Positions 1 through 64,000 of a DNA stretch of 64,000 nucleotides are shown here, one piece after another. Below the pieces are notes generated by a model. That model saw only the letters and a program-made list of their open reading frames with translations. It was not told the origin of the DNA and did not search any database. Made by a program: the position numbers and the translations under genes. This DNA comes from Candidatus Thorarchaeota archaeon. Lineage in GTDB: Archaea; Asgardarchaeota; Thorarchaeia; Thorarchaeales; Thorarchaeaceae. Numbering within the stretch: the stretch's first letter is position 1; every line of letters starts with the position of its first letter. The stretch covers positions 1-64,000 of the forward strand of contig JAEOTX010000039.1 of NCBI GenBank assembly GCA_016839605.1, in the 5' to 3' direction.

Positions 1-560
1 ACGCCAACCTGGACTGGCCCGCCCAACTCAATCTCCAGCAATTGATTGGTAAAGGATGTCGATTTCGTTCCCTGGCTGATGAGTAGGTCTGCAGTTGTCA
101 AGACCGATGAGTCAGAGAAGCGATGGATTTTATTTCCAATCACGCAATATTTCAGCCGAACATCCTGCGCGGCGCCAGCGACCCGCTGAGGCGCCTTCCA
201 CAGAGGAGGCACAAATCCAACTGGGTCTTTCCCGATTGATTCAGAAATCATCGCTTTTCCCGACTTGATTCTAGATAGGACTCGGCCTCGTTCCATCTTC
301 TGAAACTCGTCTAGTGAACCGGATTTTGTAAAATGGCTGTAGCCATGAAGAGAAACTTCCAATTGAAGAGAAGCGAGAAACTCAGAAAAAAGAGGATTGT
401 TCTCTAGACTGTTTGACTTCTTGAGAGCATACATTGGAGTCACAAGGAGCGTGAAGTCTAAGATTCCAAGGTCAATCAGCATATCATATGTGGCTACGAC
501 ATCATCCTCGAATGCAGGACTAACATCATGAAGTGAAAGAAGAGCTATGCCGTCCTCCAC
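1..560 (-). CDS. DUF2334 / polysaccharide deacetylase-like protein, partial (runs off left edge)
   Basis: Not in the ORF track. Manual translation from GTG at 560 gives MEDGIALLSLHDVSPAFEDD...EVSLHGYSH...PVGFVPPLW, with the HDVSP, LHGYxH and GFVPP motifs of the family; open to position 1. Confidence 0.75.
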   Translation of the reverse strand, partial: MEDGIALLSLHDVSPAFEDDVVATYDMLIDLGILDFTLLVTPMYALKKSNSLENNPLFSEFLASLQLEVSLHGYSHFTKSGSLDEFQKMERGRVLSRIKSGKAMISESIGKDPVGFVPPLWKAPQRVAGAAQDVRLKYCVIGNKIHRFSDSSVLTTADLLISQGTKSTSFTNQLLEIELGGPVQVG

Positions 561-660
561 ATATTGTTGTCCTTTATTCACTCTGTCCCCCCCATATGGT
601 GGTGCTTAGCTTCTTGAAGAACACCACTCTTTATTGCACTCATCTCTCGATTAGGTCTAA

Positions 661-897
661 CTAGGATCCACGATTCCATTGCTTATACGCAAGGTCCATA
701 TCTTTCTCTGTGATTGTCTTCCGACCTGCATGCTCAGTGAGTTCAAAAGCACGCTTTGCGAGATTTTCTCCGATCTCCTCAAGAATCTGTGCTAATCGCT
801 CAGCACCCTTGTCACTGACGCGTCCAGCGCCAGCCTTTCTGATTAATCTGTCAACAGGCGCTACTGGAATTATCCTGTCCTTTCTAGACCTTGGCAA
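661..897 (-). CDS. Archaeal histone (HMfA/HMfB family)
   Basis: IPVAPVDRLIRKAGAGRVS...HAGRKTITEKD histone-fold motifs; TTG start; short basic N-terminus. Confidence 0.95.
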   Translation of the reverse strand: MPRSRKDRIIPVAPVDRLIRKAGAGRVSDKGAERLAQILEEIGENLAKRAFELTEHAGRKTITEKDMDLAYKQWNRGS

Positions 898-1048
898 AAC
901 TTCTCTCTCCGCGTATTAGGCACACACTGGGCTCTTCGAAGCTGAATGATATTTAAAGCCTCTTACATCTCCCCGTGATGTCTTTAGAGGCCTAAGAGGG
1001 CTTTTCTGACACTCTTGAGGTTTCTATTGAGAGCAAAGGAAAGCGCGC

Positions 1049-2233
1049 CTAACCCGTTCGAAGTGTAATAATACTCGCCTGACCAACCTGATTTTTCAGA
1101 ACATCCAAGTTCATGTCCTCTTCAGCTTTCTGAACATCGCTTGGCTTTCCACGTGTAACAGGATATTTGGGCGCGAGTGTACAACATGAGAGACCTTCCT
1201 CTGCGAACTTGTAAGTTCCAATCTTATGAGCCAAGGCTTCAATGTCCGACTTGTCGTCTCCTGCACATGGTCTCAGAATTGGAAAGTCGCACACTGCTGT
1301 ATTGATTGCTCTCAGATTCATTGTTGTCTGAGAGGCCTGCTCCCCAATGATCTCCCCAGTGACGATTGCATCTGCATCTTCCATTATGGCAATCTCTCGT
1401 GCCATTCTTAGCATGTTCCTCTTGCAGAATAAGCAGGTCATCTTTGGTGGGCCATGGGTTTCCGCCTCACTAAGATCTTCTCCATGGGGGACAATATAGA
1501 GCTTGACTTCAAAGTTGTGAATGTAATTAGCTAGTAGTTGTGCTTGCTCTGTCACAATGGCCTTGCAGTCATCGTTTGCATAAGGAGTGTTGTCGAAATT
1601 GACAAACACAGGAATACATCCTCGCTTCATCACCTTAAAGGCGGCAATGGGAGAGTCTAAGCCGCTAGAAAGGGTACACACTACTTTACCTTGCGATCCC
1701 GTAGGCATTCCGCCCACACCATCGATGGTTTCTACAAAGAGGTATGCACTCTGATTTCGAACCTCAACGTAGAGCGATTGATCTGGAGATGTAAGGTCCA
1801 CAGAGAGTTCCAGCTCTGGAAGGCCCATCAATATGGCAGCGCCAAGTTTCTCCCGGACATCCTGACTTGAGTAATCATGAGTTCCTACCCTTCTGGAACC
1901 CACTGCAAAAGACTTGTTCTTTGTAAAGCTCCCTCGTGCCATCTCCACCCCTGTTTCAAGAATAGTATCTAGATCGGATTCAATGACGACAACAGGAGAA
2001 ACGGAAACAACACCGAATATGTTGGATGCTATGTCACTGGCCTCTTGGGTCACATCTGTGACAATGAAAATCCTGCCGTACTCCTTTCGCACCTTAGAGA
2101 ACTTGACACCAGCCTCTCGCATTGCTGATTTGATGTGCTTAATGAGCAAGTCTTCCATACGCTTTCGTGTCTGTTTGGACTTGATTCCAATTTCGCCGTA
2201 TCTGACAAGTACTTCGGAATATTCTGGGCTCAT
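1049..2233 (-). CDS. thiI: tRNA 4-thiouridine synthase ThiI (THUMP + PP-loop, no rhodanese domain)
   Basis: VRYGEIGIKS, GGMPTGSQGK, LSSGLDS PP-loop, CLFCKR, GEQASQT; start set to ATG 2233 (ORF track 2257). Confidence 0.93.
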   Translation of the reverse strand: MSPEYSEVLVRYGEIGIKSKQTRKRMEDLLIKHIKSAMREAGVKFSKVRKEYGRIFIVTDVTQEASDIASNIFGVVSVSPVVVIESDLDTILETGVEMARGSFTKNKSFAVGSRRVGTHDYSSQDVREKLGAAILMGLPELELSVDLTSPDQSLYVEVRNQSAYLFVETIDGVGGMPTGSQGKVVCTLSSGLDSPIAAFKVMKRGCIPVFVNFDNTPYANDDCKAIVTEQAQLLANYIHNFEVKLYIVPHGEDLSEAETHGPPKMTCLFCKRNMLRMAREIAIMEDADAIVTGEIIGEQASQTTMNLRAINTAVCDFPILRPCAGDDKSDIEALAHKIGTYKFAEEGLSCCTLAPKYPVTRGKPSDVQKAEEDMNLDVLKNQVGQASIITLRTG

Positions 2234-2366
2234 ATCATATATCCTCGGAACAAACAATGTGAATTGCAGTTCACGAATAAATCATTGCCAAGAGGACATG
2301 CATCAGAGGATAACCCTTATCAGCTTGGCGCATTGTATCTAAAAGAACGCAAGAGGGGCGAAATCA

Positions 2367-3323
2367 TTGCGCACAACGCTTTCTTCAATGAGAGATGCGG
2401 ATACTGAAGCATTGGCAAAGGTGGCATTTCAAGCCAGACAGGCATCAGAACGAAGAAGTTCCGAGTTATCAGTTGTCAAATTCAAGGAGGCGCTTGACTC
2501 TGCCGCTGACGATGATAATCAAAAGGTGCTACTATGCAGGTCTGATGAATCAGATGAATTGCTGGGATGGCTTAGTTTCTACACAGGCATTCCTAGAATA
2601 GTCTTCATCGCAGAATGGCATCCTGAAATTGTACCTAGCGACAGCTATGGGGTTGTGGCAAAGAAACTGATTCGAAAGGCAAAGAAAGTCACTAAGGAAA
2701 TTGGAAAGGAGAGACTAGAGGTACAGTTTAACAGGATTACCAGCAGAATCAGACCTCTTCTTGATAGATACGAAGGTTGGTATAGAGATGAGGGATTTCG
2801 ATATGCAACTGAAGAGACCTACATGGAAGCTGCTATCATCGATGATTTGCCAGGTTTCAATGAACTCGATGATGTCGAAATTAAACCAATCACTGAAATC
2901 AGCAATGACGACCTTATAGATCCGTTTTTCGACTCGTTTCTGGACAGCAAGGACGGTCTATTTCTGTCATTGACAAAAGACCAGCAAATCGATGCGTTCA
3001 ACTATTGGTTCAGTAGAGCAAGACAGTTCATAGATGAAGCCTCTCTTTGTGTATTAGACAGGGATAGAGTAGTAGGATTCCTAGTCGTGAGAGTAGAGGA
3101 TGGCAGCCCACATGTTGGACCAATTGGCGTCCATCCAGATTTCAGGGGCAAAGGAATAGCCCGAGCACTACTCGCGAAGGGTATGGAGGCTATCAGAAAA
3201 CAAGGGTTCAGGAAGGTGGCACTTGAGATGGACATATTGAATACACCAGCCATGAATCTCTACAAAAAGTTCGGGTTCCAATCCATCCACAATTCTGTGT
3301 ACTATTACTGGAATGCTAAATGA
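2367..3323 (+). CDS. GNAT family N-acetyltransferase (tandem GNAT domains)
   Basis: IGVHPDFRGKGIARALL acetyl-CoA motif; NTPAMNLYKKFGF. Confidence 0.85.
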   Translation: MRTTLSSMRDADTEALAKVAFQARQASERRSSELSVVKFKEALDSAADDDNQKVLLCRSDESDELLGWLSFYTGIPRIVFIAEWHPEIVPSDSYGVVAKKLIRKAKKVTKEIGKERLEVQFNRITSRIRPLLDRYEGWYRDEGFRYATEETYMEAAIIDDLPGFNELDDVEIKPITEISNDDLIDPFFDSFLDSKDGLFLSLTKDQQIDAFNYWFSRARQFIDEASLCVLDRDRVVGFLVVRVEDGSPHVGPIGVHPDFRGKGIARALLAKGMEAIRKQGFRKVALEMDILNTPAMNLYKKFGFQSIHNSVYYYWNAK

Positions 3324-3373
3324 CTAGCCGGGTCCCAAGCGTTCATATCTCGCGAATGACCACCTGCAACAGG

Positions 3374-5404
3374 ATGATAGCAATCGGAGTTGATGTAGGC
3401 GGCACATTCACAGATATCATAGTGTCCGATACAGCTACGGGTCAAAGCTATGTCCACAAGATACCATCGACTCCAAAAGCACAGGATTTAGCTGTTGTTG
3501 AAGGATTATCAGAAATCCTTGCAGACTGTGGTCTTGATGCGCGAGACGTTTCTCTTATAGTGCATGGGACCACTGTGGCTACAAACGCAATGCTGCAAAG
3601 AGAGGGTGCAGATGTTCTTCTACTCACAACAAGTGGACTAGAGGATGTCCTTGAGATTGGAAGACAGAATAGAGAGGAGATCTATGACTTCAGCGCGGCA
3701 AGACCTAAGGCCCTTGTCAAACGTGATAATCGAATCGGAGTGTCAGAACGCCTTGATAGTGAAGGAAATCCGATAATACAGCTTGAGAATAGGGAGATTC
3801 AGAGAGTTCGTTCCCTAGTTGAGAGCAGGAAACCAGAGGCTATTGCGATATCGCTCCTGTTTTCTTATATTAACCATGATCATGAAGATGCAATCATGAG
3901 GGCTTTGCGAGACATAGAAACTGCATATGTAGTTGCATCATCTAGAGTGCTTCCTGAGTTTCGGGAGTATGAAAGAACATCTACAACAGTGCTCGAAGCA
4001 TATCTGGGCCCCCTAGTCCTGAACTACCTTAACCGTCTGGACATATCACTCAAAGCAATCTCTCCAAAGACAAAGCTAACGGTAATGCAGTCAAACGGAG
4101 GCACCATCCTCTGTTCTCGTACACATGGAAAGGCCATAGGATTAGCAATCTCTGGTCTTGCTGGTGGCGTGATTGGAGGGTGGGAGATAGCTAAACGGGG
4201 AGGAGTCAATCAAGCAATCACATTAGACATGGGTGGAACATCATGTGACATTAGTGCCGTGTCTGAACGAGTTATTGTGAGACCAGATAATGAGATTGGA
4301 GGACTTCCAGTACGGATGCCTTCAGTCGATGTCAAGACGATTGGAGCCGGAGGCGGAAGCATTGCTTGGATTGATGAAGCTGGAGTACTGCATGTTGGCC
4401 CACAGAGTGCTGGTGCTGTTCCGGGCCCTGCGTCTTATTCCAAAGGAGGCACTTCTGCGACTGTTACTGATGCTAATCTGATACTGGGCCGTCTCAATCC
4501 GGATTTCTTTGTAGGAGGAAGGATCAATCTCAATATGAAGAGGGCAACAGATGCGGTGGGCAAAATCGCAACTCACCTTAGCATCCCATTAGATGAAACC
4601 GCTCTGGGAATCATCAGAATCTCTACTAACAACATGGTACAGGCTATCAGAGAAGTCACTATTGAACGAGGACGTGACCCACGTGAATTTGTCCTAGTCG
4701 CCTTTGGAGGCGCAGGACCTACACAGGCAATCGACATAGCATCATCTCTTGGAATAGATTCGATACTAATTCCGCCTAATCCTGGCATCACATCTGCGTT
4801 AGGTCTCCTCTGTGCAGATCTGCGTGTAGATGTCATGAAGACTGTAATGATTTCTGGTGAGGATGCTTCTTCAAGAAGAATGACGGAGATTTTAGAGGAT
4901 TTATCAGATGATGCTCGTGATCAGCTTCGCGGCCAAGGAGCTCAGAAAGATAAGATGGAGCTCCTTTGGTCGCTCGACATGCGCTACACTGGGCAATCAC
5001 ATGAGCTCAATATACCGGTGCGTTTCAAAGGGAAAGACCTCATTCTCGCTTCAGCTGAGCGATTTGAAACGGAGCATGAGGCAAGCTATGGATATAGAAT
5101 GAAGGACAGAGATATCCAATGGGTTACCGCTAGAGTGACTGCAAGATATCCACAGGCGGAGTGGAGAATATCTGGTCCAACAACCCCAAGCAATGGAACT
5201 CCAGTTGAAACAAGGAAGGTGATAGTGGATCGGATGAAGACCGTTGATGCGGAGATATACAGACGAGAAACACTCGGCGAAGAACAAAGAGTGTTGGGTC
5301 CTGCTATCATTGAACAACTTGACACTACGACTTACATTGCGCCAGACTGGGAAGGAAAACAAGAGAAAGATGGGTCTCTATGGTTAAGGAGGGCTGTGAG
5401 ATGA
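3374..5404 (+). CDS. Hydantoinase/5-oxoprolinase subunit A
   Basis: GVDVGGTFTD, HGTTVATNA, DMGGTSCD, GAGGGS, GPQSAGAVPGP; start set to ATG 3374 (track 3320). Confidence 0.93.
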   Translation: MIAIGVDVGGTFTDIIVSDTATGQSYVHKIPSTPKAQDLAVVEGLSEILADCGLDARDVSLIVHGTTVATNAMLQREGADVLLLTTSGLEDVLEIGRQNREEIYDFSAARPKALVKRDNRIGVSERLDSEGNPIIQLENREIQRVRSLVESRKPEAIAISLLFSYINHDHEDAIMRALRDIETAYVVASSRVLPEFREYERTSTTVLEAYLGPLVLNYLNRLDISLKAISPKTKLTVMQSNGGTILCSRTHGKAIGLAISGLAGGVIGGWEIAKRGGVNQAITLDMGGTSCDISAVSERVIVRPDNEIGGLPVRMPSVDVKTIGAGGGSIAWIDEAGVLHVGPQSAGAVPGPASYSKGGTSATVTDANLILGRLNPDFFVGGRINLNMKRATDAVGKIATHLSIPLDETALGIIRISTNNMVQAIREVTIERGRDPREFVLVAFGGAGPTQAIDIASSLGIDSILIPPNPGITSALGLLCADLRVDVMKTVMISGEDASSRRMTEILEDLSDDARDQLRGQGAQKDKMELLWSLDMRYTGQSHELNIPVRFKGKDLILASAERFETEHEASYGYRMKDRDIQWVTARVTARYPQAEWRISGPTTPSNGTPVETRKVIVDRMKTVDAEIYRRETLGEEQRVLGPAIIEQLDTTTYIAPDWEGKQEKDGSLWLRRAVR

Positions 5405-6978
5405 TAGAAGACCCCGTATCCTTCGAGGTGCTCAAGAATGCTCTTGTTTCTGTTTCCAGAGAAATGAGTGTCGCCTTGAGAAAGACGGCATTCAGTCCAA
5501 ACATCAAAGAAAGACGCGATTGCAGTTGCGCGCTGTTTGATGCAGATGGCAAGCTGGTGGCCCAATCAAAGGACATCCCTGTCCATCTTGGCGCAATGCC
5601 TCTATCTGTGAAGGCATGCATCGAAGAGATCGGAGATAATCTAGTTGACGGGACAATGGCTCTACTCAATGACCCCTTCTCTGGTGGATCGCATTTGCCA
5701 GACCTGACCCTTGTAGCGCCAGTATATGATGATGAGGACTTGGTCGCATTTGTGGCTAACAGAGCGCATCATTCAGATGTGGGCGGAGAGAGTCCCGGTT
5801 CCATGCCTGGACTATCAGTGTCAATAGAAGAAGAAGGCGTGAGAATAACACCACGATTGGTTGTGCAAACGGGCAAATTGGATACCGAGTCAATCTCAGA
5901 TCTTCTCAGTGCTACAAGAACTCCTGAAGAGAGATTGGGGGACCTTAGTGCGCAGATTGCTGCAAATACTGTAGGAATAGACAGGCTTCAATCAGTTGCT
6001 ATTGAAAATGGATGGGATTCCCTAACTCGTACATTCAAAGACCTCCTTGATTATTCTGAAGAAATGATGGGAGGAAGGCTCTCTAAGTACAGGGGGTTAG
6101 AGTCAGAATTCATTGACCATATGGACAGTGACGGAGCCGGAACTTGGAATGTGCCGATTTCTGTTAGTATCAAAATCGGAAACCGAAAGGCTACAATTGA
6201 CTTCGCAGGGACCGCTGAACAAGTGAGGGGCAATGTTAATTGTCCAATTGCGTCAACTCTCTCATCTGTCTACTATGTCTTCGTAGTTCTGTTTGGTCAT
6301 GATATTCCCACAAATGAGGGCTGCTGGAGTATTTTGAATGTGGATATTCCAGAAGGCACATTTCTTAATCCCAATTATCCAGCTGCCGTATCAGCTGGCA
6401 ACGTTGAAACAACACAACGAATTGTCGATGCGATTCTTGGCTCAATGGCATCTATTGCTCCTGATATTGTACCAGCGGCAAGTCAGGGAACGATGAATAA
6501 TGTGGCAATCGGGGGCATTGATCCTCGTTCGCAGAAACCATTTTCATTCTATGAAACCATCGGAGGTGGTGCTGGAGCCATGTCTGGAACGCATGGAGAA
6601 AGTGGGATTCACTCTCATATGACAAACACTCTGAATACACCTATTGAGTCCCTTGAGATATCATACCCACTTCGGGTCTGGCGATATGCAATAAGACGCG
6701 ATACTGGTGGAGAGGGTAGGTGGCGTGGCGGAGATGGAATCATCAGGGAAATAGAACTCGTATCTGATGAATGCACAGTCTCAATACAATCTGAAAGGCG
6801 GCATGGCAGACCATGGGGTCTCCATGGCGGGGATTCCGGTGTTTCAGGAAGCAATAGTATAGTATACGACAATCAAATCCACGAACTGCAGGCGAAATCC
6901 ACGGTGACAGCTCCCGAAGGAGCTATCATCCGAATTGAAACACCAGGCGGAGGCGGGTGGGGTAAGCCTGTTGACTAG
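5401..6978 (+). CDS. Hydantoinase B/5-oxoprolinase subunit B
   Basis: AFSPNIKERRDCSC, IPVHLG, NDPFSGGSHLPD, HHSDVGG, TPGGGGWG; ATGA overlap with subunit A. Confidence 0.93.
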   Translation: MIEDPVSFEVLKNALVSVSREMSVALRKTAFSPNIKERRDCSCALFDADGKLVAQSKDIPVHLGAMPLSVKACIEEIGDNLVDGTMALLNDPFSGGSHLPDLTLVAPVYDDEDLVAFVANRAHHSDVGGESPGSMPGLSVSIEEEGVRITPRLVVQTGKLDTESISDLLSATRTPEERLGDLSAQIAANTVGIDRLQSVAIENGWDSLTRTFKDLLDYSEEMMGGRLSKYRGLESEFIDHMDSDGAGTWNVPISVSIKIGNRKATIDFAGTAEQVRGNVNCPIASTLSSVYYVFVVLFGHDIPTNEGCWSILNVDIPEGTFLNPNYPAAVSAGNVETTQRIVDAILGSMASIAPDIVPAASQGTMNNVAIGGIDPRSQKPFSFYETIGGGAGAMSGTHGESGIHSHMTNTLNTPIESLEISYPLRVWRYAIRRDTGGEGRWRGGDGIIREIELVSDECTVSIQSERRHGRPWGLHGGDSGVSGSNSIVYDNQIHELQAKSTVTAPEGAIIRIETPGGGGWGKPVD

Positions 6979-7724
6979 ACAGCGAGAGAAACAGCGCCAT
7001 TAATCCCATTGATTCGTAGAGTCTGAGACTTAGCGCCAGCAGCGACCTTAACATAGTATACGGGAATATAGAAGCCATCAAGCTTTTTGAATTCAAGTGA
7101 ATGCTTAATGACACGCTTTGCGTCAGAAGGTCTTCCTCCAGCAAGCTTCGCGACAGTCTTGACTACTTTCTCGATGGAATTGTATTTCCCAGGAGATACC
7201 TTATTCTTACGAATCCACGCAGGTGTGGCCTTTTTCTTTCCGGGCTTCTTCAATAGCTTCTCTATAGCATCAGCTGGACCGCCAGTTTTTCCATCAACCG
7301 TCATCCCATCAGACCGTTTCAGCTCGAAGAGCTCAATCACTTCAAGATGCAGAGACTTGCCAGGTATCGTCTTGCCCTTCTTAGGAAGCAATACCTCCTT
7401 TCCAACAAATGCGCCTGATACTTGTTCGTTGACACCGAGCTCCTGTTTTCTGAGGCGGAGAAACTTAATCATGAGAACAGCATCATACATACAATAGAAG
7501 TCGTATTTGAGCGCTGGCTTACTCACTTTCACAGCATTAGGCGACACACCAAGAACATCAGCTCCATCTTTAAGTGCACTCTTCTTTGCTTTCTCGGGTT
7601 TGACTTTCTCTTTGAAGTAGAACATCTTTTTCTTCTTCTGATCAATCTTCATCTTGGTGTGTGCACCTTTTATCTTGAACATTGATGCAGACACCTTTGG
7701 TTTCGAGGACTTCTTCTTGGCCAA
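6975..7724 (-). CDS. Hypothetical basic (Lys-rich) protein with internal two-fold repeat
   Basis: Long ORF; two similar Y/F-rich beta segments ending in VDGKTG and INGING; TTG 7724 follows a GGTG SD (track start 7790). Confidence 0.65.
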   Translation of the reverse strand: MAKKKSSKPKVSASMFKIKGAHTKMKIDQKKKKMFYFKEKVKPEKAKKSALKDGADVLGVSPNAVKVSKPALKYDFYCMYDAVLMIKFLRLRKQELGVNEQVSGAFVGKEVLLPKKGKTIPGKSLHLEVIELFELKRSDGMTVDGKTGGPADAIEKLLKKPGKKKATPAWIRKNKVSPGKYNSIEKVVKTVAKLAGGRPSDAKRVIKHSLEFKKLDGFYIPVYYVKVAAGAKSQTLRINGINGAVSLAV

Positions 7725-7786
7725 ATTTGACACCGAACTTGAAGAATGCTTCAAGCTATAAGTTCTCTTTGGCCGCGCAGTTTTGT

Positions 7787-9532
7787 TCACTTGTGTGAGA
7801 AGGCCACTCTGATTTTCTCTCCCTTATCGAAGACTCGTGCAAAACCCACACGCTCAAACTGAAGAAAAGTCCCGTTCTCAATATCGCAGATCCCAGGTTC
7901 CCCAAGACCAGCCATAACCTCGCCATCGACCATTGTTAATTCAACAGGCACGGAGTCTTGCTTTGGAATCCAATGAATGATTGACCCGCCTACTTGACGA
8001 ACTTCATTAACGTCAGCACTGTGGAAATTGGCTTGTGGCTTCTTGCCTTTCTTCAGTATGAAATTGGCTAAGTCCTTCAGTCTGAATAGATCTCCCTTGG
8101 ACATCCGTTCATAGTCTCTATCAGCTATACCAACTTTAGCTGGTGCATCTGCTTTTTCACGAGAGAGGGGTATAATGCGAGTTCCACGCTCAGGGAAATC
8201 TGGATGTACTGGAGCCTCGGCAGCCTGAATATCCTTAGGCACCCCATCTAGGTTCAGCCAAACTGGGGTTTCTACAAAGAACGCCCGCGGTGCATCTGCA
8301 TCACGAAGCTTGCGGTTTTCTGCGTATACCGCCTTCATGGACATTGAGATGTCTGTAATGCTAAGACCGAGGTCAAGCAATGCCTTCCTAATGGCATCAG
8401 GATGGATACCCCGTTTATCTAGCGACTGCAAGCTCCAAGTGCGAGGGTCATCCCATCCAGTATAGACACCTTCTCGTACTTCTTTGCTAGACTTACTCTT
8501 GCTCAGTGTAGCATCTTGAAACTTCAATCGACCGAAATAGATCAATTCGGGATGTTGCCAATTGTAGATGTTCCAAATGTGTTGCTCAATCTTCCCCTCT
8601 TTGACGAGATCTTTTCCTCTAATGATATGGGTGACTCCTAGTTCATGGTCGTCTATACCCCACGAATACTCCAAGAGTGGCCATACCCGATATTTGGTGC
8701 CCACCCGATGGTGCTCAGTTTCAGAGATTCTTAGAATCACATGATCGCGCATTGCAGGATCCGGATCGGTCATGCCAGTCCTGAGTCGCACAGCTGCTCC
8801 TCGCTCAGGATATGTGCCATCCAGCATTTTCTCCCAGCGAGCAAGATTCTCTTCGGTTCTGAGAAGACTACACGAACACGCTTTCCCTTTTGCTTTGTGC
8901 TCCTTTCGCCAAACATCAGCATCGCAGTCGCAAACGTAGGCCTCATTCCTATTGATGAGGTCTACAGCATATTTGTAGAAGATTTCCAGACGATCAGATT
9001 TGTACACTGTTCGGTGCCACTTGACGTTAAGGTATTCGAGTCCTTCCGGAATCAAGTCAAAGGCAGCAGGCTCAACGACTTTCTCAGCAGAGCCAATAGT
9101 GTCATCGAATACGAGTATCAGTTCGCCGCTGTAGCGCTTGACATAGTAATCATTGAGAATAACCATTCTTGCATTGCCAATATGTAGAGGGCCCGAGGGG
9201 AACGGTGCTAGACGCATGATAACTTTGGGCCACTTGTCAACGTTGGGAAGATCAGGAAGGTCCTTTTCTCCTACAATCTCTGGAGTTGCCTTCAGCATTT
9301 CAGGAGCAATCTCCATTAGCTCAGCGCGTTGCTTCTCTATAGGCATTTTCTCAACTTCCAGCACGAGGCGTTGAGCGATTTCCTTGATGTCACGCGCACG
9401 AGGTCGTAGGTCAGCTCTGGTGCCCATTATCGCACTCATGACAGACTTTACTGTTGGTTTGCCTTCATACTTGACCGCATTGTCCAGCACGAATTTACGA
9501 ACCTCGTTCTCAAGATTGTCCAAACGCAACAA
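7787..9532 (-). CDS. gltX: Glutamate--tRNA ligase (archaeal type)
   Basis: RLAPFPSGPLHIGNAR (HIGH-like), FDDT, DPAMRD, HIIRGKD, LSKS, GWDDPR, QFERVGF. Confidence 0.96.
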   Translation of the reverse strand: MLRLDNLENEVRKFVLDNAVKYEGKPTVKSVMSAIMGTRADLRPRARDIKEIAQRLVLEVEKMPIEKQRAELMEIAPEMLKATPEIVGEKDLPDLPNVDKWPKVIMRLAPFPSGPLHIGNARMVILNDYYVKRYSGELILVFDDTIGSAEKVVEPAAFDLIPEGLEYLNVKWHRTVYKSDRLEIFYKYAVDLINRNEAYVCDCDADVWRKEHKAKGKACSCSLLRTEENLARWEKMLDGTYPERGAAVRLRTGMTDPDPAMRDHVILRISETEHHRVGTKYRVWPLLEYSWGIDDHELGVTHIIRGKDLVKEGKIEQHIWNIYNWQHPELIYFGRLKFQDATLSKSKSSKEVREGVYTGWDDPRTWSLQSLDKRGIHPDAIRKALLDLGLSITDISMSMKAVYAENRKLRDADAPRAFFVETPVWLNLDGVPKDIQAAEAPVHPDFPERGTRIIPLSREKADAPAKVGIADRDYERMSKGDLFRLKDLANFILKKGKKPQANFHSADVNEVRQVGGSIIHWIPKQDSVPVELTMVDGEVMAGLGEPGICDIENGTFLQFERVGFARVFDKGEKIRVAFSHK

Positions 9533-9658
9533 CTCTGCAACAAATCCTTGTCGGACTCATTTAACGTTAACTGGCTGGCAAAACAGTATCACAGGGACAC
9601 GCTTATTTGGCATAAATGAGGGTTCGTATGTGTTACTACGATTCCATGGTGCAGAAAT

Positions 9659-9949
9659 GTGTCAGAGTTAAAGTGTTGCAAATTATGCGGTGCGTTCCAT
9701 ACATGCGATCATAAGGGCGAGTGTTGTCCTGAGTGTGAGCATTATGATCCCTTGGACAATCTCTGTATGGCAAGTCATCTGAAGAAGAAAGCAAAAAGAA
9801 ACGCCAAATCGGAAGAACGAGATGAAGAGGTCGACCCAGACACGTTCCTGTTTGACGATGATGATGACGATGAAGATGATGAGAGCGATTTGCCTCCTGA
9901 ACGCGAACTAGATGAGGATGATGGCATCCCAGACGACGATTGGGACTAG
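9659..9949 (+). CDS. Small Cys/His-rich zinc-binding protein with acidic C-terminal tail
   Basis: CCKLC...HTCDH..ECCPECEHY...C cluster; tail ends GIPDDDWD; GGTG SD upstream. Confidence 0.7.
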   Translation: MSELKCCKLCGAFHTCDHKGECCPECEHYDPLDNLCMASHLKKKAKRNAKSEERDEEVDPDTFLFDDDDDDEDDESDLPPERELDEDDGIPDDDWD

Positions 9950-9951
9950 AC

Positions 9952-10740
9952 CTATGGAGATAGTAATATCAGATTGTAGAAATATAGTCCGAACAAGCCC
10001 AGCGCAATTATCACTAATAGGGTAGCGTTTCCCACAAGCCACATTCGTGCATTCTTCTTTGAGATTTTAATGGGACCCAGAGGTTTCAATCCTGTTGGAG
10101 CACTGCTAGTTATATCAACTGAGCGCCACAGTATCTCAAAGGGGTTCGCATCACTTGGGTAGATGTCCAGATAGAGATGTGAAGCGTAGCCAACCAAGAA
10201 GAGGGCTGTGATATAGTACTCTGTGTGTGCGCCTATGCTCAATGAATATGAAGAAACTATGCTTTGTGCAACATTTACCAACGTCATCAAGACGATAAGA
10301 AAAGGCAGGATTATTGAATGGAAGATGATGTTTCTATGTCGTGCAATTCCTAGAAACGGAATGTCCCAATCAGGCATTAGAGCCCCTGCAATTGTAATCA
10401 CCCCGCCAATGAAAATCGAAATATCTCCGATGAATAGAATACCAGAAGTCCATTGATAGATTACTGCTCCACATAGCGAGCCTATGCAGAATGTCATAAA
10501 GCACAATGCCCCGACAGCACCACGGTTGCTGCTAGTACGACTACTTGCATCTCTGTTTGGAGCCTTGTAGTATAGAATGGGCACAGCTATAAAGGTGAGA
10601 ATAATCCCCCCAGCTAGATAATAGAATAGTAAGTCAAAGAGAAGACCTGAACCAGCCAGCCAGACACTGAAAGCATAGATCAGCGAATATAATGCTACGA
10701 AGAGCGAAAATGCGAACACAATATGAGAAAGACGATTCAT
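9952..10740 (-). CDS. Membrane-bound metal-dependent hydrolase (YdjM-like)
   Basis: N-terminal H, GALMPDWD, HRNIIFHS and GYASHLYLD motifs; multiple TM helices. Confidence 0.75.
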   Translation of the reverse strand: MNRLSHIVFAFSLFVALYSLIYAFSVWLAGSGLLFDLLFYYLAGGIILTFIAVPILYYKAPNRDASSRTSSNRGAVGALCFMTFCIGSLCGAVIYQWTSGILFIGDISIFIGGVITIAGALMPDWDIPFLGIARHRNIIFHSIILPFLIVLMTLVNVAQSIVSSYSLSIGAHTEYYITALFLVGYASHLYLDIYPSDANPFEILWRSVDITSSAPTGLKPLGPIKISKKNARMWLVGNATLLVIIALGLFGLYFYNLILLSP

Positions 10741-10806
10741 CGTATTGATACCTTCCTTATTCTGCAGACCCCTCTGCGTTCGTAAAACCCAATCTTGAAG
10801 CGGGTC

Positions 10807-13110
10807 TTATTTCTTTCCCCGAAGCCCGGGGAACCAGTACTGAGTGCTCTTGGAGTAACTCTTCTGCATCTTAGCGATTCCCTCTTCGACTAGCAGCTCC
10901 AATGCGTTCTTCACACGTTCTTCAGTCCATCCCAGCTTCACGATGGCAGCTTCTATTGTCAGACTCCCGTTTCCAGCTGCTGCCAGACTCATGAGTTGCT
11001 GAGGATCGTCAGTCAATGAAACAGGGATGAAATTGACCAGCACCGCCCCAGTATCAAGAGTGGAAAGCCCCTCAATGAGACCGTCCTTGGACATGTCTTT
11101 GATGATGTCTTCTGTTTCATCTGAGCTTATTGCCCACCCCATATTGTCAAGCCGCACTAAAAGCTCAGAAAGCAGCATTATTCCACCAGAGGGCCTTGAC
11201 TCCTCAGCCAAACGAAGGATGTCCCTTCTTACGCCATCAACACGATCATCTCGCTTGAGAAGACCCTTTACCATTCCTCGTTTCTTCTTTGCCTTTGCAA
11301 TCCAAGCTTCCGCATCATAGCCAAGCTCTGAAAGCAGTTCGACCAGCGCGCTTCTATATGCGGGAATCTTCAGGAGGGTCGCACCTTGTTTTTCAAATGC
11401 TTCACCTAACCGTTCTCGTATTCGCTCAATTCGATTTGCCCGATCTATGAGAACATCCAGCTCCTTATCCAATCTCTCTTCTTTGGAAAGGGGACTAAGA
11501 ACAACTGGAACAACAACATTTCCTGGTGTATGAAGAGTGAACTCCAAATGGCGTTCGCGATAGCCGCGAGCGCTCACACGGCCCTCATAGTTGCTTTTGG
11601 GGAGGGAGGCTTTTATGACTCCTTTCGAGTCAGAACTAGCAGTGAAAGCGCCTAACTCAAGAGTGGCTTCAGGCACGGGAGTTCCCGAATCATCATAGAC
11701 ATGAAACTTCACTCTGCAGGCGGCCTCTCCCGCAGGGAAGACTTTGGATCTTCTTGTTTTCTTTGCTTTCACTGTCTGCTCGGGAATCCCATCGAGTATT
11801 GATTCCAACTCCTGGAGCATGGATCTTTTAGCCAGACCATCAGAAATGAGGGCTTTCGTTCCTTCGCGAAGTAACTTACGTGCCCTTTTGGAAGCCAAAA
11901 GACTCATCTCTTTTGAGAGGGTCCGGATATGCTTTCGTAGGTTGACATCATTGTTCGCACGCTTGGAAATTATCTCTGCAATTGATTTCATGGCATCTGA
12001 TGATGGCAAGAAGACATCAGCAAATTCTCGCAGTCGTCCAACCTGATGGCCTTCCCCCCTCAATCGAGACGGAGGGTACACTGCAACGCGCAAACGCCCC
12101 TTCTTGGAGAAACCTGCCATTACAAAGGGAATGAGAAGAATTGATGATTTCCCCTTCATTTCAACACCTCTTAGAGGTACCAAGAAATCATCCAATAGCT
12201 CCTTTTGTTTGTGAATTGCAGAGCTCATTTTGTTAATTTCATCACGTAGGAGCTCTTCTTGTTCCTGCAAGTTCTGTGACACGTCGCGAGTACTTCCGAG
12301 CAATTCCTCTAACCGCTTCTCGTCCCTTCTGAGTGCATCAGCTCTAGCCTTCCTCTCGCGCTTCAGATCTGCTGCGTCGCTCCTCTGTTCAAGACGAGAA
12401 TCAAGCATCTCTACCTCTTTCTTCAAGAACTCAATTCGCTGTTCCAACCTACTGGTCTTCTGAGATGACTCGGATTGACGCTCACCAACAATACTCTGGA
12501 TTCTCAGATGAATCATGTCCAGTAGCTTCGATAGAAGGTCGTTGGCTGAACTAATTGTGCTAGACGTTTCGTACAGCGTGTCAAACAGACGAGAAGCCTC
12601 TTCTCTGCTGATAGCCTCTGGCAAAACAAGACCAAATGGTTCAACTATGTCATTTATTGGCCAATCCATAAGATCTGAAATCCCATCAGCATGTTGTCCC
12701 GAGAGTAACCCGAGAACAGTCACTTCTTTCCCCTTCATCAAAGACGCAACAAGCGCGTGTGTATCTTCAATGCACTTGTGAAGCTGCTTCGGAAGTTCTG
12801 CTGAATCGATGCAGTTCTGAATGCCTGAAATGTCAATCTCAGACAATGGAAGCATACTCCCAGAGCTGATGCCAAGTAGCTCGATCAAGAAACAGAAATT
12901 CGGTATCGAAGACTGCACGACCATGACGGGATAATATGTTTTGAGGACAAACTCCAATTCTTGTCCATTTCGAGCCTCAAGCGCTCTCAAGACCATGGAT
13001 GCCAGGACATAGTCCTCAGGTACAGCCTGCTCCATTGGCGGACCCCCTGCCAACTGAATACTGCGGGCTGCAGTCGTCGGAATAATGAGTGCATCTTTAT
13101 CTAGGTCCAT
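10807..13110 (-). CDS. Multidomain protein: coiled coil + PEGA/carboxypeptidase-regulatory-like beta domain + C-terminal ESCRT-II Vps22/EAP30-like tandem winged helix
   Basis: C-terminus GGIMLLSEL...IPVSLTDD...LGWTEERVKNALELLVEEGIA...QYWFPGL parallels the Vps22/SNF8 C-terminus; middle VYDDSGTPVPEATL...SDSKG...VSARGY. Confidence 0.75.
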   Translation of the reverse strand: MDLDKDALIIPTTAARSIQLAGGPPMEQAVPEDYVLASMVLRALEARNGQELEFVLKTYYPVMVVQSSIPNFCFLIELLGISSGSMLPLSEIDISGIQNCIDSAELPKQLHKCIEDTHALVASLMKGKEVTVLGLLSGQHADGISDLMDWPINDIVEPFGLVLPEAISREEASRLFDTLYETSSTISSANDLLSKLLDMIHLRIQSIVGERQSESSQKTSRLEQRIEFLKKEVEMLDSRLEQRSDAADLKRERKARADALRRDEKRLEELLGSTRDVSQNLQEQEELLRDEINKMSSAIHKQKELLDDFLVPLRGVEMKGKSSILLIPFVMAGFSKKGRLRVAVYPPSRLRGEGHQVGRLREFADVFLPSSDAMKSIAEIISKRANNDVNLRKHIRTLSKEMSLLASKRARKLLREGTKALISDGLAKRSMLQELESILDGIPEQTVKAKKTRRSKVFPAGEAACRVKFHVYDDSGTPVPEATLELGAFTASSDSKGVIKASLPKSNYEGRVSARGYRERHLEFTLHTPGNVVVPVVLSPLSKEERLDKELDVLIDRANRIERIRERLGEAFEKQGATLLKIPAYRSALVELLSELGYDAEAWIAKAKKKRGMVKGLLKRDDRVDGVRRDILRLAEESRPSGGIMLLSELLVRLDNMGWAISSDETEDIIKDMSKDGLIEGLSTLDTGAVLVNFIPVSLTDDPQQLMSLAAAGNGSLTIEAAIVKLGWTEERVKNALELLVEEGIAKMQKSYSKSTQYWFPGLRGKK

Positions 13111-13217
13111 CGGGGTCCACGCCTTTCGATGGCAAAGAAATCCTTTTCATCCTTTCTAACACCTCATTCCAGCAGGATATGGGAGCGCCTTCTCTTGAAT
13201 TGGAGTCCTAATAGACA

Positions 13218-13580
13218 ATGAAAAGAAACAAGCCGGTCCTTGACCCGTACTGCACTCGTTGTGGTAGCTACAAAGGAATCGGTCTTTGCAATAATAAGAG
13301 CTGCTTGAGCTATGCAGCTGAAATGAAGCGGGAACAATCATTCGAATCAAAGGGGGCATGTGTGCTCTGTCGAGATGACGCTTCAGTTTCATGCGCTCGT
13401 TGTGGCAATATGTACTGCAGTGCACATTCTGAAAATAGTGAAGAAAGTCAGTTTGGCGGGCTGAATCATTATATCGGAATATGTAGCGTCTGCCAAATCC
13501 TTGTATGCGAGAATTGTTGGATTCTCAATGAAAAAGGAGCCATTCAGTGCATAGAACATTTTGAGGATAAACAACAATAG
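13218..13580 (+). CDS. Multi-zinc-finger protein (B-box/AN1-like)
   Basis: Repeated CxxC, CxxH and CxxxxC motifs. Confidence 0.7.
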   Translation: MKRNKPVLDPYCTRCGSYKGIGLCNNKSCLSYAAEMKREQSFESKGACVLCRDDASVSCARCGNMYCSAHSENSEESQFGGLNHYIGICSVCQILVCENCWILNEKGAIQCIEHFEDKQQ

Positions 13581-13647
13581 GGCTAAAGGGAATACATGAT
13601 GGTCATTCTTTTATGTAATGATTACGTGTCCGAGGTGGGAACGACAA

Positions 13648-14751
13648 ATGCCAGAAGCCGCCTTCATCGTTCAATTAGATGACTTTCAAGGGTTCATTGT
13701 GAAGAAGCGTCATCCCTCGTCTCTCGCACTTACAGAAACGATGCTAAATCTCGTTTTCTTTGAGCATCAGCAAGGTGAAGAAGAGGCAATCAGAGATTCT
13801 GATATTGAAGGGATGAGAATCGCATCGTTTGCCATGGAGGTATTCCCCGGCTGGACTGTGTGCTTCGTGCTTAACGAGGATGATGTTCTGGAGGAGATTT
13901 CGGAAGAACTTACAGGGATGGGAAGATTCATGCTTGAACTCATGAATGCTGATCCTGAATCCTTAGAGATTGAAGAGATCCTTGCGAAGAAAAGTTCGAT
14001 GCCTGCTGTCGATGACGAGCAAAAAGCAGCAGCTATTTTCATGACACCTTCCTCAGCCCTTCTTCTAGAGAGGCTCCATACCGAAGGTGTTGAGAGTACT
14101 GCCAAGCTCTCTATGTGGTTGAAGAACCAAATTCAGAGCGAGAATGTGGATTTGCTAGAGGCAATCACGCCCCTTATGGACTCAGGCCTGGTGACAGTGG
14201 AGATCATCGGCAAGCTGGAAACAGCCTTCCTAATGAAAGATGTATTTCCGCACAGAGCGCCGCCTGTGAAGTCGTTCAAGGCCACTAGTGTGGCCCACCC
14301 CAATTTGATGCCGCGATATGAGGAATATCTGAAGAGCTTCTTCTCACCAGACCCTCCAACAAGGGGATACAATCCAACCCTACCTGTTACTGATCCAAAT
14401 TCCCCGATTTTGGAAGATAGAGAGAAGATTGCACGGATTTTATCCAACAGCATCTATTATGCGGTACTCGATTGCCTGAGAAATGGCCCGCTTCGCCTAG
14501 GTCAAATCGCTAGTCAAATCTCATTTCCCGATGGGGTTGTTCAGGGAGCTTTATGGGCTATGGAAGCAGAGCGAATTGTTGCGAATTTTGAAGAGGAAGG
14601 AGTTTGGGCACTTATCACTAATCCCAAGATGGAGATTTTCATGCCAGAGTTTATCCTTCCGATAATCGCTTCAAAGCTTGAAGAGAAAAAGGTTGGTTCA
14701 GATACCGCAAGAAGATATTTGGAGCTTCTCGTGCAGACTTGGAGTGAGTAA
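13648..14751 (+). CDS. Hypothetical protein with N-terminal longin/uDENN-like domain and C-terminal winged helices
   Basis: N-terminal AAFIVQLDDFQGFIVKKRHP beta-hairpin as in uDENN/NPR2-type longins; wHTH-like C-terminal segments; GAGGTG SD before ATG 13648. Confidence 0.55.
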   Translation: MPEAAFIVQLDDFQGFIVKKRHPSSLALTETMLNLVFFEHQQGEEEAIRDSDIEGMRIASFAMEVFPGWTVCFVLNEDDVLEEISEELTGMGRFMLELMNADPESLEIEEILAKKSSMPAVDDEQKAAAIFMTPSSALLLERLHTEGVESTAKLSMWLKNQIQSENVDLLEAITPLMDSGLVTVEIIGKLETAFLMKDVFPHRAPPVKSFKATSVAHPNLMPRYEEYLKSFFSPDPPTRGYNPTLPVTDPNSPILEDREKIARILSNSIYYAVLDCLRNGPLRLGQIASQISFPDGVVQGALWAMEAERIVANFEEEGVWALITNPKMEIFMPEFILPIIASKLEEKKVGSDTARRYLELLVQTWSE

Positions 14752-14752
14752 G

Positions 14753-15604
14753 TTGATTCGAAGCGTCTATATATTGGGTCAAGAGGGAGATGTGCTCTAC
14801 TCCAAGGAATACGCCAAGAGTGAATCAAAAGCCAGTCTGGTCGAATTTCTCGTGAATCTTGTCCAGTTTCTGAAAAGTATGGATCTCGAGGGAAAGACGG
14901 AGTTCATGAACGTATCTATTTCTAGAATATTCTTCGCTCAGAGAGAACTCTTTACGTTCGTCTTTATTGCGGACAAAGCAGACGATGCTGTACAGATTGA
15001 AGACAAGATGACCCAGTTGGTCGAGACCTTCATGAAAGACTTCGCGAATCTAGCCACTGCTAAGCAGCCCCTAGACGGATTCGATTCGAAAGTGGATGAG
15101 ATTGCTGTCACTATGGTCAAAGTCGCAATCCTTGGATTCGCAGGTGTGGGAAAGACTACAACTCTACATTTACTCAGAGGTGAAACACTTCCACTTGTCC
15201 ACGACCCCACAATAGGTGTGAGCATCAAACGGCTCCCTGAAGAAGTCCAGAATGCCAACATCGTACTATGGGACCTAGCAGGACAATCTAGATTCAGTAT
15301 TCTCTGGGCTAAGATGATAGCAAACGCACAGGTTGTTGTTATTGTCACGGATAGCACCCTTGAGAATGTCCTTCGCAGTAAGAAGCTCGTCACACTCGTA
15401 AAGGACGAAGTGCCTGAGGCGAAAGTAATCGGTATTGCTAACAAGCAGGACCTGCCTACCGCTTTAACACCTGAGAGAGTGGGACAGATTCTCAGTATCC
15501 CAACCTATGAATTGGTTGCCATTGACATTTCATATAGAGACCGCTTGATTCAGATAATTCGCAAATCGATTCTTGAGGGCAAGGCTGAAATCAAGGCAGC
15601 ATGA
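14753..15604 (+). CDS. Longin domain fused to Arf-like small GTPase
   Basis: N-terminal IRSVYILGQEGDVLYSKEY (longin); G1 GFAGVGKT, G2 PTIG, G3 WDLAGQ, G4 ANKQD; TTG 14753 right after the upstream stop (track 14678). Confidence 0.88.
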   Translation: MIRSVYILGQEGDVLYSKEYAKSESKASLVEFLVNLVQFLKSMDLEGKTEFMNVSISRIFFAQRELFTFVFIADKADDAVQIEDKMTQLVETFMKDFANLATAKQPLDGFDSKVDEIAVTMVKVAILGFAGVGKTTTLHLLRGETLPLVHDPTIGVSIKRLPEEVQNANIVLWDLAGQSRFSILWAKMIANAQVVVIVTDSTLENVLRSKKLVTLVKDEVPEAKVIGIANKQDLPTALTPERVGQILSIPTYELVAIDISYRDRLIQIIRKSILEGKAEIKAA

Positions 15605-15739
15605 ATTGGCTGTAGGAATCCTCTCTAAATGCGCGAAGTCGCTTGAAATTGAGTTTTATGTGAAATATCCACCACGGCAAAGGTTAAGAACCATACTCAA
15701 GCAGTATCGATATAGTAGGCTATACTAAGGTGACATTTC

Positions 15740-16297
15740 ATGGCCTTTGACATAGGGGAATTAACATCAAAGCTGAAGGAAATCGAAACCTACGCTATGA
15801 AGGTTGCAGAAACCAAGAAGCTTGCCGACCAGTTGGCAGAGAACCTTGCCAAGATGAAGACGGCAATCAATCAGACGATTAATGACAGCTTCACAGAAAT
15901 TGCCAATCAGATTGATACTCTGAGGAAGAATATGAAGGAAATGGAGAGTGTGAAAACAGATGCGCCAATAACGGCTGCACCTGCGGCTGAACCTTCTCCT
16001 ACTCCTGAGCCACTGCCGGTTGCAGAACCTACACCCACGCCGGAGCCTGCTCCTGAGGCAGTTCCTGAGCCTGCTCCCGAGCCAGCTCCTGAACCTGCTG
16101 CGGAGGCCGTTCCTGCAGAGGGTAGCGATCAGCTAGACTTTCTCCTTCAACAGAAGGACAGACTAAAGGCATCGCTCACTGATCTTCGATTTGACTACAT
16201 GAGAGGCTATATTCCTGAGGATGATTACAAATCCAAGGAAACAGAGCTGGATACCCAGCTGGAAGAGATTGACCGTCAGATTGCAGGTCTTAAGTAG
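15740..16297 (+). CDS. Coiled-coil protein with Pro/Ala/Glu linker and C-terminal SHOCT/CdvA-like helical motif
   Basis: Heptad-rich N-terminus, (PEPA)n linker, LRFDYMRGYIPEDDYKSK; AAGGTGA SD. Confidence 0.65.
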   Translation: MAFDIGELTSKLKEIETYAMKVAETKKLADQLAENLAKMKTAINQTINDSFTEIANQIDTLRKNMKEMESVKTDAPITAAPAAEPSPTPEPLPVAEPTPTPEPAPEAVPEPAPEPAPEPAAEAVPAEGSDQLDFLLQQKDRLKASLTDLRFDYMRGYIPEDDYKSKETELDTQLEEIDRQIAGLK

Positions 16298-16441
16298 TAG
16301 TAATGTGAGGCGGCCGTAGGTCCAAAAAGGGACCTTGGCCAGCCCCCAATTCCTTTTTCTCAATTCGTAATGATTCTATTCTTTTAGAGAATAACATGGA
16401 CAAGGCTACTCAAAATAGGTTGAAAGAATAGAAGACACTTA

Positions 16442-17329
16442 CTATGTAGATTTCTTCTTTGATGTCTTCTTGGCCTTTGGCTTCGCTTCAGCCTTCTTCG
16501 CGGTGGTCTTCTTAGGCTTAGCCTTTTCCTCGGTCTTTTTTGTTGTGGCCTTCTTTGTCGCCGTTTTCTTAGGCTTGGCCTTTTCCTCAGCCTTCTTCTT
16601 GGTAGTCTTCTTAGCTTTAGGCTCAGCCTTCTTTGCTGCAGTCTTCTTAGGCTTAGGCTTTTCCTCAGCTTTCTTCTTGGTAGTCTTCTTAGGTTTAGGC
16701 TCAGCTTTCTTCTTGGTAGTCTTCTTAGGCTTGGGCTCAGCTTTCTTCTCCGCGGTCTTCTTAGCTTTAGGCTTTGGTTTTGGTTTAGGCTCAGGTGTTA
16801 CAGGAGCTGGCTCGGGAGCAGTTTCTTGAGCTAGAGGCTCAACAACTACTTCTGGAAGCTTGGCCTTGGATTTCTCCTTCTTCACTCCAGCCTCCCTTCT
16901 CTGTCGAGTCAATCTACTAGGCTTAACCACACTACCTGCTGATGATGCTGCTATCAGTTCAGCATCCATATCCTTGGTAATGACGGTCGCCTTTGGTACT
17001 GAAGAGGCGACTTCCTCCAACGCATCTGCAAGCATGATCGGGGCTTCTGTTTCTTGCCGCTCTAGCTCGTTGGGGGTCGTATAGACTTCCAGTCCACCTT
17101 CCCGGATATATGGCACGATAACGCCGTCCGCTTCTTTTTGCCGTAGGATTCGTCTTGCGACGCTCATTCTGACGCCAAAACGATTAGCAATATCATACTG
17201 TGTTACAGAGCGGGTTTTCTCAAGATACTCATCTATGCTTGACTCCACTTCTGGCTTCAGAATCGCATCTCGAACAATTCTCTCTGTCTTTGCAGCGGTT
17301 TTGCCCCATTTCTTCCGACTGATAGCAAT
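16442..17329 (-). CDS. rps25e: Ribosomal protein eS25 with long Lys/Ala/Pro-rich C-terminal extension
   Basis: SRKKWGK...VTQYDIANRFGVRMSVARRILR...GVI...VYT matches the eS25 wHTH; frame is open upstream of the track start to ATT 17329, which follows an AAGGAG SD. Confidence 0.8.
   Translation of the reverse strand: MAISRKKWGKTAAKTERIVRDAILKPEVESSIDEYLEKTRSVTQYDIANRFGVRMSVARRILRQKEADGVIVPYIREGGLEVYTTPNELERQETEAPIMLADALEEVASSVPKATVITKDMDAELIAASSAGSVVKPSRLTRQRREAGVKKEKSKAKLPEVVVEPLAQETAPEPAPVTPEPKPKPKPKAKKTAEKKAEPKPKKTTKKKAEPKPKKTTKKKAEEKPKPKKTAAKKAEPKAKKTTKKKAEEKAKPKKTATKKATTKKTEEKAKPKKTTAKKAEAKPKAKKTSKKKST
16465..16795 (-). repeat. Degenerate ~36-nt coding tandem repeats (KKKAEPKPKKTT)
   Basis: Repeated ctcagc(c/t)ttcttcttggtagtcttcttag on the + strand. 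Confidence 0.85.
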
Positions 17330-17453
17330 TACTCTCCTTTAGACTATTGAGGAGTCACGCGAAGGTTTTGGGTTCGACTTTTAAAGGTGCTCATTGCTCC
17401 CTGATAGTTGAGCGTCATCCGTGCTCCTGATAGCGAAAACGCCGGGTTTGAGG

Positions 17454-18110
17454 ATGCCAAGACAGCTGAATGACATCAAAGAACTAGGCCACAGACTTGT
17501 GGCTCATGCATACCCTGAGTTCGATGGCAGAGATCTCAAGATTGATACTGGCAAATTGAGATCTTACGGGCAAGTTAGATGGAGTGATGCGGGTGGGATA
17601 CAAATCATATGCCATCAAGATGTCATGGAATGGCCAGAACCTGCATTAATTGGATTGTTGGCTCATGAGATTAGTCATCCTGCAGAAGGAAGTTCCTCTG
17701 AAGAAGGCACAGATCGAGATGTCATTAGCAGGGGTTTAGGCCACTACCTTGCCGTAGAACGTGCATTTGTCGATAAGTACGGTGATCACATTATAAGCAA
17801 AGGCAAAGACCGTTACTTGGGATTTCAAAGCGTCAGGGAGCTGCTCAATGACCATGAGCAGAGAATTATGGAGAATCTGCTTGAGGACTTCAAGATTCTA
17901 CCCTCAAAAGAAACGAGGAAGTTCAGATTGATTCATGACACAGCAATTCACGATGAAATCGGACACTCCATCTTGTTGATTGAAGGGCAATCAATTAGAG
18001 TGGAAGGAGCTCGCCCGAACTCTGACATTAAATTGCTCTTTCGTGATGAGATTCTCTATGTTTATGCAGACGATGATGTCGTTGCCCAAGTCCCTTGGCG
18101 CGAAAGGTAG
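17454..18110 (+). CDS. Hypothetical protein with zincin-like HExxH motif
   Basis: GLLAHEISH...EEGTD; start set to ATG 17454 (track 17421). Confidence 0.6.
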   Translation: MPRQLNDIKELGHRLVAHAYPEFDGRDLKIDTGKLRSYGQVRWSDAGGIQIICHQDVMEWPEPALIGLLAHEISHPAEGSSSEEGTDRDVISRGLGHYLAVERAFVDKYGDHIISKGKDRYLGFQSVRELLNDHEQRIMENLLEDFKILPSKETRKFRLIHDTAIHDEIGHSILLIEGQSIRVEGARPNSDIKLLFRDEILYVYADDDVVAQVPWRER

Positions 18111-18128
18111 AGAACAGACACAAGCGAT

Positions 18129-19421
18129 CTATTTTCTTCTCTTTTTTATTGAAATTTGCTGCTTTACAGTCACATCGCTGTCTGGTGGAATATCCTGACC
18201 AATCACACATCCAGGAGCGATTATACTGCCCTCACCAATTCGTGTGCCAGGCATCACTGACGCATTAACTCCAATGACAACGTTGTCACCAATGATAGCT
18301 CCTAATTTCTTGATGGGAACCTCGACTTCTTCATCACCAAAATGCAACTTGATTGGTTTATCACCTGGTCGCCAGTTCCACATCTGAGCTCCCGCCTCAA
18401 TGCAAGAGTCTCTCCCAATAATTGAATCACCGACAAATGTCATCCTTCCAACCATTACTCTGTCAAAGATCATTGAATTCCTCATCTCAACTGCATAGCC
18501 GAGATGAACGCCTTCACAGAGACTTGAATAGTCGCGCACAAGAGAATTGTTGCCAACATAGACATTCTTACCTATGTATACAGGCCCTCTGATTGTCGCT
18601 CCTGGTCTAATGATACTGCCTTCATCAATGAAAACAGGACCTTCTAGAACCACATTCTCATGAATCTCGGCAGACTCTGCAATGAAGCTGCCTTTTCCCT
18701 TCAGCTCTCTATCCATCACAATTCTGTTGGCACTGAGAATATCCCATGGCCAGGTGAATTCAGCCCACTCCTTTTCCCAGACTGCCGCGGTAACAGTCCG
18801 ACCCATTTCAATTATCTTCTCGACTGTATGTTCCATTGTTTCATGCTTTTTAAGGAGTGGAATGACATCAGCCTTGAATACAGTTACTCCGGCAACTGCG
18901 TAGTTGCTCACATACCTGTCTGGCCCGCCTTTCTCGACTAATTTCTCTACAGCTCCATGCTTGCCTATCTTAACGGTGCCAAATTGCTCAGGATTAGAAA
19001 CGAGTGTCACAAGCATGGTGATATCGGAACTCATAGAGCTGTGATTCGAAAGAGTCCGTTCAACCATCTCGGATTCAACAAGTACATCCCCGTTGACAAG
19101 CAGGAATTCCTCTTCTCCCTCAAGTTCAGCTTTAGCTTGCAGAATTGCGTGCTCCACGCCCTTTTGCTCATGCTGGATGACATATCGAATTCGGACGCCT
19201 TGATCCCCGCCCATCTGGAAATGGTCGATCAATTGCTCGCGGCCATGTCCAACCACAATTACAATGTCGCGAATTCCATTGTCTTTCAAGCTGTCAATTA
19301 TGTACTGCAAGACAGGCCTTCCCGCTATCATCAGCATTGTCTTTGACCTGCTGGAAGTGAGAGGCCGCAGTCTAAGCCCTTGACCAGCTGTCAGAACGAG
19401 TGCTTTCATGGATACAACCAC
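18129..19421 (-). CDS. Sugar-1-phosphate nucleotidyltransferase with left-handed beta-helix (archaeal GlmU-like)
   Basis: LTAGQGLRLRPLT, VNGD, hexapeptide repeats, KLGAIIGDNV. Confidence 0.9.
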   Translation of the reverse strand: MVVSMKALVLTAGQGLRLRPLTSSRSKTMLMIAGRPVLQYIIDSLKDNGIRDIVIVVGHGREQLIDHFQMGGDQGVRIRYVIQHEQKGVEHAILQAKAELEGEEEFLLVNGDVLVESEMVERTLSNHSSMSSDITMLVTLVSNPEQFGTVKIGKHGAVEKLVEKGGPDRYVSNYAVAGVTVFKADVIPLLKKHETMEHTVEKIIEMGRTVTAAVWEKEWAEFTWPWDILSANRIVMDRELKGKGSFIAESAEIHENVVLEGPVFIDEGSIIRPGATIRGPVYIGKNVYVGNNSLVRDYSSLCEGVHLGYAVEMRNSMIFDRVMVGRMTFVGDSIIGRDSCIEAGAQMWNWRPGDKPIKLHFGDEEVEVPIKKLGAIIGDNVVIGVNASVMPGTRIGEGSIIAPGCVIGQDIPPDSDVTVKQQISIKKRRK

Positions 19422-19469
19422 ATCTTATGAAGAAGTACCTTGGCATAAAACTTTGGTTGGTAACCCAGC

Positions 19470-20198
19470 TCAAGGCGCCTTGAGGGAGAAGTATATCCTT
19501 TGCTTCCCAGCACCAACATTTTTGCTCTTCCCTATCTGGATTGCGCCAATCTCACGAGTATTTGCAACATGAGTGCCAGCGCATGAAGCAGCATCATAAT
19601 CTCCGATAATGAGAACCCTGAACTCGGTAACACTAGCCGGAACCATCTCAAGGTAGCGAGTTTGGTATCCACGCTCATTGAGGAAAGAGATTGCCTCATC
19701 ACGAGGCATCATTCGAGTGTCAACATCCAATTCTCTAGCAAAAATGGCATTGACTCCCTCCTCCACATCACGCTTCAAAGCATCATCGAATTTGTGCATC
19801 GGCGTGAAATCAGCTCTGCTTCTCTTGGGTTTTATCATGTTTCCCACAGTTATGAGGTCATATTTCAGCTGCAAATACCGAGAGAGAAGATGCTGAGCAG
19901 TATGAAAACGCATGCATTCGTATCTAAATTCCCAATCTAAAGCGCCATGAACCTTTGTGCCAGCTTTAAACGGAATGGGGTCATTTGTGAAATGTCGTAT
20001 CTCTCCTTCGACTCTCCTGACCTCATGTATCCCTAGAGATGTATCTTCAGATGAAAGACTTCCTCGGTCACTGCTCTGTCCTCCCCCCAGATAGTAGAAT
20101 GCGGTCTGGTCTAATACAAGATAATCATCAGCCACCTTCTGGACAACTGCATCGAATTCCCGGAGATAGTTGTCGCTCATGTACAGTAAATTAGTCAT
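19470..20198 (-). CDS. alaX: Alanyl-tRNA editing protein AlaX
   Basis: LDQTAFYYLGGGQ, MRFHTAQH (HxxxH), CAGTH (CxxxH). Confidence 0.92.
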   Translation of the reverse strand: MTNLLYMSDNYLREFDAVVQKVADDYLVLDQTAFYYLGGGQSSDRGSLSSEDTSLGIHEVRRVEGEIRHFTNDPIPFKAGTKVHGALDWEFRYECMRFHTAQHLLSRYLQLKYDLITVGNMIKPKRSRADFTPMHKFDDALKRDVEEGVNAIFARELDVDTRMMPRDEAISFLNERGYQTRYLEMVPASVTEFRVLIIGDYDAASCAGTHVANTREIGAIQIGKSKNVGAGKQRIYFSLKAP

Positions 20199-20209
20199 TG
20201 GGAAGAGCC

Positions 20210-20752
20210 TCAAGTTCCACTTGACTTTCTAACTCGAAGCCATTCTTCCACAGCAAGGTCTTGTGCTTTCTTGACCTCTTCAGGGGTAAGATCAATATCA
20301 GGAGTCCCTGCAGCAGCATCAATGATGTTCCGAACGTCCTCTTCGGTTCCCTCTTCCTTGAGTCCGGCTGAAACAGCAGATGCGATATCATTTGAAATCC
20401 CTCTTTCAGCAAGGAAACGCGCGAGAGGTGTGTAGGATACGGGGATATATCCAGTTTCAGTGGAGGGTTGAAGTCCAACGGATTTCATCTCAGTCTCAAA
20501 CATATCTGTGATGATTGATTCACGTGATTGTACTTCAGGAACTTTGACGGCACGCTCCTTATCCACATCACTAATCATCCTCTGCATCTTACCTACAGCT
20601 GACGACCTAGATGGCCCCCGCCTACGTCTAATAGCAAATACAGCTATAGCTAGAAGGATGAAAAACAATACCAGATACTGGAACATCGGGTCCATGAAGA
20701 GATCGATCAATTGGTTCAGAATCACGTCAATTTGCATGAATGGACACTCCAC
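20210..20752 (-). CDS. Hypothetical protein with single N-terminal TM anchor
   Basis: Hydrophobic helix followed by RRRR; soluble helical C-terminus. Confidence 0.6.
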   Translation of the reverse strand: MECPFMQIDVILNQLIDLFMDPMFQYLVLFFILLAIAVFAIRRRRGPSRSSAVGKMQRMISDVDKERAVKVPEVQSRESIITDMFETEMKSVGLQPSTETGYIPVSYTPLARFLAERGISNDIASAVSAGLKEEGTEEDVRNIIDAAAGTPDIDLTPEEVKKAQDLAVEEWLRVRKSSGT

Positions 20753-20828
20753 CTAGACGGAAGGCCTTCTGAAAGGCTTCACTGCCAAAGGTCAACTTTA
20801 AGGTTTCCCCTATGCAGGTAGGCTAGAA

Positions 20829-21962
20829 TCAGCCCTTGGAAAAATGACGGGCGATTTCCAAGTAAACATCAACAGATTGAACCAATTGGTCAACCTCTAT
20901 GAACTCGTTTGGTTGGTGAGCCTGTTCTATGGAACCCGGACCACAGATTATATTCAGAATCCCAATTTTAGGTTGAAGTACAGAACAATCAGTTCCATAT
21001 GTTGCGCTGGTGGGCGTAGGTTTTACTCCCGTGATTCTAGTCACCGCATCCATACTGACTGATACGATCTCTGATTCGTACGGTGTCACAACCGCAGACT
21101 TACCGTGAATATATTCCACTTTAGCTCGATTTGAGAGGCCCGCAGACTCAAGTCTCTTATTCATTGAAGCAAGAATGCCCTCAGGGGATTGTCCTTTAAC
21201 AATTCGCATATCAAGTCGGGCCTCGCACATATCTGGTACAACATTGACTTTGACACCACCCTGGATAAGACCAATGCTTAGAGTCTGCGTTCCTAGCAAG
21301 GCGTCTTCCTCATAGTCATAATCAGAGTCTGTGAGTACTTCAAGTGCTTCAACGCACAACTCAATAGCATTGATGCCTTCCTCTGGTCGAGAACCATGAG
21401 CAGCTTTTCCCTCTGTGACGAGACGGGACCAGAAGATCCCTTTCTCTCCTACAAGAACATTGAGAGATGTAGGTTCAGCACAGACACCGAATTGAACTCC
21501 CTCTAACTTACCACTCTTGGCGACTTCTTCAGCTCCTGTGCAGCCGCTCTCCTCATCAGAAGTAGCGAGCATTAGAAGAGGAGTGGTATGGCCTTCATCA
21601 CTATATTGAATCATAGCTTCAGATAGAGCAGCTACTGGCCCCTTCATATCTGCGGCACCCCTCCCATAAAGCAGACCATCAATGATTTCACCTCCAAAAG
21701 GATCATGCTTCCATGACTCCCTAGGCCCAGCCGGGACCGTGTCCATGTGTCCGTGAATCACAAGAGGTCCCTTCTCTGCCTCTATAGTTGAGAACAAGAG
21801 ATTGGGCCGCTTACTAGGACCTATGGAAACACAGGAGATGCCATGGTCTTCCATATGAGACCGAAGAACTTTGGCAACTTCAGCTTCACCGCCAGGCGGG
21901 CTTTCTGAGTTGGTTGCGACTAGTTCTTGGGTTAATGATATCAGTCTGCTTTTGTCTGTCAT
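20829..21962 (-). CDS. M20 family metallopeptidase/deacylase (ArgE/DapE-like)
   Basis: HGHMDTVP, YGRGAADMKG, DEE, AEPT, AHGS, QAHQPNE. Confidence 0.92.
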   Translation of the reverse strand: MTDKSRLISLTQELVATNSESPPGGEAEVAKVLRSHMEDHGISCVSIGPSKRPNLLFSTIEAEKGPLVIHGHMDTVPAGPRESWKHDPFGGEIIDGLLYGRGAADMKGPVAALSEAMIQYSDEGHTTPLLMLATSDEESGCTGAEEVAKSGKLEGVQFGVCAEPTSLNVLVGEKGIFWSRLVTEGKAAHGSRPEEGINAIELCVEALEVLTDSDYDYEEDALLGTQTLSIGLIQGGVKVNVVPDMCEARLDMRIVKGQSPEGILASMNKRLESAGLSNRAKVEYIHGKSAVVTPYESEIVSVSMDAVTRITGVKPTPTSATYGTDCSVLQPKIGILNIICGPGSIEQAHQPNEFIEVDQLVQSVDVYLEIARHFSKG

Positions 21963-22053
21963 GGGACCACCTGCCTCGAGCAATACTGTCTAGGCTAAGA
22001 AGATTCCTGAAATGCAGAAAGTAGCTTCTTAAGGAATGAAATCAATACAAGGA

Positions 22054-22127
22054 TGGCAGTTCGATGAGGCGGTTACCCCTGTCTGAGCATTCGCGATGAC
22101 GACCCAAGAGCATGCTGAGATCTGCCA
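22054..22127 (+). ncRNA. Box C/D guide sRNA
   Basis: Terminal stem TGGCAG(22054)/CTGCCA(22127); C box CGATGA 22062; 15-nt guide; D' CTGA 22083; C' CGATGA 22094; 15-nt guide; D CTGA 22115; TATA-like CTTAAG ~22028. Confidence 0.82.
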
Positions 22128-22176
22128 CTATTTCTGACAAAAGAAGTGTAGGCTGAGACCATTTTTGGTTGGTTTT

Positions 22177-22350
22177 CTAATTCCCCGTCACAGGGCTCAT
22201 CAGGAGTTTGTTGCGCTGAATTGTCACTCCGTAAGTTTGTCCCTCATCGTCTTCAACTGAAACTGCGGCCCCTTGCAAGAATACACGGACGCGTTTTCGC
22301 AGTCTACGTCCCGGTAGATCGCGGATGTTGATGACACAGGTCTCAGCCAT
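22177..22350 (-). CDS. Small hypothetical protein, 57 aa (below ORF-track cutoff)
   Basis: MAETCVINIRDLPGRRLRKRVRVFLQGAAVSVEDDEGQTYGVTIQRNKLLMSPVTGN; GGAG SD; TATA TTATATAC at 22433-22440. Confidence 0.6.
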   Translation of the reverse strand: MAETCVINIRDLPGRRLRKRVRVFLQGAAVSVEDDEGQTYGVTIQRNKLLMSPVTGN

Positions 22351-22593
22351 TTCAGGGAACTCCGACGGATGTATGTGGTGGTCGCGGCAGCCTGATAGGG
22401 ATGCAAGACTTACTCTATTCCTAGGAATTCAAGTATATAACCGAGATTTGCGTATTCAATCCTGTAGAGATGTCCAGAACTTGAGCTAGAAGCCATTTTA
22501 AGGAGGGGTCATGAAATCTTTCCCAAATCGGGATAGAAGGTCATACAGAAGTAATACACCGCACTATGCAAACTTAACAATCGGCCAACCTAT

Positions 22594-22794
22594 TCAGGGG
22601 TCTCGTTTCAGACTCTTACCTGATGACAGAAGCTTGGCGTAGAGATTTCCATTCCTTCGAGAAATAGCTATGAACTCCGATTCAACTTCGACGACAATCT
22701 CCTCATTCTCATTAATTAGTGTATACAGGTTTTGATTGTCCATGTCCCGCAGGATTCTTTGTAGGTCTTCGGAGTAATCCTTCTCCATTTGCAT
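22594..22794 (-). CDS. Small hypothetical protein, 66 aa
   Basis: Protein-like composition; TTAATAA TATA-like element ~22862-22868. Confidence 0.6.
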   Translation of the reverse strand: MQMEKDYSEDLQRILRDMDNQNLYTLINENEEIVVEVESEFIAISRRNGNLYAKLLSSGKSLKRDP

Positions 22795-22896
22795 TCCGCC
22801 ATTGCATCGTAGTGTGGTGGTTCTTGTAGATGGAACGGTGCAGCCTTCGTGGTCTAACCCATTATTAACTCCTTTGCTGGCATGTTTGCTATAGTT

Positions 22897-24375
22897 TCAC
22901 GGATTATATGCAAATGGATGTCTTGCGGATTCTTTTCGCTGAATAATCTCCTCTACAGTTTGCCGTCCCTCAAACGCTCTTCTAATTGCGAAGCGAACAG
23001 CACGGAAGTTGTTGATATGGACTCGTTTTGGATTCACTGCGTTGGGATGAACGAAAGCGTTCACAGCAATGACAAGATCGGGAATAAGCTCCTCAGGGAT
23101 TACTCCATCGGTAATCGTACGTTTAATTGCATCAGCAACCGCTCTCTGAGCGACTTCCATGACCATTTTCTTCTGCTTCTCACTCGTTATTGTCACCGTA
23201 GGTGCAAAAACTGTAAGAGGATCAAGGTCCTTGATAACATTCGATGAATGAACGCCCTCAACAATTTTTCCAGCATTATCCAATGCAGTACTGAGCGGGC
23301 CATCTCTGACGCCCATAATGAGATCGACATGTGCCACCTCCTGACCTTCACCGGCTAAGGCCTCACCATGAAGCAATGTCAGGTCTTCTACGACATCAGG
23401 AACTAAGCCAACTGCCTTTGGATAGCCTTCGGCAATTAATTCTCGATCACCCATCCTGAAAGCTACAGGTCCACGCTGTATCAATTGGAGGTCTTCAAGG
23501 CAAGTCCGAAGTTCATCGATGTCTTCATACCTCAATGAATCGCTCTCCTGTAGGGGGCGTCGAGCTGGTCCAACTGGAATACCCATCATATTCAATCCAG
23601 CCTTGATAGCTAAACCTCCCCCTCGATTGACAAAGATTCTAACTGTCTTCTGAATGCTCCGTTGAATTATCAGAGCCTCCTTGAGGTCTCCAGCAGCTAG
23701 CGCTGCCTGCATCTTGACATATCGATCTGGAAAGATGTTCGCACTGGCTAGAATTGCGCCATCGCATCCAGAAGCAAGTGCCGGGAGTGCCACCTCATCG
23801 TGTCCAACCATGACCTGAAACTCCTCTGGCTTGCGAACAAGAACTGTTGTCAGGTGCACGAGATTGCCGCTTGAATCTTTCAGACCAACGATATTCTCAA
23901 TCTCTCGTAGGCCATCGATAACCCACCAATCAAGCATGACCCCAGTTACCTGAGGGATGTTATACACGATAATGGGAATCTCAGATGAATTTGCGATCTT
24001 CTCAAAGTGCTCGTATATTTCCTTCGTCGAGGGCTTGAGGAAGTATGGTGTGACAACTAGTGCTGCAGAAGCCCCGAACTCAGCTGCTCTTCGCGTCAGC
24101 TTGATTACATCATTAGTATAGGCGGCACCAGTACCAGCTACCACTGGGACTCGTCCACCAGCAGCTTCGCAGGCTATTCTGATTGCTTCAACCTTTTCCT
24201 CGAACCGCATGCTGGTGAACTCACCTGTTGTACCGCATGGAACTAGTCCAGTAGCTCCCTTTCCGATTGTATAATCGATTAAGCCACGATACTGCTCCTC
24301 ATTGACGCCATTCTCATCGAATGGAGTGACTAGAGCAGGATATACTCCTTTGAATCGATAGGTGTGACTCGCCAT
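22897..24375 (-). CDS. DapA/NAL-family class I aldolase fused to C-terminal formaldehyde-activating enzyme (Fae) domain, copy 2
   Basis: GTTGE, YNIP, Schiff-base LKDSSG; C-terminal GEALAGEGQEVAHVDL...AFVHP...AIRRAFEG...ARHPF matches Fae. Confidence 0.88.
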   Translation of the reverse strand: MASHTYRFKGVYPALVTPFDENGVNEEQYRGLIDYTIGKGATGLVPCGTTGEFTSMRFEEKVEAIRIACEAAGGRVPVVAGTGAAYTNDVIKLTRRAAEFGASAALVVTPYFLKPSTKEIYEHFEKIANSSEIPIIVYNIPQVTGVMLDWWVIDGLREIENIVGLKDSSGNLVHLTTVLVRKPEEFQVMVGHDEVALPALASGCDGAILASANIFPDRYVKMQAALAAGDLKEALIIQRSIQKTVRIFVNRGGGLAIKAGLNMMGIPVGPARRPLQESDSLRYEDIDELRTCLEDLQLIQRGPVAFRMGDRELIAEGYPKAVGLVPDVVEDLTLLHGEALAGEGQEVAHVDLIMGVRDGPLSTALDNAGKIVEGVHSSNVIKDLDPLTVFAPTVTITSEKQKKMVMEVAQRAVADAIKRTITDGVIPEELIPDLVIAVNAFVHPNAVNPKRVHINNFRAVRFAIRRAFEGRQTVEEIIQRKESARHPFAYNP

Positions 24376-24380
24376 TTCAA

Positions 24381-25808
24381 TCAACTCCATATCTGAGATA
24401 GAGCAGCCTTTACTGCATTTTCAGCAGCGGCTCTGATTACTCTGCGTTCGCGCGTGTTCATGTCAATGTCCATAGCCATCAATACTACATCGCTCGTCAG
24501 GACTTCATCAGGGATAAGTTCCTTCTCAAGATGATCTGCTATAGCCCGGGCGGCACCAGCTTGAACGGGTCCATAAAAGAGAGAAGCTTGCCTCATGGAT
24601 TCGATTTTGCTAATAGGAAACATTAGGCTTGACGGTTTTACCGGAAGATTCGGTTCAAGAATGACTGTAAGAGCTTCCCGCCCGACCTGAGGTGTGGTCA
24701 ACAGTGTCACAAACGCTCTACCAATTGGGCCATTCTTTGAGCCCGATACCATACTCACCGAAACCTTCTCATTTGATCCTGAACCGTAACTAGTGCTTGC
24801 ATCATCTATATCCAAACCGATTTCACGGAGTACATCTTTGATTTCAATCAACTCAGGTGCAGGATGATCTAGAGATTCAATCACTCCCAGTTTCTCAAGT
24901 TCTAACCGAATTTCCTCTTTGAGTTCCAGTGTCAAAGTCCCACCTGTGTCAAGGGGAATCCTACTTCGTCCTGCTTTGATGCCAATCATCTTTAGTGCGG
25001 CTTTGACTGGCGGCCCTCCTCCATTCCTTGTAACTATCCTAGCAAGAGTCTGTGCTTCCTGTTGCAGCTGAGCTGCTCTCTCATGATCGCCAGCCTTCAC
25101 ATGCTCGATAATCTTAAGCCAGATATGTGGGATGATGTTTGCAGAGGCCATAATTGCAGCACTCGCTCCAGCGGCAATAGCTGAAAGAAAGCACTCGTCA
25201 TGTCCAATTAGGACTGGAATTATGCCCTTCAACTTCTGAATTAGTTCAACAGTATGACCAATATTCCCACCACTATCTTTGATTCCAACAACATTGTCGA
25301 GCTCGGCCAAGTCTTCTACTACGTTTGAGTTCAGGACACCTAGAGTGCATTGAGGAATATTATACAAGATTATTGGCAAATCTGCTTTTCGTGCAACTTC
25401 AGCATAATGATCATAATATCCCTTGTCTGCAGGCCTCAGGTAGTAGGGAGAAATAATCAGTGCTGCATCGCAACCAATATCAGCTGCATACTGAGTGAGT
25501 GAAACAGTTGCCCTAGTGCTATTTTGGCCAGTACCCGCGATAATGGGGACTCTTCCATCAACATACTCAACAGCAAGCTTGAGAAGCTTCTTACGCTCCT
25601 CTGTTCTCAGATATGAGAACTCCCCGGTTGTTCCAGCTGGTACGACTCCGGTCACTCCTTTTCCGATGGTAAAGTCAATTACCTGTTTGAATCCTTCTTC
25701 AAGGATGTCCCCATCCTTGGTGAATGGTGTGACCAGAGCAGGCATTACTCCTTTTGGAACGAATCTCTTGCCCAACAGTTTCACCCTTGAATAGTGCGTG
25801 GCTGGCAT
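24381..25808 (-). CDS. DapA/NAL-family class I aldolase fused to divergent Fae domain, copy 1
   Basis: GTTGE, YNIP, IKDSGG; C-terminal KNGPIGRAF...ILEPNLPVKP...QASLFYGPVQAGAARAIAD matches the Fae core. Confidence 0.86.
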   Translation of the reverse strand: MPATHYSRVKLLGKRFVPKGVMPALVTPFTKDGDILEEGFKQVIDFTIGKGVTGVVPAGTTGEFSYLRTEERKKLLKLAVEYVDGRVPIIAGTGQNSTRATVSLTQYAADIGCDAALIISPYYLRPADKGYYDHYAEVARKADLPIILYNIPQCTLGVLNSNVVEDLAELDNVVGIKDSGGNIGHTVELIQKLKGIIPVLIGHDECFLSAIAAGASAAIMASANIIPHIWLKIIEHVKAGDHERAAQLQQEAQTLARIVTRNGGGPPVKAALKMIGIKAGRSRIPLDTGGTLTLELKEEIRLELEKLGVIESLDHPAPELIEIKDVLREIGLDIDDASTSYGSGSNEKVSVSMVSGSKNGPIGRAFVTLLTTPQVGREALTVILEPNLPVKPSSLMFPISKIESMRQASLFYGPVQAGAARAIADHLEKELIPDEVLTSDVVLMAMDIDMNTRERRVIRAAAENAVKAALSQIWS

Positions 25809-25857
25809 CTCGCATATAAACTAGGGGTTGCAAACTGTAGCTTATATCCCGAATATA

Positions 25858-26319
25858 TCACGAAGGAGACCCAGACTCCCAGGAGGATGATGGGGGTCTG
25901 ATAATAATTGGTGTCAATAATAAGGCTAGTAATGCAACTAGCGGAATAGGAGTGAAAGTGATTAGAGGTCCGCTGCTGGTGAGGTATCCAATGACAATAA
26001 AATACCCAAACTGCATCAAAAGCAAGATGAATACAACAATGGCATATCCCAGCCTAGTCAAATCCTCCCTAACTATTGAGAAGAACGTCACGCCTGATAC
26101 TATAAGTCCCATTCCCCAAAAGGGCAGGTAATCGATAGTGAGCCCAAGCGGAAACTCGAAGAAAAAGGAGCCTCCTGAATGTGACACGAATGACCAAATC
26201 GGCGCCACAATCCGGATACTTGTTCCACCAAGCAGGCTCTGCTCTATTATGAAATATGGTGCTAGCAGAGTCGCAGTTACTAGAAACAAGGCAATTTTCC
26301 GCGGAAATCCCGGGCTCAT
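25858..26319 (-). CDS. Hypothetical membrane protein
   Basis: About 4 hydrophobic helices. Confidence 0.6.
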   Translation of the reverse strand: MSPGFPRKIALFLVTATLLAPYFIIEQSLLGGTSIRIVAPIWSFVSHSGGSFFFEFPLGLTIDYLPFWGMGLIVSGVTFFSIVREDLTRLGYAIVVFILLLMQFGYFIVIGYLTSSGPLITFTPIPLVALLALLLTPIIIRPPSSSWESGSPS

Positions 26320-26424
26320 TATCCAAACCGTGTATTGACATGGATTTTCAGGATAATAACATTCGTTTCTTGCCAGAAGGGAAATTGCATATGATTTATG
26401 GCTAGGTGTAGCTATGAAGAATGC

Positions 26425-26742
26425 ATGACAGAGTACATTTTGGCGATCACTACATGTCCAAATAGCGACGCTACCGCTCTGGCAAAACGGCTCGTGGAGG
26501 CGAGGGTGTGTGCTTGTGTGAATATTGTCCCTTCAATTAGGAGTATCTACAGGTGGAAGGGCAAGGTCGTAGATGATGAAGAGAGTATTCTTTTCATCAA
26601 GACTGAACGTGCATTTCAGGAAAGCCTCTGGAATGAGATTAGAGCGCATCACTCCTATGACGTGCCTGAGTTTCTTAGCATCCCAATTCAAGGAGGCTCT
26701 CAGGACTACTTGAGGTGGATAACAGAGAACATCACAGGCTAG
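26425..26742 (+). CDS. cutA: Divalent-cation tolerance protein CutA
   Basis: CACVNI, SIYRWKGKV, IKT, HSYDVPE, YLRWI. Confidence 0.93.
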   Translation: MTEYILAITTCPNSDATALAKRLVEARVCACVNIVPSIRSIYRWKGKVVDDEESILFIKTERAFQESLWNEIRAHHSYDVPEFLSIPIQGGSQDYLRWITENITG

Positions 26743-26744
26743 CT

Positions 26745-29204
26745 CTATGCAAAATCAACCCTGCGGGCTGCATATTCCAATGATTCATTGAAATACTTGC
26801 GGATAATACGAGCAATAGCAGGGCCAACTATGTAATTGATATCACCTGGCATGAGTTTCTTCAGATTTGTCTTTCCTGTTATCTTTCCATTCCTGCGTAA
26901 AGCCCTTATCTCCCGATCTACAATTGATCTTGCTTCTGTGAGTGTCATCGGCTTGGCCGTGGACCCGATGAGACCTTGCTTAATGTCTGTGATAGACCTC
27001 ATCACAAACACAGCCAAGTTCTCAGTGTCGTTAGCAGGAATCATGTTGGTGGCTTTGTGGGTCTTGCATATGTTGTCAGACGGCGTTTCGCCACAAACTG
27101 AGCAGATCTTCCTACCTCTGCTGGTGCGGATATAGTATGACAATAGATTCGCGCATTTCGAATCGTCATTAGCGTTCCATTCAAGGCCTTTGACGCCTAC
27201 CCTTCCAATAGCTCTAAACACGGTCTGACTCTTTGTATATATCCAAGTCAGAACATCAAGTGATGCTTTCTTGCTGTCAGCTACCTTCTGCTCCTCAAGT
27301 TTGGCTTCAAGCACCAATTCCTCCTTGGCAAGCTTCTTCCGACGTTCGGTTCTCAAGAACCGATGCATGACGTCATATGCAATTGCATAGTTATCAAAGT
27401 CCAACTGGTCAGTCACGAGTTCAGTATCAATGACTCCTTCAAAGACTGGACTTGGAGTGCTATCAAGCTCAGTCTTGGCAGCGGTCATGTCTTTGTTGGA
27501 TAGCCGAGCATGCATCCACGAAGTGATGTCTGGGGCTTTCAAGTCGGGATAGACTATCTTTAGCTCGTAGATTCTCTGAGATGCCAGATCGATGAGGATT
27601 TCTTCTCGAAGGGCTTGAAGGTCGGTTTCAGGACTCTCATATATACTCTTGAGAAGTGCCTTGATACGCAAGAGGTCCTGCTTGGAACGGATATAGGTTT
27701 CAACCACGCGTGAGAGGTTTGTGAGGATTCCTGAAGTAAGATGCCATACTAGGTCAAATCGAAGTGCTGCGATTGTTTCGCCATGACGACGGTGTCGAAC
27801 TATATCGGAAGATGATGATACGCCAATAGAACTGAGCGCGCCCTGCTTGACTTTTTCTCGAGCCTCAAGTAATCGCTTGACATCTTCTGAGGAAGGAACT
27901 CGAGTCTTTTGCTTAAGTGCCTCCAGAACCTTGACCTCGAAGCCAATAAGTGAGTCGCGGTCTTTTGCCAACGTTTCAATGGTGAACTTCTCGAGTTCTG
28001 ACGCCCTGAGACCTTGCGCTTTCAGTGCACCCTTGACAGGTCGTTCCAAAATGTTTTCGAGCTTGTCTATAGCTTTGAGTGATCGCTCCAAGTAATCCAT
28101 TTCTACCTCGCTTACAGCGGGACCTGCGGTCTCTGTTTTGTCGGATTTATCTTCATCTGCAATTCGAAATCCCTTGACCAAATCAGTAGGATCTGACAAG
28201 CCCTTACGCCTTAATGCTGCGGCTATGTCGGTCGAGGGTATCTGTAGGAGATGAGAGAGTAAGTCGAATGCCCCTGCTGGATTCACTTCAATAGCTGCAG
28301 CTACCTCTTCCGACACCTTGTTGACAAGCTGTTTTTCATATTCATCCAATGTTGTAGCACCTGCCAATTGCGCCTCAACTGCAGTTAGAAAATTCAGACG
28401 TATCTCCTGAGCACGCTTAATACTAGCTAGGTGATCAGCAGGTCTGCAATATCTATTTGCCACGTCTTTTGCGATATCACCCATTGTAGCAGGATACAAC
28501 ATTGACTCCACGATGTGCGAATTAGCATACCGCGGCTCGCCCCATATTCGCTTTAGACCCTCCTTCAGAACAGTGATCTCTATAACTTCGGCATCATGCT
28601 CACGAAGAACTTCTTCTCGAAGAGACATGGAGGTTTCCTTCAATCCGGAAGCCTTGGAATAGAGGTCTTCTCTCAGCTTCACATCAAATTCCGAAAGCTG
28701 ATTGAGCAAGTCGATGTCATGATTTTGAGAGAATTCACTTGGAATCATTCCAAGATGTTCCTTGAGTAGGTCCTCTGTTCTTGCCAAGGTTTCGTCATCT
28801 GCAGGGTTTCTATTTCCAAGCTCATCACAGAAGCGAATTATAAATTGAGCGAGTATTTTTCCGACAGCAACTTCTTCGCGTTGTTTGGAACCAAGAATGT
28901 GTCGGACTTCATTCTCTAGCTGCACCCTTGTTTCCACGCCAACCTTCTCTTGATCTTCAATGCTGAGGTTCTGAGTGTCTTCAATGGTATGCAATCGAAC
29001 TCCTTGGTAACTCTGCAAATAGAATGACGCAAAGGCCGCAAAGACCTCATCTAATGGACGAGGATCAGGACTCATTTCATTGAAGATCTGTCTGGCTCTG
29101 GTGCTTCTTAGATGAGTAGCTAGAGCTTCACGAAGGATGATTTCTTTGCCAGCCTCACTCATCTGTCGTGTCTTGATAATCCACGAAGTTGACAAATCAG
29201 ACAC
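26745..29204 (-). CDS. Large alpha-helical hypothetical protein (819 aa) with C-terminal CxxC...CxxH zinc site
   Basis: Long ORF overlapping the upstream stop; CSVCG...CKTH. Confidence 0.7.
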   Translation of the reverse strand: MSDLSTSWIIKTRQMSEAGKEIILREALATHLRSTRARQIFNEMSPDPRPLDEVFAAFASFYLQSYQGVRLHTIEDTQNLSIEDQEKVGVETRVQLENEVRHILGSKQREEVAVGKILAQFIIRFCDELGNRNPADDETLARTEDLLKEHLGMIPSEFSQNHDIDLLNQLSEFDVKLREDLYSKASGLKETSMSLREEVLREHDAEVIEITVLKEGLKRIWGEPRYANSHIVESMLYPATMGDIAKDVANRYCRPADHLASIKRAQEIRLNFLTAVEAQLAGATTLDEYEKQLVNKVSEEVAAAIEVNPAGAFDLLSHLLQIPSTDIAAALRRKGLSDPTDLVKGFRIADEDKSDKTETAGPAVSEVEMDYLERSLKAIDKLENILERPVKGALKAQGLRASELEKFTIETLAKDRDSLIGFEVKVLEALKQKTRVPSSEDVKRLLEAREKVKQGALSSIGVSSSSDIVRHRRHGETIAALRFDLVWHLTSGILTNLSRVVETYIRSKQDLLRIKALLKSIYESPETDLQALREEILIDLASQRIYELKIVYPDLKAPDITSWMHARLSNKDMTAAKTELDSTPSPVFEGVIDTELVTDQLDFDNYAIAYDVMHRFLRTERRKKLAKEELVLEAKLEEQKVADSKKASLDVLTWIYTKSQTVFRAIGRVGVKGLEWNANDDSKCANLLSYYIRTSRGRKICSVCGETPSDNICKTHKATNMIPANDTENLAVFVMRSITDIKQGLIGSTAKPMTLTEARSIVDREIRALRRNGKITGKTNLKKLMPGDINYIVGPAIARIIRKYFNESLEYAARRVDFA

Positions 29205-31932
29205 CTCCTATGTTTCGGAAGTGGGTATCGCCCACAGTTACAGTCAGCTCGTTACCGACATGTTCGTATGTCACCAGATAAATAAGTTCAGGACTCTTGG
29301 GATCCCTCAGATAAGCCCTAGTGGCGCGTGGCAACAGTTTTCCTAAACTTCTAATCTCCGTGTTGCGCAAATACTCAAGAAAGCCCTCCCCAATCTCTAC
29401 TGTCAATTCGCCCGATGCTGCTGATGCTTCCGACAGCATCTGATTCAGGCTTTCTGCAAAGACTTGTTCCATCTTCTCTTGAGCCACATCCATACTATTT
29501 AGCTTCTCGGTCAGTAGGTCTCGGAGATCGATGTAGTACTGCATTTCAGGTGGCGGTACAGGCTTCTCAGGAACTGGTATCTCCTCCATTTCTGGGAATT
29601 GATTATTCACCTCAACAATTCTAACATCGAGGGATTGTGGACGCTTCGGCTCAGTGAGTGGTGGATGAGGCTCAGTAAGTACTGGAGGAGGCTCAATAGG
29701 TACTGGAGGAGACTCACCGAGTGCTGCAGGAGGCATTTCCTCAGGCAAAATCCTAGCAGCTTCCACATCTCTGCGATACTTCTCCATTTCATTATCGTAG
29801 CGGACCACATCTCTGCGATACTTCTCCATTTCGTCATCATAGCGGGCCTTCTCCTCATTGTACTGAGTTTCAGCAATGGTGATCGCCTCCGCCCGTTTCC
29901 TGTTATTTTCGCGGATGGGTTGATTCTCTGATTCAATGCGCCTGCAATTGTCTTCCCAATCCTCTACAATCAGCTGGTAGGCTTTCTCCTGCTGATTAGC
30001 CTCGAAAGTGACCTTGTCAACTATGGCCTGCGCAGTCGAACCTAATCCAACCTTGTTATGCACAAATCTAAGAAGCGCCAAGAACTTCTCTGGCACTTTC
30101 ATCTGCGGTTCTACGGTCTCGAGATATCCTCTAATCCATGTGCGGGCCTCATCTCTCCATTCATCAGGCTTTTGAGTCATGCCTTCTATAAATTCGCCAA
30201 TCTCCTTAGTTAAGTCAGCTCCTTCACTAATCACTTTGTCAATGACCCTTCTTACCAGTGTCTTTGAGAGGAGAGTATCAGCAACATTGGGAATGATATT
30301 CAGAACAAGATCCTCGAATGTTTCCAGCATTGCGAGGATAGCTTTCCCATTCTCCGAGAGTTCCTGTGAGTCAGGTCCAGCTGCATACTTGCGGGCTATC
30401 TCGGATTTGGCGATTTCAGCTACATCACTAAATCCGACAAGATCCCAGACATCAATTCGTTCAAAGGCCTCCAGCATGTCCTTGTTAATAATGGCAAGAA
30501 TTTCATCCAAGTTACGATACTCAGAGCCTTCGTAGGAAACCTTGTCGAAGATGGCGTTCATTTGGGAATGCAATTCAACATAGAATTTCTCAAAGAGCAT
30601 TCTATCTGTGGCTTCAGTAGTGGACGATTTCATCTGTTCTTGGAATCTATTCAAGGCTGACAGGAAGGCTTGTCTTGCAGCTGTGACGATTAGAAACTGA
30701 TTCAATGCATCTGAGAAATAGCGAATTGTTCGCTTCGCGTAGAGGTTGAAGTACGACACTGTGCTTCCAAGCCGCCATGCTCTAACCTCAGAAATATCAT
30801 AGAAACCACGCTGAACTGATTTCATCAGCTCTTCTGTCATTGCCCGCGCAATGGTTTTTCTGAAACCAACGAACCAATCATCATGCATTTCAATCTGAGC
30901 CAAAATCTCAGCCTTATGGTCAGGCAAAGAGAGAGTCTTTCCCGATTTTACATGTTGCTCAGCAATCTTTTCGAATGACTCTACTGATTCAGAGAGCATT
31001 GATACGAACTCGCCAAGTTCTCTCTTGAATGAGTGCAAATCACGGAGGGCAATTTCACTGCGGCCGAGAAACTTAGAGAATATTCTAGTTGTGGCAGTTG
31101 CGATATCAACTTCCTCTATGCTGTATGCGTAGATATTCAACTCGTTTAGGATTGCTCGTCCCGTTTCAGGCACCTTGACAGCAATTGCTTCGAGACCCCG
31201 CGGGGTTAATATTCTATGTTTGAAATGCTTGAGAACTGTGTCTTCGCTCTCTCGAGGCATGAAGAATTCGAGAAGAGTCCGGTCCATGACTTTGATTCCT
31301 GGCGGGAGCAATGTGAAGTCTTCTCGAAAGTTCATTGTTACTGCGACTTCTTTGTCCACATGCTCAGGTTTGAGCTGAAGAGAATCCCAAGAAGCTTGAA
31401 AGCGTCTGTCCAGCATCTCAACGAAGATAACGCGATTTAGCCGATCATTGAATCTTCTGAGCACAGGGAGACCATGTGTTTCATAGCTCATTCCGTTGCT
31501 GATAACAGCACTCTCGATATCAGACATCTTCTTGGACAACGTCTGCATATGTTCGTCAATCCTGAATGGATCAACCGCTCCTTTCTCCCAGCTGAGAATA
31601 ACAACGTGAGAACCAATCCCTTCTGAAGTTCCTCCAGCAACCACTAACTGTTCTGGAAGTACACCAGGACCCGGCGTTCGTTCCAAGTCCCATTCGAGAG
31701 AGAGAAGCTCGAGGCCCTCAGCATCCAAGAGAGCATCGCGGATAGCAAAAACAAGAGGAGCAATATTCATTGCAACTGTATCAGAATTCTCTTCCATCAT
31801 ACTACCAGAGCCCACGGCACTACCCAAAGGATATCCCAGATTCGTAGTAGTACCAAGAACAGAAGCAGAGGCCATTCTAATGGCTTCTACTGTGCTCGGA
31901 GTGTCGACTTTCTTGTCTGACCGACTCATCAT
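29197..31932 (-). CDS. Large hypothetical protein (911 aa): possible roadblock/longin-like N-terminus, helical core, coiled coil with Pro-rich hinge
   Basis: Long ORF; internal 14-aa and 7-aa repeats. Confidence 0.7.
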   Translation of the reverse strand: MMSRSDKKVDTPSTVEAIRMASASVLGTTTNLGYPLGSAVGSGSMMEENSDTVAMNIAPLVFAIRDALLDAEGLELLSLEWDLERTPGPGVLPEQLVVAGGTSEGIGSHVVILSWEKGAVDPFRIDEHMQTLSKKMSDIESAVISNGMSYETHGLPVLRRFNDRLNRVIFVEMLDRRFQASWDSLQLKPEHVDKEVAVTMNFREDFTLLPPGIKVMDRTLLEFFMPRESEDTVLKHFKHRILTPRGLEAIAVKVPETGRAILNELNIYAYSIEEVDIATATTRIFSKFLGRSEIALRDLHSFKRELGEFVSMLSESVESFEKIAEQHVKSGKTLSLPDHKAEILAQIEMHDDWFVGFRKTIARAMTEELMKSVQRGFYDISEVRAWRLGSTVSYFNLYAKRTIRYFSDALNQFLIVTAARQAFLSALNRFQEQMKSSTTEATDRMLFEKFYVELHSQMNAIFDKVSYEGSEYRNLDEILAIINKDMLEAFERIDVWDLVGFSDVAEIAKSEIARKYAAGPDSQELSENGKAILAMLETFEDLVLNIIPNVADTLLSKTLVRRVIDKVISEGADLTKEIGEFIEGMTQKPDEWRDEARTWIRGYLETVEPQMKVPEKFLALLRFVHNKVGLGSTAQAIVDKVTFEANQQEKAYQLIVEDWEDNCRRIESENQPIRENNRKRAEAITIAETQYNEEKARYDDEMEKYRRDVVRYDNEMEKYRRDVEAARILPEEMPPAALGESPPVPIEPPPVLTEPHPPLTEPKRPQSLDVRIVEVNNQFPEMEEIPVPEKPVPPPEMQYYIDLRDLLTEKLNSMDVAQEKMEQVFAESLNQMLSEASAASGELTVEIGEGFLEYLRNTEIRSLGKLLPRATRAYLRDPKSPELIYLVTYEHVGNELTVTVGDTHFRNIGGV
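29648..29846 (-). repeat. Coding tandem repeats: 4 x 21 nt (EPPPVLT-like) and 2 x 42 nt (RYDxEMEKYRRDVx)
   Basis: 21-nt units from 29648; ccacatctctgcgatacttctccatttc identical at 29763 and 29805. Confidence 0.9.
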
Positions 31933-32021
31933 AAGACCGCCTAGCTATGAAGCAACATCTAGGTTGGAATAAGAGGACACTGTCAGGCTGATTATTGAAT
32001 GTAGCTCGAATGGCCTCAATC

Positions 32022-32966
32022 CTATTTAGGCGACCATACTCCCTTGTCATCTGTCCTGACTAAGCCAGCTCTCTGGAAACCCTGAAGCACGGCCGTGATT
32101 GTTGTGACTAGCAGAAATTCGTAGCTCTGTGGGACAGGTATGCTTCGTGACTGCCTGATATCAAAGACCAGTTGCTCAACATCTGCTTCATTCCTGGCTT
32201 CGAGATGCTGAAGAATGCTGTCTTGAAAATGAATGACACCATCTCCGACTTGTTCAATAAGAAGACGGACGTCTTCAAAGAGATGAGGAATATCATGAGC
32301 TGGAAGAAGGTAATCAGCTCCAAGCGACTTCATTGTCGACAAGGCGGTGCTTCTTGCAGACATACTCCCGCTTAGATCCAGGTAGAACTTCCGGGGATCA
32401 TTAGGAAAGTTGCTAGCTTCATCTCCTGTAAACAGAACCTTGTTTGCTCTGTCATGGAATACACAATGCCCTGCACTATGGCCTCCTGTATGAATTACAT
32501 GCAGAGTGACATCTCCTACATTTACAGTGTTACCATCACGGAGCAGCCTGAAAGGTTCTACACCCTTATAATTCACTCTAAGAGGTCCCCTGTCGACCTT
32601 CATTGTCATCCGCTCCGCGACATCAAGAAACATCCGCTCTTTCAGAAAGAGCTGAGGGTCTTCAAGAATGGGACCATCCTTTTCACCTATGAGCACGGGT
32701 GCGCCTGTAGTTTTCTTTAATCTATGTGCGCCTCCAACATGATCTGGATGGCCGTGAGTACAGAGGATGCCTACGACATCACCAGGACCAAGACCTATGT
32801 CGCGAAGGAGTTGAATAATGTTATCTCCGGGATCTCCCGCAGTTCCAGGATCGATTACCAGTGCACTCTCGTCGCTCACCACAACGTACGATGAGATGAA
32901 ACCGAACTCGTCTGCGAATTTTCCCCTAATCATGTAGACTCCCGGAATGATCTCTGAGGCTGCCAT
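32022..32966 (-). CDS. MBL-fold metallo-hydrolase with C-terminal wHTH
   Basis: THGHPDHVGG, GGHSAGH, FTGD, PAH. Confidence 0.9.
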   Translation of the reverse strand: MAASEIIPGVYMIRGKFADEFGFISSYVVVSDESALVIDPGTAGDPGDNIIQLLRDIGLGPGDVVGILCTHGHPDHVGGAHRLKKTTGAPVLIGEKDGPILEDPQLFLKERMFLDVAERMTMKVDRGPLRVNYKGVEPFRLLRDGNTVNVGDVTLHVIHTGGHSAGHCVFHDRANKVLFTGDEASNFPNDPRKFYLDLSGSMSARSTALSTMKSLGADYLLPAHDIPHLFEDVRLLIEQVGDGVIHFQDSILQHLEARNEADVEQLVFDIRQSRSIPVPQSYEFLLVTTITAVLQGFQRAGLVRTDDKGVWSPK

Positions 32967-33081
32967 CGTTGTGGTGGTAAAGGGACCATTCCTTATGATG
33001 ATATCGTAGGTCAGTGACGCTTATCAGCCGAAGTGTTGAGGCTATCATCAATGTAAACGAACTACTTGAGGAACCTACTCA

Positions 33082-33534
33082 ATGAAAGGAGTCTATGCGC
33101 TTGTCATCTTCATTCCAGATGACATTGATGTACGAATTGGTGCGCTTGGAACACAAAGGTTCGAAGCAAGCATATGGGTCTATGTCGGATCAGCATTTGG
33201 GAATGGATCAACCAGTCTTGAACATCGCATACGAAGACACTTCTCTCAGGAGAAGAAGATACATTGGCACATTGACCTGCTAATGGAGGTCACCGGACCA
33301 CCTACCCGCGTTATTTGGTCGGAATCTGATAGGAAGAGAGAATGCGAGATTGCCAATAAGCTGGGACAACATGCAGATTTCATTGAGGGGCCTAAAGGAT
33401 TTGGTTCGTCTGACTGCAAAGCAAAATGCGGAACTCATCTTTTCAGACATAATGGAAGGAATACATTGATGGCTATGGAGCAGCTGTTTGAAGAGATAGG
33501 TCTTGAGCCTCGGTCATTAGAGGACTTGTCCTGA
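33082..33534 (+). CDS. GIY-YIG nuclease family protein (DUF123/Uri-like)
   Basis: KGVYAL, YVGSA, RIRRH, HWHID, GFGSSDC..C.THL. Confidence 0.88.
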   Translation: MKGVYALVIFIPDDIDVRIGALGTQRFEASIWVYVGSAFGNGSTSLEHRIRRHFSQEKKIHWHIDLLMEVTGPPTRVIWSESDRKRECEIANKLGQHADFIEGPKGFGSSDCKAKCGTHLFRHNGRNTLMAMEQLFEEIGLEPRSLEDLS

Positions 33535-33608
33535 GGGTGAAGCATTACACAGGTGGCAAGTGTTAAATGGCTCAAACATGATGGACAGTATCCACTGGAG
33601 GAAATGCC

Positions 33609-33821
33609 TTGCCAAACTGGAAGGAAATATTCACAAACCTCAATGAAACCCAGCAGACCTTCACAGTGTATCTGCGCTACACACAGAAAGATACACTGGC
33701 GAAGATTCTGAACGTTCGAGTCTTTGAAGTCCATGATGACTACGTGAAGCTAGAGAATCCTAGCGGGTTTGGAATCCTTGCCTACGAGGATGTACTCTAC
33801 ATCGTGATACCAAAAACCTAG
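33609..33821 (+). CDS. Small hypothetical protein, possible Sm/LSm-like beta fold
   Basis: Helix followed by beta strands (TVYL...VFEVHDDYVKL...ILAYEDVLYI); GGAGG SD before TTG. Confidence 0.6.
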   Translation: MPNWKEIFTNLNETQQTFTVYLRYTQKDTLAKILNVRVFEVHDDYVKLENPSGFGILAYEDVLYIVIPKT

Positions 33822-33923
33822 GCCATTGTGGCGGAGCATAAATCCATATACGGTGAACCTTTTTAACAACGCAATTCAGAGAAGGTTCAGACAAGAAGTA
33901 TCGTCTGATAGGTGACAATTCCT

Positions 33924-34883
33924 ATGTCAGCTCCAGTATTCATCCCAATAGAAGGAGAGCGTGTTGTAGCACAAGCTGCGGAGTCCGTAATCAGCAATTA
34001 CAGATTTGCTCAGTTTGATAGAGGCTCCAACACAACTGTCAGTGTTCCACTTCACATTATCAAAGAATACAAGCTCACACCGAGATCTGCTATGTTCAAA
34101 GTTGTGAATGGAATAATCAACGTAATTGGAGCTTTGCCCCAAAGAGAGGAACTGCGCGGTGCGCTGGGGCTTGGAGAGTTCGAGCATCTAAATGCTGGCG
34201 ACCAGAGAAAGCTCTGTGAAGTCTGCGGTGTACCATTCGTTCATCCAGACCACCCGTATAATAGATGGACAAGCACCGGTTACCATCGCAGATTCTCAAG
34301 GCACTTCTACCAGACATTTGCATGGCTAAGAGGAGAGTCTGTCTTCACATATTGGCCAGACGCGTTCATTCTAACTAACTATCGCCTCTACATCTTCGAT
34401 GATAGGAAGAAGAAGATGTACATGTTTCCTCTCCACATGGTAGAAACCTTCGAAGCTCGGAAGAATAGATTGAAGATTAAGGCAACTTCGGGTGAGTTCG
34501 ATATTAGAGGAAAGGTCCCAAGACAAGATCATCTTGTGCAGATGTGGCAGCAAAGAGGCTGGGACGATCTTGCTAAGGACTATCTTGACTGGTTAATCAG
34601 GCCATTCAACTATATCAATCCAAGACATCCACTGTCACAATACACTTACAGTGATTCCGCTTCAGTAGCAACTCAGATTGCACAGGAAACAAAAGAAGAG
34701 GCTCAAGTCAGCTCGGCACAGGCAGGTGCTGCTGGGACAGTCTTTGTCAAACCAATCATTAAGAATCGGTGTGACCATTGCAACGCACCTATGTCGTGGG
34801 AGTCTATTGATTGGACAGGTCCTGATCAATATGCATGTCCAAGCTGTGGCAATACTCATAGAGTGGACTACGTTCGCATGTGA
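33924..34883 (+). CDS. Tandem PH/GRAM-like domain protein with zinc ribbons
   Basis: Two repeats GE.V...(I/L)(S/T)NYR...PLH; internal CEVC..H..H; C-terminal CDHC...CPSC. Confidence 0.65.
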   Translation: MSAPVFIPIEGERVVAQAAESVISNYRFAQFDRGSNTTVSVPLHIIKEYKLTPRSAMFKVVNGIINVIGALPQREELRGALGLGEFEHLNAGDQRKLCEVCGVPFVHPDHPYNRWTSTGYHRRFSRHFYQTFAWLRGESVFTYWPDAFILTNYRLYIFDDRKKKMYMFPLHMVETFEARKNRLKIKATSGEFDIRGKVPRQDHLVQMWQQRGWDDLAKDYLDWLIRPFNYINPRHPLSQYTYSDSASVATQIAQETKEEAQVSSAQAGAAGTVFVKPIIKNRCDHCNAPMSWESIDWTGPDQYACPSCGNTHRVDYVRM

Positions 34884-34894
34884 TGTCAGACCAG

Positions 34895-36787
34895 CTATGG
34901 ATACTTAGCTGTCCACTCCAAGGACAGTCTACGAATGGTCTCATTAGTGGGAAGCCCTGTTTCCAAGTCCCAACCTCTAAGTCTGTAATAGTCATCAAGC
35001 ATCGGTTCTAGGTCCACCACTTGCCCCTTTCCGGGGCCTTCAGGCATCGGTTCGTCAGTGAAACGAGAGGGGAGGTTATCATCCTTACGTGAAATACCTT
35101 CACGCGCATTGAATATCCGTTTTAGATTGACTTGTCTTTCAGCAATCTCAGTGAGAGTGTCTACACTACCAAACTCTTTGACACCAGTTGCCAAAGGCAG
35201 CATGTCGGCAAAGTCCTGCATCCAGAATATCGGTGGCCACGAGACCGAATACCAACAGACAATCAGTGTGTCACGGATACAATAGCTGTTCTCTGACTCA
35301 AAGACAGCATTTGCTTTGTGTTTCTCGGTGTATGGGTCAATAATCTCGGGTAGCTTATCAGCGCCCCAGCGTTCTGCAGCTATGTCTTCATATCCCAGCT
35401 GATCCACGACTACGAGGCTTCTGAGATGATCAGCTCCACGAGCGCCCGTCGCATGCCCTAGACCAATACTCCGATGAGTTCGTCCATCCTGACCTGAAAT
35501 CTCCATCCCTTTCACATGAAGAGCATATTGTTCTGCGCCCTTACCGATCTTTGCTGCAGCCTTTGCACTCCCTTCTGCAAGAATATCGCCAAATCCTTCA
35601 CGTCGCCCCATCATCTCTAGCAGACGGATGGTCATCTCACGATCGCCCCATTCCAGACGAAGTCCACCAGTGTCTTTCTCGTCGATTATTCCGTTTTCAA
35701 ATGCCTCCATGGCAAAACCAATTGTTGCACCAGCCGAAATTATGTCCATTCCATATCTATTGCATACCTGATTGGCCTTGAGCGTAGTTGGATAATCATC
35801 AATGCCAAGAGAGCTGCCAAATGCCATGAGTCCTTCATACTCGGGGCCTTCCTCGAGGGTGCCTGCAAAAAGTCCCTCGCGCACATAGTTCATCTTCTTA
35901 CAGCCAAGACTGCATCCAAAACAGGCTCTGTCAGAGATAGTGTATCGTGGACGAATATAACCTGCTGAAAGCTTTTCCCATCCAGAGAATACCCCAGTTC
36001 TATGATTATACGTGGGTAGTTCTCCTATCTCTTGCTTCACAGCGGTTAGAATCCACGTACCCCAACGGCCCATTTCCTGGGCTTGTGGATTTTCTCTGAC
36101 TCTCTGATGTGCCCTTTTCGCCAATTCAGTAAAACCCTCGTGGTCATGCACCTCTACAGAGCCAGTTCCTCTAATCGCAATGGCTTTTACGTTCTTAGAG
36201 CCTAGAACAGCTCCCATTCCTGTTCTGCCTGCAGCTCTAGCATTATTCACGATGACGGCAGCGAATCGGACTTTGTACTCCCCCGCTGGGCCGATAGCAG
36301 CTACCTGAATTTCAGGGTCCTTGTGCCTATCCTTTATTGCTGCTGTGACATCGTTGGTCGTCATTCCCCAGAGATCACTAGCATCAATAATCTGAAGGTC
36401 ATTGTCTTCTATGAGAATGTACACAGGCTTTTCAGCCGCACCCTCGACGACTAGCATATCATATCCCGCATATTTCAGCTCAGGTCCAAGAAATCCTCCC
36501 ACATGAGATTCACCCCAAATGCCAGTAAGAGCCGCTTTTGACACAAATACAGTCCTGCCACTCATTGGCCATAATGTACCAGTAATGGGACCTGTTGCAA
36601 TCAGGAGCTTGTTCTCAGGACTGAGTGCATCAATCTGTCCAGGTACTTCCTCGTATAAGAGCCGGGCTGCAAAGCCGTCACCTCCAATGTATTCACGAAT
36701 CCATTCTGTAGGGAGCGATTCAGTCCTAAAATCGCCGGCATCAAGAAGCACACGGAGAATCTTACCAGTATAGCCTCCATATTTCAT
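34895..36787 (-). CDS. aor: Tungsten-containing aldehyde:ferredoxin oxidoreductase family
   Basis: GYTGKILRV, AAGRTGMGAVLGSKNVKAI, CFGCSLGC, GPEYE, GMDIIS, RGADH, YYRLRGWD. Confidence 0.93.
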   Translation of the reverse strand: MKYGGYTGKILRVLLDAGDFRTESLPTEWIREYIGGDGFAARLLYEEVPGQIDALSPENKLLIATGPITGTLWPMSGRTVFVSKAALTGIWGESHVGGFLGPELKYAGYDMLVVEGAAEKPVYILIEDNDLQIIDASDLWGMTTNDVTAAIKDRHKDPEIQVAAIGPAGEYKVRFAAVIVNNARAAGRTGMGAVLGSKNVKAIAIRGTGSVEVHDHEGFTELAKRAHQRVRENPQAQEMGRWGTWILTAVKQEIGELPTYNHRTGVFSGWEKLSAGYIRPRYTISDRACFGCSLGCKKMNYVREGLFAGTLEEGPEYEGLMAFGSSLGIDDYPTTLKANQVCNRYGMDIISAGATIGFAMEAFENGIIDEKDTGGLRLEWGDREMTIRLLEMMGRREGFGDILAEGSAKAAAKIGKGAEQYALHVKGMEISGQDGRTHRSIGLGHATGARGADHLRSLVVVDQLGYEDIAAERWGADKLPEIIDPYTEKHKANAVFESENSYCIRDTLIVCWYSVSWPPIFWMQDFADMLPLATGVKEFGSVDTLTEIAERQVNLKRIFNAREGISRKDDNLPSRFTDEPMPEGPGKGQVVDLEPMLDDYYRLRGWDLETGLPTNETIRRLSLEWTAKYP

Positions 36788-36788
36788 T

Positions 36789-37319
36789 TCAGCTCTCTCC
36801 GCTGGCACTAGATGCCTCAGCTGTGCGCTGGATCTCTTTGAGGTAGCTTAGAATCTTGGAGTGGCGGTCAACTGCTTGAACTTTTGATGCAGGACCGTAT
36901 ATTATAGCACCAGTTGGACATACCTTGGCACATTCAGGGTCTCCATCGCAATGATTACACTTGATAATCCTCATGCGTTCGGTATCCAAGAGAATCACCC
37001 CATTGACACATGCACCAACACAAGACTTGCAAAGAATGCATTTGTCCTCCTCGAGGAATGTCATCTTCGAAATAGGATCGCGCCGCATGGCATAGACCGG
37101 ACAGATATCAACACAGGGTGCAGTCTCACATGGACCACAGACGTTGGGAATATCAACGCCAATATCGTCATATTTGATGATCTTGAGCCGTGCTAAGCTA
37201 GGCTGGAATTTGCCTTCGTGTTTTGCGGAGCAAGCCAACTCACACATTCGGCACCCAGTACATTTGGTGAAGTCAACAGATAATTGTGATGTCAGACAGG
37301 CCACCTCAGGAGTCAACAT
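36789..37319 (-). CDS. 4Fe-4S dicluster protein (AOR partner, DmsB/HydN-like)
   Basis: CTGCRMCELAC, CGPCETAPC, CILCKSCVGAC, KCNHC...CPTGA. Confidence 0.92.
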   Translation of the reverse strand: MLTPEVACLTSQLSVDFTKCTGCRMCELACSAKHEGKFQPSLARLKIIKYDDIGVDIPNVCGPCETAPCVDICPVYAMRRDPISKMTFLEEDKCILCKSCVGACVNGVILLDTERMRIIKCNHCDGDPECAKVCPTGAIIYGPASKVQAVDRHSKILSYLKEIQRTAEASSASGES

Positions 37320-37366
37320 GACTGCATAGTAGCGGAAAAAGCTTCCTGATTGACTTTTTGTAACGG

Positions 37367-38434
37367 CTAAACCTCAATTACCCATCCATATGGGTCTTCT
37401 CGCTCTCCTGACTGTATACCAACAATTTCATCATAGAACTTCTGAGTTGTTGGACCAATTCCACCGGCCCCAACAGTATAGGGAGTGTCTTTATAGTGAA
37501 GGGTTCCGATAGGCGCAATTATCGCCGCAGTACCACACCCAAAAATCTCCTTGACTTTCCCATCTTTCAGACCGCTCATTACCTCATCGATTGAAATTCT
37601 ACGCTCTTTTACGTTCAATCCCCAGTCGGATGCGATTTGTAACACTGAGTCGCGTGTGATGCCAGAAAGGATTGTACCACCTAGGGGAGGCGTTGCTATT
37701 TCGTCATCAAACATCACAAAGATGTTCATAGTGCCAACTTCCTCCAAATACTTCCGCTCATGAGCATCAAGCCACAAGACCTGCGAGTAACCTGCACGAT
37801 TAGCTTCTGTCCCAGCCAGCAATCCTGCTGCATAGTTCCCCATTGTCTTTGCAGTTCCTATGCCACCCTGCGCCGCTCTAACATGTCTGTCAGCAATCAT
37901 TATGCTAACTGGGTTGAATCCTTCTTTGAAGTAGGGACCAACAGGACTCAGAATGACATAGTATAGGTACTCCGTGGAGGGTCTGACACCAAGCTTTGGT
38001 TCTACACCAATCAGAGTTGGGCGAATATATAATGAACTTCCGGGCACTTGAGGAACCCAATCACGCTCAATATGGATGAGTTTCTTCAGCGACTGCAAAG
38101 CAAAGTCATTGTCCAGTGTGGGCATCACCATTCGCTCAGCTGACAAGTTCAGCCGCTCGATGTTCTTGTCAGGCCGAAACAGAAACACCCTCTCTCCTCG
38201 TCTATAGGCCTTGAGGCCTTCGAAGACTCCTTGACCATAATGGAGAACCAGAGCTGCCGGGCTGAGCGATAGGGACTGGAAAGCACCAATCATAGGATTT
38301 TTCCATTTTCCGTTTGAGTAATTCATTGAAAACATATGGTCCGTGAACACTGTGCCAAAGGCTACACTCAGAACATCAGCTGGCTTGGATTTGCGTTTCT
38401 CCACTGGAACAAGATCAATCCCCAAATCCATCAT
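37367..38434 (-). CDS. ilvE: Branched-chain amino acid aminotransferase
   Basis: LHYGQGVFEGLKAY, LYIRP, AKTMGNY, EEVGTMN, ILSGITR, GTAA. Confidence 0.94.
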   Translation of the reverse strand: MMDLGIDLVPVEKRKSKPADVLSVAFGTVFTDHMFSMNYSNGKWKNPMIGAFQSLSLSPAALVLHYGQGVFEGLKAYRRGERVFLFRPDKNIERLNLSAERMVMPTLDNDFALQSLKKLIHIERDWVPQVPGSSLYIRPTLIGVEPKLGVRPSTEYLYYVILSPVGPYFKEGFNPVSIMIADRHVRAAQGGIGTAKTMGNYAAGLLAGTEANRAGYSQVLWLDAHERKYLEEVGTMNIFVMFDDEIATPPLGGTILSGITRDSVLQIASDWGLNVKERRISIDEVMSGLKDGKVKEIFGCGTAAIIAPIGTLHYKDTPYTVGAGGIGPTTQKFYDEIVGIQSGEREDPYGWVIEV

Positions 38435-38543
38435 TGTTCCCTCAATCCATGCTCTATTCAACCTCCTCATAAAGTCTAGGTATTATCCAGATGTGTGAAT
38501 CATTTATTAGTAAAACTCGGAATTGGCCAGTAAGGTGCATCCA

Positions 38544-38930
38544 ATGGGCGAGGATGAGGAGAAACCTAAGAAATCGAAGAAGAAGAAAGCTGACGACTAC
38601 ACGGAGCTTGAATTTGAGCTTGGAGAATTGGAGTTCGAAGCTAAAGGCAAATCGAAAGTAGTAGAGCGTATGTTCTACACACTTCTAGAAAAGCTTGAAA
38701 CTGGAAAGCTGAAAGCTATCACAGCTGCTGTCAAGGAGCTTGAAGACGCTGTAGATATGGAGGAAGAAGAAGAGGAGGAGGAAGAGGAAGAGGAGGAGGA
38801 AGAGGAAACAGAAGAGGAAGAGGAATCCGACTCAGAAAGTGAGCCACCTCCGAAATGGGAATCGCTTGATACTGAAACACCTCCCGAGTCAGAACCTGAG
38901 AAAGAAGCTCGTGAATCAGAATCAGAGTAA
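38544..38930 (+). CDS. Hypothetical protein with poly-Glu tail
   Basis: Short globular N-terminus followed by an E-rich tract; AAGGTG SD. Confidence 0.6.
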   Translation: MGEDEEKPKKSKKKKADDYTELEFELGELEFEAKGKSKVVERMFYTLLEKLETGKLKAITAAVKELEDAVDMEEEEEEEEEEEEEEEETEEEEESDSESEPPPKWESLDTETPPESEPEKEARESESE

Positions 38931-39004
38931 GGTTGACAGTGCTTAAGAAAATCCTTAAGCCTGATTGAATGATACGTGAAATGCGATTATAGGGAGAACT
39001 GCAA

Positions 39005-39607
39005 ATGAGTCACCATGAGGGAGGACCAGGAGATGAATACTACCTTGACCCCAAGGACGTACTCGCACAATATAGTGTAGAATGGGTTTCACTCCGGAAA
39101 TCCTACAGTGAACTCAACGCTCAGTTAGACCAGGTGAAAGCTGAACTCTCAGATCTTGATAGCAAATTGGAGAAAGGAGAGATAACTGAAGGAGAGCACA
39201 TTCAGGAATATCGAGAGAAGTGGCGTGTATCAACCCAAATGGTCCAAGTCAAGCGAGAAGTAGAAGGCCGACTTTATGAGATACAGAAAGAAATCCGCAC
39301 TGCAAATAGGCAGTTGAAGCAACTCGAAGAAGAAAAGCATCGAAGAGAACGCTTGGAACAAGAAAAAAGCAATGCCATGATTGAGTGGATGTCGCTGAAA
39401 CAGGGCTTTGAGTTAGTGGAACAGAAACGCCGTGAGATTACCGCGGAAATGGACAGGATTGAGGTTCAAAGACGAAAGGGCACCATCTCAGAAGAAGACT
39501 ATAGAAGCCAACGTGTTGAGCAAATCGGCCAACTGGCTCAGTTGATAACTGTTGAGTCGGATGTAAAGAGAAGACTAGCCGAGCTTCTAGAGATAATAAG
39601 AAAATGA
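39005..39607 (+). CDS. Coiled-coil protein with two GxIxxxxY-type (SHOCT/CdvA-like) motifs
   Basis: LEKGEITEGEH and RRKGTISEEDY within heptad repeats. Confidence 0.65.
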   Translation: MSHHEGGPGDEYYLDPKDVLAQYSVEWVSLRKSYSELNAQLDQVKAELSDLDSKLEKGEITEGEHIQEYREKWRVSTQMVQVKREVEGRLYEIQKEIRTANRQLKQLEEEKHRRERLEQEKSNAMIEWMSLKQGFELVEQKRREITAEMDRIEVQRRKGTISEEDYRSQRVEQIGQLAQLITVESDVKRRLAELLEIIRK

Positions 39608-39610
39608 GAA

Positions 39611-39637
39611 GAGCAGACCCCTGTGGCGGGGCCCGCT
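39611..39637. terminator. Imperfect GC-rich hairpin between convergent genes
   Basis: agc..acccc tgtggc gggg..gct between the 39607 stop and the gdhA stop. Confidence 0.35.
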
Positions 39638-39647
39638 AATCTAAGAA

Positions 39648-40994
39648 TTAAGCATAGAATCCTTGAATGATCATTGCATCAGCTACTTTCAGGAAGCCCG
39701 CAATGTTTGCACCGAGGACATAATTGCCTTTGGCACCGAATTTCTCGGAGGTCTTGTATGCATTTTCATGAATGGCAACCATGATGCCATGCAATCTCTT
39801 GTCCACCTCCTCTCGGGTCCAGAAGTATCGCTGACTGTTCTGTGCCATCTCAAGCCCAGATACTGAAACACCGCCCGCGTTGGCAGCCTTTCCGGGACCA
39901 TAGAGCACCTTACCCTCTAGGAAAATCTCAACTGCCTTAGGCACACATGGCATATTAGCGCCCTCACCGACTGCAAGTACGCCATTGTCGACAAGTGCTT
40001 TTGCTTCGTTAGCATCTACTTCGTTTTGAGTTGCACTTGGCAGAGCAATGTCACACTTCAGTTCCCAAGGACTGCCCCCTGCAGTGTAGTCCACCTTGAA
40101 GTGTTCAGCATACTCCTTTATGCGGCCTCTGCGTACGTTCTTTAAATCCATGACCCACGCAAGCTTTTCTCGGTCAATGCCATCCGGGTCATGAATCCAG
40201 CCGCTTGAGTCACTTAGAGCAATGACTTTCGCACCGAGATCAATGCACTTCTCGGTCGCAAATTGAGCAACATTTCCAGAGCCTGAAACGACTGCGGTCT
40301 TGCCCTTCAGATCTTCGCCCTTAGTCTTCAGCATCTCTTCGACGAAGTAAACGGTGCCATATCCAGTTGCTTCAGGCCGAATAAGTGACCCACCATAAGT
40401 GGGACCTTTGCCGGTTAGCACGCAGGTTCCATGGACGTTTGTAGCCTTTCTGTATGCACCGTAGAGGTAGCCAATTTCTCGAGCACCTACGCCGATGTCA
40501 CCAGCGGGGATATCAATGAACTGCCCAATATGCCTGTATAACTCAAGCATGAAACTGGTACAGAAATTCTCCACTTCCGCATCTGTTTTGCCCTTGGGAT
40601 CAAAATCAGAGCCGCCCTTGCCACCACCCATAGGAAGTGTTGTCAAGCTGTTCTTGAAGACCTGCTCAAAACCGAGGAATTTCAAAACACCTTGAGTCAC
40701 CGTGGGGTGGAGCCTAAGCCCGCCTTTGTATGGACCAATGGCACTGTTGAATTGAATCCTGAAGCCCCTATTAACCTGAATCTTGTTATCTCTATCCTTC
40801 CAGGGGATTCGGAACTGGATTATACGCTCCGGCTCGGTAATCCTCTCGAGAATCGAGAATTCCTTATACTTCGGGTATTTCTTTACGGCAGGTTCAAGAG
40901 ATTCCAAGACCTCGAGAACTGCTTGATGAAAGACCTTCTGATGTGGGTCTTTCTCAACGACCTTGTTGTATACACTCTCTATGTAGCTATCCAA
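39648..40994 (-). CDS. gdhA: Glutamate dehydrogenase (NADP-specific type)
   Basis: GPYKGGLR, MGGGKGG, PAGDIGVG, RPEATGYG, SGSGNVA, EGANMP, KAANAGGV. Confidence 0.96.
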   Translation of the reverse strand: MDSYIESVYNKVVEKDPHQKVFHQAVLEVLESLEPAVKKYPKYKEFSILERITEPERIIQFRIPWKDRDNKIQVNRGFRIQFNSAIGPYKGGLRLHPTVTQGVLKFLGFEQVFKNSLTTLPMGGGKGGSDFDPKGKTDAEVENFCTSFMLELYRHIGQFIDIPAGDIGVGAREIGYLYGAYRKATNVHGTCVLTGKGPTYGGSLIRPEATGYGTVYFVEEMLKTKGEDLKGKTAVVSGSGNVAQFATEKCIDLGAKVIALSDSSGWIHDPDGIDREKLAWVMDLKNVRRGRIKEYAEHFKVDYTAGGSPWELKCDIALPSATQNEVDANEAKALVDNGVLAVGEGANMPCVPKAVEIFLEGKVLYGPGKAANAGGVSVSGLEMAQNSQRYFWTREEVDKRLHGIMVAIHENAYKTSEKFGAKGNYVLGANIAGFLKVADAMIIQGFYA

Positions 40995-41168
40995 CAGACC
41001 TCACTCACCTATATTGATTGACGAGGCGGGCCGCGTCATGGCTTCCACATAAATGAATCGGATGTGGCTCAATGTTTCAATAATACTCCATGAGCACAAT
41101 TCATCTGATTTTCTTGCTCAATGTAATGATAAGAACAGTCATTAGCCAAGGGCTATCGTGTGTAAGTC

Positions 41169-41837
41169 ATGGTTGATTTCGAGCAGGAATGGATTTCTCC
41201 GATTCTTGAGGTATACAAGAAGGATGCTCAGATTAATGAAGTGAGTATCATCCTAGGCTTGAATCCGATAGGGCAGTCAATTTGTCGTCGGCTCTATGAA
41301 CATAACACGTTTGAAACTGTTCTTGTCTTCAATTCCCCCTCGTTCTCAACATGGACTAGATATCCGACAGAAATGAAACCTCCTGTTGTTCCAGTCCAAG
41401 CGATGATTTCTGATGACTTGATGCTGATATTTGGTGATGTCATAATACGAGAGTATGAATGGGCAACAGACATGCTGTTCTACCTGCGAGGGAAAGTCCC
41501 AACGAGATTCATCATCGCTCTAATGACACACGATGCAGCAACATGTGGCCAAGTGATGTCATCAAAAGGTAATCGCCTTCTGAAGAGAATAGGAGTCCCT
41601 CTAGGTAAATCCGACTTCTATGATGGTCTGACAGCGCCACTACTAGGCATAGGGCCAGTTGCAGGCCTAGATCCGGTTGTACTGTTTCTGGAGAGATCAG
41701 CTGATACTGATTCTATCCTTCAGGTGGATGACATGACAATCCATCAAGGAGATGTGGAAAAAGGGCTAGCTCTTCTTGACAAAGGACTCGATCTCAATAT
41801 GCCAGGCGTCCCAGGGTATGGGTCCGAATCTAGCTAA
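41169..41837 (+). CDS. Hypothetical protein, possible divergent proteasome assembly chaperone (PAC2-like)
   Basis: ILGLNPIG..C..L, FNSPSF and DGLTAPLL resemble PAC2 elements. Confidence 0.45.
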   Translation: MVDFEQEWISPILEVYKKDAQINEVSIILGLNPIGQSICRRLYEHNTFETVLVFNSPSFSTWTRYPTEMKPPVVPVQAMISDDLMLIFGDVIIREYEWATDMLFYLRGKVPTRFIIALMTHDAATCGQVMSSKGNRLLKRIGVPLGKSDFYDGLTAPLLGIGPVAGLDPVVLFLERSADTDSILQVDDMTIHQGDVEKGLALLDKGLDLNMPGVPGYGSESS

Positions 41838-42559
41838 TTCTGCTCATCCGACTTACTCGTCTGACCATAACCCGTACGATCGCGAGCATGTCTTGATGAG
41901 TCAGCTCGAGTGACTGGATCATTGCCCATCTTGATATCACAGTCCTCACACATCAGCGCTCTGGTGCTCTTTGCATCTACAATTCTCCCGCAAGAGATGC
42001 ATGCCCATAGTCCTGACTGAAGCATCATCGTTTTGCGAAATACAAGCCGAGCTAGTTCCTTCAAATCTGGCGGACAGTCCTTTGCTACACCAATCACTCC
42101 CTCTTCAGACCATTCACAGATTACTGAAACTAGTGTAGTGGTTAGCTCGATTATTCTGGTTGTGAGGTCCTCAATCTCGGTGGAGGTCTCTGACTTAACA
42201 TCCTTTGGAGCTTGAGGAACAGAAGATAGAACCTCGAGGAATGCAAAAAAGGCAGGAGCTGGGAATCGATCCTTTCCCTTCGCTTCAACCATTTGACCCA
42301 GAACTGCGGAGATCATCAGTGTTTGCGTATAATCTTCCTTCAAGATTTTCTCAATCTCACTCATTGTCTTTCGCGCGTTGATTTGGTATTCCTTAGAATC
42401 AAGGCCATGTTTCTTTGCCAGCGCTTCCACAGCTTCAATAAGTCCCTCACCCTTCATCATAGCCTCATTCACCCTCTTGGCTATGGTCTTGTAAGGTAGC
42501 CCTGTATCATGGGCAATCTTCTGTAGGAGGTCTCTAGCTGTCAGACTCAACAGATACAC
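41834..42559 (-). CDS. Hypothetical protein with C-terminal zinc finger
   Basis: CISCG...CEDC. Confidence 0.65.
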   Translation of the reverse strand: MYLLSLTARDLLQKIAHDTGLPYKTIAKRVNEAMMKGEGLIEAVEALAKKHGLDSKEYQINARKTMSEIEKILKEDYTQTLMISAVLGQMVEAKGKDRFPAPAFFAFLEVLSSVPQAPKDVKSETSTEIEDLTTRIIELTTTLVSVICEWSEEGVIGVAKDCPPDLKELARLVFRKTMMLQSGLWACISCGRIVDAKSTRALMCEDCDIKMGNDPVTRADSSRHARDRTGYGQTSKSDEQN

Positions 42560-42639
42560 ATACCTAATGATGACAGACTTAAGCGAGGGTACAATCTTTT
42601 AGTGAGTTTGTAAGACATTTGTGGGCGAGTGAACTATAG

Positions 42640-43185
42640 ATGATGTTATCGGATGTCGACATTGAGAAGGCGATGGAAAAGGGCTCAATAGTCATTGATC
42701 CCTTCACGCCCGATTCGCTGGGTCCTTGTAGTATAGATCTCAAGCTAGACAGCATTTTTCGAATTTATAATCCAGGCGCACCAATTGATGTGGAGAATAG
42801 GGACGCGTTGGATAGAGACACGAAGCTTGTGGACACAGAAGGCGAGCCGTTTATGATCCTCCCAGGACAATTCATTCTTGGGCAGACGGTTGAACGAATC
42901 AGAATAGGCTCCAATTATGCAGCACTCCTTGAAGGGAGGTCCAGCGTTGCAAGGCTAGGAATCATTGTCCACGCAGCAGGATTAGTGAACCCAGGAACAG
43001 GACTGAAGAAACCAGGTAGGCTTACCCTGGAGATCTATTGTGAAAACCTCAGTCCTGTTCTCCTTCGACCCGGAATGCTAATTGTACAGATTATGTTCGT
43101 CCCTCTAAGTAGTCCCGCAAGACGTGGATACGATGAACGATCTGAGAGTCGGTACATAGGACAGGACCGTCCTGATGTTGCGTAG
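42640..43185 (+). CDS. dcd: dCTP deaminase
   Basis: LSDVDI, PCSIDL, EGRSSVARLG, AGLVNPG, TLE, SRYIGQ. Confidence 0.92.
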   Translation: MMLSDVDIEKAMEKGSIVIDPFTPDSLGPCSIDLKLDSIFRIYNPGAPIDVENRDALDRDTKLVDTEGEPFMILPGQFILGQTVERIRIGSNYAALLEGRSSVARLGIIVHAAGLVNPGTGLKKPGRLTLEIYCENLSPVLLRPGMLIVQIMFVPLSSPARRGYDERSESRYIGQDRPDVA

Positions 43186-43238
43186 AAAGGCAAAGTATCT
43201 TAAAGGGACGAAGTCCGCCACAAGGTCGGCGGTCGAAC

Positions 43239-44249
43239 ATGAAGGATTACGACGTGGTCCTTGCAAGTGGAGCTGAACATCTTAGAGAGCGCTTCGAAGA
43301 ACATGGTTTCCGCGTGTTTACTTCGAATCTCAACTATGACAGCAGGCGCCTTTTCCCCAATACTGATATCTATGCGAGAATTAGCAGAGTTTCTGAGCTG
43401 TCTAATCGCAAAGTAGTTGTCGTCCAAAGCTGTACTGGTGCGGGGCCTGCTGAATTTGAACGCTACACTACATCAGACCGAGTTCTTGAATTGCTGCTGC
43501 TTCTTGACATCCTAGCACAGCCTGTAGAGGTTGAGAAGATAGGACACAAGAAGTTCAAGGAAACTCCAATTGATCCTCCTTCTAGGATAGAAGTAGTCCT
43601 AACGTTTCAACCATTTGCACTTCAGGACAAGTCGTTCTTGACTGGCGAAGCTTCTGCTGGAAGATGGGCCACTCGACAAATAGCAAATGCCTGCGATAAG
43701 ATATGGGTTGTAAATCCACATGCACCTGATAATCTACCATGGGTGAAAGACCTTACTGACAAGGGAATATACCAAGAAATTGACATTATTCCGGATCTCA
43801 TAGATTTCGGTCGTGAGAAATTTGGTTTTACAGATTGCCTCGTGGTCACCCCCGACGAAGGTGCCAAGCAGCGCTATGACATTGAGGGATTTGGCAAGAA
43901 ACGAACCAATTCGTACTGTGTAGAGCTCCATGGAGATCTTGATGTGAAAGGAAAGCAAGTCATTGTTATTGACGACCTCACCAAGAGTGGTAGCACCTTG
44001 TTGAAAGCTGCAGAACGACTCTATTCCCTTGGTGCATCTGATGTAGGAATGGTTGTGGCACACGTTGTTCCACTTAGAGATAGAGGAGAGAAACTCCTAA
44101 GCGCCTTGATAGACAAGAGCAAGGAGAGAATCGTGACAACCAACACAGTTAGAACTCATGCATTTTGTGAGGATGAACCTAGTTTCACTTACAATATAGT
44201 AGACACACTTGTCAAAGAACTACAAACTCACGGGCTAAAACCTACTTAA
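43239..44249 (+). CDS. Ribose-phosphate pyrophosphokinase-like (divergent PRPP synthetase)
   Basis: FPNTDIY, QDKSFLTGE, VTPDEGA, VIVIDDLTKSGSTL, TTNTV. Confidence 0.75.
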   Translation: MKDYDVVLASGAEHLRERFEEHGFRVFTSNLNYDSRRLFPNTDIYARISRVSELSNRKVVVVQSCTGAGPAEFERYTTSDRVLELLLLLDILAQPVEVEKIGHKKFKETPIDPPSRIEVVLTFQPFALQDKSFLTGEASAGRWATRQIANACDKIWVVNPHAPDNLPWVKDLTDKGIYQEIDIIPDLIDFGREKFGFTDCLVVTPDEGAKQRYDIEGFGKKRTNSYCVELHGDLDVKGKQVIVIDDLTKSGSTLLKAAERLYSLGASDVGMVVAHVVPLRDRGEKLLSALIDKSKERIVTTNTVRTHAFCEDEPSFTYNIVDTLVKELQTHGLKPT

Positions 44250-44479
44250 TCGACATAGTCTTCAGCGTTGGATTTTGCGGCCCAGGCTTTTTCTGTGGCT
44301 CGTTCAACTAAGTCGCGCGTTTCCAGGTCATTGAGGGCCATGATGACCTCGTTTTGATTGCATTCTATGTGTCGTCTTTGAAGAGTCCTTGTTATTGCGG
44401 CCGCTCTATGATTGTCTTCTAGAATGAGTGCAAGTATTTCACGCTGCAGTTCAGTAATCTCTTCACTCATATTCAACAC
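44246..44479 (-). CDS. Small winged-helix protein
   Basis: ITELQREILALI...EVIMALNDLETRDLVER...W. Confidence 0.65.
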   Translation of the reverse strand: MLNMSEEITELQREILALILEDNHRAAAITRTLQRRHIECNQNEVIMALNDLETRDLVERATEKAWAAKSNAEDYVD

Positions 44480-44593
44480 TGAACCACGCCCTCCGCAGGG
44501 CTCTTTTAAGGCTATCTCTAGACAAAATCATTTCTCCTGCCATCGAAATGCTTTTCTTGTATACAGACAGGGCGCCTGTGGGTTGGTAGATGG

Positions 44594-45337
44594 ATGGAAA
44601 ATGACAAGGAATACCACATTGATATCGCACCTGGAGAAATACCTGAACTCGTACTACTACCTGGAGACCCAGACAGATCACGTCTAATCGCTGAGCAGTT
44701 CTTCGACAAGCCAGTTGAGGTTGCAAAGAAACGTGAATACTGGAGCTTCAAAGGCACTTACAAGGGAGTGCCTGTCGGAGTCTGCTCGACGGGAATAGGT
44801 TGTCCTTCTGCTGCTATTGCTATTGAAGAGCTAGTGAAAGTTGGATGCAAGGTTTTCGTTCGAGTAGGAACAGCTGGTGCGATAAACCCGAACCTAAAAG
44901 CAGGAGATGTAATCATTTTCACAGGGGCCGTCAGAGATGATGGAACATCAAGACAGTACGTTCCCCTTGAGTTTCCAGCGATCGCAGACCCGGAGGTTGT
45001 AATAGCACTCACGCGGGCTGCGGATAAGCGGGGTACGAAATACTATGCAGGGATTGGGCATAGTAAGGACTCATTCTATAGTGAGTACCCAGACCTAGTT
45101 GCTAATCCTGAAGCAATGAGAGAGCATTGGGAGTCAATGAAGAGAGCAAATGTCCTAGCCACTGAGATGGAGTCGGCGGCACTCTTTGTTATCGGTCACC
45201 TTCGTGGAGTAAAGGTGGGAACAATCTGTGTTATTGTAGGTGAGAATATCGAGAAGGAAGCCAAGATTGTTGGAAAGCCACCCCTTGACGACCTTGTAAC
45301 AATTGCACTTGATGCAATGATAGGACTGAAGCAATAG
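44594..45337 (+). CDS. udp: Uridine/nucleoside phosphorylase
   Basis: LLPGDPDR, KRE, STGIGCPS, RVGTAG, RDDGTS, EMESA. Confidence 0.9.
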   Translation: MENDKEYHIDIAPGEIPELVLLPGDPDRSRLIAEQFFDKPVEVAKKREYWSFKGTYKGVPVGVCSTGIGCPSAAIAIEELVKVGCKVFVRVGTAGAINPNLKAGDVIIFTGAVRDDGTSRQYVPLEFPAIADPEVVIALTRAADKRGTKYYAGIGHSKDSFYSEYPDLVANPEAMREHWESMKRANVLATEMESAALFVIGHLRGVKVGTICVIVGENIEKEAKIVGKPPLDDLVTIALDAMIGLKQ

Positions 45338-45363
45338 AAGAGCCCAGATGAGGCGCTTCTGCT

Positions 45364-46152
45364 TTAGATTCCGCCGAACCACACTTTCTTCTGCACAGCC
45401 ATATGGAGATTCTCAGCTGTAGCCTTGTCAAGCCCAGTCGTAAGCGCGAGCTGTTCCGCGCTTGTAGCTACGATGTCAGTCACATTTGCATAGCCAGCAT
45501 TGAATATTGCAGTTATAGTGGGATCGGGGATTCCTAGCTCCATGAGTAGGCTGCGAAGTTCCACTTTGCTGGTTTCGTCTGAGGCAGGCGGCTTTACTCC
45601 AGGCAGTTCTTGTTCGAGTGGATCCTCAGTCATAGGTGGGATTTCAGCTCCAGGGGGACCTTCGGATGGTGCAGGTGCATCCGGTGTAGTCGGAGCAGTT
45701 GGCTTTCGTACTGCGACTCCGCTATGATCTGCAATAAATGATGGTCGCAGCAGTACGAGGCCAGTTATGACCATTACAATGAGTAAGGGAACAAACAAAA
45801 TGCTGTCTATGTCTAAACCAATCAATGTGCCACCAGGACCAGGTGCCAGCAATCCATTCACTATCCCTTCGAAAATGAGATCTGTCCAAGAGTCACCGGA
45901 TAGATCTGTGGCTAAGAAGAGCCAGAGTGGAGAGAAGAGAGCGAACCCTCCTGTTTCGAATATGATGAACTCTCGAAATTGGTCCCTTCGTCTAGCGTAG
46001 ACAATCAAGGGAGGAATAAGTGCAATGCCCAAGGAAATGAAAAACCAAGTAACATACAATGACCAATCTCCTGTTACTTTGGGGATTATACTACCAATGA
46101 AGATGATGCCGGGGAGAAGCGCACCTATGAAGACACCGAAGCCATATCGCAT
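45364..46152 (-). CDS. Membrane protein with Pro-rich linker and C-terminal helix-hairpin-helix domain
   Basis: About 4 TM helices; GIPDPTITAIFNAGYANVTDI..TSAEQLALTTGLDKATAENL (HhH_5-like). Confidence 0.7.
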   Translation of the reverse strand: MRYGFGVFIGALLPGIIFIGSIIPKVTGDWSLYVTWFFISLGIALIPPLIVYARRRDQFREFIIFETGGFALFSPLWLFLATDLSGDSWTDLIFEGIVNGLLAPGPGGTLIGLDIDSILFVPLLIVMVITGLVLLRPSFIADHSGVAVRKPTAPTTPDAPAPSEGPPGAEIPPMTEDPLEQELPGVKPPASDETSKVELRSLLMELGIPDPTITAIFNAGYANVTDIVATSAEQLALTTGLDKATAENLHMAVQKKVWFGGI

Positions 46153-46314
46153 GGTCCTAACTCACCTCTGTCACGCTGGAACGAATCAGAATACTGTCCT
46201 CGTTCTTTTAGGTGTTTTGAGAATGTATGTCCCAATGTAAATTGCATACATAAGAGGGCCAAGGAGCATCATCCTTATGAGCTATTAGCAGCCATTTTTG
46301 GCTGGATGATCTGA

Positions 46315-47400
46315 TTGAGACCTTTCATCATTGTGGGTACACGGCCAGAGATTGTCAAGATGGCACCCATTATTTATGAGTGTGAGTCTCGAGGAATCGA
46401 CTATTATTTCCTTCATACCGGACAGCACTATTCAGAGTCAATGAGCGGCTTGTTTCTTGATGAGATGGACCTGCGTACACCGGACAGGAATCTAGACGTT
46501 GGTTCTGGGTCTCAGTCGGAGCAAACTGCTCAAGCGCTTGTAGGCATTGAGAAAGAACTTCTCAGAGAAAAGCCGGATGTAGTTCTGGTTCAAGGTGACA
46601 CAAACACAGTTCTTTCAGCTACTCTCGCTGCTGCGAAACTGAGGATACCAGTAGCCCATATTGAGGCAGGTCTCAGAAGCTACGATACACGAATGCCAGA
46701 GGAACATAACAGGCGCCTGACTGACCATGCGTCTGATTATCTCTTTGCTCCAACAGAGAACTCGGCAGAAATACTCAGGAAGGAGAATGTGTGGGGTAGA
46801 ATCTTTGTCACGGGTAATACTGTGATTGACGCCCTTGAAAACCGACTCCCTGTAGCTTTGAAGCGAATGAACCGAGCTCTCACCAAGGGACTTGATTCTT
46901 TTGCATTACTAACTCTGCATAGAGCAGAGAACGTGGATGATAAGAATGTACTAGAGGGTTTGATAGAGGGTCTAATCTCCCTTGAAATGTCCATTCTGTT
47001 CCCTGCGCATCCGAGGAGTATAAAACAGCTGACTAAGTTTGGACTCATGTCCAGAATCAAGAGTGGCGGATTGATACGAATAATTGAGCCTGTTGGCTAT
47101 CTGGACTTCCTCTCATTGCAGAAAAGATGCTCCTTCATATTGACCGATTCTGGTGGAATTCAAGAAGAAGCAACCGCTCCGTCAATTAACAAGAAAGTCT
47201 TCGTTCTAAGAACTTCCACAGAAAGACCTGAAGCGGTAGATTCGGGACATGCTGTTGTTGTTGGTGTGAATCCTGAGAAGTTTCCGAACATGATCAGAAA
47301 TGGCATTAAAGAGGGCTTGGATGAAGAGAGACGGTGTCCATATGGTGAAGGTGATGCCTCAAAGAAGATCATGAATATCCTCGGCAAAGACTTTGATTAA
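46315..47400 (+). CDS. wecB: UDP-N-acetylglucosamine 2-epimerase (non-hydrolysing)
   Basis: GTRPEIVK, HTGQHY, QGDTNT, HIEAGLRS, PEEHNR, TDSGGIQEEA, TERPE. Confidence 0.95.
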   Translation: MRPFIIVGTRPEIVKMAPIIYECESRGIDYYFLHTGQHYSESMSGLFLDEMDLRTPDRNLDVGSGSQSEQTAQALVGIEKELLREKPDVVLVQGDTNTVLSATLAAAKLRIPVAHIEAGLRSYDTRMPEEHNRRLTDHASDYLFAPTENSAEILRKENVWGRIFVTGNTVIDALENRLPVALKRMNRALTKGLDSFALLTLHRAENVDDKNVLEGLIEGLISLEMSILFPAHPRSIKQLTKFGLMSRIKSGGLIRIIEPVGYLDFLSLQKRCSFILTDSGGIQEEATAPSINKKVFVLRTSTERPEAVDSGHAVVVGVNPEKFPNMIRNGIKEGLDEERRCPYGEGDASKKIMNILGKDFD

Positions 47401-47475
47401 CAAAGACATGTTTGTTCCGTCAGTCTTATCTTCAAACAAAGTTACGCCAACAAGGCATCCATGGAGAGATAGATC

Positions 47476-48255
47476 TTGCGAAAAGTCTGCCTTACAAACG
47501 ATGACGGTCCGTACAGTAGCGGTTTACTGATGCTTGCTGAAACGCTAGCGTCCCATGTAGATGTGGTGATAGTAGTGCCAGACGGCGAACGCAGCGCGTC
47601 AGGTAAGGCACTGACTCTGAATAGGCCCTTGCGTGTAAAGAAGGTGAAGAGTGCAAATGGTTTTGAGATGATCACTCACGACGGATCACCAGCGGATTCA
47701 GTTGTACTTGCAAGATGCCTTATTGACGAGATAGACCTCTTTGTTTCTGGAATCAATGCGGGAGCCAATCTAGGATACCAGAGCATGTTCACTAGTGGAA
47801 CAGTGGGCGCTGCGATGGAAGCAGCCTTAATGGGATTCCCGGCAATTGCAGCATCTCTTGTTGTTGAGCCCAATGAATGGTTCAACAGTGCAGACAAAGA
47901 GCGAGACTACTCTAGGATTTGCGAAGTGATTCGGGATATAGTCCTTAGAGTGCTGAACAAGGGGCTTCCGAAAGGGATTGATGCACTCAATCTGAACTTT
48001 CCATTATCCATATCTGAAACGAGCAAAGTAGTCGTGGCAAAGCCAGCAAGAGTTAGGATAAGTAACGAGCTGGATAAGAGAGTAGATCCTAACCAGAGCC
48101 CGTACTATTGGCTTAAGGGAATTCACAATGACCCATCAGATGGTTCGGATGCAGATGTTGTTTTGAATAATGGGAACATCTCTTTATCACCTATCATCAT
48201 CGAAGCTGTCGCAGAAAATGACATTGAGAGGCTCAGTGACTTTATGTCCGATTGA
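47476..48255 (+). CDS. surE: 5'/3'-nucleotidase SurE
   Basis: LTNDDG, GSPADSV, SGINAGANLG, SGTVGAA. Confidence 0.94.
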   Translation: MRKVCLTNDDGPYSSGLLMLAETLASHVDVVIVVPDGERSASGKALTLNRPLRVKKVKSANGFEMITHDGSPADSVVLARCLIDEIDLFVSGINAGANLGYQSMFTSGTVGAAMEAALMGFPAIAASLVVEPNEWFNSADKERDYSRICEVIRDIVLRVLNKGLPKGIDALNLNFPLSISETSKVVVAKPARVRISNELDKRVDPNQSPYYWLKGIHNDPSDGSDADVVLNNGNISLSPIIIEAVAENDIERLSDFMSD

Positions 48256-49270
48256 TTTGTTTCAGAGCACTCCATATCGCGTCACTCTTGGGTCTAGGCA
48301 TCTCTTTTGAAACGGTTCCAGCAATACCTCTTCTTTCTGAGATTTTGGGAACGATTTTTCCAATGATTGTTGCCATTATCCCTCTGTCGCGCAGCGCTGA
48401 AATAACATCGTCAGAACCTTCAGGGGTACTGGTCATCACCATACATCCACTGCTAATCAACTCCAGAGCATTCACAGAGAGTGTATCACAGATAGCTAAT
48501 GTTGAATCATGGAACGGAATCGAGTTCAGGTCGATTTCAAATCCTACCTGACTTGCATCGCATATCTCATGAATACCTCCCAGGAGGCCACCCTCAGTTG
48601 GATCATGCATCGCTGTGATATGTCCTGTTCCAAATGCCACAACTCCATCCTCGACTACACTGATCTTACTCCGTAGATTGAGTGCCTTTTCGATTACATC
48701 TACTCCTACCCTCTTAGAAAGAAAAGATGCTCCTTCAGCTGCAAGAATTGCAGTGCCTTCTATTGCCGCTGTCTTTGACATTATTAGATAGTCACCTGGT
48801 CTTGCTCCAGCTGAAGTCACATAGTGGCCTTCTGGTGCTATGCCCATCATGAATCCAGCAATGATTGGCCTGTCGATGCCCTCAGTAATCTCAGTGTGCC
48901 CACCAGCCACGGTGATATCAAGTGATAAAGCGGCTTTATGAATCTGTTCCATTATTCGCTCCAAATCGGACTCTTCACAGCCTGATGGAAGCATGATAGA
49001 TGCGAGGAACCAACGGGGTTTGACTCCGAAAGTTGCTACATCGTTTGCATTGATGTGAACAGCAAGCCATCCAATATCTTCAACAGATCCAGTGATAGGG
49101 TCGGTTGCTGCGACGATGACCGATTCACCCACACGAATCAATGAGGCATCCTCACCGATACCGGGGCCTAGAATGAGATCCTTGTCCTTCTTGCCCAGAT
49201 GAGCAAATACAATCCGACTCAATACATCTGGAGGGACTTTCCCTGGTAGCAATATCAAGTACTCCTGCAT
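48242..49270 (-). CDS. AIR synthase-related (HypE-like) protein
   Basis: GPGIGEDA, TDPIT, NANDVA, GGHTE, MHDPTEGG, LISSG. Confidence 0.88.
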   Translation of the reverse strand: MQEYLILLPGKVPPDVLSRIVFAHLGKKDKDLILGPGIGEDASLIRVGESVIVAATDPITGSVEDIGWLAVHINANDVATFGVKPRWFLASIMLPSGCEESDLERIMEQIHKAALSLDITVAGGHTEITEGIDRPIIAGFMMGIAPEGHYVTSAGARPGDYLIMSKTAAIEGTAILAAEGASFLSKRVGVDVIEKALNLRSKISVVEDGVVAFGTGHITAMHDPTEGGLLGGIHEICDASQVGFEIDLNSIPFHDSTLAICDTLSVNALELISSGCMVMTSTPEGSDDVISALRDRGIMATIIGKIVPKISERRGIAGTVSKEMPRPKSDAIWSALKQINRT

Positions 49271-49442
49271 ATTCTAGGTGCGCATCAGTCCTGTGCCTAT
49301 TGCATGAAAAGGAAATTCATCGAAACCCCATTCGGGGCTCTCCTAACTCACTATGACAACAGACGTTTCTCAGACATGATGCGCAACTTAGGAAGAGAGA
49401 GGATACGGTATAAACTAATCGAGATGGCCTAAGTATGATGAA

Positions 49443-52112
49443 CTAATCAGGGATGTAGGCTTCGGCCTCTTGGAGATCCTCAGACCTGATTCGTGTTCTT
49501 GTCTTGCTCCCACTCAAGAATTCGCCAAGAACGGAGATTTCACGTAATAGCTCCTTCCATAAGAATGCCCTGCCGCCTCCTGTACGAGCCACCAAAAAGG
49601 CTCCGAACGTCTTCCTAAACTCCGGAACAGCGAGAATCGTTTCAACGGGATTATTGTACCCCTCCTTCCTCATTCGAAGATTAGCAGCTAGCTCCAAGGC
49701 ATCATGGTATGGGCGTTGCAGGAACTTTGACCAATTTGCATGTTCAGGATTTACGTCTACAGCTGCAATTCGAACCTTTGCCTTTCGAATAAGACGAGAT
49801 GCCCTAACAAGATCTCTGATTGGAGTGTATCTTGCATGACCAGGACCCACGGATTGGGCCAGAGGAATGTTAGGTGCAAAGTCAGAGATTAGTACAATCA
49901 GAGGCTCAATGTCCCGATTCCTCATTCTTTCTCTCCGCACAGTTTCTAATGCTTTCATCAATGCTTCTGCAAGTGGAGTCAGGCCAGATACACGGAGTTT
50001 GCCTAATGCTCTGTAGATCTTGTTCCAGTTGCTTGTAGGAGCTTGAACCTCGATGGCCCCGCTATCCTTGAATGCTATAATACCTGTTCTATCCTTTGAG
50101 CCTCTAGTCTCACGCTCAATAGCTTCAAGAATGTCGCGCACTTCTTTCATTGATCCTTTCATTGACATACTCACATCAATAACTAGCAGCACTGTCAGAG
50201 GTGTACGACCAGTAAACACAGACTCACGGACATCTTCCTTTGAGATTTCAATCCTCTGAGAGGGCCGAAGCCTCCCGAGTCGTGAGACCGCTGCCGCAAT
50301 TGTAGCAGGAATGTTGATGCTCCTTGTTTCACCTTGAGGTTTCCGTGACCTGACAGGGCGCCCATATTGACTAGAGTCTGACGTCTTCAGAGACCCCATT
50401 GAGCGAGATGTGACGCGCTTCTGAATCCATCCGCCTGAGGATACAACGGACTTTCTCATAATCTTGGTCTGGAGTTCCTCCATGTCGAATAGCTCTTCAC
50501 CAGTGTCTAGATCAGGAAGCTTGACAAAAAACCCTGAATCTAAACCAATTGGCTCTCTGACTTCGGACTTTGAACCAATGATCCTTGTTTCTTTCTTTGC
50601 ACTGTACGGTCTCGTAGCAACTCCCCATTCATCTCCAGCTTCTGGAATGCCTTTTCCAGGCTCGACTGTGTCAATGCCTGCTGTAGGCCCGCTTCCTCGT
50701 TTCGTCATAATACTGAGCCACTTTCTGACCAAGAGGTATATGAGAGGTGCGAAAATAATGGTGTCAACAATTAGTGCAGGTACGGATGGAAACTCACCAG
50801 GGAAAAGCCCGAAGAGAATATTGATCGGAGTCCAGTAAATCCACGCAATGTATGCAAAAGCAACAACCATCATTATAGCACAGATGGTCCCCTTGATTGG
50901 GTCGCCCAGAGGATTTCTTACTCCTTCAGCTTTTTTTTTTTGACCTTCCTGCTTTCCGCCAGTTGCGAATTTTCCACCACGGCCGAACCGACCACCACTC
51001 ATGCGCTTGCCAGACTCATCTTTTTCAGAAGGTGGCACCTCGGTTGGAGACGCACGTTTGTCACTCTTCTTGGTAATCTGTGCAGCTTTTGTGATTGCCA
51101 TGTCTATGTCGTTGGTTGATGGTGGTTCCAGAAGACCGCCTCTGCGAGTTCTATGACTCAAGGTAAGCTGCGCAGCAAGCTTCATGTCATCCAATGTGAC
51201 TTCAGTACGACCTTCGTAAGCTGCGTTTGCTATAGCGGCCTTGCTGATTATAATATCCGGTCTGACACCATCCACCTCAAGTGCGTCAGTAGCCATGGCG
51301 ATTGCACGAAGACTGTGATCCGGTAGGTGCACTTCATGAAGGATGGATTTAGCGTGGACAATCTTCTCTCTAAGCTCAGTCTGTTGTTGCGACCAGTCTT
51401 CCTCGAACTGCTCAGGGTCATCCTCAAACGCCAAGTTCCTTCTTACAAGCTGCATTCGCTCTTCCACAGTATGTTCAGCACCCACTGCAACATGCAATGG
51501 AAAGCGGTCCAACAGCTGAGGTCTAAGTTCACCTTCTTCAGGATTCATCGTACCTATTAGAACGAAATCCGAAGGATGAGCAATTGAGATTCCTTCTCGT
51601 TCTATTACATTGATTTTTGTGGCTGCTGCATCAAGCAGGTCATCGACCAAATGATCTGGGAGAAGGTTGACCTCATCAACATAGAGCACATTCTGATGGG
51701 ACTCCGCGAGAATACCAGGTCTCAGTGCCTGAATACCTTCCTGAAGGACACGTTCGATGTCAAGTGCTCCAATCAGTCGGTCTTCAGTTGTGGAGAGGGG
51801 GAGATTTACTACGCGCATCTTTCGTGTGACGCTCTTCAGAGTCTTCTTTTGGGCTAGGAGATCCAAGCAATCTTGGCACAGGAACTCCTCTCGATGAGGA
51901 TTGCATCCAAATCGACACGCTTCTACCACATCAACTTCAGGCAAGAGGTCAGCGAGTGCTCTTACAACAGTAGTCTTTCCAGTCCCCTTGGCTCCTGATA
52001 TTAGGACTCCGCCGATCCGTGGATTGACACCATTCAGAATCAGAGCTAGCTTTAGCTTTGTGAGTCCGACAATAGATGTGAATGGTAACACGGATCTTTT
52101 CAGTTCACCCAA
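49443..52112 (-). CDS. chlD: Mg/Co-chelatase ChlI/ChlD-like AAA+ ATPase fused to TM hairpin and vWA domain
   Basis: PFTSIVG, GAKGTGKT, TEDRLIG, LYVDEVNLL, NPEEGELRPQLLDRF; vWA MIDAS DVSMSM, GLTPL, ISD; hydrophobic hairpin at ~aa 405-465. Confidence 0.85.
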   Translation of the reverse strand: MGELKRSVLPFTSIVGLTKLKLALILNGVNPRIGGVLISGAKGTGKTTVVRALADLLPEVDVVEACRFGCNPHREEFLCQDCLDLLAQKKTLKSVTRKMRVVNLPLSTTEDRLIGALDIERVLQEGIQALRPGILAESHQNVLYVDEVNLLPDHLVDDLLDAAATKINVIEREGISIAHPSDFVLIGTMNPEEGELRPQLLDRFPLHVAVGAEHTVEERMQLVRRNLAFEDDPEQFEEDWSQQQTELREKIVHAKSILHEVHLPDHSLRAIAMATDALEVDGVRPDIIISKAAIANAAYEGRTEVTLDDMKLAAQLTLSHRTRRGGLLEPPSTNDIDMAITKAAQITKKSDKRASPTEVPPSEKDESGKRMSGGRFGRGGKFATGGKQEGQKKKAEGVRNPLGDPIKGTICAIMMVVAFAYIAWIYWTPINILFGLFPGEFPSVPALIVDTIIFAPLIYLLVRKWLSIMTKRGSGPTAGIDTVEPGKGIPEAGDEWGVATRPYSAKKETRIIGSKSEVREPIGLDSGFFVKLPDLDTGEELFDMEELQTKIMRKSVVSSGGWIQKRVTSRSMGSLKTSDSSQYGRPVRSRKPQGETRSINIPATIAAAVSRLGRLRPSQRIEISKEDVRESVFTGRTPLTVLLVIDVSMSMKGSMKEVRDILEAIERETRGSKDRTGIIAFKDSGAIEVQAPTSNWNKIYRALGKLRVSGLTPLAEALMKALETVRRERMRNRDIEPLIVLISDFAPNIPLAQSVGPGHARYTPIRDLVRASRLIRKAKVRIAAVDVNPEHANWSKFLQRPYHDALELAANLRMRKEGYNNPVETILAVPEFRKTFGAFLVARTGGGRAFLWKELLREISVLGEFLSGSKTRTRIRSEDLQEAEAYIPD
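50926..50941 (-). other. A11 slippery run with immediate -1-frame stop (candidate programmed frameshift/slippage site)
   Basis: Minus strand GGT CAA AAA AAA AAA GCT GAA; -1 frame reads AGC TGA; +1 frame reads AAG CTG AAG GAG TAA. Confidence 0.7.
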
Positions 52113-52186
52113 GTTTACTACAGCCCATGCAGAAAAAGTAACACACTCAAATAAGGGTGCGCGTCTATGTAAGTGTGGGATTGTTT

Positions 52187-53383
52187 ATGATTTCTCACCT
52201 TCTCCATCTCGAATGTCCTCAATGTAGTAGAAGTCATTCAGCTGAAACTCATGCCACTTTCTGTGTATGTGGGTCACCACTCTTTGCCGTGTACGATCTA
52301 TTCAGTGTAATCGAGGACATTCAGAGGGAGCAATTTCCCACAGAAGTTAATTCCATGTGGAGATACTCACAACTTCTTCCAGTGAAGTCACCATCTTTCA
52401 TTTACAGCCTAGGAGAAGGATGGACTCCACTAACCAGCACTAGACGCCTTGGGAAGCATCTTGGCCTGAGATTCCTCAGTATCAAGGATGAGGCCCAAAA
52501 TCCAACTGGCTCTTTCAAAGACAGGGGTTTGTGTGTTGCTATATCCAAGCACCTAGAGCTGGGATCCACATCATTCGCGTTGCCCTCGGCAGGTAATGCA
52601 GCAGTTTCAACGAGTGCCTATAGTGCCGCTGGAGGAGCCGAATGTCATATCTTTATGCCATCAGATACACCTGAGCCGTTCTTCCACGATTGCATTATCT
52701 ACGGTGCTGAAACTGCTCGAGTGAATGGCAACATATCTGATTGTGGCAAAGCCATGAGAAAAGCAGAAGGTGAATGGACTGACCTGTCAACAACAAAAGA
52801 ACCCTATAGAGTTGAGGGGAAAAAAACTCTAGCTTTTGAGATTGCTGAGCAGATGGGATGGAAAGTTCCCGATGCAATAATCTGCCCCACAGGAGGAGGC
52901 ACTGCTCTAATCGGAATCTGGAAAGGCCTTGATGAGCTAGAAGCACTAGGTCTAATTGAAAGCAAAAGGCCGAGAATGTATGCAGCTCAAAGCGCGGGTT
53001 GCGCACCCATTGTGAGGGCAATCGAACAGAGAAGCGAAGAAATACAGCCCTGGCAGATTAGTGAAACAGAAGCCTTAGGATTGAGGGTTCCTAGTCCATT
53101 TGCTGGAAGACTGATTCTCGCCGCGATTCGACAATCAGGGGGTGGAGCTGTAGCTGTGGCTGAACAGGAAATTGAGCCCTGCCACAGAATGGCGGCACGT
53201 ATGGAGGGGATGGACTTCTGTCCAGAAGCTGCTGTTGGACTCGCAGGCATCCGGAATCTTGTGGAGATGGGAGAGATTGATTTTGACGAAGAGATAGTGC
53301 TCTTGAACACGGGTTCGGGAGCAAGATACTACTATGGAAATCAGAATCAGACAAAGCCAGAATCTTCTGAAAAAGAGCCATAG
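52187..53383 (+). CDS. thrC: Threonine synthase
   Basis: N-terminal Zn ribbon, SLGEGWTPL, NPTGSFKDRG, SAGNA, EGKKT, PTGGG. Confidence 0.9.
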   Translation: MISHLLHLECPQCSRSHSAETHATFCVCGSPLFAVYDLFSVIEDIQREQFPTEVNSMWRYSQLLPVKSPSFIYSLGEGWTPLTSTRRLGKHLGLRFLSIKDEAQNPTGSFKDRGLCVAISKHLELGSTSFALPSAGNAAVSTSAYSAAGGAECHIFMPSDTPEPFFHDCIIYGAETARVNGNISDCGKAMRKAEGEWTDLSTTKEPYRVEGKKTLAFEIAEQMGWKVPDAIICPTGGGTALIGIWKGLDELEALGLIESKRPRMYAAQSAGCAPIVRAIEQRSEEIQPWQISETEALGLRVPSPFAGRLILAAIRQSGGGAVAVAEQEIEPCHRMAARMEGMDFCPEAAVGLAGIRNLVEMGEIDFDEEIVLLNTGSGARYYYGNQNQTKPESSEKEP

Positions 53384-53471
53384 CGTTAATAGGATGGTAT
53401 TAGTGGAAATAATCTAAGGCTGCAATAGGATTGAGCCTTGAGCAACAGCTGTGCGCTCCGGAGGAAACCAG

Positions 53472-54635
53472 TTGACTAGTTCAACCGCCCCTGATACAAA
53501 TGACGAAACTCATTTTCGTAATGTTAGAGAATCGTTGGGTATTGGAAAACTGGAAGCTGGGATTGCAATTCTGATTGTCTTTGCATTCTTCTGGTCCGAA
53601 TTCACACATTTCGATCCACTAGTTATAATACTTCTAGGAATCATAGGTGGAATTTGGCTTGCCTTCAGGCCCTCGGAGTGGGCTGTAGAAGGCATTGAAA
53701 GCGTTTCGGGGCACATGGGATATACAACCTACATTGCTGGACTGCTATCAAGTCTGGCCAGCAACATGCCAGAAGCAGTAATCAGCGGCTTGACGGCTTT
53801 CAATGGTTTCACGCAGAATCGACCAGAGCTTCTGACAATCGCCATACTCTCAGTCCTAATAGCAGGCGGTTTCAACATGCTCTTGCTTGGGATCACTATA
53901 GTAATCGCAACTCGCAAGAAAGACGACTTGCCAGTACCCGAGGAAGCTATCAAGAAGGACTCGGTCCTCATTCGTTGGACTATTGTAGCCCTTGCCAGTA
54001 TGTTTGCACTTGGAATTGTTGATGTGACGTTCTCTGGAGGAACTGGCAATCCGCTCTTTCCATGGGAGGCGTCTCTCATCCTGTTCCTTTCGTATATCCT
54101 CTATTCTATTGACCTCATGAGAGGAGAAGAAGTAGAAAATGCAGAGCGCTCACATCCGCACCATTCAAAGCGATCTGCATCAATCCTCTGTGCAGCAGGT
54201 TTCCTGGGAATTTTCCTTGCAGGTGATCTTCTCACTACTTCGGTTGATATTTTGCTAACAACATATGATACGCAAATTAGCAGTGTGGCCAATCCCATCA
54301 CAATAGCTGCATTGATTCTTGGTGCTGCAGGTGCATTGCCCGAACATGGAATTGCAATTGTTGCTGCTTTGAAAGGAAAAGTTGGCATTGCTGTAGGGAA
54401 TCTTGTTGGAGGGATTCTTCAGATTCTGCTTCTTGTTATGGGTGGAATTGGGATTTTCGTACCGATACCTATGAACCGCTATGTACTGTTCCAGATAGTG
54501 GTTATTGCAGGCAGCCTATGGTTCCTCGCGCGTGCCATATCTGATGATCATAAACTGGACACGTTCGAGGGTATGATGATAATATTGTTACAAGCCTATG
54601 TGTTTGCGCTCCTTATCTGGGGCACGCCTATATGA
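53472..54635 (+). CDS. Sodium/calcium exchanger family (CaCA) antiporter
   Basis: Alpha repeats SLASNMPE and AGALPEH...AVGNLVG; ~11 TM. Confidence 0.82.
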   Translation: MTSSTAPDTNDETHFRNVRESLGIGKLEAGIAILIVFAFFWSEFTHFDPLVIILLGIIGGIWLAFRPSEWAVEGIESVSGHMGYTTYIAGLLSSLASNMPEAVISGLTAFNGFTQNRPELLTIAILSVLIAGGFNMLLLGITIVIATRKKDDLPVPEEAIKKDSVLIRWTIVALASMFALGIVDVTFSGGTGNPLFPWEASLILFLSYILYSIDLMRGEEVENAERSHPHHSKRSASILCAAGFLGIFLAGDLLTTSVDILLTTYDTQISSVANPITIAALILGAAGALPEHGIAIVAALKGKVGIAVGNLVGGILQILLLVMGGIGIFVPIPMNRYVLFQIVVIAGSLWFLARAISDDHKLDTFEGMMIILLQAYVFALLIWGTPI

Positions 54636-55260
54636 CGTGCGGGAGAATTGACCGCAGGTCGTTCTCCTTGATTGTCAGCATCGCGGAATCAGCAACTTCT
54701 TCATCCTCGGGTCTGAACGCAATCGAGAGACCCACCACTCCAAAAGCCGAGATATCATTTCTGCCGTCGCCCACAAATGCCGTTTCAGACAGTGGGACCT
54801 TGAAATGATTACAGATGTGTTTCAGTTCTTGCACTTTCTCGCCCCATCCAACACGGACCTCAACTTCTCCGGTCAGCAGCCCATTCTTGTGAATCAAGCG
54901 ATTAGTAAGAACGTATTCAATTCCAAGACGTCTGGCGATGTTCTCTGCTAGAACATCCAAACCTCCTGAGAGGATTGCCACATTGATCCCGTGCTCCCTA
55001 AGACTGGTCACTGTTTCAGCCGCTCCTGGCACCAACTCAGTCGCTTCGACTAGCTTGACAACTTCATCAAGGGGTTGACCCTTCCAAAGACCGGCATCAA
55101 AGTCAGCCCAATCGTTGTATGAAATCTGACCTGAGAAGTACTGGTCAAAGAAATTCTTTCCTTCCTTCTCCGTATTGAAATGCTCATGTAGCCTCCACCA
55201 AATGGATGAATGGCTAGTCAATGTTCCATCGACATCGAAGACAACAAGTTTGACAACCAT
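54628..55260 (-). CDS. HAD-IB phosphatase (phosphoserine phosphatase-like)
   Basis: FDVDGTL, LSGG, K, VGDGRND. Confidence 0.85.
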   Translation of the reverse strand: MVVKLVVFDVDGTLTSHSSIWWRLHEHFNTEKEGKNFFDQYFSGQISYNDWADFDAGLWKGQPLDEVVKLVEATELVPGAAETVTSLREHGINVAILSGGLDVLAENIARRLGIEYVLTNRLIHKNGLLTGEVEVRVGWGEKVQELKHICNHFKVPLSETAFVGDGRNDISAFGVVGLSIAFRPEDEEVADSAMLTIKENDLRSILPHVI

Positions 55261-55294
55261 CTATAGATATCTCCGGTGAAAAGAATGAATTAGC

Positions 55295-55954
55295 TTAGCT
55301 TTGTGCCTCACGCTCTCGTTCTTCCTGAGCTTCCTTCTCAAGGTCAGCAAGAAGCTCATCAATGCGCTTCTCTTCGGTCTTGACTTGCTCCACGGGTTTT
55401 TTGCCAATAGGAGTCTCCAATGATGGAAGAACTCCCTCCTTTTCTAGAAGGACTTCAGCCTCCATGGACTCCAACTGTCGCTCAATCCGCTCATCTGATT
55501 CTACAGTCGAGTCACCTGTGGAGAGATCTTCAGAAAGAAGCTCCCCTGCAATGGTGATATGTTCAAAGGACTCAGAGAGCTTGTCTAGTTGCATTTGTAT
55601 CTCAGCCGGTCTAAGCATAGCACGAGCATCTGTAAGTGCATCATTAGCGATTGTAAATGCCCTCAGGACTTCAGCCTGGTCCTTTGCTTCCTCTATGTTC
55701 AGTAAGGCGGTCTCAAGAGTCAGGTATTGCTGCTGATATCGACCGCGTCTGCTCTCCAATTCAACAACGATTGAGAGATGCGAGCGTGCCACGTCGCGAT
55801 CCCCTTGCGACATGGCCTCCTTGGCTTTCTTCTGCTCCTCCGATCTTCGAGTATCCAATCTTCGAATTCGTAGAGTCAGAGCATTCATAGTACCCTTGAT
55901 CTCAAGCATGCCCCGTTCGGCATCAACCTTTTTCTTTCCGCTCAGGAAGCCCAT
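55295..55954 (-). CDS. ESCRT-III Snf7 family protein
   Basis: MGFLSGKKK N-terminus, helical hairpin with AKEAMSQGDRDVAR, LETALLNIEEA..QAEVLRAF, acidic C-terminus with IDELLADLEKE. Confidence 0.85.
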   Translation of the reverse strand: MGFLSGKKKVDAERGMLEIKGTMNALTLRIRRLDTRRSEEQKKAKEAMSQGDRDVARSHLSIVVELESRRGRYQQQYLTLETALLNIEEAKDQAEVLRAFTIANDALTDARAMLRPAEIQMQLDKLSESFEHITIAGELLSEDLSTGDSTVESDERIERQLESMEAEVLLEKEGVLPSLETPIGKKPVEQVKTEEKRIDELLADLEKEAQEEREREAQS

Positions 55955-56109
55955 AACGTCCACCGAGGATAGACCTTGTTCTGTTGTGATGTCATCACTT
56001 TGCCCATTTAAACGATTTGAATACAGTTTGAAGCTTATGTGATGAGATACCGCAGGAGGACCATAGGGTTTTAGAGCTGTTCACCGGAGATGAAGATGAG
56101 GCCCGGATC

Positions 56110-56919
56110 ATGTCATTGACAAAAGACCTAACCAAAGCTGTGGATTGTGCAAGAACAGCCATTTTGAATAATCTCGCAGAAGCTGCGGAGCTGACTGGTG
56201 AAACCAATCAGTATGGAGATAAGACGCTCCTTCTTGACAAAAAAGCCGAAGATGCAATCATCGAAATAATACTCCAACTAGACACACCTATGATTATTCT
56301 AAGTGAAGAAAGCGGCCTCATTGTACCTGAGAGTAGACCTGAATACGTTGCAGTTATAGATCCAATAGACGGCTCAGCCAACCTTGAGAGAGGGATTCCA
56401 CTTTGTTCGACTGGCATATCTGCGGTCAGGCACTCGGAGATTATGACAACTGATGATGCGGAAATCAGCATAATTGAATCCGTTTTTTCGGAAGAGACCT
56501 TCATCGCTGAGAAGGGACAAGGAGTCCGAAGAAATGGAAAGACCATCAGAGTCGCAGATCCAATACCTTTGGAGAAATCCATAATCTCCTATGACACTAA
56601 GAAATCTGGAGATGATGCGTTTCTGACGAGCTCCATGAGGGTGTTAGAGGGAGTCCATGACATTCGCCGATCTGCGAGCAATCTGTTGGACCTGTGTTGG
56701 GTAGCCTCTGGTGCACTAAATGCGATGGTAGATTTGAGGGGGATGCTCCCAATCGTCCATGTATCAGGAACACACATGGTTTTCGAGGCGGGAGGTTATG
56801 TGATAGGGAAAGATGGAATGAGGCTAAATCTGCCCATTGTTGCAGAACAGATGATGAGCTTTGTAGCTGCATCAGATGAAACTACAGCTAATAGGATACT
56901 GGCGCTCTTTAGGGGCTAA
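56110..56919 (+). CDS. Inositol monophosphatase / fructose-1,6-bisphosphatase family
   Basis: GD.T..LD..AE, LSEE, IDPIDGSAN, LCWVASG. Confidence 0.88.
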   Translation: MSLTKDLTKAVDCARTAILNNLAEAAELTGETNQYGDKTLLLDKKAEDAIIEIILQLDTPMIILSEESGLIVPESRPEYVAVIDPIDGSANLERGIPLCSTGISAVRHSEIMTTDDAEISIIESVFSEETFIAEKGQGVRRNGKTIRVADPIPLEKSIISYDTKKSGDDAFLTSSMRVLEGVHDIRRSASNLLDLCWVASGALNAMVDLRGMLPIVHVSGTHMVFEAGGYVIGKDGMRLNLPIVAEQMMSFVAASDETTANRILALFRG

Positions 56920-56981
56920 TAAGGGGAGTGTCATTGTAACGGAGGAATCGCTAAGCAACTGGGTCTGAAGATAGGGCTCAG

Positions 56982-57419
56982 CTAATCAGACTCATCCTCC
57001 GAAGTATCAGCGACGACTTCATCTTCGGGTTCTTCAGTCTCTTCGTCTTCCTCTGTTTCTTCCTCGCCGGCTTCCTCCTCATCCTCCTGTTCTGCTACTT
57101 CTTCCTCTTCCTCTTCTTCCTCCTCATCAGAAACGGCAGAAGGAACAAGTCTGTAGACATAGAAATAGCCAATGAAGACGCTCACTAAGGAGAGTAGAAG
57201 TGTTATCCAGAAAGCACCACCTGTGCCAAACCATGTCACAGGATTGATTACGAGTTCACTTCTTGCTGCTCCGAAGACAACAGTCTGGAACCATATTGGA
57301 ACTCCAAAAGCAAAAGGTATGCAAATCACAACCAGTAGGATAATCGACATGATAATCTCAGCTGTGTAAATCAGGATTTTTCGTAGTGTGCTATCTACCG
57401 CTTTCTTTGCAGCCGACAT
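56982..57419 (-). CDS. Two-TM membrane protein with acidic C-terminal tail
   Basis: Two hydrophobic helices followed by poly-E/D. Confidence 0.65.
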   Translation of the reverse strand: MSAAKKAVDSTLRKILIYTAEIIMSIILLVVICIPFAFGVPIWFQTVVFGAARSELVINPVTWFGTGGAFWITLLLSLVSVFIGYFYVYRLVPSAVSDEEEEEEEEEVAEQEDEEEAGEEETEEDEETEEPEDEVVADTSEDESD

Positions 57420-57499
57420 TTCGTTCGCCTTGGATTGCCGACTTGGGCTTGCCTTTAAAACCTGCCGTCAATGGGATTGCCTGGAGAAGAAAGGGATTC

Positions 57500-57576
57500 G
57501 TACAGGGAGTCCGAGAAAGAGTTGTGATTGAGAGGAGGGAGAGGGAGGAGAGGAGATTTGTTCGGACTCCCTGTTC
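57500..57576 (-). ncRNA. Candidate stem-loop sRNA 1 with CU-rich loop
   Basis: Perfect 13-bp inverted repeat 57502-57514/57562-57574; TTTATATA (57607-57600) exactly 23 nt upstream of a GAA start; U-rich tract downstream. Confidence 0.6.
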
Positions 57577-57712
57577 AATATTAAGTAGGGTAAGATTACT
57601 ATATAAAAGTATATCATATATCATATTAGCATCTATGAGGGGACTGCAGCCTCTCAGGTAATCTAGATGATCATGTTTCTTGCCAGCAGCTTTAGTCCTG
57701 AGAGAATAAGAA

Positions 57713-57790
57713 GAAGGGAAAAGCGGGGCCGGAGAACGCTTGAAGGAGGAGAGAGAGAGAGATATGAGAGAGAACGGCCCCTAGCCCTTC
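57713..57790 (-). ncRNA. Candidate stem-loop sRNA 2 with CU-rich loop
   Basis: Stems GAAGGG/CCCTTC and GGGGCCG/CGGCCCC; CTTAAATA (57821-57814) exactly 23 nt upstream of a GAA start; U-rich tract downstream. Confidence 0.58.
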
Positions 57791-57908
57791 ACCATTTACT
57801 AGCCATTAATACATATTTAAGCAAATCTTGTTTGAGGATAAATTTACCAGATATTTGGCGCTGTATAGCGAAGGAATTCATAATGCAGAATCGATATGCG
57901 TATGCAAT

Positions 57909-58583
57909 TTATGCAAGTCTTGATTTGACTACGTCTAGTATTTGTAGTAAAGAGTCGAAGACTTGAGAAGCACCCGCTTTGATCAAGTCATCCCTGGTGG
58001 TTTCTCCGGTGGTCACTCCCCAAAACTCAATCCCAGCTCTAGTTGCGGCTGCTCCATCGATTCTTGCATCACCGATGTACACGACCTCATTGGGTTGCAC
58101 GCCTATATGAGCCACCAGTTGCCTGAGGCCATCGGGATAAGGTTTGGGACTAGGAGACTCATTTCGAGTCTGGATCACATCGAATAATTCCTCCAATGGA
58201 AGCTGCTCGAGTATGACATCAACAGCAGTTCTACCATTGTTTGTGAGAATTGCAGTCTTCAGGCCAAGAATCTTCAGCTCTCGCACAACATCCATCGAAC
58301 CATCGATAAGCTCTGCATCAGTGGCAGCCCATCCTTCGTGTCCACTGAGCGTTTTGTCGACATCGTGTTCCATTCGCTTCCATTCACTAGATGAAATCCC
58401 TTTAGAGTGGAAGTATTCCCTAGCCTTCACTCTGGTGCTCGAGATACCATCAGCTGAATCGAAGAGGTCAGCAGGTGCACCTTGACTCTTAAAATATTCC
58501 TTCGTGTCTCGTCTCATGGCATCTAGAGGGAGAGCCAGAACAGTGAGGGTACCATCAAGATCAAAGAGGACCGCCTTCAACAT
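57909..58583 (-). CDS. HAD-IA hydrolase (phosphoglycolate phosphatase-like)
   Basis: FDLDGTL, LTNN, PKPYPDG, IGDARID. Confidence 0.88.
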   Translation of the reverse strand: MLKAVLFDLDGTLTVLALPLDAMRRDTKEYFKSQGAPADLFDSADGISSTRVKAREYFHSKGISSSEWKRMEHDVDKTLSGHEGWAATDAELIDGSMDVVRELKILGLKTAILTNNGRTAVDVILEQLPLEELFDVIQTRNESPSPKPYPDGLRQLVAHIGVQPNEVVYIGDARIDGAAATRAGIEFWGVTTGETTRDDLIKAGASQVFDSLLQILDVVKSRLA

Positions 58584-58625
58584 TCTCGACCGCCAGTTTT
58601 CACGCTCCGTGTCAGCCTCTTAAGG

Positions 58626-59270
58626 TTAGCCATCTGCCATTTGCTCTAGGAATTCGGACAGATGGGACTCGGCTGAACTCAGGTGGTTCATATAGAAATG
58701 ACCTTCTCCCTCGAGTGCTATAGTTCGAACTTTTTTGCTGCCCAGCCTCTTTGCCAAAACCTGCATGTCATTGAAAGAGACCATGGTATCGTGGCTTCCA
58801 TGGAACATCAACGTTGGACAGTGAACATCAGCTAGAGAATCAAGGCGCTCATCCTCCTCTTGAGCCAAGTCAAACGACGCGCTGAATGTGACCAAGAAGG
58901 CTGCTTCAGTCTCTGATGCGAGATGAAGAGCCACAGAACCGCCAAATGAGTAACCCAAAATTCCTATGCGCTTCTGTTGTGTTTCACCAAGAAGCGTACG
59001 AGCTGCTGCTCGAGCATCTTGGATGGCACCTGGAATGCCCTGATAATCATGTGGTGATTTGGCACCACGGAAGTCAAATCGCATTGTAACATAGTCACGG
59101 TCCAGTAGAATTCGATCAATGTGCCTAACGACGCGGTCCTCTCTACTACCCCCGTATAGAGGGTGAGGATGAAGGATGAGAGCTGCTTTATGAGATTCCG
59201 GAGTAGGTGTGCTTAAAATTCCGACAAGTCGATCATCATCTACGGCAAATTCTATCTCATCATAGCGCAT
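58626..59270 (-). CDS. Alpha/beta hydrolase
   Basis: HPHPLYGGS, RFDFRG, GYSFGG, HGSHD, GEGHF. Confidence 0.9.
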   Translation of the reverse strand: MRYDEIEFAVDDDRLVGILSTPTPESHKAALILHPHPLYGGSREDRVVRHIDRILLDRDYVTMRFDFRGAKSPHDYQGIPGAIQDARAAARTLLGETQQKRIGILGYSFGGSVALHLASETEAAFLVTFSASFDLAQEEDERLDSLADVHCPTLMFHGSHDTMVSFNDMQVLAKRLGSKKVRTIALEGEGHFYMNHLSSAESHLSEFLEQMADG

Positions 59271-59476
59271 TCTGATTTCTCCGCATATTAGAAGTGCTAG
59301 GCTTCAAAGACGAAACGGGTCGCGTTATATATTGCTTGGGAGCAATGAGATTTGCGATACTTGTCGTAGCTTTGCTGAGCCAAAAACTGACTGAACTTGA
59401 GAGTCGAATCTTTTGAAATACCTACGTAGGTCAAGTTTAAGACTCACATAAATCAACCATTCACCGGCGATTTGGA

Positions 59477-60493
59477 ATGAAGACTCTTGACAGTATCGAC
59501 AAAACAAGCATGCGTGACATGACAGCTAAATTCCCATCCATGCTCAGACTCGATGTATTTCCTGAGTCCATACGTTACGAAGCTGAGAAAGTCAAGCTCA
59601 AAGGTGTTGGAGGCATCTGCATAACCGGAATGGGAGGGAGCGGGATTGCTGGGGAGATATGCAAAGCCCTAATGGCAGATGTATCGGAAATTCCAATCGT
59701 CAGTAATCGAGAGTACTCGCTGCCTCGCCACGTCACCAAGGAGTGGGTAGTGATTGCCGTTAGCTACTCTGGTGAAACTGAAGAAACACTCTCCGCATTT
59801 GACGTAGCTAGACATCGGGGTTGCAGGACCTTTGCACTGACAACAGGAGGCAGACTTGCAGTTAAGGCAGATGTGAAGAAGACAACAACGCTTCCAGCTG
59901 GTCTACAGCCTCGTGCAGCACTTCCTGTGATCTTTTCAGGTCTGCTCCCTCTTCTGGAACTCCTGATTGGAACTGAAAGGTCGGACTTGATTAGCATTGC
60001 AGATGCACTCGAACGACTTCAACCAGACTGGAATGGAGCGTCTTTGATGCCAGAGGAGTTGGCGGCCGAGCTCCAGAACAAGATTCCATGGTTCATAGGA
60101 TGGAAACATCTAGTTCCAGTTGCCTATCGGGCAAAATGTCAATTCAATGAGAACTCAAAGATTTTTGCGTCAAGCTCTGAGATTCCAGAGATTTATCATA
60201 ATGAAATCGAAGGTACGCTCTCCTGCAGAAATCATCCCGTTTCACCAGTTTTCCTGAGAAGCAGAGAAGAGGATGAGAAAACGAGAAATGGGTTCGAATC
60301 CGCAGCCGCAATCTTCGAGGAGAATGGCTGCCATCCGGAACATCTGAATTTCAGATTTGACTCAAGAATCGAGGAGGCCCTTGGATTCACCATGTACTTG
60401 GACAGGGTATCAGTGATGTTAGCAGAAATCCTTGGAGTTGATCCATTATCTGTTGAGAGAATTGCACAGCTGAAGAGAAGGCTTAGGGACTGA
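59477..60493 (+). CDS. Bifunctional phosphoglucose/phosphomannose isomerase (SIS)
   Basis: GMGGSG, SYSGETEET, TTGG, QPRAA, NENSK, PEIYHNEI. Confidence 0.9.
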   Translation: MKTLDSIDKTSMRDMTAKFPSMLRLDVFPESIRYEAEKVKLKGVGGICITGMGGSGIAGEICKALMADVSEIPIVSNREYSLPRHVTKEWVVIAVSYSGETEETLSAFDVARHRGCRTFALTTGGRLAVKADVKKTTTLPAGLQPRAALPVIFSGLLPLLELLIGTERSDLISIADALERLQPDWNGASLMPEELAAELQNKIPWFIGWKHLVPVAYRAKCQFNENSKIFASSSEIPEIYHNEIEGTLSCRNHPVSPVFLRSREEDEKTRNGFESAAAIFEENGCHPEHLNFRFDSRIEEALGFTMYLDRVSVMLAEILGVDPLSVERIAQLKRRLRD

Positions 60494-60601
60494 CTTGCTG
60501 TACATTCTGAAGAAGAGGCACAACAGAGTGGGAGAATCCCAGAGTTACCCAGCGATTTAATATAACTGCAGAAATATCCGAAATGAAGGCAAAACTGAGA
60601 G

Positions 60602-61204
60602 TTAGAGAAGAGTAACTCCTTCATAGACGAAACCGATTGTGCGTCTATACGTGGATGATGAACTCATCACAGAATAGGTGTAGCGTACTGTAAGACTCCA
60701 AGTCCAGTTTGCTGAATTGTACGCACCAAATAATACGTCTTTGTCATTATCATTTGTGATATCACTTCTTATTGTGTGATTCTTATCGTAGCCTGCGTCC
60801 AAAGGCTCTTGTTCAAAACGAAATTCCCTTAGGAATGTGCCGTATGTTATTGATTGTTGGTTCAATAGCACTAAGATCCGAATAGAAGCAAGATGTGCGT
60901 CCCCATTTACATTATCTGGAGCTTTGAAATTAAGGACAAATGAGATGCGGGGATTCATGCTATAATTAGTCGGATCAAAATTGGAAACACTAGTATCAGC
61001 AACATCGACTTCCAGGAATTCTGCAAGTGCGACGCTGTCGCCGTAATATCTTGCATTGCCTGCCAGAAGAGCTGCGCTGAACAGACCTGCAGCTATGACT
61101 GTAATTATAATCAAGTCTTGGATTCTTCGACTCTTAAGCATCTGGCTGCACCGTTCCTCCCGAGCGTTCAGCTCAATATCTCCCTTGCGCTTCAGGCATA
61201 TCAA
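60602..61204 (-). CDS. Hypothetical membrane-anchored extracellular beta-rich protein
   Basis: N-terminal TM/signal; several N-x-S/T sequons; start may be ATG 61141. Confidence 0.6.
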   Translation of the reverse strand: MICLKRKGDIELNAREERCSQMLKSRRIQDLIIITVIAAGLFSAALLAGNARYYGDSVALAEFLEVDVADTSVSNFDPTNYSMNPRISFVLNFKAPDNVNGDAHLASIRILVLLNQQSITYGTFLREFRFEQEPLDAGYDKNHTIRSDITNDNDKDVLFGAYNSANWTWSLTVRYTYSVMSSSSTYRRTIGFVYEGVTLL

Positions 61205-61210
61205 ATCTAC

Positions 61211-62086
61211 CTATCCAACAGATGGAAGATAGGCCAATATATGAATCAACCAAGGATAGATAGCCAACAGCGCAGGAATAGTAATGCCAGGGAGTGGCTC
61301 ATGCTCATTTAGAAATACTGTTACATTAATAATCACGACTAAAACAGCAAGAGCAACGGACGCTGCCCAAACATATAACGGAAAATATAGCAAGGCGTGA
61401 GTAGATATCATGGAGAAAGCAACAAAGTCACCTGCTCCGACTGCAATGCTTTGAGATTGGATTCTGGTATAGTCGAAAGGATCTGAACCTACCCTCTCAC
61501 TCATCTGGTTGGCCTTTGCGGCAGGTGAGAACCTTATGAGCAAGTAGTCCTCGACTACGAGAGATAAAATCAATACCATCATGCTTGAGGTGACAAAAGC
61601 GACTCCGAGAAAGGTTCCAAAGGTACTTCCATAGAATGCAGCAAAAAGATTCCTCATGAGTGGCGGTATTGCATCTATCAGAATGAACACAATGGAAAAC
61701 ATGAACACGGCGAGTGAGCCTAATGAAATGATGCTTGGTAAGATTGTGTTTGATGTACCCTTGAAAAGGATGAGAAGCAGAGACTGCCCCAAGACGAAGA
61801 ACACTAGCGAGAGAATGGGGGAAACAATGAAGGCAACCATGAGTCTCCGGCCTCGAGCTGATCTTCTCTCTAGCATCCAGAAAAGTGATAGAACTATTAA
61901 AGACCCTAGGCAAATGGAGATGAGTGCCTGAATAACCAGCTCAGCTGCTGTGTAGCTTCTGGCAGCGCTCGAGATAACATCACTGAAGAGGGAGTTCCCA
62001 AGAATAGTAAATCCCATGATTGACCCGATTAAAAGAGGCAAAATCGAAACTACTATGAGCATTCCTCGAGATCTATCAAGCTTCAT
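61211..62086 (-). CDS. Presenilin/signal-peptide-peptidase-like GxGD intramembrane aspartyl protease (A22)
   Basis: About 9 TM; GTFLG, TM6 VEDY, TM7 VGAGDF, C-terminal PLPG (PAL-equivalent). Confidence 0.75.
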   Translation of the reverse strand: MKLDRSRGMLIVVSILPLLIGSIMGFTILGNSLFSDVISSAARSYTAAELVIQALISICLGSLIVLSLFWMLERRSARGRRLMVAFIVSPILSLVFFVLGQSLLLILFKGTSNTILPSIISLGSLAVFMFSIVFILIDAIPPLMRNLFAAFYGSTFGTFLGVAFVTSSMMVLILSLVVEDYLLIRFSPAAKANQMSERVGSDPFDYTRIQSQSIAVGAGDFVAFSMISTHALLYFPLYVWAASVALAVLVVIINVTVFLNEHEPLPGITIPALLAIYPWLIHILAYLPSVG

Positions 62087-62173
62087 CAGAGATTCTGGTC
62101 AAGCAAGGAGTCCTCTTTTAAATGGAGTCTGATTCGCGCAAATCCAAATCGGACTTGAGTATCGAGTCATGTC

Positions 62174-62206
62174 AAAAAAAGAGGGGGGTGGGGACAGTTG
62201 TCCCCA
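62174..62206 (-). terminator. Hairpin + T7 terminator after the ABC binding-protein gene
   Basis: TGGGGAC-AACT-GTCCCCA followed by CCCCCCTCTTTTTTT on the minus strand. Confidence 0.75.
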
Positions 62207-62216
62207 ATTGATTAGA

Positions 62217-64000
62217 TTACTTCTGCCTGAGAAGCACGAAGCCACCGACTAGGATGACCACTGCAGCACCAACAGCGCCTCCAACAATCGCCAGTGTAGG
62301 ATCGAATGGCGGCGGGGGTGGAGGTGCAGTTGTGGTAGTAGTAGGCTCTGTCGTTGTGGTAGGCTCTGGATGATCAATCCCATATGCCCAATCCCTGCGG
62401 GTCAGCTCGGTGAACTCAGCGTCGATGTATTCCGTCACAGTGAACGGACCTGGTACGACGTACGGATCACCACCCTTGATTGGGTCCCATTCATTCCATC
62501 CTTCCAAGCCATAGGGCTCAATGACATGCTGTGGCAGTGGGAATGTCCTAAATGCTACATTCTCAAAGTTCCAGAATGACTCAGTGTCCAACTCAACTAC
62601 GAACTGGAATGGTGCGGCTGCGTATGCAGCTGTCATGGACTGAATAGTGGCGCTAGCGCCATTGGGATTGCCGTATGCTAGACCGTCCTTGAAGTAGTTG
62701 AAAGTAAAGGCGAAGTCTTCAGCAGTGATTAGATGGCCGTCACTAAAGGTTGCATTCTGTATTAAGTTGAATACAAACCTGTGGTTGCCCACTGGTACTA
62801 CGTCAGGATGGGTATCGTGGGTTTGAATCTCCCAAGACTCTGCCCAAACTCCGACATACTCGGCGTTCTCATCCTTTTCAACCAGACCTGGCCACATCTC
62901 GAAGAGAATGGCCCAGGTGTAGTAACCAACACCCGACATTGTGTTGAAGCTGTCAATGTCTATGGAGGAACTCACATAGAAGGTACCGCCATAAGGTCCG
63001 CCCTGGGATTCCTTCAGGTGTACTTTCATGCTGGTCCAGAAGTTTGGAACGTTTGCACCTAGCTGTGCAACGTGGCCCTCCCACTTGTCTGTTCTGATGG
63101 CAGAAAAGGCCTTGTTGTTGTAGGCAGTGACTCTAGGACATTCGTAATGGAGAATCTCCTGCATCTGATGAGCTGTGGAAAGCACCGTTGCCTCATCTTT
63201 GGCAGTAAGGAAAGTGTCCATTAGAGCGTCGAAAGTGGCGTTTCTGAAATTCGGTGAGTTGTAATAGTCTACACCATAATACCCACCGTAGAAGTCGCCG
63301 TACAGGTGATACACAGCGTTGAAGAAGTCCTCTCTAAAGCTGTATCCATAGAAGGTCACCCACCAATCTGGATCATGGAAGTTCAGACGACTCACATACT
63401 GATAGAAGTCGGTCATTAAGGGTTCAGCCTCAATGCCGATAGCACTGAAAGCACCGGCACCGATTATTGCAGCCTGACTTGACTGGAAATCTGCGCCGTG
63501 ACCAGCAACCTGGACAATACCGATTTCTGAACCATCAGGATTCTCACGCCAACCATCAGCATCGACATCAAGAAGTCCCGCTGCATCTAGTAGGTCGTTA
63601 GCAATGTCTAGATTCTCTTCATAGTAGTAATATGTGAATTCTTCTTCAGCAGTCCAAGGTCCTGGGGGAACATTAGCGTCCCATGGCCGCGACTCACCGG
63701 CCCAGAGCACCTCAGAAATCTCGTACTTATCCAATGCATATGCATAGGCCCTTCGTACACTGGTTATATTGAGGGGGTACCTGTCACAGTTGAATTCATA
63801 GAAGCCAAAACCATTTCTCCAGTCGCCAAATGCTTCCACGTCTTCCGCCGCTGTGAGCTGAGGCAAATAGGTTGTATCAATTGATGACTCCCAGATCATA
63901 TCTACCTCACCATTGATAAGCGCCAACATCTGTTGCTCGGTATTTGGTTGTACCTTGAACACCATTTTATCAATATATGGACCATTCTTGGCTTCGCTTG
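62217..64000 (-). CDS. ABC transporter peptide-binding protein (family 5) with Thr/Pro linker and C-terminal TM anchor; 5' end outside window
   Basis: GPYIDKMVFK, LINGEVD, VRRAYAYALDK, DVDADGWRE, ATFSDG..ITAED, GPF; TTTT/PPPP linker and TM. Confidence 0.85.
   Translation of the reverse strand, partial: SEAKNGPYIDKMVFKVQPNTEQQMLALINGEVDMIWESSIDTTYLPQLTAAEDVEAFGDWRNGFGFYEFNCDRYPLNITSVRRAYAYALDKYEISEVLWAGESRPWDANVPPGPWTAEEEFTYYYYEENLDIANDLLDAAGLLDVDADGWRENPDGSEIGIVQVAGHGADFQSSQAAIIGAGAFSAIGIEAEPLMTDFYQYVSRLNFHDPDWWVTFYGYSFREDFFNAVYHLYGDFYGGYYGVDYYNSPNFRNATFDALMDTFLTAKDEATVLSTAHQMQEILHYECPRVTAYNNKAFSAIRTDKWEGHVAQLGANVPNFWTSMKVHLKESQGGPYGGTFYVSSSIDIDSFNTMSGVGYYTWAILFEMWPGLVEKDENAEYVGVWAESWEIQTHDTHPDVVPVGNHRFVFNLIQNATFSDGHLITAEDFAFTFNYFKDGLAYGNPNGASATIQSMTAAYAAAPFQFVVELDTESFWNFENVAFRTFPLPQHVIEPYGLEGWNEWDPIKGGDPYVVPGPFTVTEYIDAEFTELTRRDWAYGIDHPEPTTTTEPTTTTTAPPPPPPFDPTLAIVGGAVGAAVVILVGGFVLLRQK

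Follow-up and report, generated by a model that had tools for sequence, protein, structure and literature searches.

Tandem aldolase-Fae fusions of Thorarchaeia represent an apparently undescribed, mis-annotated enzyme family with a predicted divided Fae site and candidate 4-hydroxy-2-oxobutanoate chemistry

Among described enzymes, the archaeal Fae-Hps fusion (tetrahydromethanopterin hydro-lyase/3-hexulose-6-phosphate synthase, PRK13307) is close in design to the gene pair analysed here, since an aldol enzyme that releases or fixes formaldehyde is likewise fused to a Fae domain. The Fae protein of Methylorubrum extorquens is a homopentamer with its sites between identical subunits, and in solved Fae the pterin is bound between neighbouring subunits. 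A pyruvate aldolase tied to a captor of its toxic aldehyde is known from DmpFG/MhpEF, which consists of a 4-hydroxy-2-oxovalerate aldolase and an acylating aldehyde dehydrogenase. The compound 4-hydroxy-2-oxobutanoate (HOB) gives pyruvate and formaldehyde by retro-aldol cleavage and homoserine by transamination. According to a review (PMC8879981), the synthetic homoserine cycle (He et al. 2020) uses an HOB aldolase, the promiscuous RhmA, together with an HOB aminotransferase. HOB has been called non-native, with promiscuous aldolases, transaminases or threonate dehydratase named as its sources (PMC8879981, PMC13279387). Its interconversion with pyruvate and a carrier-bound C1 unit has so far been described in engineered pathways only.

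The window, a stretch of 64,000 nucleotides from a Candidatus Thorarchaeota archaeon (contig JAEOTX010000039.1), contains two adjacent open reading frames in the same orientation, which we call A and B (Table 1). Profile searches confirmed the initial annotation of both as DapA-type barrels fused to Fae: Pfam DHDPS matched A at E 7e-77 and B at E 2e-75, and Pfam Fae matched them at E 1e-25 and 1e-32, respectively. Both genes exceed the curated cut-off of Pfam Fae; on the Fae model TIGR03126 (cut-off 118.05), B passes at 122.8 and A falls below at 86.7. Based on RBS-like motifs and ortholog lengths, the likely true start of A is the TTG at 25775 and that of B the ATG at 24375, 5 nt past the stop of A. 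The immediate neighbours of the pair in the window encode an M20 deacylase, AlaX, CutA and a membrane protein. We rejected these as context evidence because they do not recur outside Thorarchaeia, and we consider their conservation to be synteny.

Table 1. Coordinates and retained residues of the A-B pair (positions of the window; residue numbers of each protein)
Feature	Coordinates	Strand	Extent	Residues and motifs
Gene A, putative upstream subunit: DapA-family aldolase + partial Fae	24381-25808	minus	475 aa	
Gene B, putative downstream subunit: DapA-family aldolase + partial Fae	22897-24390	minus	497 aa	
Aldolase barrel of A	24948-25754	minus	res 19-287	GTTGE (59); Tyr149 (Tyr133 equivalent); Schiff-base Lys177; GHDE; Cys154 at Arg138 position
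Aldolase barrel of B	23530-24354	minus	res 13-287	GTTGE (53); Tyr143 (Tyr133 equivalent); Schiff-base Lys171; GHDE; Val148 at Arg138 position; Phe at Tyr107 position
Predicted Fae half-site of A	24396-24773	minus	res 346-471	EPNL loop (385) and GPVQ (413) kept
Predicted Fae half-site of B	22912-23367	minus	res 342-493	His354/Asp356, Gln, FVHP (446), INNF (459) and ARHPF arm (489) kept

Compared with Fae-Hps, the pair has the Fae fold and most site motifs in common. It differs in that the partner is a DapA-type Schiff-base barrel rather than Hps, the order is aldolase then Fae, the Fae site is spread over two genes, and the family also occurs in genomes without detectable H4MPT enzymes. A and B scored 77 and 97 bits against the Fae-Hps model NF009833, whose cut-off is 274, and their partner domain is DHDPS-like. 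With the DapA and NAL superfamily (NanA, YagE, HpaI-type, KdgD) the barrels share the fold, GxTGE, Tyr133 and the Schiff-base Lys161; as anticipated from the first reading, these catalytic residues are intact in both genes and the arginine of true DHDPS (Arg138) is missing from both. In addition, G186-D187-D188 of DHDPS is replaced by GHD followed by Glu, and the barrels form a clade of their own and carry Fae at the C-terminus.

Automatic pipelines would nevertheless call both genes dapA. A and B score 228 and 230 bits on NCBIfam dapA (TIGR00674), above its cut-off of 206, and their relatives in NCBI and JGI, orthologs from Thorarchaeota, carry the name 4-hydroxy-tetrahydrodipicolinate synthase. 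The expected mis-annotation therefore holds. Such scores would be expected of an ordinary lysine-pathway DHDPS whose fusion to Fae is incidental, and so would the top PDB sequence matches, which are DHDPS at ~35% identity. We give this explanation next to no probability, because Arg138 occurs in 0/207 barrels of the family, GHD(E) stands in place of GDD, and the fusion barrels separate from Arg-bearing DapA in a quick tree. Moreover, the DapB partner is missing in most carriers of the fusion: dapB was found in none of the 12 Thorarchaeia searched, 10 of which are >94% complete, and in none of nine other non-Loki fusion-family Asgards (carriers from families f12, f13 and f27), so that among the fusion-carrying Asgards searched only Lokiarchaeia have it. 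We also dismissed a nearby ArgE/DapE-like gene as a sign of the DAP pathway, since it is no evidence without dapB. From sequence comparison, then, A and B resemble Fae-Hps in design and appear to be neither DHDPS nor Fae-Hps.

The two Fae domains are not equivalent. In A, three elements are missing (His22/Asp24, the FVHP strand and the C-terminal arm); in B, the EPN loop is missing, as is the GP of GPAQ. B aligns with M. extorquens Fae (PDB 1Y5Y/1Y60) at E 5e-23 and keeps His22, Asp24, Gln88 and the C-terminal HPF arm; relative to that protein, A and B each keep one face, and the position of Lys71 is Thr. We counted motifs over 52 distinct upstream/downstream pairs and 93 single-gene forms. 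The upstream copies have the EPN loop in 51/52 and GPxQ in 49/52 cases, and AH.D (His22/Asp24), FVHP and the C-terminal arm in 0/52 each. The downstream copies have AH.D in 52/52, FVHP in 51/52, the arm in 52/52 and the EPN loop in 0/52. Single-gene relatives from Lokiarchaeia, Bathyarchaeia and the Atabey group retain all motifs in 87-91 of 93. Thus, neither chain has the complete set (His22/Asp24, PN loop, GPAQ and C-terminal arm), and only the two combined supply it.

When the Fae domains of B and A were modelled as a complex, the prediction scored 0.72, with the best control at 0.00; of solved pairs, 58 of 80 come up to the mark for this score, and of mismatched pairs 2 of 110. Contacts agreed by at least 80% between runs, with a partner pLDDT of at least 77. 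The prediction sets the N-terminal GEAL strand, Asp356 and C-terminal arm of B against the 383-391 loop of A. The pass may originate in likeness to the solved Fae pentamer, and the model is informative in its choice between the two possible faces. Assigning faces to subunits draws on the known Fae arrangement and on this predicted complex, and it would give one composite Fae site per A/B interface. We consider it very probable that A and B form a heteromer with a split Fae site. The initial annotation had treated them as two independent enzymes; the reciprocal motif loss points instead to two subunits sharing one site.

The tandem was found in 16/16 Thorarchaeia genera searched. In other Asgards, a single undivided DapA-Fae (about 495 aa) occurs alongside a canonical Fae-Hps, and the fusion is common in Bathyarchaeia and also occurs in Anaerolineae and Thermoplasmata. 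In the quick tree, built from barrels only, SH-aLRT support was 99 for the fusion clade, 98 for the A clade and 96 for the B clade. Both subunit clades span Thorarchaeia, the Baldr group, Bathyarchaeia, Thermoplasmata and Anaerolineae with one long-branch exception, which suggests a single old duplication. Free DapA matches (P0255 and P0257) had no useful gene context, and a literature search found no paper on the aldolase-Fae fusion. We conclude that the enzyme family is real, conserved and mis-annotated, and that it is apparently undescribed.

If capture of formaldehyde by the composite Fae site were the main function, the barrels could serve mostly as scaffold or regulator. This genome, which is 80% complete, has no Fae domains other than those of A and B and no Hps was found in it, and one Thermoplasmata pair has dead barrels but intact Fae motifs. 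We find the scaffold explanation improbable, because GTTGE/GSTGE is present in 207/207 and the Schiff-base lysine in 205/207 barrels of the family, and because Lokiarchaeia, the Atabey group and others retain the fusion besides a canonical Fae-Hps. The domains and catalytic residues instead support a pyruvate-type Schiff-base aldolase coupled to Fae, as first proposed.

Gene neighbourhoods added a third component to the earlier reading. In about 98 of 102 related loci the fusion adjoins one of two mutually exclusive genes, X (about 428 aa) or Y (about 315 aa). X is present in 70/76 Thorarchaeia and lies on a different contig (C185) in this genome. Neither protein matched Pfam, NCBIfam or PDB sequences, and the two are remotely homologous to each other (hhalign E 5e-4). 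Fold searches returned a generic TIM barrel for both, without a specific structural relative; class II aldolases ranked on top and were not separated from other barrels. Structure matches in the Atlas were U32-labelled or hypothetical clusters, and an Atlas feature search returned nothing informative. At some loci the neighbour of X or Y is a free DapA-type gene or a 4-hydroxy-2-oxovalerate aldolase, and a Y homolog adjoins 4-hydroxy-2-oxovalerate aldolase/DmpFG-type genes on a Mycobacterium plasmid. This linkage suggests that the conserved X/Y belongs to the aldolase-Fae system.

The substrate is best approached through X in genomes that lack Fae. Two Asgard families have Fae in 0/28 and 0/21 genomes and are mostly without Asd, and X is present in 21/28 and 19/21 of them. 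At 15 X loci from such genomes, a class I aminotransferase follows X in 15/15, with homoserine dehydrogenase (Hom) in 11/15 and aldehyde:ferredoxin oxidoreductase (AOR) in 10/15. X is therefore partnered either by aldolase plus Fae or by aminotransferase, Hom and AOR, and HOB is the compound on which both sets can act. HOB had been proposed from the barrel and Fae domains, and this operon provides independent, gene-context support for it as the putative substrate. We hold HOB chemistry with a pterin carrier to be the probable function, at moderate confidence.

The barrel could instead cleave a C5/C6 2-keto-3-deoxy sugar acid or another 4-hydroxy-2-oxo acid, with X/Y as a dehydratase or C4 epimerase and the Fae site handling another aldehyde or scavenging formaldehyde from elsewhere. 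The GHDE motif resembles those of NanA/YagE, a UxaA pair faces one Bathyarchaeia fusion, and distant bacterial Y homologs sit in sugar-acid catabolic clusters among IlvD-, UxaA- and enolase-type dehydratases, KDG kinase, Eda and semialdehyde dehydrogenases. However, none of the scores of A and B comes near the cut-off for NanA, KdgD, HpaI or archaeal KDG aldolase, neither an IlvD nor a UxaA dehydratase was found in this genome, and the operon of X, aminotransferase, Hom and AOR is left unexplained. We judge the sugar-acid alternative, with all its parts, to be unlikely. An aldol reaction of formaldehyde with a 2-oxo acid is also known from EC 4.1.2.12, so the pair could be a ketopantoate aldolase that replaces PanB in CoA synthesis with H4MPT-derived C1. 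We rejected PanB replacement as very improbable, since this genome has a full-score panB, by which ketopantoate synthesis is already covered, and no CoA genes recur among the neighbours.

The initial annotation had coupled the reaction to H4MPT. This genome indeed has mch, ftr and mtd, and also fhs; a search for RFAP synthase gave no match in the 80%-complete assembly. A strict dependence on H4MPT was rejected, because the pair is present in 63/251 Anaerolineae genomes and mch was detected in nine of these 63 and not in the other 54, so that the carrier need not be H4MPT. Acetyl-CoA synthase is found in 57/63 Anaerolineae with the pair and in 78/188 others, a comparison in which related genomes are not independent. 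Further, a closed Thermoplasmata chromosome with the pair has fhs, and no mch, ftr or mtd was found on it. We conclude that the link is to Wood-Ljungdahl C1 metabolism and not strictly to H4MPT, and that tetrahydrofolate is the likely carrier in Anaerolineae and Thermoplasmata hosts lacking mch.

Our best explanation, which we favour with some reserve, is a heteromeric A/B enzyme in which an HOB aldolase is coupled to a pterin-loading Fae site. A single ancient duplication of a DapA-Fae fusion would have given A and B as two subunits of one heteromer. One subunit would have retained one face of the inter-subunit Fae site and the other subunit the other, giving one working site per A/B interface. 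The barrels would be class I pyruvate aldolases that interconvert HOB with pyruvate and formaldehyde, and the Fae site would join the formaldehyde to a tetrahydropterin, H4MPT here and probably tetrahydrofolate in Anaerolineae. Overall, a hydroxymethyl group would be transferred reversibly: HOB + pterin = pyruvate + methylene-pterin + water. Serine and ketopantoate hydroxymethyltransferase carry out similar reactions, and reversibility is to be expected. X/Y would act next to HOB in the same pathway and, most simply, would make HOB, for example as a tetronate dehydratase or a C4 elimination/addition enzyme. The proposed aldol reaction and the transamination to homoserine are those of the synthetic homoserine cycle, where the aldolase is class II and uses free formaldehyde, whereas A/B would be class I, dedicated to this reaction and fused to a site for pterin loading. 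DmpFG/MhpEF has unrelated folds and passes acetaldehyde to CoA, where formaldehyde and pterin are proposed for A/B. Sequence and comparative data show the domains, the motif losses, the distribution and the gene linkage; the interface is predicted, and substrate, carrier, role of X and direction are inferred.

The net reaction could be synthetic, or it could be a cleavage that supplies the Wood-Ljungdahl pathway with pyruvate and C1. We lean slightly towards cleavage, given the AOR of the X operon and the catabolic gene clusters around Y homologs. The rarity of Asd in the Fae-less, X-bearing Asgards and the free aldolases beside X/Y point the same way, as does this genome, in which no aspartokinase, Asd, Hom or homoserine kinase was found at 80% completeness. 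The biosynthetic case uses the same enzyme and is contained in our best explanation: methylene-pterin and pyruvate would give HOB, then homoserine, then threonine or methionine, replacing aspartokinase, Asd and Hom, and X would consume HOB or a derivative. In its favour, very few genomes carry Hom in the groups that typically have the fusion (Thorarchaeia 3/76, f12 0/19, f13 0/3 and f27 0/11, or 3/109 genomes in all), and in Lokiarchaeia Hom occurs in 18/23 genomes without X compared with 17/45 with X. A ThrC-like gene is divergent from X in 7/14 Thorarchaeia loci and also comes after a Fae-less close barrel, and near-universal retention in single copy suggests housekeeping. On the other hand, this ThrC-like neighbour is missing from this genome and from half of the Thorarchaeia loci, and at least eight Lokiarchaeia carry both fusion and Hom. 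ThrB (TIGR00191) and the TIGR02535-type kinase, the two homoserine kinase types counted, are both below cut-off in 37/38 genomes with X or the fusion, whereas 6/6 X-less controls carry one of the two, which weakens a simple route to threonine. We regard net biosynthesis as possible but doubtful.

Given the rarity of Hom and of these two kinase types, carriage of the fusion and X is complementary to that of the canonical pathway as a whole. This complementarity fits either a new biosynthetic route or hosts that feed on peptides, have lost biosynthesis and get rid of HOB. Tentatively, HOB could serve as a natural metabolic hub in Asgard archaea, Bathyarchaeia and acetogenic Anaerolineae: the aldolase and split Fae, as a pyruvate hydroxymethyltransferase, would tie HOB to the Wood-Ljungdahl methyl branch with either pterin, and the new enzyme family X/Y plus an aminotransferase would make the aspartokinase-Asd-Hom-kinase route dispensable. 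If true, the engineered homoserine cycle would have a counterpart in nature.

Members of the family are found widely in sediment microbes of very high abundance, namely Thorarchaeia, Lokiarchaeia, Bathyarchaeia and Anaerolineae. Genome papers count it as dapA or plain fae, which would distort calls of lysine synthesis and formaldehyde detoxification; in Bathyarchaeia, fae has been interpreted as detoxification (PMC10321748). The pair would be a clean case of an oligomeric active site divided between duplicated genes, and the aldolase-Fae context gives the conserved X/Y a testable role. Synthetic methylotrophy now borrows the HOB aldolase reaction from slow promiscuous enzymes. If HOB is the substrate, A/B would be the first dedicated natural HOB aldolase, with its own site for loading the C1 carrier.

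In gene B, the downstream member of the two adjacent aldolase::Fae fusions, the inter-subunit triad residue Tyr107 is replaced by Phe in Thorarchaeia (region of window 24033-24041), while gene A retains Tyr. Because of this difference, a full triad would form only at the aldolase site of B in an A/B dimer. Separately, in the pair of GCA_003560875, both barrels have lost GTTGE and the Schiff-base Lys with the Fae motifs retained, and a RibD_C gene lies upstream.

We found no Pfam match for either of the two large ORFs lying upstream of the Thorarchaeota pair, and their synteny is kept in another Thorarchaeia genome (L375).

Features of the window and of related loci
Feature	Location	Strand	Remarks
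ORFs of 819 and 911 aa	window 26745-31932		upstream of pair; mutual overlap 8 nt
ORFs of 57 and 66 aa	window 22177-22794	minus	within 900-nt gap following B
Threonine synthase-like gene	window 52157-53383		PRK08197 type; 482 vs 303 bits
Third DapA-family gene	L005:1465-2454 (contig C141, source genome)		nearest KdgD, under KdgD cut-off
X, TIM barrel, 427 aa	L170:1909-3192 (contig C185, source genome)		preceded by ECF S-component gene
GCA_003560875 pair	L320:5544-8449
Third diverged X/Y subtype	L166:5366-6613		~24% identity to X

Neither homoserine dehydrogenase nor homoserine kinase was detected in the source genome, which carries the threonine synthase-like gene. X, one of two TIM barrel proteins (X and Y) that adjoin fusion genes in related loci, was paired with the ECF S-component in all 14 Thorarchaeia loci fetched; a divergent ThrC-like gene was present at 7 of these 14 and a transketolase was nearby at 5. 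In Asgard families f5 and f22, whose genomes lack Fae, X forms an operon with a class I aminotransferase, a homoserine dehydrogenase that stands without Asd, and a tungsten-type aldehyde:ferredoxin oxidoreductase (L329-L343).

Some Anaerolineae carry the third X/Y subtype, located upstream of their A/B pair. Y is preceded by a Transaldolase/FSA gene in seven Anaerolineae loci. A possible source of 4-hydroxy-2-oxobutanoate, the proposed aldolase substrate, is a tetrose or 4-phosphoerythronate.

Follow-up and report, generated by a model that had tools for sequence, protein, structure and literature searches.

Two adjacent aldolase-Fae genes of Thorarchaeota carry complementary Fae-like domains that probably build one composite site

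Introduction

Two neighbouring genes of a Thorarchaeota (Asgard) archaeon, found in the 64,000-nucleotide stretch of DNA analysed here (the window), both bear the database label DapA, a lysine enzyme. Profile searches nevertheless reveal in each of them a DHDPS domain (PF00701) followed by a C-terminal Fae domain (PF08714). Canonical Fae stands alone, as a homopentamer whose subunits, about 170 aa long, each have both faces, and the faces of neighbouring subunits jointly form the tetrahydromethanopterin (H4MPT) pocket. The question raised by this locus is whether its genes encode two enzymes or the two subunits of one. The initial annotation had described two Fae-bearing genes with complementary losses, and the genes, their domains and the motif pattern were found again by profiles and alignments. 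The genes and domains, referred to as A and B, are the following:

24381..25808, minus strand: gene B (P0002), encoding 475 aa and lying upstream in the pair
22897..24390, minus strand: gene A (P0001), encoding 497 aa if the first ATG is used, and lying downstream
24373..24390, minus strand: B/A junction, with the TGA stop codon of B at 24383-24381
24948..25754, minus strand: aldolase (DHDPS) domain of B (profile match and alignments)
24396..24773, minus strand: Fae-like domain of B, putative face 2 donor (profile match, alignments and model)
23530..24354, minus strand: aldolase (DHDPS) domain of A (profile match and alignments)
22912..23367, minus strand: Fae-like domain of A, putative face 1 donor (profile match, alignments and model)

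The true start of gene A is probably the second ATG, at 24375, which gives a protein of 492 aa, since a GGAG sequence lies 9 nt upstream of it and the orthologues are 491-492 aa long. The stop of B and the start of A overlap by 10 nt (first ATG) or are separated by 5 nt (second ATG), which, as read from the sequence, is the layout of translational coupling. Within Thorarchaeota, the orthologues of gene B share 54-94% identity.

Motifs of the Fae-like domains

The Fae-like domain of A matched PF08714 over profile positions 2-158 of 159 (E 9.8e-33, 113.8 bits) and that of B over positions 10-135 (E 9.9e-26, 91.1 bits), the gathering cut-off being 27. With the NCBIfam Fae equivalog-domain model (TIGR03126, cut-off 118.05), A scored 122.8 and B 86.7 bits. 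Both domains were aligned to Fae of Methylorubrum extorquens (1Y5Y) and to 24 intact archaeal Fae domains, and the alignment placed the retained motifs as follows:

23356-23370, minus strand: HGEAL of A
23323-23340, minus strand: EVAHVD of A, with the catalytic His (His354, codon 23329-23331)
23044-23055, minus strand: FVHP of A
22912-22926, minus strand: ARHPF of A, the C-terminal arm
24633-24656, minus strand: EPNLPVKP of B
24561-24575, minus strand: YGPVQ of B, with the Gln88 equivalent

The GEAL, His and C-terminal motifs that the initial annotation had attributed to A are thus all seen in the alignment. Its description of the middle of A as eroded holds for the PNLxxKP position, at which 4-6 residues are deleted, and for the FGPAQ position, occupied by MEVAQ, but the erosion is incomplete: the Gln aligning with Gln88 is still present on the degenerate face. 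B, as had been proposed, holds the middle and has lost both ends. At the EVAHID position it reads KVSVSM, with the catalytic His replaced by Ser, its GEAL loop carries a 6-residue deletion, and the C-terminal arm is missing together with the last 20 or so residues. The equivalents of the catalytic His22 and Asp24 (EVAHVD) occur in 99% of the Thorarchaeota A proteins and in 0% of the B proteins.

Modelled complex and constraint on the two faces

The two Fae domains only, each given as its own alignment, were modelled as a complex. The three runs gave ipSAE values of 0.90, 0.90 and 0.88 (best control, 0.00), which is read here as likeness to the solved Fae interface rather than as independent proof of binding, because a similar complex, the Fae pentamer (1Y5Y/1Y60, with 5 chains per entry), is already solved. 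Of 80 solved complexes, 58 reach the mark that these values pass, as do 2 of 110 mismatched pairs, and the model, in its resemblance to the solved homo-oligomer, may be reproducing that structure. Contacts were at least 91% alike between runs and the partner pLDDT was at least 88. The interface consists, in A, of residues 14-18 (HGEAL), 27 (His), 29 (Asp), 71, 73 and 162-166 (ARHPF) and, in B, of residues 53-61 (ILEPNLPVK), 82-84 and 86-87 (YGP.QA). The motifs retained in A therefore contact those retained in B, and the expectation that they would lie on opposite faces is borne out by this confident model. The H4MPT ligands of Fae, which following the UniProt/HAMAP annotation we take to be His22, Asp24, Leu53, Lys71, Thr73 and Gln88 (the residue types in the 1Y5Y sequence match these positions), fall on face 1 in the case of His22, Asp24, 71 and 73 and on face 2 in that of 53 and 88.

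The complementary motif pattern of A and B exceeds chance. Intact Fae domains conserve 66 columns, of which A alone retains 27 and B alone 15, while 10 persist in both proteins and 14 are seen in neither; over all 66, the complementarity is marginal (Fisher odds ratio 0.35, p 0.046). By face, A keeps 71% of these columns on face 1 vs 19% on face 2, and B keeps 27 vs 74% (p about 0.003 in each case), the faces being defined from the same A-B model that these statistics are used to interpret. The within-family entropy follows the same division. It is 0.58 bits on face 1 of A vs 1.27 bits on face 2 (p 1.5e-4, with 5 columns deleted), and 1.53 bits on face 1 of B, where 15 of 36 columns are deleted, vs 0.73 bits on face 2 (p 0.0015). 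In intact Fae domains the two faces do not differ in this way (1.07 vs 1.20 bits, p 0.56). Both paralogues conserve the face that they use, whereas the other face, variable or deleted, is under relaxed constraint.

Distribution and origin of the pair

Both genes are present in 41 of 46 Thorarchaeaceae genomes and, wherever they are on one contig, they are always adjacent, B then A; contig ends or incompleteness account for the missing pair in the remaining genomes. The co-occurrence that the initial annotation had suggested checking was therefore found. The tight B-then-A order is kept in 10 Thorarchaeota genera and also in two further loci (L046 and L047). Beyond Thorarchaeaceae, the pair in this order is known from two further Asgard families, one other archaeon and an Anaerolineae-like contig. 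Neither canonical Fae nor Fae-Hps was found in any of the 46 Thorarchaeota genomes searched. The genome of the analysed pair (assembly 80% complete) has Mch, and therefore H4MPT chemistry is in use in it.

The A-like proteins form a single clade (SH-aLRT 98) and so do the B-like proteins (100), with the pairs from beyond Thorarchaeaceae included. This suggests a single ancient split of a single-copy aldolase-Fae fusion that is itself widespread. Such fusions, with a two-faced Fae, are widespread in Bathyarchaeia and in Loki-, Hod- and other Asgard lineages. It had also been argued that the split reconciles the pentameric Fae with the symmetry of DapA, an argument left unsupported by these fusions, since they exist without any split.

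The neighbours of the pair in the window encode an M20 peptidase, an AlaX-like protein, a nucleotidyltransferase, CutA and two large helical proteins. They are syntenic across Thorarchaeota genera as one block and therefore indicate no specific functional link. The single-copy fusions are usually adjoined by a conserved gene, of no assigned function, for a protein of 315 or 428 aa. The 315-aa protein had no sequence match in Pfam, NCBIfam or PDB, and its AF2 model is a TIM barrel weakly like class II aldolases (TM 0.47). It was not found in 31 Thorarchaeota genomes (a control search was positive in 3 of 4 other genomes), and this absence rules it out as an explanation of the Thorarchaeota pair.

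Composite Fae site and alternative readings

In our view A and B are probably two subunits of one enzyme, derived from a duplicated aldolase-Fae fusion through complementary loss and sharing a composite Fae site; the computational support for this heteromer is good. On this view, a single-copy fusion of a class I aldolase and Fae was duplicated long ago, and complementary loss followed. A would have retained, in its Fae-like domain, the face with His354, Asp356, the PTVT strand and the ARHPF arm, and B the face opposite, which carries the EPNLPVKP loop and, in YGPVQ, the Gln88 equivalent. A complete pocket would then be rebuilt only where face 1 of A meets face 2 of B; the ring could not close, and this would leave one Fae-type site per A-B pair. 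A would bind B, and the composite site would still condense or release formaldehyde on H4MPT. The initial proposal of one site face per copy agrees with the opposite, contacting faces of the model, the relaxed unused faces and the adjacency of the genes; as for its stronger terms, we infer that the heteromer is obligate and that only the A-B combination is active. The two proteins most likely work only as a pair, in a one-carbon reaction.

Two other readings of the Fae-like domains must be considered. The domains could have abandoned H4MPT and formaldehyde chemistry and serve as a heterodimerisation or scaffold module for the two aldolases, or bind another ligand. This is unlikely, even if their profile E-values (1e-26 to 1e-33) are far from those of canonical Fae (1e-70), the search of 31 Thorarchaeota genomes did not find the 315-aa gene that accompanies the fusion in other lineages and, in the distant pair L047, both aldolase domains are without the Schiff-base Lys motif while the Fae halves remain. 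The last observation does indicate that aldolase and Fae chemistry are not coupled in every case. However, the residues kept most strictly are not any interface residues but the catalytic His and Asp in A and the Gln and PNL loop in B; furthermore, this genome uses H4MPT, as judged from Mch, and no other Fae was found in it, at 80% completeness, or in 45 related genomes.

It is quite unlikely, in turn, that A is the sole catalytic Fae subunit, acting as a homo-oligomer, with B as a diverged paralogue of separate, perhaps purely aldolase or regulatory, role and no shared site. A does keep the catalytic His, the Asp, FVHP, NN[FY] and the tail, it exceeds the NCBIfam Fae cut-off that B fails to reach, and it retains 72% of the conserved non-interface columns, against 33% in B. 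Nevertheless, with face 2 deleted or variable, an A-A contact would be without the PNLxxKP and GP motifs, which are conserved in every intact Fae. The near-invariance of the same motifs in B would be difficult to account for if no partner lay opposite them, and the two genes are coupled and co-inherited.

Aldolase domains and possible substrate

The alignments located the following motifs in the aldolase domains:

25620-25634, minus strand: GTTGE of B
25440-25451, minus strand: SPYY of B, Tyr107 equivalent retained
25353-25364, minus strand: YNIP of B
25266-25286, minus strand: GIKDSGG of B, with the Schiff-base Lys
24220-24234, minus strand: GTTGE of A
24040-24051, minus strand: TPYF of A, Tyr107 equivalent replaced by Phe
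23953-23964, minus strand: YNIP of A
23866-23886, minus strand: GLKDSSG of A, with the Schiff-base Lys

Both proteins have the equivalents of DHDPS Lys161 (GLKDSSG/GIKDSGG), Tyr133 (YNIP) and Thr44/45 (GTTGE). In DHDPS, Arg138 holds aspartate semialdehyde by its carboxylate. Where B. anthracis DHDPS (1XKY) has NVPGRS, the sequence aligned with it reads NIPQVT, and the entire aldolase-Fae fusion family is without this Arg (YNIPQ[VC]T). Because its equivalent is missing, the A/B aldolase is not DapA. It is hardly credible that the two genes encode DapA (4-hydroxy-tetrahydrodipicolinate synthase) isozymes of the usual kind, to which the C-terminal domain is mere decoration. Both do pass TIGR00674 dapA (229.6 and 228.1, cut-off 206.15), and their nearest solved structures are true DHDPS enzymes. 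However, Arg138 has become Val in A and Cys in B, and Asd was found in only 5 of 21 Thorarchaeota genomes, which means that the DapA substrate is mostly not made.

Tyr107 of DHDPS, a member of the catalytic triad, reaches across the tight dimer into the active site of the partner. Its equivalent is Phe in 106 of 107 Thorarchaeota A proteins and Tyr in 94 of 104 B proteins, as it is in 130 of 133 single-copy fusions. This pattern fits an asymmetric A-B aldolase dimer. The change to Phe is not universal, Tyr being kept in A of family f8, P0361 and P0398.

In the proposed heteromer, the C1 unit would be passed to or from the Schiff-base aldolase domains. By analogy with Fae-Hps, the aldolase of A/B may condense a 2-oxo acid with formaldehyde or catalyse the reverse cleavage, and pyruvate + formaldehyde = 4-hydroxy-2-oxobutanoate is a tentative candidate for the reaction. 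A fuller version, which we regard as rather doubtful, would make A-B a natural heteromeric hydroxymethyl-transferring aldolase, whose single composite Fae site releases formaldehyde from, or captures it onto, methylene-H4MPT and channels it to the Schiff-base site, where pyruvate and the C1 unit give 4-hydroxy-2-oxobutanoate or a related 2-oxo acid.

Replacement of PanB by the pair was rejected for the Thorarchaeota lineage, given that this genome and 37 of 43 Thorarchaeota genomes have PanB (PF02548); it is also found in families f9 and f12, both carriers of the fusion. With regard to a role at the homoserine node, most of the canonical pathway is missing from the Thorarchaeota genomes, and no specific gap points to an A/B enzyme. 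Homoserine dehydrogenase was found in only 2 of 43 genomes, Asd in 5 of 21 and ThrB above cut-off in 0 of 21, whereas 18 of 21 have ThrC-like genes. Homoserine dehydrogenase and the fusion are only partly anticorrelated among Asgard clades, the two occurring together in g43, g52, f16, f8 and f18.

Comparison with known systems

A and B share fold and family with the Fae of M. extorquens (1Y5Y/1Y60; PF08714, TIGR03126; EC 4.2.1.147), A having its acid-catalyst His and C-terminal arm and B its PNLPxKP loop and GPxQ, and the modelled A-B contact is the same kind of subunit interface. In A/B, however, the faces are split over two paralogues, each behind an aldolase barrel. Neither chain has the two faces that a homo-oligomeric ring needs, and ring closure looks lost.

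The best functional analogy is the bifunctional archaeal Fae-Hps (NF009833), present in many other Asgard families, in which the partner of Fae is of aldolase type and produces or consumes free formaldehyde. Fae-Hps differs in being a single gene with an intact, N-terminal Fae, the opposite order to A/B, and in this partner, an OMPDC-fold Hps (3-hexulose-6-phosphate synthase) instead of a DHDPS-fold Schiff-base aldolase. The scores of A/B against NF009833 (96.8 and 76.9 bits, cut-off 274) reflect a match of the Fae part alone.

The single-copy fusion of a DHDPS-fold aldolase and Fae, automatically labelled DapA in the databases, has the architecture, linker, aldolase motifs and missing Arg138 of A/B, and differs in being one gene with a two-faced Fae (E about 1e-55). 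A and B probably descend from this state. DapA/DHDPS itself (TIGR00674) has in common with A/B the fold and the Schiff-base Lys, Tyr133 and Thr44/45 equivalents, at 35-40% identity to the solved DHDPS enzymes, but A/B are without Arg138, A also without Tyr107, and both carry the extra Fae domain.

As regards the evolutionary route, the trypanosomatid deoxyhypusine synthase DHSc/DHSp is a heterotetramer of enzyme and pseudoenzyme paralogues with a shared active site. There, too, a homo-oligomer with interface sites was duplicated and underwent complementary loss, and only the heteromeric interface is complete. For A and B, alignments and trees show a history of this kind, a single duplication after which the two copies lost complementary residues of the site. 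The fold and chemistry of DHSc/DHSp are unrelated to those of A/B, whose association is a modelled one.

Significance

To our knowledge, Fae has so far been known only as a homo-oligomer or as a Fae-Hps fusion, and a literature search for aldolase/DapA-Fae fusions found no paper in the collection searched. If true, the split Fae site, fused to Schiff-base aldolases, would illustrate clearly how complementary degeneration can in nature convert a homomer into an obligate heteromer. It must be noted that a large aldolase-Fae family is uniformly mislabelled as DapA in Thorarchaeota, other Asgard lineages, Bathyarchaeia, Korarchaeota-like archaea and Anaerolineae. This skews metabolic reconstructions, in which lysine biosynthesis is wrongly credited and formaldehyde/H4MPT chemistry is overlooked. 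Given that no other Fae was found in Thorarchaeota, the pair may define their formaldehyde handling. Should the hydroxymethyl-transferring reading be true, A-B would be the sole formaldehyde-activating activity of Thorarchaeota, and the Wood-Ljungdahl C1 pool would be linked directly to C4 keto acids in Asgard archaea, by a chemistry that we know so far only from engineered pathways.

Gene organization and domain architecture

The paralogous genes B and A are adjacent on the minus strand of the window:

24381-25808, minus strand, upstream paralogue B, 475 aa
22897-24390, minus strand, downstream gene A, 497 aa from the first ATG

The TGA stop codon of B (24383-24381) falls inside the region of the first ATG of A, and a second ATG at 24375, with GGAG 9 nt upstream, gives a product of 492 aa, the typical length of the orthologues. 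Since the genes either overlap by 10 nt (first ATG) or are 5 nt apart (second ATG), the junction is, as judged from the sequence, laid out as in translational coupling. Both proteins consist of a DHDPS-family class I aldolase (PF00701, E ~1e-75), a linker and a C-terminal Fae domain (PF08714), the profile of the latter being covered at positions 2-158 of 159 in A and 10-135 of 159 in B. NCBIfam named both as dapA equivalogs (~229 bits vs. a cut-off of 206), while its Fae score was above the cut-off of 118.05 in A (122.8) and below it in B (86.7). The names that related proteins carry in databases mark the source as a Thorarchaeota (Asgard) archaeon.

The block at 17421-31932 encodes 911-aa and 819-aa helical proteins, CutA, B, A, an M20 peptidase, a 180-aa protein, an AlaX-like protein and a nucleotidyltransferase. 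It is largely syntenic in 10 Thorarchaeaceae genera, some of the loci compared lacking CutA, the M20 gene or outer genes; because it travels together, nothing in the surroundings points specifically to what A and B do.

Complementary degeneration of the Fae domains

The Fae domains were compared with M. extorquens Fae (1Y5Y) and, in alignments, with those of 11 Fae-Hps proteins and 13 single-copy aldolase-Fae fusions; all motif coordinates in A and B were verified. The A domain retains HGEAL, EVAHVD (with the acid-catalyst His), FVHP, NN[FY] and the ARHPF tail. Its middle segment had been described in the initial annotation as eroded, which holds for the PNLxxKP loop (deleted) and for FGPAQ (replaced by MEVAQ), but the Gln aligning with Gln88 is still present. 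The B domain retains GHEALTVILEPNLPVKP and MRQASLFYGPVQAG; a 6-residue deletion has removed its GEAL loop, and the final ~20 residues are also absent. It has KVSVSM at the EVAHID position and DIDMN at that of FVHP. Among the 66 columns conserved in intact Fae, 27 are kept by A only, 15 by B only, 10 by both and 14 by neither (Fisher OR 0.35, p 0.046). The complementary loss first proposed for the two domains is therefore borne out by 1Y5Y and by the 24-domain alignments.

When the two Fae domains were modelled together, each with its own alignment (57 rows, A1; 59 rows, A2), the ipSAE was 0.90, 0.90 and 0.88 in three runs, and the best-scoring of three controls gave 0.00. Because the structure of a similar complex, the Fae pentamer, is already solved, these values indicate likeness to that interface and not independent proof of binding. 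In the calibration of the tool, 58 of 80 solved complexes scored this high, as did 2 of 110 mismatched pairs. Contacts agreed by at least 91% between runs, with partner pLDDT of at least 88. The modelled interface comprises, in A, positions 14-18 (HGEAL), 27 (His), 29 (Asp), 37-39, 71 and 73 (PTVT), 115, 117 and 162-166 (ARHPF) and, in B, 53-61 (ILEPNLPVK), 82-84 and 86-87 (YGP.QA), plus flanking helix positions. Thus, the motifs retained by A contact those retained by B, the configuration that had been predicted. We take the H4MPT ligands of Fae, following UniProt/HAMAP annotation, to be His22, Asp24, Leu53, Lys71, Thr73 and Gln88. The 1Y5Y sequence has the same residue types at all six sites; 22, 24, 71 and 73 map to the A-type face and 53 and 88 to the B-type face.

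The modelled faces were then used as column sets, face 1 carrying GEAL, the catalytic His and the C-terminal arm and face 2 carrying PNLxxKP and FGPAQ.

Table. Conservation of the two modelled Fae faces
Ancestral residues kept, A: face 1, 71%; face 2, 19%; p ~0.003
Ancestral residues kept, B: face 1, 27%; face 2, 74%; p ~0.003
Entropy, 107 Thorarchaeaceae A proteins: face 1, 0.58 bits; face 2, 1.27 bits (5 columns deleted); p 1.5e-4
Entropy, 113 Thorarchaeaceae B proteins: face 1, 1.53 bits (15/36 columns deleted); face 2, 0.73 bits; p 0.0015
Entropy, intact Fae domains: face 1, 1.07 bits; face 2, 1.20 bits; p 0.56

The unused face of each protein is more variable than the rest of the same domain, which argues against a newly evolved second interface and hence against a closed ring.

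Distribution and history

Fae-domain matches were found in 43 of 46 Thorarchaeaceae genomes from 16 genera, and both A and B in 41; the exceptions lie at contig ends or in incomplete assemblies. On the same contig the genes are always adjacent, B then A. Canonical Fae and Fae-Hps were found in none of the 46. Mch is present in the assembly that contains the window (80% complete), so H4MPT chemistry is in use there; no Hps above the cut-off was found in it.

Other Asgard families have Fae-Hps plus a single gene for a ~500-aa aldolase-Fae fusion with intact Fae (E ~1e-55), and Bathyarchaeia and archaea of the Hod and Loki types likewise have many such fusions. Tandem B-then-A pairs with the same losses in milder form occur in two further Asgard families (loci L029 and L030), at L047 of another archaeon and at L046, on a contig where the A-like protein groups with one from Anaerolineae. 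Degeneration is furthest advanced in Thorarchaeota, where B lacks FVHP as well. In unrooted maximum likelihood trees (quick IQ-TREE search, LG+G4), all A-like proteins group in a single clade (SH-aLRT 98), and so do all B-like proteins (100). The simplest history suggested by these clades would be that a two-faced fusion was duplicated once, long ago, that the copies degenerated in complementary ways and that the pair spread later.

A highly conserved protein of 315 aa, with 74% mean column identity between Asgard families, is encoded next to the aldolase-Fae gene or pair at these loci:

L015, 821-1759, minus strand
L016, 325-1293, minus strand
L021, 2104-3051, plus strand
L022, 4513-5460, minus strand
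L023, 4529-5476, minus strand
L029, 2039-3058, minus strand
L030, 2040-2987, plus strand

It had no sequence match in Pfam, NCBIfam or PDB; AF2 predicts a TIM barrel (pLDDT 76) that resembles class II aldolases only weakly (TM 0.47). The gene was not found in 31 Thorarchaeaceae genomes, while control genomes gave matches. In three other Asgard families a conserved protein of ~428 aa, with no match in Pfam or NCBIfam, is encoded directly upstream of the single-copy fusion instead:

L017, 5254-6534, minus strand
L018, 1737-3023, plus strand
L019, 1752-3059, plus strand
L020, 1737-3023, plus strand
L025, 1726-3009, plus strand
L026, 1666-2955, plus strand
L027, 1735-3015, plus strand

The aldolase half and metabolic context

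Both barrels retain the Schiff-base Lys, the YNIP Tyr and GTTGE. In true DapA, Arg138 binds aspartate semialdehyde; A has Val and B has Cys at the equivalent position, and the whole fusion family lacks this Arg. Given this absence and the scarcity of Asd (only 5 of 21 Thorarchaeaceae genomes), A and B are not DapA. No true DapA was found in the 80% complete assembly, whose only other DHDPS-family gene (C141:10957-11802; L033:1465-2454, minus strand) is KdgD-like (CGNTGEF, VGVKYAFG) and lacks DapA hallmarks. Replacement of PanB was rejected, PanB being present in this assembly. With regard to homoserine, Thorarchaeaceae lack most of the canonical route from aspartate to threonine, so no specific gap points to an A/B enzyme; homoserine dehydrogenase was found in 2/43, Asd in 5/21 and ThrB, above the cut-off, in 0/21. 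ThrC-like genes, several per genome, were above the cut-off in 18/21, and the window has a sub-threshold match:

52355-53320, plus strand, ThrC-like gene

By analogy with Fae-Hps, the obvious candidate reactants would be formaldehyde and a 2-oxo acid. Both aldolase domains have G-H-D-E (window 23794-23805 and 25194-25205) where DHDPS has G-D-D. This pattern is similar to GxDE, the motif by which members of the N-acetylneuraminate lyase subfamily bind sugar hydroxyls, and might be relevant to which aldehyde is used.

In DHDPS, Tyr107 extends from one subunit of the tight dimer into the active site of the other. The equivalent residue is Phe in 106/107 Thorarchaeaceae A proteins and Tyr in 94/104 B proteins and 130/133 single-copy fusions, a hint of an A-B aldolase dimer with the full triad only in the site of A, and only a hint because the change to Phe is not universal among A-like proteins. 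In the distant archaeal pair L047:3544-6449 (GCA_003560875.1), the pattern for the Schiff-base Lys (xKDSxG) and the YNxP pattern are unmatched in both proteins; from these motif patterns, both aldolase sites may have been lost while the complementary Fae halves persist.

Significance

The best-supported reading, which the modelled interface leads us to consider likely, is that the Fae domains of A and B have preserved complementary faces and work together as a heteromer that has a single composite site. The further suggestion that the split reconciles pentameric Fae with DapA-barrel symmetry is unsupported because the unsplit fusion is widespread. No publications on aldolase-Fae fusions were found in the literature collection searched. 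The A-B heteromer reading is readily testable.

What the first reader, a model, noticed from the sequence alone, without database searches (positions are those of the whole stretch)
57480..57825. Two tandem, independently promoted stem-loop RNAs with CU-rich (anti-Shine-Dalgarno-like) loops: candidate new sRNA family
Seen: the ~490-nt gap holds two units of the same design on the minus strand: TATA box, exactly 23 nt, GAA start, GC-rich closing stem, ~43-47-nt unstructured CU-rich loop, U-rich tract. Unit 1 (57576-57500) has a perfect 13-bp stem and loop ACAAAUCUCCUCUCCUCCCUCUCCCUCCUCUCAAUCACAACUCUUUC. Unit 2 (57790-57713) has 6+7-bp stems around an internal loop, with loop UUCUCUCUCAUAUCUCUCUCUCUCCUCCUUCAAGCGUUCUC. 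The stem sequences differ while the architecture is kept, which points to selection on structure. Known: this spacing fits archaeal promoters; C-rich loops pair with SD sequences in bacterial sRNAs; stem plus pyrimidine loop plus U tail also describes Y RNAs, though the bulged-C Ro60 site is absent here. Inference: trans-acting RNAs that mask GGAG/GAGG ribosome-binding sites or sponge a pyrimidine-binding protein (e.g. Sm/LSm). An alternative is a DNA element: inverted repeats and purine tracts flanking an AT-rich core, such as an origin or H-DNA.
Basis: partly seen in the sequence, partly recalled or inferred. Interest (0 to 1): 0.85.

Follow-up and report, generated by a model that had tools for sequence, protein, structure and literature searches.

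The report
Two conserved Thorarchaeota small RNA genes
The gap holds two real, separately promoted small non-coding RNA genes of an uncatalogued family kept across a whole family of Asgard (Thorarchaeota) archaea; each pairs its two ends to hold open an unchanging pyrimidine-rich strand that copies the ribosome's mRNA-docking sequence, so they probably act on translation, but no transcript or target has been shown.

Summary
On the minus strand there are two units, each with a TATA box, about 23 nt of spacer, a G+C-rich end-to-end helix, a 43-47-nt unstructured CU-rich loop and a pyrimidine-rich tail.

They are conserved genes, not chance hairpins. The gap is 73-80% identical in 12 other species of the genus. 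Covariance models find the unit-2 type in 58 of 86 genomes of the GTDB family (Thorarchaeota by record titles), usually once per genome. A diverged unit-1 type follows it, and then always the same 145-aa membrane-protein gene. I found no convincing copy outside the family.

The helices covary while the loop cores do not change. Those cores contain CCUCCU, as does the 3' end of this organism's 16S rRNA. No Rfam family matches.

My best reading is that these are trans-acting RNAs whose loop pairs with GGAGG-type purine tracts such as ribosome-binding sites. That step is inferred. I found no enriched or conserved extended target and no usable RNA-seq.

A replication origin, a Y RNA and a coding reading are not supported.

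Earlier agents of this scan reported the same family in other Thorarchaeota genomes. New here:
- the fixed link to the membrane-protein gene;
- a 25-nt deletion in this genome's unit 1;
- a GA-rich partner-like RNA beside the cluster in 12 of 16 genera, not found in this genus.

The parts
57821..57853 (-). Conserved block just upstream of the unit 2 TATA box. It may be a BRE or a regulator-binding site.
   Evidence: It is nearly invariant in 13 same-genus genomes, whereas the sequence further upstream diverges. It is still recognisable in other genera.
57813..57820 (-). TATA box of unit 2
   Evidence: An A/T box lies 22-23 nt before the GAAGGG start. It is conserved in every homologue at the same distance.
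57705..57790 (-). Unit 2 RNA gene (type A). The 5' end is inferred from the promoter geometry. The 3' end is not known.
   Evidence: Models R2 and R3 match 57705-57792 at 93 and 83.5 bits. Homologues occur in 58 of 86 genomes of the family.
57775..57781 (-). Unit 2 inner helix, 5' arm. It pairs with 57725-57731.
   Evidence: Across 33 homologues, 5 of its 7 pairs show changes on both sides.
57725..57731 (-). Unit 2 inner helix, 3' arm
57785..57790 (-). Unit 2 outer helix, 5' arm. It pairs with 57713-57718.
   Evidence: All 3 modelled pairs show changes on both sides.
57713..57718 (-). Unit 2 outer helix, 3' arm
57742..57754 (-). Invariant 13-nt CU core of the unit 2 loop. It contains the anti-Shine-Dalgarno hexamer CCUCCU at 57744-57749.
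   Evidence: These are invariant columns in A1. They are almost unchanged in 33 homologues from many genera. The 16S rRNA 3' tail of this genome carries the same hexamer.
57600..57607 (-). TATA box of unit 1
   Evidence: Exactly 23 nt separate it from GAA at 57576. A box of the same sequence type lies 31-38 nt before the G-run of the helix in most unit-1-type homologues.
57490..57576 (-). Unit 1 RNA gene (type B). The 5' end is inferred. The 3' end is not known.
   Evidence: Model R1 matches 57486-57579 at 94.9 bits. R1 also hits unit 2 at E = 0.003, so the two units are paralogues.
57562..57574 (-). Unit 1 closing helix, 5' arm. It forms a perfect 13 bp with 57502-57514.
   Evidence: The end-anchored comparison of 21 homologues gives 166 of 168 positions paired, with several pair types at positions 4-8.
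57502..57514 (-). Unit 1 closing helix, 3' arm
57530..57556 (-). Conserved CU tract of the unit 1 loop
   Evidence: It is nearly invariant within the genus. CU-rich tracts occupy the same place in other genera, but the sequence varies more than in unit 2.
57453..57460 (-). Separate TATA box of the downstream protein gene
   Evidence: It is conserved in all genera inspected, about 35 nt before the start codon.
56982..57419 (-). Gene for a 145-aa protein with two membrane helices and a poly-Glu tail. It always follows the RNA genes.
   Evidence: It lies downstream on the same strand in every locus with enough flank. It was found in 25 of 26 sampled genomes of the family and in 0 of 125 outside it. 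It has no Pfam family above threshold.

Best explanation
These are two paralogous small non-coding RNA genes, each transcribed from its own archaeal TATA promoter. They belong to an uncatalogued family confined, as far as searched, to one GTDB family of Thorarchaeota (Asgard archaea).

In each RNA the 5' and 3' ends pair into a G+C-rich helix. That helix holds a 43-80-nt pyrimidine-rich strand single-stranded. The strand's core does not change and contains CCUCCU, the same hexamer as the 3' end of the organism's 16S rRNA.

The most likely action is base pairing in trans with purine-rich GGAGG-type sequences. The first candidates are the Shine-Dalgarno regions of mRNAs, so that ribosome binding is blocked or competed. 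In other genera a neighbouring GA-rich RNA is a further possible partner.

Shown: the gene anatomy, the conservation, the covariation and the motif identity. Inferred: transcription, the RNA ends, the pairing partners and the regulatory outcome.

I put about 0.9 on 'real, conserved ncRNA genes' and about 0.45 on the whole statement including the mechanism.
For: Anatomy and folding:
- The anatomy is as described and the folds beat shuffled sequence.

Conservation:
- The whole gap is 73-80% identical in 12 other species of the genus. The promoters, helices and loops are conserved, but the spacer between the units is not.
- Model R2 finds the unit-2 type in 58 of 86 genomes of the family, mostly as a single copy.
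- R3 finds it in 21 of 26 sampled family genomes. Outside the family it gives only weak hits with no promoter or helix.
- A unit-1 type follows in tandem in most genera.

Covariation:
- Unit-2 type: 91.9% of cells paired against 81.3% in shuffles, 8 of 10 pairs changed on both sides, and 0 of 500 shuffles as high.
- Unit-1 type: 166 of 168 positions paired against a shuffle mean of 140.6, with 0 of 2000 shuffles as high.

Strand:
- TATA boxes lie at a fixed distance and T-rich tails follow on this strand.
- There are 23 G.U pairs against 10 A.C pairs.

Not coding:
- Insertions and deletions of 2, 4 and 25 nt occur among close species.

Mechanism:
- The loops are predicted to be open.
- The invariant core contains CCUCCU, and the 16S rRNA ends in ...AUCACCUCCUAA.
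- GGAGG peaks 8-16 nt before start codons in this genome.
- Several genes have a 12-16-nt perfect complement that spans the ribosome-binding site up to the start codon.
- Precedents exist for anti-RBS loops in archaeal sRNAs (sRNA41 and sRNA154, review PMC5867862) and in tandem bacterial cuckoo/CcsR RNAs (PMC4615179).
Against: - No transcript evidence. The only RNA library holding related sequence gave two 151-nt contigs at depth 2. One of them runs across the proposed unit 2 start, so it fits DNA carry-over or read-through as well as a discrete RNA.
- No excess of targets. Across 86 genomes, 14-nt complements of the core outside the RNA genes are about as frequent as a reversed control.
- After AGGAGG, the matching purine hexamer ranks first, but only 6 against 5.
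- The best candidate site is only partly kept in the one true orthologue and is lost in paralogues.
- A 5-6-nt anti-SD match alone would not give specificity.
- The covariation alignments were fitted to the structure (A4) or anchored by a stem finder, which inflates the share of paired positions.
Confidence: 0.45

Rival explanations
1. Protein-binding or sponge RNAs. The clamped, invariant pyrimidine strand, together with the U-rich stretch just before the 3' arm, would be a platform for a pyrimidine- or U-binding protein such as SmAP/LSm, a KH-domain protein or a 16S 3'-end-binding factor. The RNAs would titrate or deliver that protein rather than pair with mRNAs.
For: - The core does not change over 16 genera although no conserved RNA target was found.
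- A run of 3-7 U or a GUUCU lies directly before the 3' arm in most homologues.
- The genome encodes two LSm proteins.
- Each genome usually has a single copy, which looks like a housekeeping RNA.
Against: - No partner protein is linked to the locus. The only constant neighbour is a membrane protein with an acidic tail, which is unlikely to bind RNA.
- The U stretch is not universal.
- Nothing tested here separates this reading from base pairing.
Confidence: 0.25
2. Partners of another non-coding RNA or of the ribosome itself. The CU strand would pair with the GA-rich structured RNA found beside the cluster in most genera, or would mimic the 16S 3' tail during ribosome biogenesis or hibernation. 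The set would then be a decoy and anti-decoy system rather than a regulator of particular mRNAs.
For: - A GA-rich RNA lies 200-350 nt upstream on the same strand in 12 of 16 genera. It contains the exact 9-nt complement of the unit 2 core, followed by AUG.
- In one genus both sides differ and still pair.
Against: - That RNA was not found in the window's genus (0 of 16 genomes by BLAST, none by nhmmer in this genome), yet the CU cores are just as conserved there.
- In another genome the GA motif changed without a matching change in the CU core.
- A 9-nt match between low-complexity tracts is weak evidence.
Confidence: 0.1
3. Cis-acting elements of the downstream membrane-protein gene. They would be leader, attenuator or promoter-insulating hairpins rather than free-standing RNAs.
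For: The 145-aa gene always follows on the same strand. It has the same taxonomic range as the RNAs.
Against: - Each unit has its own conserved TATA box at a fixed distance, and the protein gene has a separate conserved TATA box about 35 nt before its start codon.
- In some species the units are separated from each other by 1.2-3.5 kb.
- Gene order is kept over at least 20 kb in this family, so adjacency alone says little.
Confidence: 0.07
4. A DNA-level element, either a replication origin or a purine/pyrimidine mirror repeat that forms H-DNA.
For: The unit 1 loop contains a 23-nt perfect pyrimidine mirror repeat. An AT-rich stretch lies between the two hairpins.
Against: - The two cdc6/orc1 genes lie on other contigs.
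- There is no turn in the GC skew near 57.5 kb.
- The AT-rich parts are the conserved TATA boxes, while the rest of the spacer diverges.
- G.U pairs and compensatory changes in the helices point to selection on RNA.
- The mirror symmetry is not kept in other species.
Confidence: 0.02

Closest known systems
Cuckoo / CcsR (RSs0680, ar14) sRNAs of Alphaproteobacteria (PMC4615179; PMC8034643)
   Same: - Paralogous sRNAs arranged in tandem.
- Variable stems display a conserved CU-rich, anti-Shine-Dalgarno-like loop motif.
- They keep a fixed place next to a small protein gene.
- The unit 1 loop contains 8 of the 9 bases of their CCUCCUCCC motif.
   Different: - Cuckoo RNAs have 2-4 short adjacent hairpins per RNA, are bacterial, are co-transcribed with and processed from the mRNA of a DUF1127 gene, and bind Hfq.
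- Here a single end-to-end helix closes a 43-80-nt loop, each RNA has its own archaeal promoter, and the neighbour is a membrane protein.
- No Rfam model matches.
Methanosarcina mazei sRNA41 and sRNA154 (review PMC5867862)
   Same: They are archaeal intergenic sRNAs whose loops carry anti-RBS sequence and mask the ribosome-binding sites of target mRNAs.
   Different: - There is no sequence or structural homology, and the phylum differs.
- Those RNAs have experimentally supported targets and respond to nitrogen.
- Here neither expression nor targets are known.
C-rich-loop sRNAs of Firmicutes (RsaE/RoxS).
   Same: Unpaired C-rich motifs pair with G-rich Shine-Dalgarno regions.
   Different: - Their C-rich motifs are short and sit in small hairpin loops.
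- They are bacterial.
- They are not homologous to these RNAs.
Y RNAs
   Same: The RNA ends pair into a stem around a pyrimidine-rich loop.
   Different: - No TROVE/Ro60 gene in the genome.
- No Rfam match.
- No bulged-C Ro site.

Membership tests
Cuckoo / CcsR sRNA family | 2-4 adjacent hairpins, each with CCUCCUCCC in its loop (PMC4615179) | tested here: not met
   Each unit folds as one closing helix around a 43-47-nt loop. The exact 9-mer is absent. The best match is 8 of 9 bases in the unit 1 loop.
Cuckoo / CcsR sRNA family | Match to the family's covariance models in Rfam | tested here: not met
   cmscan of 57000-58300 at E up to 10 lists only noise at or below 18 bits. No cuckoo or ar14 model appears.
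Cuckoo / CcsR sRNA family | Co-transcribed with, and processed from, an upstream DUF1127 gene | tested here: not met
   Each unit has its own TATA box. The neighbours are a HAD hydrolase gene and a two-helix membrane-protein gene.
Archaeal trans-acting anti-RBS sRNA (kind, e.g. sRNA41/sRNA154) | An intergenic gene with its own promoter and an unpaired sequence complementary to the organism's Shine-Dalgarno motif | tested here: met
   The TATA boxes are conserved. The loops are open and contain CCUCCU. The 16S tail and the use of GGAGG before start codons were checked.
Archaeal trans-acting anti-RBS sRNA (kind, e.g. sRNA41/sRNA154) | A discrete transcript and demonstrated repression of target mRNAs | not testable with these tools
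   The one RNA library gave only two low-depth contigs. Computed target searches showed no enrichment.
Y RNA | A Ro60 (TROVE) partner and the conserved Ro-binding helix | tested here: not met
   No TROVE match in the genome, which is 80% complete. No Y RNA model match.
Archaeal replication origin | Repeated origin-recognition boxes next to cdc6/orc1, and a change in strand skew | tested here: not met
   The cdc6 genes lie on contigs C52 and C205. There is no skew turn near the locus. The only direct repeats are chance-level 10-14-mers.
Structured ncRNA gene (generic) | Helices maintained by compensatory changes across species | tested here: met
   8 of 10 pairs changed on both sides, with 0 of 500 shuffles as high; 166 of 168 positions paired. 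Caveat: both alignments lean towards the structure.

The most novel reading that the evidence does not exclude
The two CU-rich RNAs would be one half of a family-specific multi-RNA system that tunes Shine-Dalgarno-dependent initiation globally. Type A would mimic the 16S rRNA 3' tail. The neighbouring GA-rich RNA of other genera would mimic an SD-AUG initiation site. The RNAs would titrate each other and the ribosome, possibly as SmAP-bound particles. In the window's genus the GA-rich partner has been lost or replaced.
Probability: 0.08. Interest if true: 0.85.

Novelty: new variant of a known kind. Interest (0 to 1): 0.55.

Why it matters
Almost nothing is known about regulatory RNAs in Asgard archaea, the closest prokaryotic relatives of eukaryotes. 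I found no paper describing small RNAs of Thorarchaeota.

Here is a compact, well-defined pair of genes with promoters, helices and an invariant exposed strand. It is present in most genomes of a whole family and has a clear, testable hypothesis. It gives a concrete entry point for studying post-transcriptional control in uncultured Asgard lineages and a ready covariance model for annotation.

If the RNAs act on ribosome-binding sites, this would also show that tandem 'anti-SD display' RNAs arose independently in archaea and in Alphaproteobacteria.

Tried and rejected
- RNA evidence. One metatranscriptome held related sequence. Laying it gave two 151-nt contigs at depth 2, one of which crosses the proposed start. 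It is uninformative.
- Rfam. No match for the units or for the extra RNAs in other genera.
- Target search by duplex energy and exact complements. Several ribosome-binding sites have 12-16-nt complements, including a putative ECF-type membrane protein on C40 and two secreted proteins on C208. I rejected them as evidence for three reasons. The site is only partly kept in the single orthologue. 14-mers are no more frequent than a reversed control across 86 genomes. The matching hexamer after AGGAGG is not significantly enriched.
- A strong 21-nt match on the rRNA contig C82. It lies inside a protein-coding frame, not in rRNA, and it depends on this genome's private deletion. I take it as chance.
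- Hits of model R3 outside the family, and exact-pattern hits in Methanosarcinales, Hodarchaeota and bacteria. They lack a promoter and a helix, so I take them as chance.
- Pairing between the GA-rich RNA and the CU cores. One paired change and one unpaired change leave this inconclusive.
- MAFFT alignment of the unit-1 types (A5). The arms were not kept in register, so I counted pairs from end-anchored arms instead.
- The downstream protein. No Pfam family is above cut-off, and the protein atlas gives only a Thorarchaeota hypothetical cluster at 0.78.
- A third CU-loop gene near the window locus. None was found within 5.5 kb.

Full report
**What is there.** The roughly 490-nt gap lies between a HAD-hydrolase gene (57909-58583, minus) and a 145-aa membrane-protein gene (56982-57419, minus).

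- Unit 1 has a TATA box at 57600-57607, then 23 nt, then GAA at 57576. A perfect 13-bp helix (57562-57574 with 57502-57514) encloses a 47-nt loop that is 81% pyrimidine.
- Unit 2 has a TATA box at 57813-57820 and a start near 57790. A 6-bp outer helix and a 7-bp inner helix enclose a 43-nt loop that is 86% pyrimidine.
- The minimum-energy folds are these helices with empty loops. Unit 1 scores z = -5.15 and unit 2 scores z = -2.57 against dinucleotide shuffles.
- Rfam has nothing here.
- This genome (3.08 Mb, 259 contigs, 80% complete) holds no other copy.

**Organism.** Contigs of the same genus and family carry the record titles 'Candidatus Thorarchaeota archaeon' or 'Promethearchaeota archaeon'. 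For example, the 71,618-nt contig of G012 matches one such record. One same-genus contig is titled Hermodarchaeota, although its proteins are 79-94% identical to the window's. A Snf7 gene lies 1.5 kb away. The host is therefore a Thorarchaeota-type Asgard archaeon.

**Conservation.**
- BLAST of the gap against 40 relatives finds it at 73-80% identity in 12 other species of the genus.
- In the alignment the two promoters, both helices, both loops and the promoter of the downstream gene are conserved. The spacer between the units and the region after the HAD stop codon are not.
- I built covariance models from the genus alignments: R1 for unit 1 and R2 for unit 2.
- In the 86 genomes held for the GTDB family (16 genera), R2 finds the unit-2 type in 58 genomes of 9 genera, nearly always once per genome.
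- R1 finds the unit-1 type in 29 genomes. It also hits the window's unit 2 at E = 0.003, so the two units are paralogues.
- A broader model, R3, built from 33 sequences, finds the unit-2 type in 21 of 26 sampled family genomes.
- Outside the family R3 gives only weak hits. On inspection these have no promoter and no closing helix.
- With filters off, or by eye, a diverged unit-1 type sits 150-300 nt downstream of the unit-2 type in most further genera. In a few species inserted DNA separates the two by 1.2-3.5 kb.

**Evidence for RNA structure and strand.**
- Unit-2 type, 33 sequences: 91.9% of cells form standard pairs against 81.3% in shuffles. Eight of 10 pairs show changes on both sides. 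No shuffle of 500, and no slid register, comes close.
- Unit-1 type, 21 sequences from 9 genera: the first and last eight bases of the helix pair in 166 of 168 positions against a shuffle mean of 140.6. Three or four pair types occur at positions 4-6 and two or more at positions 7-8.
- Both counts lean towards the structure, because the first alignment was fitted to the model and the second was anchored by a stem finder. The qualitative point does not depend on that: a different G+C-rich helix sits in the same place in each genus.
- The strand is set mainly by the promoters. A TATA box of the same type lies 31-38 nt before the G-run of the helix in most homologues. T-rich tails follow the 3' arm.
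- G.U pairs (23) outnumber A.C pairs (10), which also favours this strand.
- A coding reading is excluded by insertions and deletions of 2, 4 and 25 nt among close species.
- The window's unit 1 has lost a 25-nt internal hairpin that all 12 other genus members keep.

**The loop.**
- The unit-2 type keeps a 13-nt CU core (window 57742-57754) essentially unchanged across genera, followed by a conserved GUUCU before the 3' arm.
- The core contains CCUCCU.
- The genome's 16S rRNA gene on contig C82 ends in ...AUCACCUCCUAA.
- GGAGG peaks sharply 8-16 nt before the start codons of 2,426 long ORFs.
- The loops therefore display the ribosome's own mRNA-docking sequence in an organism that uses Shine-Dalgarno sites.
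- Unit-1-type loops are always CU-rich but vary more between genera.

**Mechanism.** The reading that best fits the anatomy is a trans-acting RNA whose clamped single strand pairs with purine-rich GGAGG-type sequences. Precedents are archaeal sRNA41 and sRNA154 (PMC5867862) and the tandem bacterial cuckoo/CcsR RNAs (PMC4615179 and PMC8034643).

I could not raise this above inference.
- Several genes in this genome have 12-16-nt perfect complements that span the ribosome-binding site and spacer.
- The best of these sites is only partly kept in its one orthologue.
- 14-nt complements outside the RNA genes are no more common than a reversed control in 86 genomes.
- The matching hexamer after AGGAGG is not significantly enriched.
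- Public reads gave no usable expression evidence.

A protein-platform reading (SmAP/LSm, KH-type or a 16S-tail-binding factor) therefore remains a serious rival. Two LSm genes are present.

**Context.** The 145-aa protein has two membrane helices and a poly-Glu tail. Its gene follows the RNAs on the same strand in every locus with enough flank. It was found in 25 of 26 sampled family genomes and in none of 125 outside the family. It has its own conserved TATA box.

Gene order over at least 20 kb is also kept in the family. The adjacency is therefore suggestive, not proof of a functional link. It recalls the fixed small-protein neighbour of the cuckoo RNAs.

**An extra RNA in other genera.**
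- In 12 of 16 genera (36 of 86 genomes by BLAST) a GA-rich structured element lies 200-350 nt upstream of the unit-2 type on the same strand. It has its own closing helix.
- It has no Rfam match.
- It contains the exact 9-nt complement of the unit-2 core, followed by AUG.
- In one genus both sides differ and still pair. In another genome only the GA side changed.
- It was not found in the window's genus or genome. It cannot explain the conservation here, but it may be a natural partner elsewhere.

**Alternatives rejected.**
- Replication origin: the cdc6 genes are on other contigs, there is no skew turn, and there are no repeated boxes.
- Y RNA: no TROVE gene and no model match.
- H-DNA: a 23-nt mirror repeat exists in this genome's unit 1 but is not conserved, and the covarying helices point to RNA.

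**Relation to earlier work of this scan.** Other agents reported the same family, usually as three clustered genes, in other Thorarchaeota genomes, with the same tentative reading. I took the cuckoo comparison from those notes and checked it in the papers. My tests here were run independently and agree with theirs.

**Verdict.** These are real, conserved, uncatalogued small RNA genes. The kind is known (display of an anti-SD-like strand), but the architecture and the lineage are new. Function is inferred only.

Noticed in passing
L098:745-950 (-), L101:~700-1100 (-), L100:~740-900 (+); not in the window: A GA-rich structured RNA-like element lies 200-350 nt upstream of the unit-2-type RNA in 12 of 16 genera. 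It has its own closing helix and two conserved purine motifs. It has no Rfam match and was not found in the window's genus. It carries the 9-nt complement of the unit 2 core, followed by AUG.
   Followed up: partly
L100:~930-1010 (+), L101, L078, L084 (between the GA-rich element and the unit-2 type): A further conserved element in several genera: a TATA box, a conserved 9-mer and a short hairpin with a GCGA/TCGC-type stem. It may be a fourth small transcript or a regulatory site.
   Followed up: no
L097:~1440-1510 (G000 contig C82, 16S rRNA 3' end): The 16S rRNA gene has about 30 nt, with a 6-bp hairpin, inserted between GGAUC and ACCUCCU at its very 3' end. The gene also spans 2131 nt against a 1478-position model. 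Insertions or mini-introns next to the anti-Shine-Dalgarno sequence are possible.
   Followed up: no
window 57515-57561 (-): The window's unit 1 lacks a 25-nt internal hairpin that all 12 other same-genus genomes keep. This is a private deletion, or possibly an assembly variant.
   Followed up: partly
window 57531-57553: The unit 1 loop contains a 23-nt perfect pyrimidine mirror repeat. It is not conserved in other species.
   Followed up: partly
window 56982-57419 (-): A 145-aa protein with two membrane helices and a poly-Glu tail. It is restricted to this family of Thorarchaeota and always lies directly downstream of the RNA genes. No known family matches it.
   Followed up: partly
window 57821-57853 (-): A roughly 30-nt block upstream of the unit 2 TATA box is more conserved than a promoter alone would need. 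It may be a transcription-factor site.
   Followed up: no
L138 (JBHLLF010000003.1): This public record is titled Hermodarchaeota, but its genes are 79-94% identical to the window's Thorarchaeota-type genes and it carries both RNA genes. The label is probably wrong.
   Followed up: partly
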